Source: Psilocybe cubensis
Taxonomy: Eukaryota
Assembly: GCA_017499595.2 (NCBI GenBank)
Contig: CM038998.1
Span: forward strand, 3,844,001 to 3,908,000
DNA: 64,000 nucleotides
Direction of reading: 5' to 3'
How positions within the stretch are numbered: the first letter of the stretch is position 1; each line of letters begins with the position of its first letter. The position numbers and the translations under genes were made by a program. Shown piece after piece: positions 1-64,000 of the stretch. The notes under the pieces were generated by a model that saw only the letters and a list, made by a program, of their open reading frames with translations, was not told the DNA's origin and ran no database searches.

Positions 1-3000
1 GGCTTAGAGTTCAATGATGTAAAGCTCATATTTCACTTCTTTCCCAGACACTGACTTGGTTTTGAAAGGTTTTTCTTTACAATTTCTTTCACGACTCAAC
101 AGTAGACCTGTCCCAATGGAGGCTAGTCCTCAACAACATCTCAAACGAGGATCGAAAGTTTGAATCAGTTCCCAGATTTGATCCAACACGTCACGCTGCA
201 ATTTGTTCAGAGGTTTTATACTTTCTTCACAAAATAAAATTTCCATCACTTACCATTCGGAATCAGCTCAAATCCCTATACGTAGCTATTACACGTGCAC
301 GAAATAACCTGCGAATTGCCGATGAATCGTTAAAGGGTGAGCCAATGAGGGTATGTTCATCTTTCTATACCCTATGCACCTTGCATTAATATTCATTTTA
401 AATAGGCGCTATGGTCTAACCGCGGGCAAATTCGTAACTGCCACCCAGATGACGACCTTTCTGACTTCGCTGTGCCATCTAGCAAAGAAGAATGGGCGAG
501 GAGAGCCCTCGAGCTATCCCGTAACCACAAATATTCTCATGCTAGGGATAGCTACGAGAAAGCAGGAAACCCCCGACAGGCGGCTGTGGAAAATGCTCGT
601 TATCTAGAACAGCTTGCTCTCAGAATTCCATCTAATACACGGAAACGCGAGCGCGAAGCAGCTTTTAAGGTGGCTGCTGGTGCATTTATATCTTGCGCCG
701 AAAGTGCCTTGAAGTCGCATACCAAGAACAGCCACTACAAGTCAGCAGCGCAATGCTTCGAAGATGCCGGTGACAACCTGTCGGCTGCGAAAACATACGA
801 GCTGATTCCAGACTTCACGAAAGCGTCACTTTTATACCGGAAACTCGGAAGATTCGACGTCGTCCACTCGATCCTTGTTCACCATGCCGAAGAGGTCGAC
901 AATATGGAATCTCTTCGAGACATTGTACGACTTTATTATGTCAACAAAAAAGAGTTCGAGTACGTCATGAAACCAGCTTAACTTTAATTGACCACAAACT
1001 TATATTCTTCATCTGCTTGTAGCAAAACTCATCAACTATTCGAGACGGTCGAGGACGAGATCGAGTATCTCGAGGATCGAAACCTCGACATGGCTCAAGT
1101 GGATTTGTATCTGATGCTTGGTAGGAGAATCGACGCAGTAGACATTCACCTCAAAGAAGGCCGGTTTCTTGAAGCTGTGGATTTAATCATTGAAGGCGTA
1201 AACCTTGACAGCAATACATCCCAACGAGCTGCACACTATATCCTTCAGGGACTATGGCAAAATCTATCCGTTGGGACGTCAACAACTCCTGAGAGCAAGC
1301 AAATCAACGAACTGTTGAAACGCTTCGAAGTTCTCGACAAAGGTGCAATCGAGTCCGCAGATCTACTTGAGGTAAGTTTATTGCTTTTATAATAATGGCT
1401 GGAATATCGTACTAACGCCTTTGCCAGTTTCAGATGTTCCAAGCAATATCTGATAGGGAGTTTGACAAACTCGCTTCGCTTGCAAAATCGCTGGCTGCTT
1501 CAGGTAATCCTGATGCAGCCTTCCTATGCCTCGACTATCACTACAACATTTTGCCATCCCTGGATACAATGGACATCTACCAGATATCGGCCTCCCTGCA
1601 ATTATTCTCCGAGTACATCTGCACACTTCACAACCTGGCGTTCTGCCTGGATCCCAGTTCTGACTACCGAGTGATGAAGCTTTTTGGAATCATCAAGGTG
1701 GATAACGACTTCATGGTTTTGTCCAATAATTTTCTTTCTCGATCTTCTTCTCTTATGTCAAAGAGCCGTGGATCAGAATCATCGTCTCGTTACTTTTCCA
1801 AAAGTGATTTAGTGTCGACTTATCATACATGTACTCAACGGCACCTTCTGGATCGCGTGACCAGAGAAAATGACATCTGTCGCCGGTCTTCTGCGCTAAA
1901 TCCTTGCCTCCGACACCTCGTTTACTTGCACTTTGGAGGATGCAATGAGGTTACATGCCGCCTTCAATCACACATCTCACCAGACGATGCCTGGCGCCAA
2001 AGTTGGCTCTCTGCTCATCTACTGCAAATCTCTATATACAACAGTATATCAGGCATACAATACAAAAGCCAAATGCTTCGCGAAAGGCGGTAAGTCATCG
2101 GCATACGTGTAGCGTACACCATCTCATGACGATATTAGATTTTGGATAGGGAAGTTGCACGAAGTTTTGAATCCTCCCCATTATCTCTTGGCATCCACAT
2201 ACGATACTTATTGCGATATCGCTGATGCGAAAGCTAAATGGGCTATTGTCAACGATTGGTCACGGTCTATTTCTTCTGAAATTGGGTATCAGTGGCCGTA
2301 TACAGCTTTCTTGACGACAGTAATTCAAGCCGCCGATATGGCGTTTACGCTCAATCGCACAGAAGCTTCTACATTCATGTTCCGTTCACAAATTTTCATC
2401 TCGCCAGACACACCAGATGTCTTTCTGACGAACAACGCGCAGAACATTCTCAAGGCCCTCATCTTTTCTATGGACGGCAAAGCCTCTTCAAGTCTTCTTA
2501 TGGGAATCTCGTTCATTGAGTAGGTTACATTTGAATTTCTAATTTCTCAATTTCCTAGAATTGATCATTTCATTGCAGCCACGTCGTTAACCTACAGATT
2601 CCGGTTGACATAAACACTTTTTTAAGTTTCATAGAGGATATCTGCTCATCACTCATCATTTGCAACCAATACTGCTGGAGACAAAACCTGAGCAAAGTTA
2701 CACTTCCTCGTGGATGGATTGTCAGAGCACTCAAAAAGTTCGATCCAGTTGTAGCCGCACAGCAAGACACACGGGGAAAATTTTGGATGTTATTTAGGCC
2801 TTTGCGTGCAATTATACATGGTATTCATTCAGGGAGTGCAAGTTCGTTGAGAATTCTCATGGTAATTGCAAAATTCCATTGCTAATAGGATATCTGCAGA
2901 CCATTTCCTTTGCGGCGACGACATGCGCAAGCTGACCCTTCAACCACCCGTCGTCAGGAATGTCTTCATATCTCGAGTGTGCGTATTGTATTATTATTAC

Positions 3001-4402
3001 ATATGTTTTCATATTTTTATTCTAACCCAACGAGTAGATTCCGTGTTTTGGGTCTCCGTAAGCCATCCCATGATACTTACTTTTTTCTCACTGATCAATG
3101 GAACTTAGTGGGGACCAACATCGGGGTCAACAATTTTCGCGAGGAGGTTTATGCTTGCCTGACGTCTTTGCATCGCTTCAATACACCACCACCTCGTCTG
3201 TATTCAAGGTAAGAAGAATCACATATTGATAGAACGTTTCTCATAACACCTCTACCCTCAAATCAGTTATGTTAACGCAGAAAATTTCGGCGGGATTATA
3301 TTGGCTACGCGACGCTCCTTACGGGGATCGACATTCGATGAGATGATACGGATAATGCATTCAACAGATGTCCAATATCCAATATATGAGCTTGAAGATC
3401 TCCGCCGTGTCGTATACACCAACATTGGAGAGCTACTTGAAATCCTCGATCCTAGGAGCGGCCCTAGATCTCTTCCTGCGGATAATTCTTCGACTTTCCT
3501 AGGGATTAAGGACCCCATTGCTCTAGATGTAGGACCGCTATCCGACACCCGTGAGATGGAAGGAGGAATACCCACAGATACACAGGAAGATGGCACATTG
3601 GATGAGACTGCCTCGGAAAGTGCCGATGACTTGGACTCCGACCTTCAGCACCAGGAGGAGATTCCACAAATCGAAATTCCTGAAGATCTTCAGGTTGGAT
3701 ATTCCGACAGAGAATATTCCGCCATTTCCATCATCAAGCAAAAATTCACTCGCATTGTACTCTCGCGGAAACGGTTGTTGAAAGGGTCCGGTCTCGTTAG
3801 CACGATTTATAAATGGGCATCTCTAAGCAAACCAATGGCGCGACAAATACCGCTTCTCCAATACAGGCTACGATATCTCGCCTTTGTGCCTGCAATTCTA
3901 GGCTGTCTCGAGGAAGTAAATACCCTTGTAATGACCAAGAAGGCTGAGCTGAAACTGCGATTCAAACATGGTACATTGCGCCACCAGGAGATGGACGATA
4001 TCTCTGCCAACCTAACTCGTATCACGTAAGTCCCACAATCTTTAGTTTATCCTCGAGCTTGTATTTACCGCACACATGCTTAGGGTTGTTGTAAAAGCAA
4101 TAAAGAAACATCAAGAAATTTTGCGCCCTCAATCCGAACTTCATGCTCGGCAGGACATCGGAGACCTGAAGAAGCATGTTCAATCGGGACTAGACCTTTT
4201 ATCTGACTTGCAGTTACCATTCCACCTCCCAGATGAGATTAGGAATGAGCTTCATATGATATACAAAGGTCTGTTACAGGAGCCCCGACCTTGCCTTCAG
4301 ACAAAGAAGATCCCAAAAAAGCCATCATTGAACGTCGACGATATTTATTATCCCATTGGACAACATATCTGCGAGTGGGAAGATGAGTGGCTAGACTTGT
4401 AG
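1..4402 (+). CDS. 3' part of TRANK1-like UvrD/SF1 helicase with TPR region (multi-exon, 5' end outside window)
   Basis: Spliced start reads GLEFND|VFLYNFFHDS...ICSE|LKSLYVAITRARNNLRIADES (UvrD C-terminal motifs V/VI), followed by TPR-like helical exons (AAQCFEDAG...AAKTYE); last exon ends at TAG 4400-4402. Confidence 0.75.
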
Positions 4403-4594
4403 CGGCTCCTTTGTCATTTCCCAGTTGAAACACAAGCATTCTGACTAGTTATCATATATTCTCACCACAAACCAGTCTTGTTGTATTTTATGTTGATGCG
4501 GAAGGTCGAAGTTGAGTTCCAATGTTCCATTGTTTAGTCATTAATGCGACAGTATTACATATCCGTCGAAACGTTTTCGACCTTGTATGTATAC

Positions 4595-7500
4595 TTAGCC
4601 ACGAAGAAAAGCTTTTGCAATATCGGCCTGAAATCTTCCAATGTAAGCAAGTAAGTCTGGATCAGGCAATGCAGAGTATTCGTATGCCTGTGTTAGTTGT
4701 GTTCGCAGCTTCAGGCCAGCAGCATTAGAACAGCATAACATAGATGGGGGTCCAAATGAAGAAGAAATACTGCACCCTTAATAATGCCTTCCTGCGGATT
4801 GTGATTTTATGGCTTTCGCTGGATTCTTCATTCCGCGTCTGCAAGGCGGAGAGTTTCTCCGCAACTCTTTTGGCTTCAACGAGAACGTCTGGAGGGAGAT
4901 CAGCAAGTCGTGCAAGTTCAATCCCTAGTGGACATGTCGTCACAAAATAGAGTCTGTCAAAGGAACGTGAAAAGCAAACCATAGTGGCTGAAATCTTCCG
5001 AGGCCCCATCCATTATCCTAATGACAGAGATATTAGTCTCCTATTTACCGTTGAGTTACTCTCTGACTTGTATTGAAAAGTCATCCCAAAATTTGTGGAT
5101 GATGAACGGCTGCGCTATTTGAGTAACGTGAAGTAAGCTTCTGCTCGCGTTTATACAAACAGAACAACCTACCTGCACAGAAAGATGAAGGCTATAAAAA
5201 ACTGGTTGATAACGATTATATCTGCTTTCTGTAGAGCCGTAATGACGCACTTTATAACTGTTGGTTGTCTTGAGAGCGTCTTGGTAAGCTCTCCGAAGTG
5301 ACTGCAAAAATCGTTAGCAGACAATTCACCGGAGAATTGTTTTCGGAAAGGCAGATACGTGGCGAAGAAGACAAATGGCTGCAAAACAGGTTAAGGATCC
5401 GGCTCAGATATCAAAACATAAGCACACTTTTAGGGCAATCAATCCTTCCGCAATGGAATGCGATATTCCAACCCCCTCTCTAGGTGATGTTCCCCGTCCC
5501 AGCTCGTCGACTAGCACCAAAGACTTTGGGGTAGCCAAACCTGTAGGTATTAAAGCGAGATTCATGATCAAATTGATATAGAGGCACGAGTCTAACGTAC
5601 CCAGAATCATGGCCGAAGAAGCCATCTCACTGGCAAAGGTGCTCAAATTTTTTTCAAGGTCATCCTCGTTCGACAGGCGGGTCAAAAGAAAGTCGTGGAT
5701 CCTGATAATAGGAGTGATTCACAATTAAGAGACATCAGTAACTTGGAGACAAAATCACCGAACCTGAAGCTGGCATATTCAGCTGGGACGAAGCATCCAC
5801 AAAGGGCCATTACTGTGAGTAGACCTATTTGACGTAGATATGTGCTTTTTCCTATCTCCATAGTCAGTATACGTAGAAACTTGCAGGAAAAAGTACATAA
5901 GAAGCTACCAGACATGCTATATTGATTGAATAGTTGATCAGACTTGGAAAAAGGTGTGGACATTAGAACGTACTTGGGTCCTTGAATAATTTGAAAAGAA
6001 GATGAGTCGTCGCAGTAGACGTCATTCGGTACAAGACTCCCTGCACTTTGTACAGTCTCAAGTATAGGGTGGCGGCCTGACTTGATTGCCAAGGTGCCCG
6101 TAAACTCCGGGCGAACTGGTCTAGCGTCAGATCAATTTTAGGGTGAAAACACATTAACTGAACCATAATTGCGCACTACAACAAGGAATTAATTTTACTG
6201 AGCCAAGGAGCAATATATACGCTTACTGATAGAGGCATGAGCAAACGACCACAGCATATCAACAAGGGCAACCTATGCTGCATATGTCAGTAATACCCCC
6301 TAGATAATGACGTTGATTTCTTACAGCTTCAGATGCTTTATACAAAGCTCCAATATCAGCCACAATCTCTGCCATCAGATCTTGTATAATTCTGGGTGGT
6401 TTATAACTTCAAATTCAATTAAGCATGTCAACATAAAGAACGACGCACTTGTCACTAAGCATCAGGGCCTCGTCCAGCGCATCTTTCATTCGTGAGTTCA
6501 TTTTTTTCTTGACAAGAATCAATACCGGTAACACGGCAACACGCATCAAGTCTTACTAGCTCCATACTGGAAAACATCCATCGTGCCTTCTTCATTGTGA
6601 CATTAACAAAACCTTTCGGTAGCTCTCCTTCAAGATCATTTTTCTTTAGCACGAAAACAAAACCTGTTTCCTGATACACAAGTGTCAACGGCAGATTATA
6701 CTCTTCTGAGAGACTTCGGTTTAATTGGTAGATATCTCCAATATTTTCTTTATAAGTTTCTCGAGCAACGTCAAGCAAACGGTTGCAGTTGGCCCGAACT
6801 GCATAAACACGGGCGTTGAGCGCGGCTAACCCACCCTTCATAAAGTGCATTAGTGTTTTGATTCGGCGACGTCTAGAAAATTAAAGCAGACCTTTGTCGG
6901 TGCACACTCTTCGTTAAGATTCGAAGATATTAACTTGTCTATTTTGTCGAGCCTTTCATCAGAAAGCATCTATTATTTACATCGTAAGCGATTATATATA
7001 TATCGACCAAATTAGACGTGAAGACGCACACCACAAACTATGCGCAAGAGTTGAGAACGGCAGCCTTCTATTGCCTTCTGAAGCAGTGGAAGGTTTTTGA
7101 CTACGTTCCGTAAATTGAGAATCTGAGTGACGCGCTGGGAAGCTGGCTTTGCACTGGTCGATGGGCGAACTTCCGAAGAGACAAGCTATTTCGATCATCC
7201 GAACGTAAGTAACGTCTAAAAGCAACTATCGGTAACTACAAGACTTACCGCTGCAATTAACTTATCGAAGTCCATTTTATTGAGCGTCTTTAAGGCGTCT
7301 CGGACGTACGAGAAGCGATCCTCAGCATTAATTAACTCTAAAATTTTGATTAAGGTGTTTTAATGCCATGCAGAAGTGCTTTACCGTCAACGACATCCAA
7401 ACGTGCGTCTACAGAGCTCTGAACTATCAAGCTGGTAAGCCTAAGGCGGGAATAGGTACCTTTTCATGGTCATACCTGTGATAGGAGTCAAAATATTGAC

Positions 7501-8504
7501 CCTCAACAATCTGGATGCCATTGGGGTATACGTATAATTGAGAACACTGGAGAAAAAGTATAAGTATATGTATATGCGCACAAATGTGGAGGATAACATA
7601 ACATACCCAAACAAGGAATGGGACGATTTTTTGTGTGTCATGTTGCCAACGAGTTCGAGATTCCGAGCTGTATCAGGATCTATCATCATTGTACCTTCGA
7701 CCGGAACGTATTTGATTCGAAGAGAACCCGCAGCGAACCGAGTGTTGAGCCTGCCTTCTGCGTACTTGAACAGGGCACAGGCAGCAGACAATGCATAGTA
7801 TCTAATTATTGTATTCAAGCTGGTTTTGATAACTTGAGGAGCAACGGAATGATTACTTATTAGAGACAGCTAGAACAGTTCCAGCACGTTCATCGTCTTC
7901 AACGCACAGCTGAAGCACAAACTCAAGTCCTTTAGCGTCGTTAGAGACTCGGCCAACGATATTCGAGGTATAGAGACCCACCGCCTGCATCGTTCCAATA
8001 ACGCCGACCGACAGGTTCGATTTGTACACCGGGGAACTCCTCTCTGATGTATTCCACAAGGAGCGAGGTCGACGACGATCTCTTGCCGGATGGAGCCAAA
8101 GCAGCATCGGCAGCAGATAAAAAGGTATCGGGGATAAGAATCAAACACGGACTGTGTACATGCATTTGGTGGAGGGACTTGACATAAGTCTGACAATCGG
8201 CGACCTAACGTTGTCACTGTAAAAGGCGCATATATTCTACATGAGGAGGATAGCGAACCTGAACAAGCATGACTTTCCCGGTATCCTTGTCTAGAGCGGC
8301 AATTCCGACCTCCCTCGAGACACCGCGTCCTTCGAGCACAGCTAGCACGTATGAGCCATCGTATCTAACAGAAGCCGAGGTTTGTGGACGCGCTGTTGTA
8401 GGACGAGATTGTCCTGTGACACCTGTCCAAGGTCGGCTTTGCTCCGTCGTCGAATAAGAGCGTGATTGGGCGGTCCAGGGGCGACTAACTGGTCTAGAAG
8501 ACAT
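4595..8504 (-). CDS. MSH4: MutS homolog 4 (meiotic), multi-exon
   Basis: RPxTA-rich N-terminus, EGRGVSREVGIAA, MMIDPDTARNLELV, GRHPILE, Walker A QGPN-MSGKSTYLRQ, STFASEM, LVLVDELGRGTS; stop TAA at 4595-4597. Start uncertain (8504 sits next to an acceptor-like site). Confidence 0.9.
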
Positions 8505-8773
8505 AGCAAATTAGACGGAGACCAAACGATGATGAGAAGTCAGTAATAAGAGGTCAAAGTGTTAACCAATCGAAGCAGCAGCTGTTCGTTTTATTTGGGC
8601 GATCAAGTTAAGAACAAATAAAGCATCTCAGGCAATAGTGATTATAATATAAGTATAATAAGAGCAACATGGATAGAAGAACGATTGTTCAGCATGTATC
8701 CTTGGGACAGCGTCAATAAAATGAACCACTAAAAGGAGTGATGCTTGAAGCTTGAAGACGTACAATACTAATC

Positions 8774-10864
8774 CTAAACCACAGATTCATCCACTTCCAT
8801 CTGATCATCATTTCCGGAAGCCCCATCAGGTGGAAGTGGCTCATGGTTCAAGTAACAAGCCAATTCTGTATCCCACACGTACTCGTGCTTCAAGAGACCC
8901 GTAAGGACTTTGTATGCATAGGCATCGGCATACGGAACGCCACTTCTAGGATCCATATAGTGTGCTTGTCTGCCTGTTATCGGGCATAGCTGCCTCGGCC
9001 GTGCTGCAGTAATTCGTCAATCGGCATCCAAGAATATCAATGACGCTGGAAGAATAGCAAAAACTTACATAGCGGACGACCTTTGCCAACAAATACCTTA
9101 ATTTGGTCCCATTTGACATGGTCACCGAACATGGACTGCATACTTTGTGTCCATGTGGGCTTGGGAGTACCTTTTTGCTGAGCCAGTTCATGAACGACGT
9201 AATTTTTTGTGACTTTTTCAAGTCGATATTCAGGCTCAGGAGGCGGTGGAGGTTGTGGAGGTTCAGTCTCCGTTATTGGCAGTGGTTGTACAGGCTGTTC
9301 AACGGGATTTGGGGTAGCAGGTAGAGTTGGTTGTTGTTGAGAAGTACCGTCGACAGGGTCAGCAGGAGTTGATGTAAGGACGGGTGGCGTCGTTGTAGAT
9401 AGCACTGATGCAGTAGTAACGGTCGAAGGAGCTGGGGGAGGGATGGCCGTAGTCAGGGGTGTTTGCACTGGACTGACTGGTGGCCAAGTAGGAAAGGGAG
9501 AAGCGGCAGGGTCCACGAAAGGTTGATAATGAAAAAAGGTAGTCAGGGGAGGGGTATTTACCTGGGATGGAGCAGCCGACGTTGATGCGTTGGTTGATAC
9601 TACAGCCATACCAGCAGTATAACTGTATGTGGTGGGAGTGAACAAAGTACCAGGAGGGCCGTAAATGCTTCTGGACATAGTTGATGGAGCATAGGCTAAT
9701 GAAGAAGTAGGTCCCGGTGTCAAAGTAGACGAAAAGGGGGAAACAAAAGGTGCCGGGGTTGAAGTAGAAGTAGAAGAAGTCGAGGCAATTATTTGAGTGG
9801 AAGTAATTGGCGTTACAGAAGTCAAAGCAGGTACAGGTGCTGATATTGGGGGCGGAGAAGGAAGGGGTGGCACTTCGACCTTGACTTCTTCGACCCGGCT
9901 AATCCAGCGGAGCAGTGGGCCCTCAACTGTTGTTCGTACAACTCTTGCACGTTTACGCTTTTCAGCTTCATTTTTGAGATAGTCGCGGTGGTCAACAATA
10001 TTTCCCTCTTCTGTGTCCAAAGCCAGCGCAATGAGTTCCGCCTGGGTATATGTTTTATATTCAATTTTGGCTTTCTTGGGCTGCGCTGCCTATTACTTGA
10101 TCAGACAACGATGGCTGATAGAGAAGTCAAAGGAAAAATATAATTCACCCTTCTCGCCTGAACCTGCTTTAGACGCGTCACAGTAGCAGTCGTGTTCTGC
10201 ATAGTATGCTTTCTCTGGCTTGTTCTTTTGTTCCCGTCGGCGTCGTCTTTCTTGCTCTGTGCAACAATGTCCCCACTCTCTGCGTCTACAGCTTTGCCGA
10301 CAACAACGCGCTTTATTTTCAATTTGGGCTTCGGGTCGGCTGATAGTTGAATGTCGGGATTGAATGACGTCCTGTTTTTCGCGTGAGCAGCAGCAGTTAT
10401 CTTTTCAAGTCGAGTGCGTGCAGACTGTATATATCCTGTTAGCGCTTGTCTATAAGATGAATATAAGACCTACTCTTTTGACCATTCGTTCTTCCTGGAG
10501 TACTTCGTTCTCACCCGCTTCGTTAGCTTGGTTTTCTGCCTCCTCATCCGTGCTTTCAAAGTCTGAGCCGAATTCGTCTTCCTCAACTGAGGTGTAGTTC
10601 CCCTGACCAGTAAGATATTTGGATGGGTGACGATGGGGTTCCAAGCATACCTTTATCATTCACGAAATCATTATCATCGTCCAGCTCTTTCATATTGGCT
10701 TCCTCAAGCGCCATCTCGGCCAGGGCGGCCTCCATTCTGGTGTACAAGTATCAACACATTGAAAAACCCCTAGGCCACCAAGTTGCATACCGATTTCCTG
10801 CTGTGCTTCTCTTCGACCTCCGCGTCACCAGCAGTTCCGGTTGTTCCTCTGTTGTATCTGCCAT
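8774..10864 (-). CDS. VPS72: SWR1 complex subunit Vps72/YL1
   Basis: N-terminus TRRSKRSTAGNRM, acidic D/E stretch, TQDEL-type motif before LDTEEGNIV, long P/T/S insert, C-terminal YL1_C (YMDPRSGVPYADAYAYKVL). Confidence 0.85.
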
Positions 10865-11317
10865 ATTTTGAGGTGTAATGTATCACAGATACCAAAGAGA
10901 GTGTATGAAGCTAGACGAGACCTGACAAATCCTGACGGAGGACGTCACTGAGATCAAGTTCAAATTGGCACTCCGCTTCACGCGACCGTGACGGTGTTCC
11001 GACGCTATTCCATGCACCATCACCTCATCCGTCGGTTCAATGATGTTTTGAAGCCGACCGCAGCATGAATTGCTTATGAAAACAGTATTGAATTTTCTCC
11101 GCGACATTTCAGGGGCCGCAGCGTTTTGCGTATGGCATGGGTTGTTTTATCCAGCAACAAGCGACATGGTGTGAAAATGACTCATCGTCCAACCCATGCC
11201 TACACATGTGGAATATTCTCAAGGAGTTAAAACACAGTGCTATTTGGATCCCCACCTGATCGCGACTTTCTCCTTGTCCACTCCCGTCACGGTATCTGGA
11301 GAGTACACATACCAAGG

Positions 11318-12896
11318 ATGGCGTCCTCAAGCATCTTGCCCGCAACGGTCCTGGACTACAGTGAGCAGATACACTCCAAGGAATCCAACTACATTTCCAA
11401 GTTGTCCGAAATTGGGGGCATTGTTACCACCAGTCGCGAAGCTTTTGTGCGCCGTGTTGACCCAACCGCCTCCGACGACATCGATGCTCTACAGAACCCA
11501 GAATTTAAGCTTCCCAGTTGGAGATCCCTATTCATTATCATCGGGGGAAATGCAGTATTCCAGGTTAGTCACTTGAGACTATTTTCAAAGAATACTTTCA
11601 ATTCTCATGCCATACAATATAGCTTTCTTTCTTCATTATTGTTTCGTCTGCTAGTGCATATGCTGAGCATCTGGGAGGATCTGCGACATTTTCTGGTTTG
11701 ACTATTGGTATCCCCACGGTGTTTTCAGGCTTCACTTTGATTTTCGTCACGAAATACGACGGAGGTATGCTTCACGTCTCTTTCAACCGACCATCATGGC
11801 TTATGAGCGTCGATTTTAATCTACAGGTCAATATGCCGGGCCTTTGAACTTGGCATATGGATCAATGGTCTTAGGGAATATCCTCTACGCACTAGCATAC
11901 AAGGCCAACTTCCTTTACCTCATCCTCATCGGTCGCATCGTATCCGGATTTGGTTTTATTTCGTTCATGTACAGCAAAAGATATTGTTCCGACCCTCGCA
12001 TCGTCGGTATCCGCAGACGTACCACACTTGCAGGGCTGCTTGTAGTAGGACAGGCGTTTGGCTTTTCCGCTGGCCCTTTTTTCGGTGGATTACTGTACAA
12101 AGTTGGCTTTGGGAACCAGGTTTTCAACGGCGTGACTAGCCCTGGCTGGATCATGGCCGTCATCTGGTTGATGTTTTGGGGTTTGAGCAACCTTATGTTC
12201 CAGGATGTTCCCCGTCAACAACGACCCCAATCCATCGAACTGTCGCCCGTTGATGGCACAACCGAACATAGTCAACCACCCCAATCCTTCAAGGCGGCGC
12301 TTCGGGAGATTACACCGCCCCAATGGGGTGTGATAGTGTGCATGTGCTATTATTCCATGACCTGTTTCCTCATCCTGGGCAGCTGGGAAGCCAACATCCC
12401 CGTCTTTACCGCTGAGGCCCTTAATTATTCGCCATACAACGCCGGCAACTTCATCGCTCTCGGCGGCCTCGTTTCCTTCCCCTTCCTCCTCCTAAACGTA
12501 TGGTATGCCCGTCGCATTCAGGACCGCGTCATTCTAGCTATTGGCACCTCCCTCGGTATGCTCGGGCTTCTCATAATGCTTGCTATACTTCAAACCTCCA
12601 AGGTTACTTTTGGCTCTCTCTTTGTGTGCTGGTTCCTTATAGCACTGGGATTCAACTTGGCCAGCACGTGCACCTTAAGCCTCCTGTCCAAACAGCTTCC
12701 CGACACTTGGAATCGGAAAGTTAGTATGGCCATCCAGTATAGCAATTATACCGGGCGTGTCACGGGAGCCATTCTCGGAGGAGCTGGTGTCAAGATGGGT
12801 ATGACGAATTACATTGCTGTTCAGCTCAGTGTAGTTGGCCTCGGCGGTGTAATGTACTTGACGTTATGGAAGCAGCTCAAAGCCAAAACTGGTTGA
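11318..12896 (+). CDS. MFS transporter
   Basis: Many hydrophobic helices with MFS motifs (LILIGRIVSGFG, GFSAGPFFGGLL, ARRIQDR); two introns near 11563 and 11765. Confidence 0.85.
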
Positions 12897-13312
12897 AAAA
12901 TCATGGGGGAGCTTGGGTTAAAATGCAAAATTTAGATTCCTGAATGGAATCAATGTCATAAAATAGATCTGTAACGAGAACCATACGCTGCTGTTTTCCT
13001 TTTGTTATCGGGAGCGTGACAAACTTGAAGCAGGCAGTTCCATCGAGATTCGGTATACCCGCCTCTGTGTAAAATATCCAGGATGGAATATTTTGCGTCA
13101 ATTTTTTTCATAGTTTCAGGGTAACACCATGCCTTCGAGATCCGTTAGAATTCTAATTCCGCTCTATCCAATTCCATAATATACCAATTTGCCATATTAA
13201 CAAACAGATGTATAGTGCATTGAAAGGTATAGAATATTTTAGAGGATATAAACTATATAGTAGTACAGCTACACCAATGAAAAAAGGTCTCCAGACTTGA
13301 TTAATAAAACAA

Positions 13313-14282
13313 TCAATTTTCACCGTCATCCGACTCCTCGTCGTCCTGGTCGTCGTCATCACCTTCATCATCCTCTTCTTCGCCCTCCAAAGAGTCATTC
13401 CCATCACCACAACACCCGTAGGAGGATCCATAGTAGCTTTTGACGGTATTATACTCACCAACAAGCTTGCTTCCGTTCTTCGCTTTGAAAGTGACAATAC
13501 TAACAATTTCGCCACCCAGATCACGATTGGAGCCTCCCATTGGGTAGCAACCCAGTTCTTTTATGATATCCTTGAGATACATTGAAGTCATTCTCTCGAC
13601 CATATCCTCAATCTTGTTGATACGACGCTATGAACATATCGTCAATTGACTCGGCTGGAAAACGTTTAAAAAAGAACATACCCTGACTATTCTGTCGAAG
13701 CCTTCTGGGTCCTCGTCGTATTCCCCAGCCTCAAATTTCTCTTCTATCTTTTTGATAGCGGTGCATTCCTTTTCGATGCTATGTCCTGCCTTGAATCTGC
13801 GTTCCAGTTCTTCAAGAATGAATTTAGAGCATTCTGGGACAGCGTCAGGACGTGGTGTTTTGGGGAGGTTCATAGCATCCATAACGTCCGTAAAGGCAGG
13901 CATTATGAAATATGAGAGAATCTCTTCCATAAAATCCAGTTCTTCCTACACAAACACGAAAAAGGCACTCTGAGAAGTAATTTTAGACCGACACGAGAAT
14001 GTATATCTTGGTTGCCTTATCAATGGCTCGCGTCTTAACAGACTCTTTGGGGGGCGGTATTTCCTCAACTTCGGAGTCGCTTATCTCGTGCACAATGGGG
14101 GGATGGTCGGCCTTTTTCTTTTTGGATTCGGACGCGGGTTGAGAGCCCAATGATTCTGCGCGTCCCCTCTTTACGCCAGCGGTAGTCGTATTATTTGTTT
14201 GAGCTGAAGTGGGGATGGCTTTGGCAGCTTCCTTCGTTTTCGACGCTGCTACAGTTTTTTTGGTGGTCTTTTTAGGAGGCAT
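13313..14282 (-). CDS. Hypothetical protein (basic N-terminus, acidic C-terminal tail)
   Basis: Three consecutive ORFs joined by GT-AG introns; MPPKKTTKK start and D/E tail. Confidence 0.65.
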
Positions 14283-14689
14283 TGTAAATGTTGGGGTATG
14301 AGGGTTGTTGAAAATTAGACGCGTCGAGTTTTGGACGAAAATGTCGCGATCATTTATGAACTCCGAGATCACGTGTACGTGTCGCGCGACGCCGAACACT
14401 CCGTTGAAGCTTCGTTTTCAGTAGACTTCGTGTTCAACAGTGGATCACTACGTTCAGCGGATCCATAGAGGGATCCGCAAATCGGACAGCCATGTTAAGC
14501 CCCACCACGCCGCTTTCGTCTCTGATCGCAATACCGTCCTCGAAGCCGACTCAGCTTGACTGGGTGACACGGTCTTTTTCATCTGAATACCCATGATTTC
14601 CATTACGCACAAGATGGGCAAAATCACTGAGTGCAATACAAGTAGGCCAACAAGTCTCTGGGTGGAATGAGATGGTACATCGACTAACA

Positions 14690-16306
14690 ATGTCTCAAGG
14701 CAACATAACCCATACAACCGACCTCGAAGCGCGGATGGTCGATTCGTCTGTCTTTTTGACGCGGGCCCTCCGCAATCCTTACAAACCCAGCCACTGTGCA
14801 AAATGCCTCTACGGAGCTCTTTGTGAATCGACAGTCCAGGAGCACTGTGTCAAAGGAACTACAGGAACAATCGAAATAAAACCGAAGAAAAAGTTGAAAT
14901 CCGAGTTTTGGGAGACTCTCGTCACATTTCTATTTCTGAAGCGTTCCGACAGATAAATCGAGCAGTTGATGGAGTATATGGCTGAGTGTCAATGTGGCAA
15001 TGATCTCAGCTTGGTCCGTATAAATCACGAGCAAAAGACTCTCTGGCGATATCATACGCCGCTCGGACGAACACCCACAAACCAAGACAACGCAATTGGA
15101 GACGAGGAAGTAATTGCAACGAAAGACTTTGACTCACACAGCTGTGGATTTATCATCAATCTCTTTATATGCTTAACGTCCCCAATCAGTCGCACCGTTT
15201 ACTCTCGGTCTGCTGTGAAGGGCTGTTCGAACTCTTGGCCCAGGAAGTTGACCGATATGATACCCTTTGGACCCGACGATTTTGTAGAAAGCATTATCCA
15301 GTGGCACCGCTTTATCGCACATCCAATACTCTTTCATTTAACGGCATCGGTCTTACAAGCTTGCAAATTACTCGTTATTCCAAGTCTAATCAAATTCAAC
15401 TTTTTTTCCACCGTCGTCGATGCGATGAAGGCAGTGATCAACCAAACCATTATAGATATTCCTCTGGAAATACATCTTCACGCCCAGTGCAACCTTGACC
15501 AACGGCGCGCAGTGTTACGCATTACTCGGAGAATGGACATTTCTTGCAGTAGCTGGTTGTTGCTCCTAGGGGTTTGTACGGATAACATCCCGTTTGCGTA
15601 TTCATCTGCTCTTTTCCAAGGACTTACCACTAGAGCGGTGCAAATATGTTCTATCCTCCTTTATTGCCATTCGCGCCTGAGCTTCTGCTCTAAAATTGAA
15701 GCGACGCGACTCGCTGCCATCGCACACCTTTTGCTTCGAGATTATGGAAGGGATGATCCCAGAATTCAAGATATGCCTATACATCCTCTCATCCTGCAAA
15801 CTGACAAGGCCTGCACTCCTGTAATCATTGGTGACGAATACATTACTGAGGCTTTGGGCTTCATAATTAATATTCGACGTGGTAATGAATGTGGGGCGCC
15901 AGGTTGTCAAAATACTTTCCAAACTTCAGGTCGTCGGTTTGGGCGCTGTGCACGATGCCATACTGCCGCCTATTGCAGTAGCGAGTGTCAAACAAGGGCA
16001 TGGAAGACAGGCGTTTATCCGCATAGAGATGTGTGTCCTGTACTCAAGGCGTTGGTGGACAAAGGCGGAGGACCGAAACTCTTTTTCTCCGGAGTCAAGG
16101 ACAAAATAGTTCCAGCTGAAGTTGTATCTCTTTGGAAAGCTGCTGCTATGAAAAATCAAGACTTAGTCCTTGTTGCCGAATGGGCAAAGTCATTGCTTGA
16201 CTCGAAACAGTATCCAATTCCTGATTACACCCGCCATGTTCCCGGATATGAGGATTACAACGATATACTCGATAAGTTGAGCTCGAAGGGACCAACACGT
16301 ACGTAG
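14690..16306 (+). pseudogene. MYND zinc-finger protein with an in-frame stop at 14954-14956
   Basis: MYND motif CGAPGC...CARCHTAAYCSSECQTRAW...HRDVC; upstream ORF (14690-14956) is in the same frame as 14966-16306, separated by one TAA. Confidence 0.6.
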
Positions 16307-16941
16307 TGATTTCAATTTTTTTTGTCATTAAACCACTCACGATATATATGTGGCACCGCTTATTATATTCAGCCGCCTATCTGAATCGTGTAGATGATGG
16401 AGAGGAAGTCGATCGCCATGGGTGCTGCAAGAAGTGTTGCAAACCACGCCTCCGTTCATAGAACATTTTTTCTCGAGCTGTTTTCCCAACATTCTCTTGC
16501 TTGTCCTAGTATCGTAGCATGCGGCATCGTAAACGCCATTCTCGACCTTTTCTGTTTCAGTGTTAACAGTCGCTCGAACCTCCAGTGTTCTTGTTCGCAG
16601 TAAGCATGAATTAATCCATGTTAACTAGTTTCATTAGTTGCGTGAATTAGCTTTTGATGCTCTGCAAATTTGACTGGGTAGCTTGTTCATTAGCCTCGCG
16701 ACCAGGCTGGATAAGAGAAGGTCCCTTACTTGACTTGCACTTGCAACTACAGTCAGCAGAATTGATTTACAATAACTCAAACAAATCATCAACGGATCAA
16801 GAAACAGGAACGAAAAAAATAAATTGAAAACCGAGAAAACAAACATGATCAAGTAATGTACAGCGAATTAAAACAACCACCCTTTCCATCCATGAATGCA
16901 CTACAAAATCACTACACAGCAGTCGATTCTAAACAATTTAA

Positions 16942-19900
16942 TTAGCGTGAGATGCCCATCTTCAACAGCGCACCAACTACGTCGACCTCATCCCAGCGCG
17001 AGTCCACGGTACCCGTGCCTTCGGATGCAGCATATTTCCTCCGTTGGATGTACAAAAGGGTATTCCGGAAATGTTTCGTGATCATTTCAGGCGTTTGAGT
17101 GCCTTCAATGAGTCCAGGAGGTGCGCGTTGTGATGGGTGCACATCAGGAGAGGATATGTTATCGATACTTGAAGTAATAAGTTCGACGAGGCTGTTGACA
17201 AATTTAGGGGCAACCTGTACAAAACCATTCAACAAGATGATAATATAACAGTAGACTATATCTTACAGCTGGGGCACCTCGATCAAGGTAGTACAAGTAC
17301 TGATCAAGGGCGTCACAATAAAGTTGCACTGTAACGATCTCCTCAATGGCGGAATTGGCGATCCGCAGAGATTTCTGCAAACATTCAAGAACGCGTTTAC
17401 TGTCTTGATGTGGATACTGTAGAAAGATTGGATTAGTGTTCGCATAGGCAATTAAAAAAGACGTACTGCTTTAGCAACAGTTTCTCCATCTTCCTTCGTG
17501 GCAGCCGGCTTCTCAGTGGTGACTGGTTTCTCAGCAGCCTCGGTCTCTCCATCAGCAGGTGGTGGAACTTCTTGCCACCATAAATGACTAGCCAAACCAA
17601 CGGCTGTAGCTTGATGGCTCTTCTTCAATAACTTCGCCCCGTGCAAGGCCGCCTTGGTGATGAGGGTATCGAAGTTATCAATGTTGAAAACCTTAGCGCC
17701 TGCCAATGTGCCAATTATTAGTGTAATAGCCTGCAGTTGTGCCCGCGACTCCGAGATGCTGTCTTCGTAAACAGTGAAAGCCTGGACGTAAAAATCGTAA
17801 GAAAGATCTTCAAAACCACATTCATCTGCAATTTGTGCAGCGAGAAGGAACAGTCGTAGGGCAATATTGGGAGCATCCACGGTGGTGGCGAGGATCGAGG
17901 TCAGTTGGCGAATAAATTTGAGAATGGCTGAGACCTTGGTTTCCCAGTCGGCCTCCTGAAAATTTGTGGTCAGAAAAAATCAAAGCATCATGAGAATCAC
18001 GAAATCGTACGTCATGTTCCCGGTTCTTATACCGTCTGCAAAGCTTGATGGATGAAGTGATTAACGCAGGGAAAGTGAATCGCATACGCTCTCCACCCAT
18101 GTCAAAGTGTTTGCGAGCAATTTGTAGCAACTGCGACGATTGTTTAATAGCCATAAAAGGGTGGAAAGTGATCTAACCCACCTCAAATTGAACATCGAGG
18201 GACTCAGAGCGGAAAAGATGAACCATTCTTGCAACCCAACCCTGTTCTTCTGCTAGCTCCTCCCGCTCCATAAAGTATGGCCCTTGTCGTCTCAAATCGC
18301 GCGAAGTAGGTATCTGGCCATTGGGTATAGATATCGGTCCTGAGTCAGTCTGATCCTTTATCAGGACATGGCATAACTCTAGTACACCATCAACATCTTC
18401 GGGTGCCTCAATAATAGTTTCATTCTTGAGCACCGATGACACAATCGAATGGGCAATAGATCGACGGGTAGTGAAGAGTTGCTTTGTCAGTAAGGGGACA
18501 TAGTTTGGGATGGCAAGCAGGGTGAGCACAGATTGGTATGAGTTGATAGGCGCGACAAGCAGCGATGCGAGATTGGCTGTCGTTTGTTGGGTGTTTAAGT
18601 CGGGGCTATAAGTTCATGAGCTAGCCTTCAATCTGGAAAGATATTGGTACATACTTATCCGCATACTCTTTGATTTTATCAGCAGCAAATCCAAGAACTT
18701 GGTCAACGTACTCCAGTCTGTCAGGGTAGCAGCTCAACGACAAATTTGTCAATGACACGAAAAGGGCAGTGATATCCTGTATCGAAAGATCCGGGCGAGC
18801 CTAAACGTATGGTACATTAGTCATAGTCATTAAATTCAAGCATTAAACAAGCAGGGTACGTACCTTGATAAGTTCAACAACTTGTTTCCAAAACACTTCG
18901 AATAACTGCACATCCTCCGGCACACCGCGGAATTTACGGACAGGGGTAGCCTCCTTGTCTTTGCCTTTGCCAGCGTCGTCTCCACTTGTGGGTGTCTCTG
19001 GCACAGGAGACTTGGGTGCCTCAAAGGTTGAGGATGCTGTGGCTGGTGTAGGAGTTGCACCCCATGCGTTGGTTTCAGAGGTAGGGGAAGTCGGTGAGGC
19101 TGCCCGATAAGCGCTATTTTCACGAGCTCTGGCCTTTTGTAGTTTGACCTTTTCAGCAAGACGGCGTGCCGCTGCCTCTTCCTGTCGTTTTGTCTCTTCA
19201 GGATCTTCGTTCTCAGCTTCTCGTGCAGCGTAGGATGCCAAGCGGTCAATGAGGGCGATGACTATTTGCTTAATGTTGACTTTAGGATGTAGCTGAGCAG
19301 TCGCAGAGAGGAAGGGTCCAAGTGTGTGAAGATGGAACTCATCAGTGAAAACCTAGCAATAAACCTTTGGTTAGAACATGAAAAGAATGCATTCTGCAAA
19401 TTTTGGAGAGGTTCTGACCTGGATTACAACCTCCATGAGGTATTCCTGCGCAATGACATCCTTGCAATTAACAACCTGCTCCAGGATGCTGGGTAAAATG
19501 GTTTTCTGATACATGTCGAGATCCACGCCATCTAACTGACTTAATCTGACGAGATTGGTCCCTACGAGAATGCGAAGTTCGCGACGTTCCATTTCGCGCT
19601 TTTCGCGGTCCCTTGAGTGACCCTGATGCTGAAGCCGAACCCATAGTTTGTTCATTTCAATAAAGTTGGTCAAGACAAAAGAAATGGAATCCTGTAGGTT
19701 TCCAGTGGGTCTTTGTGGGCGCACTATTAGGGCAGACTGCGGTCAGGATAATAATATAGCACGCACCCTGGTTCAAGTCCAACAGGAAGATGGTCTCTCG
19801 TCTGTCCACTCAAATAATGACGAAGAAAAAGCCCACGAATTGGGTGAAGGACACCACGCGACATCTCCATCATATCCTTCATGATTTCCTTCACGGGTGC

Positions 19901-20370
19901 GTCTGGGATGGACATATAGACTGAGCCGACGGTGATCATGAGATACAGACGTGGAATGATATTCCCCGCGTATTGGACCAGTTCATAGAGGTCTGCTAAA
20001 TGGTGCCGCGACTGAGTATGCGCCTCGTACAAGTAATTCGACAAATGTCGCAAAGCATCGAATACGGCCATGTCTGCGAATATTGTGAGAAATAGGGACA
20101 ACGACCCGGAAGGAGCTCGATTTACATAGCTCATAATATTGTTTTGGAGACAGGGACGACGTTCGAAGTTCTGCCAGCATCAAGCTTGCGCTCTTCAAAG
20201 CATCCATAAGTTGGTCCAATTCCTAACATTATTGATGAGATATAAGAAATAGGATCCACAAAGTTGGTGGAGAAACTAACCAAATGCCTTTTCATTTGCT
20301 GAACTTGAATTTTGACGGTATTGAGGGCCTCGCTAAGTAGCTTGCCCTCCTCCATAACCGGAGCGGCCAT
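16942..20370 (-). CDS. VPS35: Retromer subunit Vps35
   Basis: [35 protein letters not shown] (PRLYL motif), [28 protein letters not shown]. Confidence 0.97.
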
Positions 20371-21380
20371 TGTTGCTGTATTGGTCGCCAGAGAATGTAT
20401 GGCAGTCGGGGTCGATACTTAGAGCATGTACAACTGGTAACTCGCCCGACGCCCGTCACTCACTTGCCAGTGTTTGGCTGCGCTTTGCACCATCATTTGT
20501 CAGCAGGCCAGTATCGTTGTTTCCGCACTACAGCGACGACCGTGAAATTTCAACGTTCTATCATCGACTATGAAACTCTGTGACACTCCTGCTTTATTGC
20601 GAGTCGCGAAGTGTTGACCACGTCCGGGAACGCTGCAGAGTAAGGTTGAAATCTCAACCTACCCTTGGGGCGGCCAGTGATGCTGTTGAACAATATATCT
20701 GACACCAGTGGCCAATGCTCAAGTACCCTGGGATGCAACAGAGATCATGGATAAAACAACGAAATTCAGGAGACGGAGCTTGGCCAGGTGTACGATTTTC
20801 CAAGCACATGGCATACACCTACACGAGGCGTGTCGGAGTCATCGCCGTCGCCTAAACGATTGGTCATGGTCAGACTTCAATGCAGCTCTCAAAACCACCT
20901 TTTTCAATCATATCGTCTTGCTTTTAATCTATTTTCTTTGACTGATCTGTTTTTTTTTCTTGATTATCTATTGGTAGAGTGTAGGTGACCGCAAACTACG
21001 ACCCCTGTAGCGACTCTGACATGTTGCACCGGATTTCTTGAGGTATGATATATCGGTGTGTTCGTTCGTGTCTAGGCCATTGTTGGTGACTGAATAGGGC
21101 TGAAAATAAAATTTTGGAGGAAGCATAGCTTCAGAAATCACCTCTCTGTCAAATTTATTGTCAGCCTATCTTAATCTACATTCGGATTGGTTCGCTTGAA
21201 GCATTAAACGCCTACAATTACGATGCATAATCATCTGTTATTGTTCTATTCTTACTTCCCGGTTGCCAACAGTTATGCTTCTCTTCAAGTTCCCTCCCGC
21301 TCACCGGATAGACAATTGAAGACAGTCAAGGTCGACTCGGTGCTTCTATTATGAATGCAGCAATGGCATATCTACCCGGA

Positions 21381-21388
21381 CTATAAAG
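21381..21388 (+). promoter_or_regulatory. Probable TATA box of the pheromone precursor gene
   Basis: CTATAAAG about 115 nt upstream of ATG 21498. Confidence 0.5.
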
Positions 21389-21497
21389 TTGGTTCAGGCT
21401 ACTTCCCTCTGACGTCCCCAGGTCTACTGTAACAGCTGCAACTCATCTGCACCCGGATTGACGTCCTTCAAATCCTAGTACACAGCCGAAACTTGCA

Positions 21498-21611
21498 ATG
21501 GACTCCTTCAGTGCCACGCTCACCATCGAATCCGTCCAGACCTTCGAGTCATTCCCCTCTGACGAGGAACGAAGCGGAACTGCAGGCAACGCTTACTGCG
21601 TTATCGCATAA
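21498..21611 (+). CDS. Basidiomycete lipopeptide pheromone (or pheromone-like) precursor, 37 aa
   Basis: Translates MDSFSATLTIESVQTFESFPSDEERSGTAGNAYCVIA*: MDxF start, P-x-D-E-ER processing site, C-terminal CaaX box (CVIA). Below the ORF-track size cut-off. Confidence 0.9.
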   Translation: MDSFSATLTIESVQTFESFPSDEERSGTAGNAYCVIA

Positions 21612-22845
21612 CAAAACTTTCTTGGGAAATATCCACATTCATGAGTATGTATGTTCCTTCGCATTACTTCACAAGTATCAAAAGACCTAATATAACAATT
21701 TATGTTCAGATTATTACGACTTCATGCCGCATTTTGTATTCGTCCGCGACACTCATCATCATTTCCATTATCAGCATATCCATCTTCACCACTACCGCTT
21801 CACAGACTCTATCGCTCGCATTATCATCGTCGTCATAACTGGCATTGTAACATCACAATTGAAACTCATGGGAGGGGATTATCAGGACGTATGCCAGCCT
21901 AGGCATTTCTAGGGGCAGCCAATTAATATAGCCATTTCGTTTTCACTATTATCGCTGTATTTGCTAGGAAATCATTCTGGATCATTATCATTATCACCAG
22001 TACCAACATCAATTATTCATTACTCGCACGAGGAAAATTACACGAATACACATTTAAATCCGTTTTAAAGTAGTTCGAGGTTTTTCTAAATATCGCGAAC
22101 TCCGAATCCAAGCGGTTGTTGTACTAAGACAATAGTGTTGTCAAGATGGGATCACTATGTGTGTCATGAAAACTTTTAATCGTTATGCACCATAAATAGG
22201 GCAGTGGCAATGATAACAAGAGAACCATTTGAAGCTGATGAAATGAGTTTAATGTCCTGCATCATTCAATTGTGACTAGACTTTGGGGATATACAATATG
22301 GGACATTGCGCGACTAGCTTGTGACGCATCGGCTAATAAACTGGCTCATTCGAAAGCTGTCGAAAGGTAATTTAAAGACAATTAGGAGAAGGCATGTTGC
22401 ACCGTGGGGAAAGCGACTCGGGCGCATTTGACACGGGCGTCAAACCTCGTGTCAATGTGAGAGGCTTAAATTAGAAAATAACAATAGACGACTGGAAAAG
22501 TAGCTTCTCAAATGCATTGGTCCAGAGTTTGTTATATCTCTGCCCATTTCCCATAGCAATTTAGCCTCAGCTTAGTTGATACATTAGTACTATTATAACC
22601 TGGGCAATTTCCCAAGTACATAACAACGAATAAACAGGCAAAATTTCCGAGCAATTGTTACTGGTGATGGCATACAATGCTCAGGCTTTGTCTGTTTATC
22701 GTAAGACCCCTCTGCGTTAACCTTTGTACGCATGCGCAAGCTACGAAGATCTTCCAGAATATTTGTTCCGAAAAGGCTTCGCTTTACTACATCCTTTAAA
22801 AATAAAGGATCAACTGAGGCTACATAAAGTAGATGAAGATGAATA

Positions 22846-25037
22846 TCAAGAATAATCTGGATCCCAAAATTCCGGGTAATTGTGCCAACCACCAAATGCA
22901 GCCCAAAGGCGTTCTAGCTCGCGGTCAAATAGAAATTTTTCATGCCCTTCTTCCTCGGCCGTACGGCTCTGCTGACTGTCCGTAACACTAACAACCGCAC
23001 GACCGAATCCTACGATTTTGGTTTTATTCCCTTCCCCTATTAGAATTTTATCGGGGCTTAAATTACGGTGTCGGACTCCCTTTGCGTGGATGTGGCGTAG
23101 CTTTGAAGCAGTAGACATGCTAAGATAAGACTGTTTAGCTTTTGTCTGAACGATTGAACGAAGATGCTCACTGAAGTTCAAGTATCCAAGGATGGCTGAG
23201 ATTCAATGCAGGATATAATTGGTATAAATGTCTAAGCGATATACCACCGTAATCCATGACCATCGCGAGAGTATCCGAGTCTTGGTCTTCGAATAAGCCA
23301 TGAACGGGCACACAATACTGCTCAATCTCCTCGAACTGACTCATATGTTTGTAAGTCATATATTCATTCTGCAATTCTTGTCGTTGCTCGTGCGAAAATG
23401 CCAATTTTACGACAAGCTTACGGTGCAGCACTTCTCCAGAATTGAGAGTGACCAAAAGCTTTGCATTATGGATAGATTTTTTGGCGGATACGTTCTCAAA
23501 TGGTTGGTCGAGGACAAGTTCAAGGCATTCATGGGGAAGAAACTTGGTTTTCGTTGACACAGCGTTGGTAGATGGGTTCAGTTGGACGCGGAGGAATGTT
23601 GCTGGGACGGGCGAACAGTAGACCCCGTATTTCAGCGTGATCAAAGCCACCTCCCTCTCCCGTATCTCTCGTGTGATCTATATATATGAGTAAAGTCATT
23701 CGAATTTTGATCAGATGCTTCTAACTTACCGAACTACTATCGTTGATATTTGAATTGTCGTGTAGTAGGTCATTATGGCTGGAGTGCACAGAGTTATGCG
23801 TTGGCCCTTCTTGATCGGGGGAGACATCCGGTAGTGTTCTGCTCACTTGCGGAGGTCTTTTCGACTGAATAATAAATCGGTCAATCATATCCTCTGCGAT
23901 GGCAATGTAGAGCCCAATGTGTAACTTCCCGTAGGCAGGATCATTACACTTGGTAGGGTCGATGAGGGGGGAGATGAATAGGGTCTGCGATGCTCTATGT
24001 CGAATGCCAATGCGCTCGTACACGCCGCAATTGATAACGATAAATGTGGAGTCGGTTTCAACAGCTCGCGCCCACGCCTACAATTTATTAGCACCTCGCA
24101 AGTAGATAGAGGCATGGAATCCTACGTGTTGGATGTACTGGTCAACGTCGACTCTACTGTTGACAGATTTGTCGGCTTTTCGGGGGATGGTGATATGGCG
24201 TGGCTTCTTGACTATCCCACTATTCCTGAATGGAGGTCGTGTTTTCAGATTGTTCAGTTTGGGGTCCCACAGAGACCTGCCAGCATCTTCGGGCACTGAA
24301 TTATCCGGCATATTCTTTAATCCTTTGGTTCCAGACGTCTCCCAAAGAAATATTCCACTAGATATTCGCCGTACAATCATCATCCCCGTTGGCGAAGGAG
24401 GGAGAAAATGCCAGAGAGCAACATGCGGAAATATGTTTTGAGCGTCGTGCAGTGCCCTGACTTGATATGGCATAGTGTCTCGATTTTCTGGAGCGACACT
24501 TTGCACATTCGGAGCAATTGGCTCCGAATCCCTGTTATTTACAACAAGTCTCTCCGGAAAAAGATTAAGTGTAGACTCGGAAGAAAAGTCATTTTCCGTG
24601 TACTGCCAAACCAGTTCGAATAAATTGGTCCACGGCATGGGGCCTGCATAAAAAAGATGCGACGCAAGCAAGCTACTGAAGTGTCCCGCAGTCCGTTTAT
24701 ACCGAATGTTCATATTCCGAGCGTCGTCAAGAGTTCCGATCCTGGAAAGAAGGGATTCCTTGGGCAAGACCGAGAACCCGTCTACTGGGAATGTTTTCTT
24801 GTGTGCAAGATAATACGCAATGGATTTATCGGTAACCTGTGATAAGATCTGGGCAATTTGCGGAAATTCTACTACTCGACGGCACGTAAGATTAGGAGAG
24901 AGATGACGGTCGTGGAAGGTTAAGGGTATCCGCTTAGGTTTCAGTGGCTCTGGACGTCCATCTGCTCGAGGAAGCGGGTCGGCTTTGTAGTTTAGTGCTT
25001 CTTCGAGGTAAGGCGAGAAAGGGTCGTTGGCGTCCAT
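22846..25037 (-). CDS. Hypothetical protein with C-terminal degenerate protein-kinase-like domain
   Basis: Four exons; VVKLAF, NEYMTYKHM, VPVHGLFED, MVMDYGG, HAKGVRHRNL, KIVGFGRA follow kinase subdomain order. Confidence 0.7.
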
Positions 25038-25542
25038 GGTGTTGCTTTTCAAAGAAAAGAAAAACGCTAAAGCTTTTAGAACCGAGTTGAAGGCGTGCTG
25101 CCTTTGTTGATGCTAGGACCCTCCCATTGGCCTTTCATTTGTGTCTTGAGTTGTCCCTTGTTATTTAAGATCACATTAGTGATAAATGAAATAATAGTAA
25201 CAATGGGGTCCATATAATAACAGAATGGCTGTAGAGGTTGGCGACCAGGGCGTTCCACATGATGAAGACCTAGGAGAGCAAGGTTGAAGCCGGGTACACT
25301 GTGGTGCAATCTGTTACTGATAGAATTGACCAGCATCGCGGAATAAACAGAGGTAGATTCAATTCATCACAAGATGCCAGAGTCATGCTTATGAAAAGAG
25401 ATAAGGCAGCTAAGTTCTGAAAACCGAATTGTGAGAGCAGGAGAAAGTTGGAAGGAAGTCGAGCGAAGCGACTCACTGGGTCGTGTGGACATAGGCAGCA
25501 ACTTCTTGTAGAGATAATTTACATTACGTCACAGCGTTGCAA

Positions 25543-25636
25543 GGCGCTGTAGTGTAGTGGTTATCACTCAAGATTCTGATATCCTTGAAGAAGCCTTGAT
25601 GTTCTTGTAACCCCGGTTCGAATCCGGGCAGTGCCT
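25543..25636 (+). tRNA. tRNA-Gln(CTG) with 22-nt intron (25580-25601)
   Basis: Acceptor GGCGCTG/CAGTGCC, A box TAGTGTAGTGG, anticodon stem CAAGA/TCTTG with TT-CTG-A loop, T arm CCCGG-TTCGAAT-CCGGG, downstream oligo-T. Confidence 0.95.
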
Positions 25637-25855
25637 CTTTCTTTTTATTTATCAATTTCTTCCTGAAACTTTTACCAGAACGCATTATGAGGACGACCAA
25701 CAGGATGGTGGAAATGAGTCGGGATACGTTTTTTGTATGTAACGTTCAGAGACATGACAGGAAGGAGTGATCGACACTTTCTATTTAAAGCTCTAGCCAA
25801 ACAACATGTAATGAAATACACCTTTCTGCCACGTCCAAGTTAGTTTACACCCATC

Positions 25856-27163
25856 ATGTCTACCCCCGAAGCTCGTGCAGCTCGCAAAAAGGCCATTCTG
25901 AGTCGAGGATCTGACCGACTGGCCAAACTTACCACGTCGGCGCGCGGTGAAGACGCACCTGCATACCTTCACGATGGTCAGTAAACGTCATTCCATGTGC
26001 TTGTCCGTGTAAGTGTCGAATGAGGAAGCAGTTAGCTGAGGTTTAGTATGGCAGATCCACCGCTTGCTGGGATTGGGATGTCTGTGCCTGCGACGAACAT
26101 GAACACGCGGAATTTTTTGGGGGAGGAGACGGCTGATATGCCTATGCCTACGCCTGTGTCGATGAGGACGAGGACGAGCTTGTCGCCTTCGCCGAGTCCG
26201 CAGCCTGTGCGCAAGGTGACGCCTTCGCGGAATGCCCATGCCACTACCAATGCCAATGCCAATGCCAATGCGAATGCGAATGCGAACATCTTCGAGGGGC
26301 TAGGAGAGAATGGCGCTGATCCGTCGGTGTGGGGGCCAGAGCAGCAGCAGCAGTTTTTGCAGGCGCTGATGAATGCGTCCAATGGAGGGGGGCAGGGGCC
26401 GTTTGGGTTCGGTGCTACCCCAGATGCGAGTGTGCCATCTATGGAGAATAACCCGTTCGCTGCGCTTATGGGTCCTATGGCTGGAGCGGAAGGTGGTGGT
26501 GCTGGAGGAGGGGGGTCTACGATGCCGCCGTTCGGTGGTCAGGGAATGTTCCCCGCTGCTATGGAGCCACCGAAAGAGAAAACGCGGATGCAGAAGGCGA
26601 TGCCGTTGCTGCATCTTGTAGCTGTGTGGTGTCTTCTCGCGTACTTTGTGTTGTGGGCGGAGCCGCGGACGTATAGGGATGCGGTGGGTGAGGATGTCGG
26701 GCTGTCTGCTATGGGTATTTGGCAGCGGTGGTCGAATCTAGGCCAGAAAAATGCTACGCTGGGAGACGCGATGCGCGCGTTCAAGGTTCAGATTGTGGTA
26801 TGTATTTTTTTGTTTTGGTCAGTCGAATTTTATTTTACATGCTGAGGATTATTTAGCCTTTCTTTTGGGCATTTACGACACTTCAAGTGGTGTTGCATTC
26901 GCTGCGCATCTTTTCTGGATTTGTGAGATTTACATTTTCGTCATTTTAGATCGTTGCTAATTATTAAACAGGATACTGTCCAACCACCGACTTTGCTGGC
27001 GCTGGCGTTGCCTCACTTGCCCGCGCCACTACCATCTCTCATTATCAATTCATTGAAATACATCCAGATGGGGTCGTTATTCCTCGACGACCTGTCAGGA
27101 CTTGTTGTAGGCGTTGGGTTCATAATATACTTCTCGGGATGGTTTGTACAGAGTCAGTCGTGA
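25856..27163 (+). CDS. GET2: GET complex subunit Get2/CAML-like
   Basis: N-terminus EARAARKKAILSRGSDRLAKLTTSARG, low-complexity middle, three C-terminal hydrophobic segments with FFWAFTTLQV and LFLDDL. Confidence 0.75.
26249..26287 (+). repeat. Coding hexanucleotide repeat (AATGCC/AATGCG)n encoding (Asn-Ala)n
   Basis: aatgccaatgccaatgccaatgcgaatgcgaatgcgaac read directly. Confidence 0.9.
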
Positions 27164-27266
27164 CAGACGCACTGTATGTAGCTTCACCGCGTCCGGATCC
27201 GGATGCATTAAAATGTATATATTCACGCCAATGATAATAATATCGATGTTGTAGAACTCGGAAACA

Positions 27267-28022
27267 TCAAGTTGAGAGGGGAGTGGCGAATGGTTTCGGC
27301 GGAGGAGCTTTAGATTTCGCCCGCTTTGCAGGCTTCTTCTTCTTCCCTGCAGCAGCCTGCTTCCGCACATGCTCGGCTTTCTTCTCCGGGTGTTTCTCGA
27401 GGTACTCGTCTAGCGTAGGGAGTTTCGACGAACTTGGCTTGCTCTCCGACTTTGTGTCCACCTCTTCATTTTCTTCTTCCGGGAGCACAGGCCGCCCCGT
27501 CTTTTCGCAGTGGACAACGTGGCTCTTCCATGGGTCCCCGCCGGCGGTGTTCATAAGTTCTTTAAGGATAGTCGTCGACCGTTTGTCGTTGATGTCGAAC
27601 TTGTGCACGTTGCCGTCATCTGTGCGTTTTTGGTCAAAGTTCCAGTTCGCCGCCGCGCAAATTAAAGATGAAGAAGGGGAAGTGTGCGCACTGAATTCTA
27701 GTTCCATCTCTGCTCTCCACTGCTCGCTTTTCGACTTTCGTTCCCGTCGGACTTCAATATCCAAAGCTGGGTTCGCCCATCGTATTTGAGGTAGGTTCTC
27801 CTTTACAAAATGCCTAGAACAGGTTGAATATGAGCATAAATACTGCAGAGAGTGTTTGAAAAGGCGCATTTACCGTGCACCGAAGTGGTCATTTTGAGAC
27901 GCGAGGGAAAGGCGGAGGCGTTTGACGCCGGACAGAGTCAACCGTGGCGTCGCGTTGAGATGTGCTAGGAGGTTGGTTAACTTGACGATGCCCCCCGGGA
28001 AGGTTTCTGATCTTGGAGGCAT
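27267..28022 (-). CDS. Mitochondrial ribosomal protein, L51/S25/CI-B8 domain (Mrp49/mL61-like)
   Basis: Spliced reading LRLSLASQNDHFGAR|HFVKENLPQIRWANPALDIEV is typical of this thioredoxin-like domain. Confidence 0.75.
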
Positions 28023-28351
28023 TTGAAAAGGAAAGGAAAGGTATAGGTATATGAGCTACTAGTAGGGCGCGTCAGTTGCAAGTGACGGAAAGACCGCCTA
28101 ATTTTCTGATGTTTGTGCTTATTAGTTTTGGGCGGTCGTCTGAGGCTTGAGCTTGAGCGATCCCTTCTTCATTTTGTACATGTACACTCTGTGCTTAGGG
28201 TAGCCCGCCCATATCGCAACCTCTTGCCTGTCGATTACAAATACGCCAGCTAGGTATAAAAGATGGGACAGTTATTAACTACCATGCACCCAGCACTCTT
28301 GTCAACAACTTGTTCTCGTCTCTTCAAGATTCGGCCGCCTTTTCAGTCACC

Positions 28352-28929
28352 ATGAGCTATCTTGTTCAGATCTTCGTGCTCCTACTTTCAGTGTCTTCTG
28401 CCTTGTCGACTACAATTCCTGGTGTAGTAGGACCTGATGTCAGCCTCGCAAAGGATTCTGAGCAATACAAAGCTTGTAAAGCTGCCGATCCAAACTCAGT
28501 CGTATGTCCTCCCTTTTTAAACCCTGCTGATATGATATACTCATGGCGGATATTTGAAGTTTGCAGGCATTCGTTACGGCGATGGGCCACCTGAAATGGT
28601 ACAATATAACCAATGTGTTCCGTGGCGCAAAGACGGGAAAATCATCAGCAACGCCGTATATTGTCGACCTGCATCGTGCTATGTATATGCGTGCGTACAT
28701 ATTTGTCGCCTTTGGACCACGTCTATGATCTTGCTACAGGGACGAAGAGTGTACACAAGGACCTACTACACCAGGGCCCGTTGACGTTCCGGTGTCGCTC
28801 GATTTTTTGAATGCTGCCGATTTCGTAGAATTGATGGGCCAAAGTGCCTACTGCTCCCCAAACAGTCTCCCTCGCGTTGATTTTGAAAATGTCAGCCCTG
28901 GCCTTGTTTCCTTTGTTACGAACCTATAA
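28352..28929 (+). CDS. Small secreted cysteine-containing protein (3 exons, about 155 aa)
   Basis: Signal peptide MSYLVQIFVLLLSVSSALS; TATAAA near 28255; removing two GT-AG introns gives one open frame with 6 Cys ending VSFVTNL*. Confidence 0.7.
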
Positions 28930-30401
28930 TGCGACTGTGCTATCTGTTTATTACTATTTATTCATGCGCCATCGTTTATCATCGACTGTATTCTTTTCAT
29001 CCTCCAGTAAATTCACTTTGTATATGCGTCAATGCTATACAGGCTCCCCGCCCTCGGCTGCCCTGTTCCACTTCGGAACCGACCCGAGGGTCATTGTTCT
29101 TTGCACATCACCTTGTCCGCCGTCCCTCGATCACTCTACCCTCCTCTACCTTCTCTCTATCCACAACCCCTAATTCAGCAGCTTATGAACCCGCAGTCCC
29201 CTTCAACCATTTCATGCGTCAAGTAGCACACAAGCTGCTCAGTCACTAGCCCAATACCCACTCGCAATGTTCCTTGCCTGGAATTCACAGTTATGCGGCA
29301 TGCCCATCGTATACTTGCCTTCGTCGAATCGGAGACTATCAAAGAGTCACAGGAAGGCACTGTCTATACTTTAATCTGGCGCTCATAATCGGTTTAATGT
29401 GGTGCCTCAAGTTGCGCACCTGATAGTGCCGAGTTCGACCATGGTCCTCGCAGACGCGTGCGGCGTGCACCCTCTTCGGGCAGGCCTTTATCTAGCAATG
29501 AGGTCGACATGCTATGGGAGCGCGGGTCAAAAGGTTTAATGAATGCGACTTCCACCAGGTGAGACTACATTTCTTCTGTTTGAGATGTGCTGCACAGCTA
29601 TGTAATCGTCGTTGATGCGTCGTGCCGTCGACGTCGTCGCTATTGGTAGATATAGCATATATTTTAGTTCACCAACTCCAGATTCACATCTTCGTTAGGG
29701 ATCACGGTTAACATGGACATTCGTTTGTGTTGTGTTGTGTGCGAGTCAAGTACTAAGATAAGATGTTGGTATCGGGTCCGTCAAGTGGTAAAGTAGTATG
29801 CTTCATGGAGCCAGGTATCAACGTTCAACATGTACATGTGCAGCAACGAAATTGGCTGCACTGCTTGCTACTGCTTGCATATAGCGGAGAAAGAAGTAAA
29901 ATAGAATCAGTTTCGCGTTGGTGTTACAACAAAGAGGCAAAATAACCAGATAAAACTGCGTACAGGATACCTATGTTATTAAGAAGGAGTGACAGGATTG
30001 AGAGGGCTCACTTTGAGCTCCGAACATGGATTTCTCGGTCGGGAGTGGACACTGGTGACTGGAAGAAGTTGGCACGTGGTATCTTGGACGGCGGCGCTGC
30101 GTAGAGACAAGGCAGTCTCGTTCTATTCCGTATCATTCAAGTTAAACGACCGTACGACAATTTCTACGTATTGGCGGCCGCCGAAATCACAATCCGAATA
30201 AACATAAATTAAAGGCGATTGCACTGTCGGAACGCCAGCATGGAGATGTAGCTTTTATGCCGTGTGGACACGCTGTTTTTAGATTCAGCTCTCGTCCAAT
30301 ATCGTGGGATCCATCAGCCTTGACCATCTACCATACAGATCTCTACGTTCAGCGCAATGAAAAAATTCAACTTTTTACAACGAGGGCAGCGGAATCGCTC
30401 G

Positions 30402-33400
30402 ATGCCTCATCTCCCAACAACGGAGGACGACGCGGAAGAGGCGACTACGGTATGCTGCGGGTATATTATCTTGCATAATACACACGCGCATTCTAACCGG
30501 TATCGATAGCGTTCGCAAGTTGATCCCACTGTCTCCAGGTCCCGCCCGTCCTTCTTCAACCGGTTGAAGGGTGCTTTCAGATCGAGGTCTCCGAGTCGTG
30601 AGGCTGCCCCAGCTGCCGGTGTACTCTCCAGGTCCAGGAGAGAGGTCTTCCAGAGAGACGATCAGGTATGCTTTTAATTTGACCGCAAGTGTTCAATCCT
30701 GTCATGTTTTGATGATGTAGAGTGACGTTGGAGATATCAATTTGGGAAGGTCAAGAGCAAGCAGCGTTCAATCGCTTCCTCAGATCAGCGTCGAATCAGA
30801 ATCACCCTTGCATGGCAATGAGGTAGGCCAAACAATCTGTAGCTGACTTCGTTGACGGCTTAATTGGTTACTTGAAGAGGGTTCAATCTCGCTTGGAAAC
30901 AAGAGGACGTGGCAAGGCTGTTCAGGTGCGTACTGTTCAGGATATCCAGCTGCCACAGATAATCAAATTCCAGCAAAGAATGCCACGCCTGGTATATCAT
31001 CATCTGGGACAGTGCAATCTTCTGCTCAGAATGCGCAGGTCCGTTTGATTTTGGCCGTTTTTTCAGTGTAATTCATTCATCTTTTTGGCAACACAGCCCA
31101 GTCTGAAGACAAGTTCTCTGGACCCCGCAGTTGTGGAAGCAGCCCGCACAGCTGCATTGCAGACAGCCATTGAAATGAAAGGCGGCGCTGCACCAGTTTC
31201 TGGAATTACTCCAGGAATCAGTGGGATGGGCAGTTCAATCGACGTTGGCCATTTTATGTCATCTTTTCTCAGCACATTGTCCAAGTTCAATTCTGCCGTG
31301 GACAAAATCGCACAGGTATGGTATTGCTTTTTTAACAACTTTTCTTTTTTTTTAATAATATGTATTGCGGCTAGATTCATCCTTACGCGCAAGCTGCATG
31401 GACAATCCTTTCTTTCGCATCCAAGGTATGTTTTGCTCGTATAGTTATTCTCTAGACCCGGTTTTTAATCTATCATTAGGCAATTGTAAACCAGGATATC
31501 CGCGATGGCTCGATCCTTACATTATTGAAAAAGATGGATGCTGTGTACACTTTTCTCACTGCAGCGGATTTACGGGATATTGAATCAATGAAGGGCATCA
31601 TAGAGAAAATCTGTCACCAGACATTGGAGTGCTCCTACTTCATACGGGAATTTTCTCAGAATACAAAATTCCGTAAGTAATCCTTGTCGATGAAAGCACT
31701 TTTTCATTGAATCATCTCTGGCTCAAGGGATGAGGTTGCTCAAGAACTTGCTATCTGATACGGATGATCGCGTACAGGAGTTTAGCAATGTCTTTGACGA
31801 TCTTTTGCAGCAGTTTCGGGACAAGGCCGCCCGCAGCACGCTGATCGTGGTGCATCGTATCTGGGAAGACATCGCCGAGCTAGGTATGCTTGATTTGATG
31901 TTAATTCTGTGTGATGACTCTAAATCAAATCTCCAGCGCATGACTCCGACTTGCAGCACATGCCCTACGTTCAAGGTGCAGGCCTTAACCTTCAGAAAAT
32001 CTGCCTTGAGGGGACCCGGGAGCAAATTCTCAAGGATATCATTGATTGGGTCAATTTGAATGGCCAGGATGACACGTCTCGCATTTTCTGGCTCCACGGT
32101 AACGCCGGAACTGGTAAATCTTCAATCGCACATACCATCGCTAACTACTTTGAAAAACTGGGACGGCTCGGGTCCTGCTTTTGCTTTGATCGCAACAAGT
32201 TTGCGGAGGAACGGCATAACAAGATATTTACAGTAATTGCCCAGGATCTCGCACACACAGACAAGAATATACAGAAAGAGCTGGCGGGGATTGTGCACCT
32301 CAACAAGGCACTCAGCAATACAAGTGACATTATACAACAATGGAGAGAGCTTGTGGTGAAGCCTATTTGCAAACTGTCCGAATCGATGGTTGGGCCTATT
32401 GTAATCGTCATCGATGCGTTGGACGAGAGTGGGAACCCGGAATCACGCAAAAACCTGCTTCGTATTCTCGCTGGAAAGTTGAAAGCTGATAATGACAGTC
32501 ATGTCTCGAAGCTTCCGCCAAATGTTCGAATCATTCTTACCTCGCGAACATTATCTGACATATACAACACCTTGAACGACGTTGATCACGTCCATTCAGT
32601 TGCAATGGATTCCATCTCGACCACCTCGACCGCAAGTGATATTGCTTACTATATCTCTGAGGAGTTGGAGGATATCGAAATCAGAGGAAATGACGTGTCT
32701 CGGCTTTCCTCTGCTGCGGGTGAGTTGTTCGAGTGGGCTCGTCTGGCATGTGCATATGTCAGAGGAGACGATGATGCTGGAACGGATGCAAAGGAGCGCC
32801 TGGAACATCTTTTGGTACGCACTGAAGACGCGGGTGTGCTTCTTGACAAGATGTATCTGTTGGTCCTCGAGACACTTCTGCCCAAGGACCAGCCACTACG
32901 CCCTATGCGCCTTCAACGATTCCTTTCTGTGATATCCCAAATACTTGGGAGTGCGGAGCCGCTAACTATGGACACTTTGGCCTCTATGAGGCGCTACTTT
33001 CTTGATAATGGTCTTGGGATAGTTGATGTCCGCACAATCATCAAACCAATGGGTGCACTGCTTAGTGGGACTACCGATCCATGTGCTGTAATCCGTCCGC
33101 TCCATGCGTCGTTCCCGGAATTTTTGTTGGATGAAAAACGAAGCGGCGAATTCTTCATTGACATGTCCCGTATTCACGTTGACCTTGCAACTGCATCACT
33201 ATCAATCATGAAAGAGCAACTTCGATTCAACATATGCCAGCTGCCGAGTTCTTATTTGCCAAACTCTGAGGTTGAGGACCTTGATCAACGGATTAACGAT
33301 TGCATATCTCGTGAATTATCGTACTCTAGCCGGTTCTGGACAAACCACTTGCAACTCGCGGAATATCATGTCATTCTTGTAGATGCTATGCGAGAATTTT

Positions 33401-36033
33401 TCAATCATGAACGGTTACTCTTTTGGATTGAAATCTTGAGCTTACTCAAGTTGGTGAATACTTGTGCTCAAGCGATGTGGAGTGTTATTAAATGGGTAAG
33501 TGGTGGCAACTGTTTTCTAATTGTTCAAGCATGTGCTAATATACTACAGTCTTCCACAAATTGTGCGGATATTGCTGATTATGCATCAGATGTGCAAAAA
33601 TTTGTTCGGATGTTTGGTGGTGCGATTGCTCACAGTACCCCACATCTTTACCTGTCTGCACTCCCGTTCTCGCCTGAAAACTCGCATATTAATCAGGCAT
33701 TTGGGGACCGATTCTGCAAGATGCTTCGTATGGATTCTGGCAGGAGCATTGATTGGCCGGTTCTACAAGAGACTTTGAAAGGCCATGAGGGCAATATTAA
33801 TTGTGTTGCTTTTTCACCAGATGGGAAGCACATTGTTTCTGGCTCAAATAATAGAACTCTAAGACTATGGGATGCTGAGACTGGGGAGCAGATTGGGGCA
33901 CCTCTTGAGGGTCATGAGCATTGGGTGTGGTCTGTTGCCTTTTCACCAGATGGAAGGCATATTGTTTCTGGCTCATTAGACAAGACCCTAAGGCTATGGG
34001 ATGCTCAGACTAGAGAGCAGATTGGAGCACCTCTTGAAGGTCATCAAGATTGGGTATGGTCTGTTGCCTTTTCACCAGATGGGAAGCATATTGTTTCTGG
34101 TTCACGTGATAGCACACTAAGACTATGGAATGCTGAGACTAGAGAGCAGATTGGGGCACCTTTTGAGGGTCATCAGAGTTTTGTGCAGTCTGTTGCCTTT
34201 TCACCTAATGGAAGGCACATTATTTCTAGTTCAGATGACAAAACACTAAGACTTTGGGATGCTGAGACTGGAAAGCAAATTGGAGCACCTTTTGTGGGTC
34301 ATCAGGATTCTATGCAGTCTGTTGTCTTTTCACCTGATGGAAGATGCATTGTTTCTGGTTCATATGATCAGACACTCCAGATGTGGGATGCTAAATCTAG
34401 ACAACAGAGTATCCCTTTTAAGGGTCAACATGGTTTGGTGCAGTGTATTGCCTTTTCACCAGATGGAAGGCATATTGTCTCTAGTTTACATAACAAAACA
34501 CTAAGAATTTGGGATGCTAGGACGAGAAAGCAGATTGGGATACCTTTTGAGGGTCATCAAGATTGGGTGCGGGCAGTTGCCTTTTCACCAGATGGAAGGC
34601 GCATTGTTTCTGGGTCAGATGATAAAACACTGAAGTTATGGGATGCTAAGACTGAAGAACAGATTGGAATACCACTTGAGGGTAATCAGAATTTTCTACA
34701 GTCAATTTCCTTTCCATTATCTGGAAGGCCCATTATTTCTAGTTTACAGAATAAAACACTAAAGTCACCTGATGCTAAAATTAAAGAGCAGGTTAGAATA
34801 CCTATCAAGGGACATTTGGATAATATATTGTCTATTGCCTTTTCACCAAATGGCAGGCAGATTATTTCTGGTTCACAAGACAAAATATTAAGGTTGTAGA
34901 ATGCTGAGACTGGAGAGCAGATTGGGTCAGCTTTTGAGGGTCATCAAGATAATGTATGCTCTGTTGCTTTTTCACCAGATAGAAAGTGCATTGTTTCTGG
35001 CTCATCAGACAAGACAATAAGACTGTGGGATGCTGAAACTAGAGAGCAGATTGGAGCACCTCTTAAGGGTCATCAAGATTGGTTAGAATCAGTTGCTTTT
35101 TCACCAGATGGAAAATATATTATTTCTGGCTCATATGACAAAACATTGAGGCTTTGGGATGCTAAATCTGGAAAGCAAATTGGAGCACCTCTTGAGGGTC
35201 ATCAGGATTGGGTGAGAACAGTTGCCTTTTCACCAAATGGAAGGCACATTATTTCTGGTTCAAATGACAAAACACTAAGACTGTGGGATAGTGAGACTAG
35301 AAAGCAGATTGGAGCACCTTTTGAGGGTTATAAGCATAATATATGCTCTGTGGTCTTTTCACCAGATGGAAAACATATTGTTTCTAGCTCACAGGATACA
35401 ACACTAAGATTATGGGATGCTAAAACTAGAAAGCAGATTGGGGCATCTTTTAAAGGTCATAAAACAGTAGTACAATCTATTGCCTTTTCACCAGATGGAA
35501 AGTACATTGTTTCTGGTTCATGTGACCAAACACTAAGGCTGTGGAATGCTAAGACTGGAAAGCAGATTGGGGCACCTCTTGAGAGTCATCAAGGTTGGAT
35601 ATGGTCTGTTGCTTTTTCTCCAGATGGAAAATACTTTCTTTCTGGTTCTTCTGATACTATACTCCGGCTATGGGATGTTGATATTTCCATAAATCAAGGC
35701 AGTGCCATACATAATTCCATTCTTTTTTCATCACATCCACAATTTTCTCTTTCTAATATTGATATCAATCAGAATGTAAACATTTTACTTAATAGTCAGA
35801 TTTTGTACAATCCTTTATTGTCTACAAGTTCAAGTCATCCTTGGAATGGGAATGGATGGGCAGTTGTTAAATCTGCTAGTTCCAGTGGCAGGCTTTTATT
35901 CTTTGTTCCATCCATTTATACACTATATCAATATTGGCCACCCTCTCTTGCACTTATTATGCCTCCTCCTCCTCAATTAGATCTTAGTAAAATGGTCCAC
36001 GGAGAATTATGGACATCTATATACCCTAATTAA
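30402..36033 (+). pseudogene. NACHT-WD40 fungal NLR (HET-E/NWD-like), interrupted by TAG at 34897-34899
   Basis: Multi-exon N-terminus (AVDKIAQ|IHPYAQAAW), CLEGTR, Walker A GNAGTGKS, Walker B IVIDALDE, LHASF, STPHLYLSAL, 15 WD40 repeats continuing in frame past one stop. The 5' start is tentative. Confidence 0.85.
33775..35680 (+). repeat. 15 tandem WD40-coding repeats of about 129 nt
   Basis: Recurrent GGTCATCA...GTTGCCTTTTCACCAGATGG...ATTGTTTCTGG...TGGGATGCT...CAGATTGG units. Confidence 0.95.
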
Positions 36034-38136
36034 AGTACCTAGTTTACTCTCTAAAATTCATTCTTTTTAGTAATTTGAAAAAATACATTCTTCAATTTTT
36101 TATGCTTTGGACTACAAGATGTAATACTTGAGTGTATGATTGATTTCTAACACCCTCGGTTCAACAAACAGCAATGGAAGTCGACCGTGTAGTTTTTTAG
36201 TCCCAGTCCGATTCATTTCAACGAGGCGCGCCATCAAACACGCTCATTAATACCTGCTTTTAGCCGAGTCTGAATGCCCTTCTGCATTCCCAAGGACCCT
36301 GATCCACCTTGGGACTATGCCAACCAGTACTTGGAACGAACGCGAGGAGCCGGATTACTACCTCGGAACTAGCGACCCCATCTGAGATCTTTAGGCTGCT
36401 TTCAAACTCGACAATTCCAGAGGCTTTCCACGAGGACGATGTGTCTGTTCGTTGTCCACAAAGCCGGGACATGTCGAATCTGAGCACGGTGAGACTTTGA
36501 TTTCTCTTTCTACGACCATGCGCCAGCGCCCACAGGCTCCTGTACATGCGCGTATTCGGCCAACGGACAGGATCGCGCTTCTAGGAAAAACTTGACCAGG
36601 AGGAAGAGCAGTCTGTTTGTTGTGGCGCAGCGTTTCACAGCTCAAACATTAATACATCCCGTTCGCGTAACCAAGGAGCCGAAGCTGAAGACGTCTCGTC
36701 TCGCTCGGCAGTTCATGGGTAGAAGATGTTTAGTCTGAGCCGGAATCATGTATAAGGATCACAAAGTTGTAGAAGAAAACATTCTGTGACAGTACCCGCG
36801 CATTCTAGAGACATGGATAAATGTCATTAATGAGTATTCGCAGTGTGGACACATGCAAATAAACAAACATACGACAAAAATGCCTCGAGCTCAAGTTGGC
36901 AATGGTTTTGTTACAATCGTCAAACTGAGAAAAGAACGCAAACGTAGCCTCTTTAGCTCAGGGATACCCCTTGGGAGCACTGCAGCAAACTCCCGAAACC
37001 TGCCCCCAGCGCCATATCACAGATGCTTTTGAGCGCAATATGGCTTCAGTCAAAATCTTGCCATCATACCCCGCAAAAACGAGCATATCTTGCGCGCGGC
37101 CTATCTTGATTAGATTGACCAGAATGCGAGAGACCTATTTGTCCTAAAAAAATCACCGTCATGCAAGGAGTACAGTCGGGAGTGCAGTATGCATACTTAA
37201 GGCAGCCTACACACCACTGGAACTGCCCAACGGAGGTTTAAACGGGTTGGTATAGTTGGGCGTGGCACGCTTTTTCTGGTGGCGGATCCGGTGATGATGC
37301 CCATGGCGGCAGACGAGTACTTGTTTCCCGTAAATCAACACGGAACAGACTTTCGTCGAGTTGATGGACCAGAGGGCGGACGGACAGGTTAGGGTGCTGC
37401 GCGCGCTTCATCTTGTGGTTGTGGAAGAGTCAGCTGTAGCGGGGATTCACGGGCGAGGTAGTCGTGCGACGTGTATCTGGGGTTTGTTACGAGGTTATAC
37501 GACAAGGTGTGTTGAAAGACTGGCAGAGAGAGATGGTTAGAAAGGACATTACTCCAAATAATTGAGTCGATCCATCTATAATTCTGTCAGCAAGGCTTGA
37601 GCAAGGCGTAGAATTGCATGATCCGGAAGTGTCTACTCTTGAATTTGTTTATGTTTTGCGAGGTCAGAGAGAAATTTTGAGAGCGAAGGAATGGCATGAA
37701 AATCGAGAAAGAGCATTGAGATTTGAAAATTTGAGAGGGCAAGTGTAAGGACGTTTAAAATTGTGATTATGTAACATGCCTCTCCGCTCAATCCTAGTCC
37801 AGGCACTCGACTCGCCCTTGAACTTTGCTGGAACTTATTTCTGCTATCTCCCTGACGGACTTCAACGTTCTTACTATGGCTATGCAATGCAGAAGAGCAA
37901 GAAGGCACAAAGTTCTCATGCTTGACAACGTGCATCTCGCTTATAGCTTCGTGCCAATGATATGCCTGCCAGATGCAGTGCTTTGCTTTGACACAATTTC
38001 AGGTATTCTTTGAGTTGTATAAAAAACTAACCATACTAACTTAAACTCGGTAAGGATACGATCCAAGATAGCCAGACTAGCGACTCCCGTTTACAACCTC
38101 TAGAACGCCCATTCATCGATATCAACTATCATAATT

Positions 38137-39714
38137 ATGCCGATCCTCGAAAACCATCTCGGGGGCAACTTTAACCTCGATTCCTCTGGAATAGCCGGCT
38201 TCTTTGGTGGGGAGGAGGCCTTTGCGGCCATGTCCAGTGTGCATCTTGTCCGCGCACGGCGATGGCTAGGTTGGTACAACTCCCCTGGTTCATACTTCGT
38301 GGCGAAGAAGTACGGCGTGCTGCCCAACTCGCTGTTTTGGGACAGCGTATTCCCCGGCCCATCTGTAGATCCAACGGAGCTACTAGAGCTGGACTATAAA
38401 CCCGGATTTAGGTTCTCTGGAGCGTACAATGGGACACAGTTTACGTCGACGGGTCATCTTTCGTATTTGCTGTCAAGATTCTGCACTGCACTCCCGGGTG
38501 CACCAGCGCTATGGGATTCTATGGTTGTTGGAGATAAAAAAACGGCATCGACTCGCCCACACGATGCTATCAATCAGTACACACGTGTTCGCAATATCAC
38601 TGTCACAGTGGTCAAGTTCGATGAGCGACAATTCACCAAATGGGAGCGATACCCCAAAGTCCCGGAACGATTCTTCACCCCGATCAACAGACTAGGCACC
38701 CTCTTCGTTGTACTCACGATTCTTTTCTCCCTTGCAGCAAGTGTCCTCTCGGCCTTGTATGACGACTGGTTCTCGTTTGCTATGATTCTATTTGGTTCTC
38801 TTTCAAACGGTATCACCTCCTGGGTACTGGGAACAGGCGACCTCGTTCTTGAGCTCTCCGAGCCATCTCCTGGTGCAACTCCCGGTGATGGAATCCTCTT
38901 CGACAGACAGAATATTATCATCTTGCAAGGTTCCGAACACGTCATCGATTCACTTCTTCAAGGTCGCTTTCGGCTGCGCTACCCATCCGACCCCTCGCAC
39001 CGCTGGATCGGACTCTGTTCCCTCAGCCTTCTGGCCCAATTTCTCCTGCAGCTCTTCCTCATCCCCCAGGGCACACTGACAGGCCAGGTCTTCTTCATTG
39101 CGTCGCTTGCCATGTCTTGGATGTGCAACAGCTACCTCGCGAGTTTCAACAGAGAAAAGATGCAGACAGACCTTCTGTTCAAGCTTGTCGGTGCACCGCG
39201 GATACACAAGTTTGACGTCGCGAAATGGAGCGTCGCGGCAGCGTTTGCGATGTTCTACTTCAACCCTGGGCTAAAAGCACCAGAGGGCATTCTCGACGAG
39301 CTTATGCCGAACAACACACCTGCGTGGAATGTATGGAAGCACTGTATCTGCGCTGCGATTATGCATGGGCGGAAGCCGAGCGATTTTATCTTTCCTGATG
39401 AGCAGACTGCCGAACATCTCGATACTTTGGAGAAGGATGAGCTGAAGAACTTGAACGATCAGGGTGAGAAGTATACACACGCAAAGATCATGAAGGCGTT
39501 TGAGGATCTGGCTCTCGAAAACGATAGGAATTTTTTGAGGGAGTTTCTGCGCAAGGCGGATGCGGCCTTTGAGAGTGTGTCTACGTTCGACGAGAAGGTG
39601 GAGTTTGTGCATGCTGGTGCCCAGGGTGGGGATCCCCTTCTCTTACGTCAAGATGTACAGGGGCGATCAGGCTCCTTATTGTTAATGCAAAAGTCACCGA
39701 TACTCCCCCAGTAG
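38137..39714 (+). CDS. Intronless multi-pass membrane hypothetical protein (525 aa)
   Basis: Single long ORF with LDSSGIAGFFGGEEA N-terminus and about four hydrophobic segments. Confidence 0.8.
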   Translation: MPILENHLGGNFNLDSSGIAGFFGGEEAFAAMSSVHLVRARRWLGWYNSPGSYFVAKKYGVLPNSLFWDSVFPGPSVDPTELLELDYKPGFRFSGAYNGTQFTSTGHLSYLLSRFCTALPGAPALWDSMVVGDKKTASTRPHDAINQYTRVRNITVTVVKFDERQFTKWERYPKVPERFFTPINRLGTLFVVLTILFSLAASVLSALYDDWFSFAMILFGSLSNGITSWVLGTGDLVLELSEPSPGATPGDGILFDRQNIIILQGSEHVIDSLLQGRFRLRYPSDPSHRWIGLCSLSLLAQFLLQLFLIPQGTLTGQVFFIASLAMSWMCNSYLASFNREKMQTDLLFKLVGAPRIHKFDVAKWSVAAAFAMFYFNPGLKAPEGILDELMPNNTPAWNVWKHCICAAIMHGRKPSDFIFPDEQTAEHLDTLEKDELKNLNDQGEKYTHAKIMKAFEDLALENDRNFLREFLRKADAAFESVSTFDEKVEFVHAGAQGGDPLLLRQDVQGRSGSLLLMQKSPILPQ

Positions 39715-40160
39715 TCTGTTATGACTGGGACTGCTTGTGTTATATTCATGTTCTGTGCTCCACTCGCTTGCTAAACGTACCTTCCACCACATCATGACCA
39801 ATCCTCAGAATTGCGATGGTAAATTTGTTGCTTAACATACGATGAACGGTGTGCGGACATAGCCGAATTTTACAGCACGTTGACAATCTGACATGATAGC
39901 TTTAGGGGCGTATCTTATCAACGTCTTTCAACTGCACTCATGGACATCATTTCGGTCTCATGATTATGGAAGCGCTCTCCGATAGCCTCATGGGAAACTA
40001 CATGCAATTTTCGACGTTCGGAAAGAAAACCCGGCTTCAGTGATGGTGGGGAAACCTGTTTTTCAAAATAGCAAAATAGAAGAGGGCTTGATGCAGAGAT
40101 TATAAATACTGGAGACTATAGCAAGCGGACGGACTTGGGGTGGTATCCGTATCTCGCACA

Positions 40161-41431
40161 ATGTCTTCCCAGATTTCTCTCACCAACTTCCCTCCTCGCG
40201 ATTTTGCCGGTTATGGACGGTATCCTCCCAACCCTAATTGGCCAAACGGTGCCAAAATCGCAGTAAACTTTGTCATAAACTACGAAGAAGGGGGAGAGAA
40301 CTCGCTTGACAATGGAGATGCTCAGGCGGAGAGCAACCTACAAGAAACCGGGCCCGTGAGTCCATTTATTGACGTTTTTTCATACCCAAGAAGTCCTTAT
40401 CACCGTTTGAAATTTGACCTTAGAAACCTCCATTAGTGGGCGAACGAGATATTCCTATGGAGACTCAGTTTGAGTACGGATCTCGTCGAGGAATGTGGCG
40501 GCTTCTCAATCTGTTCGAGAAGCATAATATGCAGATTACAATATATGCTGTGGGAAAGGCCTATGAAGCACAACCGTATGTCATCCCCACCAAAGCTTGA
40601 AGCCTACCGGTTCATGTTTGTTTTCTCCCGTTTTATTCTAGTGAGATAGCTCGAGCATGCGAACAACGAGGCCACGAAACAGCATCGCACTGTTACCGGT
40701 GGATTAATTATACGCACATGGACCCAGAATCGGAGGAAAAATTGATTCGAAAAGCAATCGATTCTTTCCGCAACACAAGCCCGTCCGGCAAAGTCCCTGT
40801 TGGCTGGTATTACGGTCGCCCATCTCCTCGTAGCCGTGCGTTGGTGTCCAAAGTCTACCGCGAGCTTGGCTTGGAACTGCTTTATAACTCAGACACTTGT
40901 ATGATGGATGCCTTCGTGCGCACTATTTGATTGTATTAATTATTGTTCTTCAGATGCGGACGACCTGCCTTACTGGATTCCAGATCCTATCGCTGGGCCC
41001 GACGAAGGACTTCTTCTTGTTCCTTACACCTATGACGCGAACGACTTCAAATTTTATATCGCGCCTGGCTTTGCTTCGTCTATGGCGTATTATGAACACG
41101 TCAAAAATTCTTTCGGTACTCCAATCTCTATTCACAGCTTGTGGTTTTACTGATACCTGATGATCATCTAAAAAGATACACTGTACGAAGAAGGTCAAAA
41201 TGGACACCCCGCCTTCATGACTGTAGCTTTGCACGCCCGGATGCTCGGTCGACCTGGACGTTTCCCGGCAATAAAGAAGGTGGGTAGGCTTCTACCTTGT
41301 CTAAATGGTACACTTTGCCTGATCATGGTGATCAGTTTGTAGAATATATAGCGGATAAGCAGGATGTTTGGGTGGCGACCAGGGAGCAGATCGCACGACA
41401 CTGGATTGCACAGTATCCATACAGAAAATAG
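40161..41431 (+). CDS. Polysaccharide deacetylase (CE4) family, PuuE-like allantoinase/urate catabolism protein
   Basis: RDFAGYG..P..WPNGAKIAVNFVINYEEGGE, FEYGSRRGMWRLL, HETASHCYRW, GWYYGRPS, DDLPYW, PYTYDANDFKF, ALHARMLGRPGRF, VWVATREQIARHW; TATAAA near 40101. Confidence 0.85.
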
Positions 41432-41643
41432 TTGACCTATGCGGGCCTTCATATGTAACTTAATTTTGTGCTTATATACGTGAACAATACATACGGGCGC
41501 TAATTTTAGCCGCCGTAAACTTCATGAAGGATCGTACGAGTTCTTCTAGCACTTTCTAAAGTTTAGAATTGAGGCCTACTTAATCGTACCTTCACCGTCT
41601 GAATGTTACGTTCGTTGATGAGATGAACTGGGATATTAATAAG

Positions 41644-42635
41644 CTAATTGGACCACAGCTCCATGTTATCCTGCAGGTATTGTTTGAGAGTGTGACTCCC
41701 TATAAATTTTCTTCCCTCTTCAGCGAGTTTTGGGTCGTTAAAGATAGCTTCTTCGCTTCCCTCCTGAATTCCTTTCTGATTCCCAGCAAGCGTCTTAGCT
41801 AGGTCCGGATGCAAACCAACTTTAGCATAGAAAGCTGTTTGCTCTTCAATAGTCAGCCGCTTGTAGACAATTGGTCGCCCGAGGAGGTCAGATAACAGTC
41901 TCGCTACCTAAAATATCATCAACACCGATGTATCTCGTGCCAATATTTCACCGTCGAGGGGACACTCAAACACTCACATCGGCGTATGAATAAAGGTCAG
42001 GGCCCACGACAAAAATGTCTTTATTGGGACTGACGTCTGCCGTCAAGGCCTCAAATGCAGCCTGCGCTACATCCTCAGTAGACACCCATGGTATACGACC
42101 ATCCTCTGTGGCTGAAAAGAACTGGTTGTGATATTTAATGCCAGGGACAAAAAAAGAACCGAAGTTCTCTGGATCAAGAGAATCAAAGTCAGAAGTAGAA
42201 AATCGGGTTTAGTTGGTCGAGAAACATACGCATAAATGTAGTTGGTCTTATGATAGCATAGTCCACCTTCTTGTCGAGAAGATATTGATGTACGACACTC
42301 GCCAAAATTGCTGAGCTGGATTGGGGGTTGAAGGTTGTTGCAGATAAGAGAACATAACGCTTGATTCCTTTGGCAATTGCAAAATCGATAAAAGATGTCA
42401 CAACAGACGATTTTATGCTTCCAGGAGGTCCTACAATGTATATGCGATCGATGGAGCTATCGCTCAAGGCACTTTCGTATGTGTTTGGCTCAAACCAATT
42501 AAATTTGACAGCACTGAAAGGTTTAGGTGCCTCTCCAGAACGAGATGCAATCACAACGGGGCGGTGTGCGTTTTGGAGAAGTTTGGCAAGGGCAAGTCCA
42601 GTATTTCCAGTTCCTCCTGTGATCAAAGTCGTCAT
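41644..42635 (-). CDS. NmrA-like NAD(P)-binding reductase (EasG/agroclavine dehydrogenase-like)
   Basis: TLITGGTGNTG, VVIASRSG, VKFNWF, IIRPTTFM|ENF, DGRIPWVSTEDVA, VVGPDLYSY. Confidence 0.8.
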
Positions 42636-43824
42636 TTTGGAAGCAACAAAGGGAAGAATGAGATGGTGGAGCATACTTGTGCGCTGAGGATATCTTCTTA
42701 TATACTGTGCATCCTTCTCGGATACCCGACCCTAAGGTCATATGAGCATTCAATGAAATGCCCCAGGCGACATTATCGGATAAAAAAATGCGTATCAATG
42801 AAATTACTGATGCATCATCGAATAAGCATGCCTCAAGGGGGCGTTTTTAGGTCAGGATGGTCAATGCACACCACATCTTTCCTGATGTTGGACCTGCCCA
42901 CAAGGCGGCTAACTTCGGAACCGTGGGAAATGTATTCGGAAATAAGGCGCGGACAACCGTTTGTTAACGTGAAGTTAATACCAAGTTGGCTCTTTTTACT
43001 TTTTACATCTCTGGCACATTGACATCCAGTGATGCTAGGTCCATGCTGGCAAAATTATGCGTTCGGATCTGATATGGGGACGTTAACTGCGGTAGGAAGC
43101 GACTGAATGTCGGGAGGAACTTGGGAGAAAACAAATGCAGTCCTCACTTGAGGGATATATAGACCGACTAAGTGGCAACTTCCGAGTCACTTGCGCTGTC
43201 AAACCTTTCAATGTTCATGCATGCCTCTCAAACTAATAGGTCACGACCAACTTCATTGATGATAATGCTCAGGGCGACGCACCCCAATTCTCCTGATGTG
43301 AATTCAATGTAATGGGACTGTCCGTTTTCGTGAGTCAAGAGGGATATAACATGCAGTAAGTTTGTTTGTTTGTTTGTTGAGAGCGTCTTGAAGAATTGAC
43401 ATGAAAGCTGGGCGCCAAGGTCGTCCACACCATCAGGAAGGACATGGGCGCTAACAAGGTAACTTAACAGTAAGTCAATTCAACGTCTTGATATGGAAGA
43501 TATTTGACGTAGTCGTTCATTTCAGCCATGGTGATATTCCTATGATTTAACGATGTATCACTGCAATTCAGGGAAACTGATCTTTTCGACTCTCACCAAT
43601 TAATATTTCACCTTGGCCAGACTTCATCGAAAGCTCAATCCCTCCCTACATAACCGCTTCACGCGCCATGGCCACTTTATCAAAACAATACACCTTTCTT
43701 GTATATACCAAAGATATCAACAATCAATTAGTACACTCAATCACGGCAAAATACAACCACAGCAAAATACGAATGCCCTTGATGTGGCTGCTTGAACTGC
43801 GGAAAATTCTCATTCAAAATGCCT

Positions 43825-46034
43825 TTAGTGGTCTACCTCCACGCTATCTCGAATTAATTGCTCTGCAGAAGAGGTCCTCGGCTCGATCCTACATTTAAAA
43901 GGTGCCGGATATCTAAAGAAAAGATGTTTGACGGACTCAGCACCTCGCTTATGCAACAATTGGGAGAGATTTACGAAAGAAAGCCGCCCGTGAATTTGGG
44001 CTCAAGCTTTACAGTATTCCCAAACTCATCGATGGGTGGCTTGATATTGTACACGGACAGTACGGAAGAGACAATCAGAAACAAAGAGTTGTCGCTCAGG
44101 TGCCTTCCGGGACAGATACTGTTAGGGACATTGAGTGTGGTCTGAAATCATATGAAAAGAGTTTTTTTATGACTCACCGACGTCCATGGCCAAACGCTGC
44201 ACAGTCGGGACTTCTTACGCTGGGATCTAGTTTGCCGTCCTTCAAATATCGATCAGGGTCAAACGTCATTGGCTCAGAAAACACCTCCGGGTCGTGCAGG
44301 ATGCTCCTATGTCAGAATGTTATCTCGCTTTGCTGCAAGTCTGTGGTCTCTAAAATTAACGCACCACCCGTTTGCCATTACCACCGTGCCCCTTGGAATA
44401 AAATATCCGTCATACTCGTCGTCATCAGTAGCCATATGACCTATAGCTAGGAGGCGATTAGAAAATTTATTCTTTAAGGTAGAACGGAAATAAATTACAC
44501 AAGGGTAATACCTGATTCCAACGCATGCTTTCTTTAACTATGGCATTGATATATGGCAATGATTTGCGGTCGCTGAAGTCTGGAAGACGATGGGCGCCAA
44601 CTACGGCGTCCAGCTCTGCTTGCGCCTTCCGCTGTGCATCCGGGCACACCGCCATTGCCAAGAAAAACGACTGCACTGTTGAGAATGTCTAAAGTAGCGT
44701 TGAATAAAATTTCAACTACTCCAAGACATAGCTCGCTACTAACCGTGTCTGCTCCAGCTGTTGCACGATACACTGAATCAGATTTCAAATATTGGGATCA
44801 AAAGGAAGAATAAATACCAATATATGCCACTGCTGCCGTGTGCTGAGCAATTTTTCTTTCCTCAGAATAGAGAGGATCATTCTTGTCAGGTAGACGGCTA
44901 ATTAGCGATGTTGTCACTGAGGGTACCACTACCCTATCGTTTCTCTGTTCACAAATCTTGTGATTAATGCTTGCCGGTTACACCAATGAAGAAATATGCT
45001 CCTACAAGTTCGTTTTCAATATATTCGAAAGGTTTGTTGATAACGTCGTCGTTGATTTTGCTCCAGTATGCAGCCTTCTTTTTGAATCCAGCCCCCGGAA
45101 ACCAGGCAGGGACATGGAGCAAAGCAGGAATCAGGTCGACTAGGAATGAACCTGGAAGACCTGCCTCCACAATGCCCTCGAGAGCCTTTTCTGCATTTGA
45201 TACGTATGCATCGGAGGGGTCCTCAACGGTGATACCATATGCTACGTTCATAATGATAGATGCAAATGTGCTATTGAAATTCAGCAACCAAGGTAATGAA
45301 TCTAAGTGGTGAAAGTTTCTTACTGCCGTATGTGATGAATAAAATTCTCTGGAGATCCTAGAAGACGGAAAAGAAAGCTGCGAACTTCCCGTTGTTGAAT
45401 AGGCTGATACTTGTAAACAATGTTGCGATGGAAATGTTCATTAAATGCTTTTCTGTGGCGTCTCCACCATTTCCCATAGGGGAGGAGCGCCATACTGAAT
45501 CCCCAGTTCATCCTGTTGACAAATGTCAGTGACGATTTACAGCATCATAAAACTTAAGCGAACAATCCAAGAAGCATTGGCATGGACATTCTGTCTGAGT
45601 AGTTTGAAGATCGCTTGTCAAGAAGGTCATTCACTCGCTCTAGAGATCCTAGGAGCAGCAGCGGTTGACCGAGGACTTCGATGTATATAATATTCCCTGA
45701 AAAGTAAGAGGTAAATATTAATAAGTGACAATCACTAATAGCGACATGACAGCTGCATACCATATTTTTTAAACCATTGATGGTATACAACATGCGGGCT
45801 ATCTACCGGTGGAGGAACATCAAAGAGATTTCCGATGATTGGGTAACCTTTTGGCCCGGGAGGCAGAGGAAGATTTTTGGGGTTGCGCTTGCGAATGCGA
45901 GAACTATTCAAAATAGCCCTCACGGCAAGCACATATCCCAGGGCAAGCACAATTGATGTATACAGTGGATGGTGAGCTAGTCCTGCATATACTGTGGACA
46001 GTAGAGTCATCGGAGTTGGAGAAATGTTTGCCAT
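43825..46034 (-). CDS. Cytochrome P450, tandem copy 1
   Basis: [19 protein letters not shown]-helix, KESMRW (ExxR), FGHGRR|ICPGRHL heme motif. Confidence 0.95.
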
Positions 46035-47932
46035 CGTCCATTAAATTGCTTTTATGAGCCATTCTCGAGTTCTCTTTCACATGATCGATCTGATGATCCA
46101 TGAGTTAAGTTGACAGTGAGGAGTGTTTCCATTCATTTATTTCTTGTGTTTTGGCTCAGTAGACCGGCCGTACCCCACTGAATTTGTGCGACGACAAGGT
46201 GGTGCTCCTATGATGCCAGCAGTACGTGATAGTGAGTTTCTTCAATTACTGTTAATATAGAAAAGTTAAACTGATTTTCTTGGGAATTTTTCATCATAAT
46301 TTGAATACTTGAGAGAACGTAGGGGACATGTGTTCAAAACCATACCACACCTGTTCTGTTTCCAAAGACGGGTGGTATATTCATATAGAAACGCGGCACC
46401 ATAGTGGCATGTTGGCAGGTGTAAGAAGCCAAGCATAGCCTGTGCAACCGGCTGCTGTCAACTATAAAAAGTGAATAAGTTGACGTGTTGAATACTCAAT
46501 AATAGGAAACACCATATACAAGAGTACAAGGCGACTGGGAGATGGGACCATTTGGATGCCCCTGTCTTTCTCCACGCTCGTTCCTATTTCCTTTACGCTT
46601 CCCCATCACCTCTCTTTGCATCGCTGTTCTTAAGGTTTAATATTGATTTATTATACTCCTTAAGTCGCATTACTCCTTTTCAGCGGAAGACCTCAGCGTT
46701 GTCTGCGTTATCTCTGAGGTGCAGCGAATCGTTAATGAGCAAGGAAAATTGAAATATACGGGGGTATTATGGCGTGGCATGGCATCGAACCAGGCCTATC
46801 CTTGCCCCATCGTGTCCTGTCGTGTAATCATACCCAATTAGCGAGAAGAGACCGGAAACCATTGTTAAATACCTTCTATGATGTGTACACTGACTTCACA
46901 ACTTCTAAATATTGGAAGAGAATTAATGTTGTGTTGCGCCTTGTTTGAAAGTAGTCCAAGAAACTGAGCCAGAAATATAAACTACAATGCATTCTATCAC
47001 CGAACGCGTAACACACGGGCAAGGGACATCATGCCATATAGATTACCCTGTTGATCACCACAGGTACACTATAGCATGCCTCCGAGGCGAAACGTGATAT
47101 TGTAACTGCAGTCTGCTAATTTTTCTAGGGCTCAGCAGTGCAATTGACCGGACCGGATTCTGAAGCAAGAATGACAGTAAGCGCGCACGACACTACGGTT
47201 GGGGATTACATACCTCTTATATTCCCAGCTGCTTTCCTGTACCACTTTTTCTAGCACTGGTGGAGCGTTTTGCAGAGCACAGTTGCACCCTAATCGTAGT
47301 ATCATGCGATGTGTGTGGCCATAAATGCAGCAAAGTTAAATGCACAGTGGGTTGTGGTAACCATTACACATGCTGGGCAAGGCGATTAGTTTCAACAGCA
47401 GCGCCAAATTTTCAGCGTTGACAACGAGGGGTGAAGATGGTGAATATAGAAGGCATAATGAGACAAGATGTGACAGTGAGACAATGGTAACAGCGGTTGA
47501 ACTGTTAGCAAGAGACACAGACGTTGCAGTAAGGGAGTGCCAAAGATGAGGTAATCTCGGCTGGAGATGTTCAAGAGTGTTCCGGCGGAGAACAAATTTT
47601 AGGCTAGGCGGTGTCGGAATCACAAAAGATGCCGAAGCTTGCAAAGTTGCGCCGAGGGAGATGGATTGAATGGATGGCACGCGAGCCTAAGTAGTGAAAA
47701 TTCCTTACTGCTCAGTGCTATTGGTTTCTAGGCTGATCCAACTGTTCTCCTAAAAAAACATTCCTTACGGGTTGAAGATTTGAACCTGTGGATTCATTTG
47801 GCGCCTTAATACAGAATGGATTTTTTTTTGCATGGGTAAGGACTCCGAGGCGTAACAAGCATAAAACTATTGCTCTGGCTTGACCATATCATCAGTACAT
47901 ATGCTACTCCCACTGGTTGAAAATTGGCAGTA

Positions 47933-50146
47933 TCATCCTGAAAGGTCTTCCTCTACACAATCTCGAATCAATTTTTCAGCTGTCGAGCTTCTGGGTTCGA
48001 TCCTGCATTGAAAAGGGACTGGATATCTGGAGTGAAAGCAGTTTGCAAAACTCAGTACCCTATAATTCTACTGCATTGTGAGAATGGCTTACGAGAGAAA
48101 ACCACCGGCAAAGTTTGGTTTGAGTTGTATAGGATTCCCATGCTCATCTAAAGGTGGCTTGATATTGTATACCGACAATACAGAAGAGACAATCAAGTAC
48201 AAAGAATTGTCACTTAGATGTCTTCCTGGATATATGCTAACATAATAGGCATCAGCGTATACCCAAATCATACGGATTAATCAATTTCACTACTAACCGA
48301 CGTCCATAGCCAAACGCAGCGCAGTCAGGGCTTCTAACGCTGGGATCCAGTTTGCCGTTTTTCAAGTACCGTTCAGGTTTGTATTTCATTGGCTCAGAGA
48401 AAACCTCTGGGTCGTGCAAAATGCTCCTATATTAAAATGTTATTTCACCTTATTGTAAGTTAGAGTCTATAAGACAGACATACCACCCATTGGCCATTAC
48501 CACGGTACCTCGTGGAATAAAATATCCATCATACTCGTCGTCTTCGGTAGCCATATGACCTATAGCTAATAAACCGTTTGAAATATTATGCTCCGAAATT
48601 AATCAGTGTGGAACATAAAATACCTAAGGGTAAGACCTGGTTCCAACGCATGCTTTCTTTGATAACGGCATTGATGTATGGCAATGAGTCCCGGTCACTA
48701 AAGTCTGGCAGACGATGTGACCCAACTACGGCGTCCAGCTCGGCTTGCGCATTTCGTTGTGCATCCGGGTACATTGCCATGGCCAAAAAAAATGACTGCA
48801 CAGTAGAGACAGTCTAAAGCAAGGGTTTGATTAATTCAATTGCTTCGCTTTGTCAAACTGCTTAGCACCTACAGTGTCGGCTCCACCTGGTACACAAAAC
48901 AAATCAGATTTGAAAATGCTTTTTAAGAGAGGGATATGTACCAATATATGCAACGGCCGTCGTGTGCTTGGCAATCTGTCTTTCTTCAGAGTAAAGAGGA
49001 TCACTCTTGTCAGGCAGGTGGCTAATTAGCGATGTTGTCACTGAGGGTACTACCACTCTATTATGTTTCTACCCAGATTGTATTCAACACTTTTTTGAGA
49101 GAAAATAAAAAAAAAAAACATTACTCTTACAAGTTCATTTTCAATGTATTCAAACGGCTTATTAATGACATCGTCGTTGATTTTGCTCCAGTATGCGGCC
49201 TTCTTTTTGAATCCAGCTCCAGGGAACCAGGCCGGAACGTAGAGCAAAGCAGGAATAAGGTCGACTAGAAATGCACCTGGAATCCCTGCCTCTACAACGC
49301 CTTGGAGTGCTTTTTCTGCATTTGATATGTACGGATCGGACGAATCTTTAACAGTGATGCCATATGCTACGCCCATAATGATTGATGATAATGCACTATA
49401 ACAGATTCAGCAACCAGAGTGATGAATGCAAGTTATTAAAGTGACTTACTGTCGTATATGATGCATAAAATTGTCGGGTGAAACTAGAAGTCGATGAAGA
49501 AACACCCGAATTTCGCGTATCTGAGTTGGATGGTATATGTGAACTATGTTTTGATGGAAATGCTCATTGAACGCCTTTCTGTGGCGTCTCCACCATTGCC
49601 CGTAAGGAAGAAATGCCATGTTGTAACCCCAATTCATCCTGTTAACGGGTGTTAACAATATTGAAAAAAATCATTCTCAGCATTGCCTACAGCTCAAGAA
49701 TCATGGGCATGCGCATTCTGTCTGAATAGTTTGAAGATCGCTTATCGAGGAGGTCATTTGCTCGTTGTAAAGATCCTAGGATCAAAAGCGATTGACCGAG
49801 GACCTCAACATATATCATATCACCTGTAGTAAAAAGCAATAGTTAAATGGTGTTAATCACCAGCAGTGATATAGCGACTGTAAAAGTACATCATACCGTA
49901 TTTTTTGAACCATTGGTCATACACAATATGTGGGTTATTGACTGGTTGAGGAACGTCGAAGAGATTTCCGATTATAGGGTATCCTTTGGGTCCGGGAGGT
50001 AGCGGAAGATTATTGGGGTTGCGCTTGCGGGATTTATTCCAGACACCCCTTACAACAAACACATACCCCAGCGCAGCAGCAATTAAAGTATACAGTGGAT
50101 GGGCTAATAGCCTCGCAGACACCGTGGACAGCAAATCCAAGGGCAT
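47933..50146 (-). CDS. Cytochrome P450, tandem copy 2
   Basis: Same exon structure and motifs as copy 1 (ESMRW, FGYGR..CPG region). Confidence 0.93.
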
Positions 50147-50789
50147 TGCAGGCCTTAAACTGTTGAACCGGTTCCGTTTATGTTTAATTCCCTTCAGTGC
50201 TCGTCCTCAAGCTATTATATAATGAAAAAAATTCCCATTTGTTTAAAAATCCTTTTCTGATATTCTTGGATTGGTGGAATCTCACATGCATGCGAAAAAG
50301 GTGTCTGAAGGCTAAGGGGCCAACTTCCATTGTCCAAGTATACCCGCAGCTGTTCAAAATAGGGTGTTAAACTGATCACTGATAGTAGCATAATATCTCA
50401 CGTCAAAGGTACCGGAAGGAACATGGCATGATTCTGACTGTCTGAATGAATGGTGAGACTGGGCAACTAAATCATGGGGAAATTAAAAAAGATCGTACTT
50501 CAGGTTCGCGAGCTGCAGTGACAAACCTCCTTTGGATGCCCTACCAGAAACAAGCAACCCCTTCAAATACCGCTCCTCAAGTGATGAGGACTACAGCTGC
50601 GTTTTGAACTTGTCAAAACTCGAGCACATACTAATAAATGGCCAAGAACGGGAGGCTACGTCTTCTTCCCTCGAGAAGTTCAACTCCACCAACGATATAC
50701 AGTGATGTTATTTTAATATCCAAAGTGCACAGCCGGTGTCAGGCAATGTCTAATGAGAACACTGTGGCGTTTATAATTCAGCAACAAAA

Positions 50790-51032
50790 AAAACTACGGA
50801 GAACCCCTACCTGTGCCATCAGGATCGAGCGCCAACTGTCTCTCCCAGAGGGTGTCATTAACGGAGTTATTCCCACAATTGAGTTATTCCCACAATTCGG
50901 TTTAATCACTTGCAATCGAAAGATTCATATATAAATATGAACGCAATATACCGCCGCCCATACCGAGCCACTTCGTCGCTTCCTCGGAGTCCTTGAACTC
51001 GAAGGGTACGATAAGAACAAAAAACGCTTGAT
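50790..51032 (-). pseudogene. Decayed fragment of the 3' exons of the NCS1 permease
   Basis: CCCATACCGAGCCACTTC..GGAGTCCTTG (50957-50995) matches 57841-57879; CGGTTTAATCACTT and ACTGTCTCTCC are also shared in the same order. Confidence 0.75.
50864..50897. repeat. Perfect 17-nt tandem duplication GAGTTATTCCCACAATT x2
   Basis: Read directly at 50864-50880 and 50881-50897. Confidence 0.9.
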
Positions 51033-51432
51033 TTGAAGACCTCCCACATTGTATACTGTGATGCTTTGCTAAGTTGTCACAATCTCAACCATCCTGTGAG
51101 GAGCACATCACTTTCAGCACTCCAGAACACCGATTTATCGATACCAAGTAACAACATCTAAAAACAACACCTTACCTCGACTTGTCTTCTGCAATTATCG
51201 TCTTCTTTGCTGTGGCTGCCTGGGGAACATCACTTATTACATCACATACAAACAGTGATCCACCACGACTCAGTAATATTGGCAACATCTATGATTAAGA
51301 GATGAACAGAAGAAGACTGTAACAAAATCCATTGAAAAACATATCATCACCTCTGACTTGACCACATGGAGGGTGCAAACGCTACATCGTGACTAAAAAT
51401 GCCCCTCTGCTAACAGGGTTGTTCGAAAAGCA

Positions 51433-53632
51433 TCAGTGGTTGTGCTCCACATGATCATGGATTGATTGCTCTGCCGATTTGTTTCTAGGTTCAATTCTGC
51501 ATTTGAATGGGGCCGGATATCTATTATCAGACATTTGGGAGTGAGAACAATGGATTCACGATTGGTAGTGTGAAAGTCGCTTACGAGAGAAAACCACTGG
51601 TGAACTCGGCTTCAAGTTTTAGAGGGTTCCCTAATTCGTCGATGGGCGGTTTTATGTTGTACACTGACAATACGGAAGCTATAATCAAGTATAATGAATC
51701 GTCGCTCAAATGTCTTCCAGGACATATACTACATATTATGAGCATTAGGGTATTTCGAAGCAATGAAGCTGATATATCACATTCCTACTTACCGACGTCC
51801 GTATCCAAAGGCTGCACACTCTGGTTGCCTTGCATTGGGATCCAGTTTTCCATCTTTCAAGTATCGCTCCGGCACATACTCCATTGGATTAGAAAACACT
51901 TCTGGGTCATGCAAAATAGACCTATGACAGAATGTCCATTGATGTTACTGTAAGATACTACGTGGATCGACGTACCAACTGTTCCCCAATACCACTGGCA
52001 CCGTCCCTTGAGGAATAAAATATCCATCATATTCATCGTCCACCGTAGACATATGGCCAATAGCTGTTATCTTATCAGGAAGGTTACGCTATTGACTCGA
52101 CGCGGGCAGAAACGATACCTAAGGGTGCAACCTGGTTCCAGCGCATGCTTTCTTTTACCACTGCATTTATGTATGGTAGTGAATCACGATCACTGAAGTC
52201 TGGCAGACGATGGGGACCGACTACAATGTCCAGTTCTGCTTGAGCCTTTCTCTGTACCTCAGGGTACAGTGCCATGGCCAAAAAGAAGGTCTGTGCGGTA
52301 GATACGGTCTAAAGGATGGGTTAGATTGAATTTTCCGTTGCACCTTGTCATCCTCGCTTGGTACCTACAGTGTCTGCTCCACCTGGTGTATAATTTGAAT
52401 TACAATTCAATGAATACTAGCTCTCCAAAAAGGGGGGACATACCAATATATGCTACTGCGGCCGTGTTCTGGGCAATTTGCCTTTCCTCGGAATAGAGAG
52501 GATCTCTCTTTTCAGGCAGTCGTTCAATGAGTGATGTTGCTACCGATGGAACCAATGCTTTGCCATTTTTCTGTCCACATCATCTTTTAGCAATTCCTGA
52601 TCAGATAAAAGTGAAAATTGCTCCTACAAGTTCGTTTTCGATATATTCAAACGGCTTGTTGATGACATCATCATTGATCTTGCTCCAGTAAGCAGCTTTC
52701 TTTTTGAAACCGGCTCCGGGGAACCAGGCCGGAACGTAGAGCAAAGCAGGAATCAAATCAACTAGGAATGCACCAGGGATTGCTGCTTCCACAAGGCCAT
52801 TTAGTGCCTCTTCTGCATTGGATATGTATGGATCGGACGAGTCTTCGACGGTGATACCGTAGGCTACACTCATGATGGTAGAGGCAAAAGTGCTAAAAAG
52901 CGATTTACATTTAAGGTATCAGATTACTGATCACTGACTTACTGCCGTAAGTGATGCATAAAGCCCTCTGGTGATATAAGAAGGCGGTTAAGCAAAGCTC
53001 GAACTTCGCGTAGCTGGATTGGATGGTACTTGTTGACAATGTTGTGATGGAAGTGCTCATTGAATGCCTTTCTGTGGCGTCGCCACCATTGTCCGTAGGG
53101 AAGAAACGCCATGTCGTAACCCCAATTCATCCTGTATTCCTGTCAGTGACCAGAACTGCCTTGCAGAAAGTTTCAAATCAGACTTGCAACTCAAGTATCA
53201 TAGGCATGCGCATTCTATCCGAGTAGTTTGAAGATCTCTTATCGAGAAGGTCAGTCGTTCGCTGCAATGACCCCAGGACCAGAAACGATTGACCGAGGAC
53301 TTTGAAATAAATCATATCACCTGAAAAAGAATAGCAAGTGATTAGTCGAAATTCCTAATAGCAACGTAGTGATAACGGATATGAATCTTACCATACTTTC
53401 TGGACCACTGATCGTATACAATCCACGGTTTATCCTTCGGCTGAGGGACATCGAAGAGGTTTCCGATTATGGGATATCCTTTGGGTCCGGGAGGTAAAGG
53501 AAGATTCTTAGGATTGCGCTTTCGGGTTCCACTTCTAATAGCCTGCATAGCTAATCCATACCCTAGCACAGCTGCAATAAAAGTGTACAAAGGATGTGCC
53601 GCTAGACTCGCAGATAGCGATTGGAACGACAT
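51433..53632 (-). CDS. Cytochrome P450, tandem copy 3
   Basis: [38 protein letters not shown]. Confidence 0.95.
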
Positions 53633-54218
53633 GGCAATAAGGGAGAAAGCTGTCAAATCTCGTCCTACAACCGGTTGCATTTATGATCGATTCGCTTTCA
53701 TATTGACTCGTATTTCACAGGCTAGATTGTCGATGGAAAATGTTCCTATTCATTTTGTTATCCCACATTCGTGCGATAATGGAGTGGTAGCAGGTTAGGG
53801 AGCCGAGCATGCCCCAAGGGATGTTTCCCACCATCTAGGATTGAATAATTACCAGTAGAAGCGGTAGGGACGGGAAGCTGGGTTGAGTACATGACCGCGG
53901 AAGGTTGACAATTTAATGCGACCCCACACCCAGAATTTAAACCCCGCTTTAAAACCCAGGTCTTGATATCCGACATAAACTGAACGCCAATAGTAGGTGC
54001 GCATAGCCACTAACATATTATTTGCAGACAGAGCTTTAGAATTTCCATGACACCATTGCATGATGATACAGGAGACCTTTATGAACAAAATTCCACAAGC
54101 GAAAAAGAAAGCCACCATCGAAAAGCATGATATCGCTACTGCTCTGACCAGCGGACCACACTGGCTATCACCATCCTTGTGATACACCTAGCCAACAATC
54201 AAGTCACTCGCCAAATGT

Positions 54219-56406
54219 CTAGCGGTCTAACTCCACGATGTCTCGAATTAATTGCTCTGCTGAAGTGCTACGGGGTTTAATGCTGCATTGAAAAGGAACG
54301 GGATATCTGAAAAGAAGGCAATTATAAAATTGAGTATCTTATATTTCGACTGGCATTATTTTGACGGTGACTTACGAGAGAAAACCACCAGCGAAGTTGG
54401 GCTCAAGCTTTATGGGTTTCCCCAATTTATCAATTGATGGTTCTATATCGTATACCGACAATACAGAAGAGACAATCAAGTACAGTGAGTTGTCACTTAA
54501 ATGCCTTCCTGGACAAATTCTAGTGTTACGGGAATTAGTTCTTTCTGAAATGATATGGGTTATGTTATCTTTGTTACTCACCGACGTCCGTATCCAAATG
54601 CTGCACAGTCGGGACTTCTTACACTGGGATCTAGTTTACCGTTCTTCAAGTACCGATCAGGCTCAAATTTCATCGGCTCAGAAAACACCTCCGGGTCGTG
54701 CAAAATGCTCCTATGTCAGAATTTTATCTCGCGTTACTGCAAGCTGTGGTGTCTGAGATTGACGTACCACCCGTTTGCCAGCACCACCGTGCCCCGTGGA
54801 ATGAAGTATCCATCATATTCGTCATCTTCGGAAGCCATATGACCTATGGCTATGAGGCGGTTAGTATGATTGATGCACCTACTTAGTATGAAGATAATTT
54901 ACACAGTGGTAAGACTTGGTTCCAGCGCATACTTTCTTTAACTACGGCATTGATATATGGCAATGATTTGCGGTCGCCGAAGTCTGGAAGACGATGGGAG
55001 CCAACTACGGCGTCCAGCTCTGCTTGCGCCTTCTTTTGTGCCTCCGGATACATTGCCATAGCTAAAAAGAACGATTGCACTGTCGAGACTGTCTGAAATT
55101 GAAATCACTATATATAATGGGCTCTTGACAATACCTGGTACCTACGGTGTCTGCTCCGCCTGGTACACGATACAAATCAGATTTCAAACGTCGCTATGTA
55201 AAGAAGAATAAATACCAATATATGCCACTGCTGCCGTGTGCTGAGCAATTTTTCTTTCCTCAAAATAGAGAGGATCACTCTTGTCAGGTAGACGGCTAAT
55301 TAGTGATGTTGTCACTGAGGGTACCACTACCCTATCGTTTCTCTGTTCACAAATCTTGCAATTAATGTTTGCCTATTACACCAACAAAGAAATATGCTCT
55401 TACAAGTTCGTTTTCGATATATTCAAAAGGCTTGTTGATAACGTCGTCATTGATCTTGCTCCAGTAAGCAGCCTTCTTTTTGAATCCAGCTCCCGGTAAC
55501 CAGGCAGGGACATAGAGCAAAGCGGGAATCAGGTCAACTAAAAATGTACCTGGGATACCTGCTTCCACAAGGCCCTCGAGAGCCTTTTCTGCATTTGATA
55601 TGTATGGATCGGCGGAGTCTTCGACGGTGATACCATACGCTATGCCCATGATGGTGGAGGAAAACGTGCTATTGGAAAGGGTGAATATCAGCAGTCAGCG
55701 TAATGAACCCAAGTCGTATAAGTTGCTCACTGTCGTATATGATGCATAAAATTGTCCGGAGTTCTTAGAAGTCGGTAAAGAAAGGTCCGAATCTCGCGTT
55801 GTTGGATAGGGTAGTACTTGTGAACAATGTTACGATGGAAATGTTCATTAAATGCCTTTCTGTGCCGCCTCCACCATTGGCCATAAGGAAGAAACGCCAT
55901 ATTGTATACCCAATTCATCCTGTTGACGAGTGTTAGTGGGTCAAAACTCATTCTCAGAAATGAAAGGTTAAGCGTACAGTTCAAGCACCATGGGCATGCG
56001 CATTCTGTCCGAATAGTTTGAGGACCTCTTATCGAGGAGATCGGTCGCGCGCTGTAAAGATCCCAATATCAAAAGCGACTGGCCGAGGACTTCGATATAT
56101 ATCATATCACCTGAAAAGCAATAAGTAATCATTAACGGCGAGATGACAACCGAGGATGCACAACATACCGTATTTTTTGAACCATTGATCGTAAACAATG
56201 TGTGGACTATCCAGTGGATTAGGGACGTCGAAGAGGTTCCCGATCACAGGGTATCCTTTTGGCCCGGGAGGTAGAGGAAGATTCTTGGGGTTGCGTTTGT
56301 GAGATTTGGACCAGGAAGTCTTCACAAGCGCACACCCCAGTACAACAGCAATGAAAGTATACATTTGGTAGGCCATCAATTGCGTAGATACCAGCTCAAA
56401 GGGCAT
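54219..56406 (-). CDS. Cytochrome P450, tandem copy 4
   Basis: [38 protein letters not shown]. Confidence 0.95.
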
Positions 56407-57473
56407 CGTAGATGGAGTGAAATTATAGCTTGTGCCCGGGTTGCATTTTATGGTCGTTTTCTCTCCAGTACTGATCCTCGTATTTCGCATGCAAGTAGCA
56501 AAGAGACTCCGAATTCATTCCGAAAACTCTATTCTCGTGTGCTTTGGGAAACAGTGACGTCTTGAATTAATGCCACAAAAAGCGCCTGGAAAGTTAGGAA
56601 GACCTAGCTGTCCCGCAGCTGTTCAAAATAGACAAGTCAATCTGAATGTATTCAATCGGAGGCTTCGCTGACGATACTCTTGGCGATTTTTTAAGATACC
56701 GGAAGGAACTTAAGCTTGAATGATTCAGAAAGTCTGAATGATACGTTTGACTTTGAGGAAATGCAAATTAAGCGAGAGAGAGAACGTACTTCGTGTGCAG
56801 TGAACACTGCAAAGTCACAAGTTGCCCTGTGTCGCAAATTTTTCAATCTCCGCTTAAAGTGGCTCAACGGCAACCAAGACCAGCGCTTCCTTTTCTTGCA
56901 CTCCGGCAACTATGTGTCCAACTCTCTGTTAATCTCCCGAGTGTTAATTTCTAGCCAATTCATTCCTGTCGTCACTATTCAATAACAGAGTGCTCTGCGG
57001 TTTACGGTACCATAATACAAAATGAATGCCAGCGCCCCAACCATCGCGAACTTCTAGTACAGTAGCAAAAACGCCATCGCGGCCAGTGCCAGATGGCATT
57101 TGTATACTTAGACGATGGCGTTCCAGATCTATAAGTAACATGCAATGCAATGTCATGCTGCCATCTGAATCGAGCCATGTGAGGGAGTGTGCTAGTCCAT
57201 ATATCTGGATGATTTTCGATCAATTAAACTCATCTTGTCTGATGTCATAAAAAGCTGTAGACTCTAATAGCCAAGTTTTGCGACTTTCATCCTGGTGTGC
57301 CAGCTTGCAGGGTTGGTCATGAGTTGAAGGTCATATGAACTGGCTGAACTTGAAGAAGTTAAAAGGAGAATATAGTCTATGAGTTCGTGAATCGTAAGTA
57401 TGTACATGTCTAATCGTAGCGATAAGTGGTGGCGTATATGGTACGTGTAATATAAAATGACGTCGATGTGAAG

Positions 57474-57526
57474 GAGCTGGAGCTGGAGCTGGAGGATGAG
57501 GATGAGAATGAGAATGAGAATGAGAC
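57474..57526. repeat. Compound microsatellite (AGCTGG)3 + (GAATGA)n downstream of NCS1
   Basis: agctggagctggagctggaggatgaggatgagaatgagaatgagaatgag. Confidence 0.8.
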
Positions 57527-57653
57527 TGATAAGGATTAGGGGTGAGCTCCAGCCTTGAAATAAAATTACAAGAGGAATCAATACATCCTCAAAACGAAGC
57601 AATAAATGCATATGGCAGTAAAAAAAAGGGGGGCAAACACTAAAAAACAATGT

Positions 57654-60340
57654 CTAGGCGGCAACAGAGTAAACCGCAACAGGATCTTTGGTCTTCTCGT
57701 CCTCCGCGATCGAGGAACCGTCGTCCGACGAAGTGTTGACTCCTTCGACTGTCTCTCCGGGGAAAACACCTACAAAGCGGTTTAATCACTTTCGGCCGAC
57801 AGAGAATATAAATATAAATGCAAACGCACCATGGATCTCTCCCATACCGAGCCACTTCTTCGCCTCATGGGAGTCCTTGTATTCCTCAGGGACAATAGGA
57901 ACAGGGAAAAGTCGGTTGATGGCGTAGTAAGTAGCACCCGATAGCACAACGCTGATTATCCATCCCTGCAGACGATTCCGAGCCGTGTCAGAGACGCATT
58001 GTCACAGTGAACAAAAGCAGACGAAAATGATACTGACCATATTATAGATACGGTGTGCGCTAGCATCCATCTTCTCAGGGATATATGCCGCAACGAGTCC
58101 CTGAATGCGAATGAATATGAACAAAATGGTCTCGTACAATACATGCAAAGAGCGGTAGTACGCACAGGGAAGATAAGAGCGAACGAGACAAACCAAGCAG
58201 CGAACCCTCTCCAGTTATACCCTTTGGAGTACACGTAGATGCTGCTGGGGCTCTTGTCGAACATGGATCGCACATGGCTATTTCGATCTACTTCAGCACA
58301 GAGAATACTAGATGCCAGAACGAAATGACGCACTAGTTTCCTTTTCTAATGAGGAAGTCACCCCATTGGCAGCCGAGGAGGGCGCCCATCAAGAAAGTGT
58401 AGCTTCCAAGGAAGGTAAGGACTGGCGAAAAGTTAGTACTCGTGAAAGGGTATCCTGGCTTAGAGGTATCTCACAATCTTGAGCGTTGGAGCTAGATTGC
58501 ATTAAGACGTGAGCTTTTTTGGATAACATGCGCGTTAAAAGACGGCTACGTACAGGATTTGCCAGGGGAGAACGGGGAGGGAGACAAGGGTCATGAAGAT
58601 CTGACCTCTTACAATAGCTGGAATTTGGATTGATTAGCAAAAGATCCCCATGTGGCTATCTCTAGGAGAGCTTACTGAAGTAACCTATAGAGAAATCGAT
58701 TGTTAGAAACACTGCTACAACGTCCAAAGATAAGAATGCTTACGAGGGAACAACGCAGCAATATCAGCTCCGAAGGGGACCGAGTTGCAATAAGCATTGG
58801 TAACCATGACCGAGTATGCCACACCAACAGCAATGAAGAAGCTAAAAAGTACCAACAATTAATACCACTCCCAAAAAAAACAACAAAAGCGCTCACCATC
58901 CAAACCGAGTCTTACCATCCCAGTTCTCCTCCAACAAGAGCTGAAGCTGCTGCCAAATCCCCCACTTCGCCTCGCCTCCATATCGCGACTGGAGCGACGC
59001 CGCAGCGATAATACTGAAAAACGCAAACACCGACTTGCTCACGAAGATCGTGACGCCCTGCGGCCACCCAGCGTGCCTCGGCGCCTTCGCATAGCGCGAG
59101 ACATCGGACTGGTTGGTGATCATCGGCGCGACGGTGGCGAGGACCGAGTTGATAGCGCTCATCGACGCCCAGCCCAAAGACGACCCGGAGATGGGGGTCG
59201 GCTGCAGGATCGCAAAGCCTTTGAACCCGTTGGGGTCTGTTTGGCCGAGAACGGTGCACCAGACTGGGTTTCAGGTAGAGATATGTGAGTTCTGGTGGTA
59301 CTTGTTTGATAGGCGGGTGAAGAGGCTTACCGAACATGGTGAAGAAGGCGGCGAATGCGAGAATGACTCGGGCGGTGAAGACCGGGCGGAGGTTGGATGG
59401 GTGGAGCATGGCCAATGGTAACGAAACCGACCATGCCAGGAAGTCTGTCGGGGCATGAGCATGAATTAACAGATGGTAAAGATTTGCGCTCACAGTTCAG
59501 AATGGTTTTAGCATCTGTACCGGCTGAGGCGGGCACTGCTGGTGTCCAGTTGATGTATCGTGAGCCAAAGATGCAAATCCACATAACATTCATCATTTCA
59601 GCGGCGTAGTAGACCTGGATCGCACTATTCTCGGTGGTAAGCAGGAACCCGCCTATGTTTGGATTGGCGTATACTTACTACCAGACCTGGAAAATATTAT
59701 ATGATCAGAAACACGAAGACAGGGGAGAAGGCAATCAAACTCACAATGCCAATTAATCCACGAAGTACGACAAACCATTTGGAGCCTTTCGATCCGAAAG
59801 TAGGGCTAGGAAAAGTTGGTTTAAAACACGACTTATGGTCGGATGCAGAAACAGAACTCACCGAATCATTACAGGGAAGCCGACATGGTAATATGCGCCG
59901 AACGTAGCGTTAAGGCTGGCGGTATCGTCAGGTTTGAACACTTGATTTCGATAATTAAATAAATCTTACACAGCTGCCAGTCCGGTTAAAAAGCAACCAA
60001 TCAAGACTGGGGCAATCGTTTGGTTTACGGTAAGACCGATGCTGACGAAGGAGGCTGCCAAAGAAAAGAAAAAGTTATATATAGGTTTTGCTGGAGATAA
60101 CGAGCGAACGTACATCCCACACTCCACTGAAAGAGAGAGTCAGGGTTTGGTCGCTGCTACATTCCCAAGATAAAGACGTACCCAGCTGGCATCCAATGCC
60201 TGACCAGCCCATAGAGAGCTGTAGTTGTACCATGTCCAGTTTCGGGCCTCGGGAGGTGAAGGCAAGAGATCTTCGTTGGCGTCTTGCGAGGAGTTCCCAA
60301 CAGCAATCTTGGACGTGACTCGCTGGAATAGACCGGTCAT
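57654..60340 (-). CDS. NCS1 family nucleobase/allantoin permease (Fur4/Dal4-like), many introns
   Basis: NEDLLPSPPEARNWTWYNY, NQSDVSRYAK, FGADIAALFPRYFTIVRGQ, GYNWRGFAAW. Confidence 0.9.
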
Positions 60341-61459
60341 TGTGTATGAGACGTTGGAAGACTCGAACGAAACGTGAAGGACAGGACGACGTACCAACCC
60401 ACCTCAGCGACTCGAGTTATAAACAAACTCGAAGAAGCACAATCGGCCCCCGTCTATGATTTCAAGATAGATTGTTGGATTGTGAATGTACTATCTGTCT
60501 ATCGGCTGAGCGCTCCGTCTATCCAGACTGACTTGTGTATTTTGGATATCCACAGATTAAAGAAAGGAATGGAGCCGATAGGGGAGATATCCCGTCTGGT
60601 GATTCCCCGAAAAGGAATGTGTGAGCCGGAAACCATTTCCGTCGAGCAGAAACTTATCAGGTGGATTGATAAGGGATGAAAACAGTTGAGTAGGTGTGGG
60701 ATTCTGTGAGACTTTCCTGGAGGGATAAAACCATTTGGCAAAAAGTGGACGCGATTTGTGTGGTGGTTCGATAAACATGCCATTTTGGGCAGACAGTAAG
60801 AGAATAGGGTTTGAAGGACTTGAGATAAATAACTATACTTCATAAGTCCGTTCAGTATGTAACACCGAGTCGCCGAAAGAAGACAGAAAGGTTTCTCCGA
60901 ACACAGAAGAAGAGAAAGACCGATTACAAGCGTCATTTCGCCTCGCCACGCAGGATAAGAAGAGGTTATGGGTGAGACGGCGTATCAAGAATTCTAACCA
61001 CCAACTTGAATCTCGTTGAAAGGTGAGCACTGGTCCACCGAAGACTCAGGAGTGGTAAACGAGTGATAGCGATAGAGTGTCTCCTGTTGTGAGATTCGGA
61101 TAATGGCCGCTGATTTCAGATTGGAAAAGAAGCCGCTGGTTTAGCGCTGAGACGTACCTACACCATCCGGTGTTCTAGATGTGGGGTGATCAGAAGCGAT
61201 TAGCATAAACGGTTGATTAACGCTATCCAAAACTCTGGTGCTATGCTCCTTTCAAGGCTCCCTATTTTGTCCCTGGTGCCTTTGAGATAGAGTATCGGGG
61301 ACAGCTATGACGTCGAGTTATCGTGGTGGTCGAGAGCAAGGAATTTTCAATGAGCACACACGTAGCACGTGAATTGTACACGTTCATACGCGCAAATAAA
61401 CTGAAAAGTAATGTGGGATAGGACTGTCAGGAAATATCACCCCCCCTCTCGTGTAGTTG

Positions 61460-62420
61460 GATTATCGTCCGTCGATGCGTTGGCAAACAGTTCCCGGTGG
61501 TGTTCGTTCGTTCGAGCCCCGCACAGAGCACATGCCTTCCTGCTCGTGCGTCCCGGCTAAGCGTTGAGGGGGCAGTACAAACGCATCTTGGGTGCATGTA
61601 TCGTCTAGCACTCTAGACGGGGGTGGCGCAACCATACAATCTCTGAGTGGTTGCGACTGCAAGCGCCCGCGGGGCATTGCAACCTCGTCACCGAGGACGC
61701 GTTACTTCTAGCGCGTTAGCACCTTTGCTTGGAGACAAGACGGTGCGCGTAATATCCCATTGTGGGGATTACGGTGTATTCACGTTGATGCACAATTTCA
61801 TCCTCATCTAGGATGCAACGACAAAAACAGCTCACTCGCAGTAAGCTGTTCAGGAGACCACACGCTGTCCGTCTGCCTGTTTTTGCATCCCAGGTTTTGT
61901 TTTATGGCATATCGTCCAGTAATTTATTTCTTCTATTGAGCTCAATGTTCCGTAGACCCTCACAACTATCCATTTCCCGGAACAAGACGACAGAACTTAC
62001 CCCGCATAGTAGCCTTGCCTCTTCAAATCAGACCCACGATGAAAGAAAGAACTCGTCATCGAGGTGCATGGTGGGAATGTTTGTGACAAGCCCGAAGCCG
62101 AAGAAACGCCTGATGGGTTTGGCTGGCCTTTGAAAAGAAACAGAGGATAAATAATCATGGTAGAGCGTTCTTTCGTCCTGAGAGCCTGGACAATAAAAGA
62201 TGAGGTACGAAATGAAGAGGGCACTGGCTGAGTTGGGAGTAGAATGGAGTCCGTCGGGTTAGGTTTAGTTGCTGATTGTTCTGTCAAGCGTGACGTGACC
62301 AGTAACAATGGCACGCGGAACCGACTTGTAGCGGAGTCGGAAAGTGTTGAGTGCATCGCTGGTTGTCCTCGAACCACCACGCACTTGCTCATCGTCGTCC
62401 GCAGGACACTCATCCCCCCT
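61460..62420 (-). ncRNA. Candidate structured non-coding RNA, possibly telomerase RNA (boundaries and strand tentative)
   Basis: More than a dozen stems found by eye; telomere-complementary AACCUAACCC (62256-62265, minus) lies 9 nt 3' of a hairpin. Confidence 0.45.
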
Positions 62421-62722
62421 TCTTATCCCGTCTTCCGTGGTCTAGCGACACTTTTAGACGTTAGCCAGCTCACACAGGCCGCGACAGCCGCCTTCCCCCC
62501 TCTGTTAGGTCTTTTTCAAGATCTTTTCATCTTACTTTGGTCTCCTACCCCCACCCCTCAAAAAGCTTACGAAAAGCGTTCAAGTCTCTCCAGGAACACC
62601 CAAAATCACACCCATCGACTTTAATATCCATTTCGAACTCTTTTTCTTCTTCATTTATAACCTTTTCTTTTGTCATTTTTATTCCCCCTACCCCCCAACT
62701 CCACCTTCGTATTTAACCAAAC

Positions 62723-64000
62723 ATGCTTGGCCATCAGTTCGCCTACTCCGCGGCTCCCATTCGCAAAGTGAAGGAGGTTCAGTTTGGTATTCTTTCTCCG
62801 GAGGAGATTGTGAGTCTTTTCAACCCTTTTTCTTCGTCGCTTTCAATGCTGTGCTGACAAACACCCCCTTCTGACTCACAGAAAGCCATCTCCGTCGCCA
62901 AGATCGAACATCCAGAAGTCATGGACGAGGCCACTCATAAACCCAAGATTGGCGGACTGATGGACCCCCGTATGGGTACCATCGATAGGAATTTCAAGTG
63001 TCAGACGTGCGGAGAGGGTATGTCAGAGTGTCCTGGTCATTTTGGGCATATTGAGCTGGCAAGGCCAGTCTTTCATCCTGGTACGTCCTGGCCTAGCATC
63101 GCCGCAGACGCCGTGTGTTCCTACGATGCTTTTTCCATACAGGTTTCATCGTGAAAGTGAAGAAGATTTTGGAGAGTATATGTGTAAATTGTGGAAAGCT
63201 CAAAGCCGACATCGTGAGTCGCGTCGTTTTATTTGCTCTACTCGTTTCGCACCCCACCATCCAAATTTTCTGGGGGCTCTCTCCACATCCCATGGGGAAC
63301 CCCAAACCCGCACCACGTCAGTCTCTCGACAATCGAGGGCGTTCTTCCACCCGTGGTAGGGGATCGTAATGGCGCGCGTTTTTTCGGTCGCTTGACCGCC
63401 GCGTCGATCCCATTGCACCTGCCACGGGCACCGGTTGGACACGAGGTTGCGTGGTGAAATGGGGGGCTGAACGAGGAGTGCGGAAAAAAATCAAACACAG
63501 TGCCCATCGATCCGTAAAAGCGGGACGTGGGACTGTGGAGGATGGAATATTGGCCAACCACACTCGGCTGTGACGCAGCTGGAGATGTGAGTCTCAGGGC
63601 CCTGCACTTCGTATCTCGACCTATTTTGCCCCCTGTGTTGTCCGTTATTTTATGTTGCTCTTCATATCTTGTTCCGTATTTCTTTGCTGTAGACACGACA
63701 TACTGACGGTTTTACTTGACATATTCTCCTTTTTCTAAAAAAAAAAATCCACCGTCGCCGGAAATCATTGTCCCTCTTGAATTGACCTGACCACTAACCT
63801 GTGTTCACGTTTTAAGTCGGACCCCAATTTTGCGGAGAAGATTCGCCACATCCGTGATCCCAAGGCGCGCATGGCAGTTGTCTGGTCGCACTGCAAAACG
63901 AAGAATATCTGTGAGCCTGATGACCCCAAAGAAGAGGGCGCAGATCCAGAGGCTGAAGAAGGGAGGAAGCATGGCGGTTGCGGCCATGCGCAGCCTCAAA
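62723..64000 (+). CDS. RPB1: RNA polymerase II largest subunit, 5' part (exons 62723-62809, 62882-63080, 63143-63213, 63817-end)
   Basis: [57 protein letters not shown] (region A), HGGCGHAQP. Confidence 0.99.

Follow-up and report, generated by a model that had tools for sequence, protein, structure and literature searches.

A GC-rich, strongly folding noncoding element between a permease gene and RPB1 of Psilocybe cubensis, tentatively read as a young Pol III-type insertion

In the spacer between two divergent genes of Psilocybe cubensis, a GC-rich stretch of about 430 bases folds far beyond chance into a string of small hairpins. The surrounding 64-kb window, the term used here for the whole stretch of DNA that was analysed, is eukaryotic and fungus-like. 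The element has a non-random fold, coincides with a GC island, is bracketed by a direct repeat, matches no known family and is absent from the relatives searched. It does not appear to be telomerase RNA, RNase P/MRP RNA, SRP RNA or snRNA. The best reading of the element (61471-61904), one that we hold tentatively and would not call probable, is that of a young, low-copy insertion on the plus strand, either SINE-like or a retroposed sequence of Pol III type. Retroposition, Pol III transcription and the plus-strand orientation are what we infer from the features described below.

According to this proposal, a discrete, lineage-specific noncoding unit would have been inserted into the divergent permease/RPB1 spacer, the insert being either a SINE-like retroposon of low copy number or a structured RNA of Pol III type that was copied into the site by retroposition. 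The plus-strand RNA would start with a 5' domain that folds weakly and holds the B-box-like promoter element, continue as a 200-nt wheel of seven short hairpins and end with an 80-nt 3' domain that closes in T-runs.

Fold, boundaries and Pol III-type signals of the element

Fold z-scores were calculated on both strands against dinucleotide-shuffled sequence. The minimum free energy (MFE) of 61474-61890 (417 nt) was -170.5 kcal/mol on the plus strand (z -4.21) and -159.0 kcal/mol on the minus strand (z -3.77), with none of the 100 shuffles as good in either case, and these overall energies slightly favour the plus strand. The folding check proposed in the first-pass annotation, a comparison with dinucleotide-shuffled background, thus places the energy far outside that background on both strands. 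None of 200 shuffles reached the energy of the central domain (61592-61793) on either strand (z -5.67 on the plus and -4.62 on the minus strand), and the right domain (61811-61890) gave z-scores of -3.16 (plus) and -3.41 (minus). For the left domain (61474-61587), 5 of 200 shuffles were as good on the plus strand (z -1.92) and 90 of 200 on the minus strand (z -0.17). The left flank domain alone is not beyond chance, and the central and right domains are the real outliers. The two flanks had been described as multibranch domains: the pairings of both are present, and significance holds for the right domain and not for the left one alone.

After a regression of MFE on GC, the element was also ranked among 318 segments, each 417 nt long, from the whole 64 kb; 61474-61890 came first on both strands (-3.3 and -2.9 sd), the runner-up standing at -2.4 and -2.5. 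A 150-nt fold scan of 60400-62750 gave z-scores of -2.4 or below only in 61550-61950. A rough measure, the number of perfect hairpins in each 200 nt, is high for the element but matched or exceeded elsewhere in the window.

All of the pairings that had been claimed by eye were recovered from the sequence and the helix tables, and a separate listing of perfect-stem hairpins also showed them. The arrangement of seven hairpins 0-7 nt apart within the closing stem GTGCAT/ATGCAC was reproduced in the minus-strand MFE structure of 61592-61793. As had been stated, the hairpins are unrelated to one another in sequence and do not form a repeat; they differ among themselves and no repeat of them was found in the window. 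G-U pairs number 10 of 112 on the plus strand versus 8 of 104 on the minus strand, a split which, as first remarked, leaves the orientation unsettled.

GC content is 58-62% at 61450-61750 compared with about 45-50% around it. This GC island and the confinement of significant structure to about 61550-61950 are the grounds for treating the element as a discrete unit, the features of which are listed in Table 1. The bracketing repeat and the motifs are post hoc observations. The two copies of the direct repeat (61458-70 and 61905-17) agree at 11 of 13 positions and share an 8-nt exact core; the left copy ends 3 nt ahead of the first helix, and the right copy follows the 3' T-runs without a gap. 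Such an 11/13 direct repeat, noticed post hoc, would fit the target-site duplication that flanks a SINE, and a bracket as good (at least 11/13, 40 nt either side) was found around 14 of 1711 random 417-nt intervals of the window (0.8%). A hAT-type reading of the 8-nt core was also considered and rejected, as the element ends show no terminal inverted repeat.

Table 1. Features of the proposed unit and its flanks, in window coordinates
Feature	Position	Strand	Evidence
Left copy of imperfect 13-nt direct repeat, TGGATTATCGTCC; possible target-site duplication	61458..61470	.	repeat search
Proposed discrete unit of ~434 bp, GC-rich, noncoding, three closed domains	61471..61904	+ (tentative)	GC, fold z, no Pfam/Rfam match
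Left multibranch domain closed by GATGCGTT/AACGCATC	61474..61587	+	pairing present; z -1.92 (+), -0.17 (-)
B-box-like GTTCGAGCCC	61510..61519	+	exact consensus match
Central domain: closing stem 61592-97/61788-93 round seven abutting hairpins	61592..61793	.	z -5.67 / -4.62
Hairpin 1: 7 bp, loop 4	61602..61619	.	helix tables, minus-strand MFE
Hairpin 2: 8 bp, loop 13; X3 contig breaks 61619 and 61657 on either side	61627..61655	.	
Hairpin 3: 5 + 4 bp, loop 3	61658..61681	.	helix tables, MFE
Hairpin 4: 5 bp, loop 4	61683..61696	.	helix tables, MFE
Hairpin 5: 5 bp, loop 10	61697..61716	.	helix tables, MFE
Hairpin 6: 5 + 4 bp; X4 SNP 61731 G>A in loop-adjacent pair	61719..61746	.	
Hairpin 7: 6 + 4-5 bp; sole G-U of 54 listed pairs (61755/61767, + strand only)	61748..61773	.	
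Linker hairpin CATCCT/AGGATG; X4 cluster 61798, 61799, 61804 in left arm	61799..61815	.	
Right domain closed by GGATGCAA/TTGCATCC, AACAGCT/AGCTGTT inside	61811..61890	.	z -3.16 / -3.41
T-runs at unit 3' end: T5 61880-84, T4 61895-98, T4 61900-03	61880..61903	+	
Right copy of 13-nt direct repeat, TGGCATATCGTCC	61905..61917	.	repeat search

The B box of the Pol III internal promoter has the consensus GTTCGANNCC, and on the plus strand the B-box-like GTTCGAGCCC is found some 40 nt inside the proposed 5' end. The window holds three B-box matches versus 1.35 expected, a number reached in 14 of 100 shuffles, and one of the others sits in the tRNA gene at 25543-25636. The bases flanking the B-box-like site at 61510-61519 do not form a tRNA T-arm, ARAGORN finds no tRNA in the element and no tRNA-like fold of the left domain was seen. 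A-box-like matches (263 in the window versus 249 expected) are uninformative. On the plus strand, T4 runs are absent between 61471 and 61879; the T5 run at 61880-84 is part of the last closing helix, which Pol III termination at that point would therefore cut. Retroposons mobilised by LINEs are normally A-rich at the 3' end. The 3' end of the element, TTTTGTTTTA, is T-rich and not A-rich, and no LINE was identified. Taken together, the B-box-like site, the T-runs restricted to the 3' end and the better plus-strand fold favour the plus strand. No head resembling tRNA, 5S or 7SL RNA was recognised, and the lack of a small-RNA-derived head and of an A-rich tail is the reason that the element is not assigned to SINEs proper.

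Searches for a family, coding capacity or further copies were carried out at several scales. Rfam 15 gave no match in 61400-61960 at E ≤ 10; in 60000-63000 at the same threshold there were two chance matches to lncRNA fragments, both outside the element, and in the whole window at the gathering threshold only the tRNA at 25543-25636. The empty Rfam result excludes the ordinary RNase P/MRP, SRP, snRNA, U3, ribozyme, riboswitch and tRNA/5S-like readings, and agrees with the earlier observation by eye that no U1, U3, RNase P/MRP or SRP consensus was present. Pfam searches of the 14 spacer ORFs gave no credible match, a single match at E 0.22 being noise, and blastn against plasmid and phage collections returned no match. 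A second copy of the element was found neither in the 64-kb window nor in 605,669 bases of related loci. In one of the sequencing runs used (DNA run X4), the element is crossed by one unbroken contig, which argues against a near-identical copy in X4. With the window sequence supplied twice as its input, a covariance model was made of the seven hairpins; it comprises 176 positions and 54 pairs and, over the window and the related loci, matched only itself. The exact pattern of hairpins 4 and 5 was found in 66 prokaryotic loci and 2 viral contigs, and these were set aside as chance matches; on them the covariance model matched only the 34-nt pattern, at 17.7 bits or less, in DNA of 68-85% GC.

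The locus, its relatives and strain variants

The spacer that holds the element is 2.37 kb long. It is bounded on one side by an NCS1-type permease gene on the minus strand (ATG at about 60349) and on the other by RPB1 on the plus strand (ATG at about 62723, first intron 62810-62881), for which RPB1 domain 1 was confirmed. Short GT..AG introns of 49-74 nt are present in the contigs of the DNA runs X3 and X4, which represent two other strains, but missing from those of runs X1 and X2, which marks X1 and X2 as RNA-derived. In these two runs the RPB1 RNA contigs start at 62369 and 62373. The X1/X2 RNA contigs also contain a spliced minus-strand transcript, 61378->60673, with a GT..AG intron at 61157-61084 on that strand; in the minus-strand direction it comes directly after the element, and the minus-strand contigs end at 60673 and 60693. 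X1 has a further contig, 62061-62271, on the other side of the element. Neither X1 nor X2 has an RNA-derived contig within 61379-62060, a gap that bears on expression in neither direction.

The comparison set consisted of 80 metagenomic loci found with RPB1 exon 2 (86-98% amino-acid identity), in 40 of which at least 2 kb upstream of RPB1 was available. A noncoding block at 62293-62422 is conserved in 22 of the 80 loci by blastn; the RPB1 RNA contigs begin inside it, and it is presumably the RPB1 promoter and leader. Similarity starts at 62293, and no counterpart of 60400-62290 was found in the 80 loci by blastn, by nhmmer (query 61400-62000) or with the covariance model. The permease was beside RPB1 in none of the 80, as searched by tblastn with the permease N-terminus and by tblastx of 50000-62300. 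In 10 of the 80 loci, the stretch 3-6 kb upstream of RPB1 holds the gene that occurs at 17.25-20.4 kb of the window, from which it follows that about 42 kb of the window has been rearranged or inserted relative to them; in two other loci that place is taken by the window gene at 6-8.4 kb. The element therefore sits in DNA that was rearranged or inserted in the Psilocybe cubensis lineage. Judged by its absence from the related loci searched, it is probably young or lineage-specific.

Within 60400-62290, strain X4 has SNPs relative to the window at 61731, 61798, 61799 and 61804, all in the core, and at 62150 and 62241 outside it. Four of the six therefore fall in a 311-nt core that makes up 16% of the length (binomial p ~0.008), a share that becomes 2 of 4 if the 7-nt X4 cluster is counted as one event. 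X4 also lacks 61389-61435, and with this segment it loses the sole TATA-like AAATAAA upstream of the element. The change at 61731 (G>A) breaks a pair on the plus strand and keeps a wobble on the minus strand only; 61799 (C>T) keeps a wobble pair on the plus strand only; 61804 (T>A) disrupts its hairpin pair whichever strand is read; and 61798 has no partner in the local hairpin. X3 is represented by three contigs with breaks at 61619 and 61657 and a half-depth 99-nt piece between them, from which we infer heterozygous variants on either side of hairpin 2. When the X3 and X4 variants were compared with the helices, no double compensatory change was found, nor was there any depletion of variants in the core, the numbers being very small. 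On these very small numbers, the pattern is not what an RNA fold under strong purifying selection would lead one to expect. The earlier description of the element as a selected RNA structure is hence not borne out by these tests, as no Rfam match, orthologue or compensatory strain variant was found and the variants are concentrated in the hairpin core.

Alternative explanations

One alternative, which we rate as rather unlikely, is an orphan gene of about 300-430 nt, restricted to its lineage, whose product is a functional structured ncRNA made by Pol III or, as a small RNA, by Pol II; its fold would be under selection, and its family would be one not yet described. The exceptional fold (z down to -5.7, rank 1 of 318), the GC-rich and sharply bounded unit, the plus-strand signals (B-box-like site, T-runs) and the mutual differences of the hairpins, which are not repeated in the window, all speak for such a gene. 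The strain variants however gather in the core and none is compensatory on both sides, the X4 deletion of 61389-61435 removes the only TATA-like AAATAAA upstream, and the lack of a counterpart in the 80 RPB1 loci also counts against it, as weak evidence, since synteny is broken there. Furthermore, 53 of the 54 listed pairs are Watson-Crick, so that both strands fold alike, which is partly so by construction because complementary words were picked. The same near-purely Watson-Crick stems, equally good on both strands, are to be expected if the palindromes were formed and are kept as DNA in a shared promoter region, with the RNA fold as a by-product that has no function of its own; template switching over short distances during replication, which evens out and lengthens the arms of inverted repeats, is one possible mechanism. 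Template switching is described in parts of three published accounts as creating perfect hairpins and expanding inverted repeats near yeast promoters (PMC8794818, PMC13100816, PMC9435742). The element lies between two divergent transcription units, and the X4 changes at 61798, 61799 and 61804 form a 7-nt cluster in an inverted-repeat arm, where the window alleles at 61799 and 61804 complement the opposite arm AGGATG; 61798 does not fit. We nevertheless consider an origin of this kind unlikely. To make seven unrelated hairpins within an enclosing stem, numerous separate events would have had to fall in 200 nt, the rest of the 64 kb has nothing similar, the GC island and the bracketing repeat are left unexplained, and the direction of the X4 changes is not settable without an outgroup. 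As for inverted repeats that happen to cluster in ordinary intergenic DNA, the region was picked by eye from 64 kb and its crude hairpin count is matched or exceeded elsewhere; even so, with 0 of 200 shuffles reaching the energy of the central domain on either strand and the first rank among 318 segments on both, chance is a highly improbable explanation.

Two further readings place the structure in a minus-strand RNA. The element could be the structured part of a Pol II transcript, namely the permease 5' leader or an upstream lncRNA that begins near the RPB1 promoter, and the structure would then influence translation, stability or transcriptional interference in cis. The spliced RNA 61378->60673 adjoins the element, the X1 contig 62061-62271 lies beyond it, and on the minus strand the central domain has precisely the hairpin wheel as its MFE structure. 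We regard this as improbable, given that the contigs are not joined across the element, that the minus strand folds less well, with the left domain at background (z -0.17), that a T5 run with a terminator-like hairpin occurs on the minus strand at 61851-61825, and that the strain-variant pattern counts against it as it does against the orphan gene. The first-pass annotation had also raised telomerase RNA (TER) as a possibility. The element would then be a central arm of a minus-strand RNA that extends from about 62300 to 60660 and has its template at 62263-62256. A template-like 8-mer, CCTAACCC, is indeed present at 62256-62263 on the minus strand, and AUAAGU occurs at 60657-60652 on the same strand with RNA contigs ending nearby (60673/60693). 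In the passages concerned of PMC3603654, AUAAGU is given as a 5' splice-site variant for TER 3'-end formation in Aspergillus species, and the putative RNA length of about 1.6 kb is within the range published there. The suggestion nonetheless fails on the features that were tested (template, P6.1 hairpin, conservation and Rfam), and we give it next to no credence. CCTAACCC occurs once against 1.0 expected, and 61 of 100 shuffles contain at least one. The template reported in excerpts of PMC3592445 and PMC9564094 for N. crassa and U. maydis/U. bromivora is the 9-nt UAACCCUAA, about 1.5 telomere repeats, which is found here only with one mismatch (11 observed versus 10.9 expected); the same portion of PMC9564094 counts 782 loci carrying a putative template in the U. 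maydis genome. The P6.1 hairpin, described in part of PMC3592445 as 4 bp with an NUNGN loop within a three-way junction, was not found on the minus strand of 62300-60660 (4-bp stem, 5-nt NUNGN loop); a descriptor scan of 60400-62450 gave two minus-strand matches, at 60650 and 60640, both downstream of AUAAGU. None of the six AGAG..CTCT matches in the window lies in the candidate region. A U-run is 24 nt from AUAAGU and not adjacent to it; a CTCAC-type branch-like site and an AG are found downstream of AUAAGU, which is a 6-mer. The putative transcript moreover has a fully spliced internal intron (61157-61084), the template-like motifs upstream of RPB1 in relatives (minus strand, similar distance) fall in conserved coding sequence, and the telomerase families of Rfam gave no match.

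Significance and comparison with known systems

If the element is a young insertion or a set of DNA-level palindromes, z-scores below -5 together with textbook-looking hairpins are possible in unconserved, polymorphic DNA, and thermodynamic outliers alone should hence not be called selected RNAs or TER candidates. If it is transcribed and conserved in the genus, it would add to the fungi an unclassified structured RNA or a SINE-like family with no tRNA/5S head; such elements are poorly catalogued in fungi. Its position between the RPB1 promoter and the permease would in that case make it a candidate for a cis-acting influence on both. Unlikely as we judge it, the element may be a lineage-restricted structured RNA of an undescribed kind. 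It would be a new ncRNA gene of Pol III type, or else the founder or only survivor of a SINE-like family with a head not derived from any known small RNA, and its hairpin wheel would then be a functional platform for protein binding or processing.

The yeast genes RPR1 (RNase P RNA) and SCR1 are Pol III genes with a promoter-bearing leader. The element has a similar layout, with roughly 110 nt at the 5' end that include a B-box-like site, then about 300 nt of structured RNA and T-runs, but differs in having no RNaseP_nuc, RNase_MRP or SRP match at E ≤ 10 and in not being conserved in the relatives. With the fungal TERs of Pezizomycotina and Ustilago it shares a long ORF-free spacer, a minus-strand 8-mer, a downstream AUAAGU and structured arms, whereas the 1.5-repeat template, P6.1, a template conserved in relatives and a family match are lacking.

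Inverted repeats produced by template switching, as far as parts of PMC8794818 and PMC13100816 describe them, are like the element in their near-perfect Watson-Crick arms, strand symmetry and promoter-proximal position, as well as in the clustered multi-nucleotide variant in a repeat arm; they are unlike it with respect to the seven distinct nested hairpins, the GC island and the bracketing direct repeat. Fungal SINEs are characterised in passages of PMC5063351 as elements of 140-493 bp and low copy number that have features of Pol III promoters and are flanked by target-site duplications of 4-14 bp. Compared with those treated there (AfuSINE2 and AfuSINE3 of Aspergillus fumigatus), the element has a similar size (434 bp), flanking repeats (13 nt) and low copy number, and likewise a B-box-like site near the 5' end, a long non-tRNA body and a location in a gene-rich spacer. 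In contrast to them, no tRNA/5S head, second copy or partner LINE was found for it, its tail is T-rich and not A-rich or a simple repeat, and its body is far more structured than is usually described for fungal SINEs.

Conserved block and splicing at RPB1

A noncoding block extending from 62293 to 62422 (and to about 62599) is conserved in 22 of the 80 related metagenome loci carrying RPB1, at approximately 67-85% identity, and is located directly upstream of and across the starts of the RPB1 RNA contigs (62369 and 62373). This block is probably the core promoter and leader of RPB1. Its near-invariant motifs are AGCGGAGTCG and CATCG(T/C)TGGTTGTCC..AACCACCACGCA, the latter containing a small palindrome, TGGTTG/CAACCA, and a leader hairpin is possible. 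Within RPB1, the stretch at 63214-63816 is represented both by RNA contigs with a 603-nt skip (GT..AG) and by another contig that crosses it unspliced; it may contain one long intron, several introns or a case of retention.

Transcripts flanking the hairpin-rich element

On the permease side, a spliced minus-strand transcript was observed in both RNA-derived runs (X1 and X2), with an intron at 61157-61084 (GTACGT..ACAG) and a contig depth exceeding that of the permease exons. A Pfam search with the 145-aa ATG ORF that it contains returned no match, and an AUAAGU (60657-60652) lies just past its contig ends. The transcript may represent either an extended leader of the permease mRNA or an lncRNA in its own right.

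A low-depth RNA-derived contig located between the element and the conserved block at RPB1 was present in run X1 only, and may be a divergent promoter-upstream transcript. Strain X4 has a 47-nt deletion immediately to the left of the element, through which an AAATAAA at approximately 61393-61400 is lost.

Coordinates of transcribed, deleted and coding features in the window
Feature	Position	Strand	Size or score
Gene with homologues upstream of RPB1	17250-20400		
tRNA gene	25543-25637	plus	94-95 nt; Rfam 54.1 bits
NACHT/WD40-repeat (NLR-like) long reading frame	31924-36033	plus	991 + 377 aa
Spliced transcript	60673-61378	minus	
Deletion in strain X4	61389-61435		47 nt
RNA-derived contig, run X1	62061-62271		
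Conserved block and RPB1	62293-64000	plus	

Gene order in the window and in related loci

A homologue of the 17.25-20.4 kb gene sits 3-6 kb upstream of RPB1 in 10 of the 80 related loci. Five of those ten also carry a VHS-type coding sequence upstream of RPB1, assigned by a template-like motif for L043, L051 and L054, while L050 and L053 do not show the motif; two loci outside the ten, L027 and L045, carry such a sequence as well. This VHS-type coding sequence is absent from the window.

In the window, the 17.25-20.4 kb gene and RPB1 are separated by NACHT-WD40 genes together with a tRNA gene and the permease. The NACHT/WD40 frame has many near-identical WD40 units, and ARAGORN gave the tRNA gene a four-base anticodon call with no amino acid; the tRNA gene probably contains an intron. 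Compared with the 3-6 kb spacing in the ten related loci, the 42-kb separation found here is a lineage-specific insertion or rearrangement.
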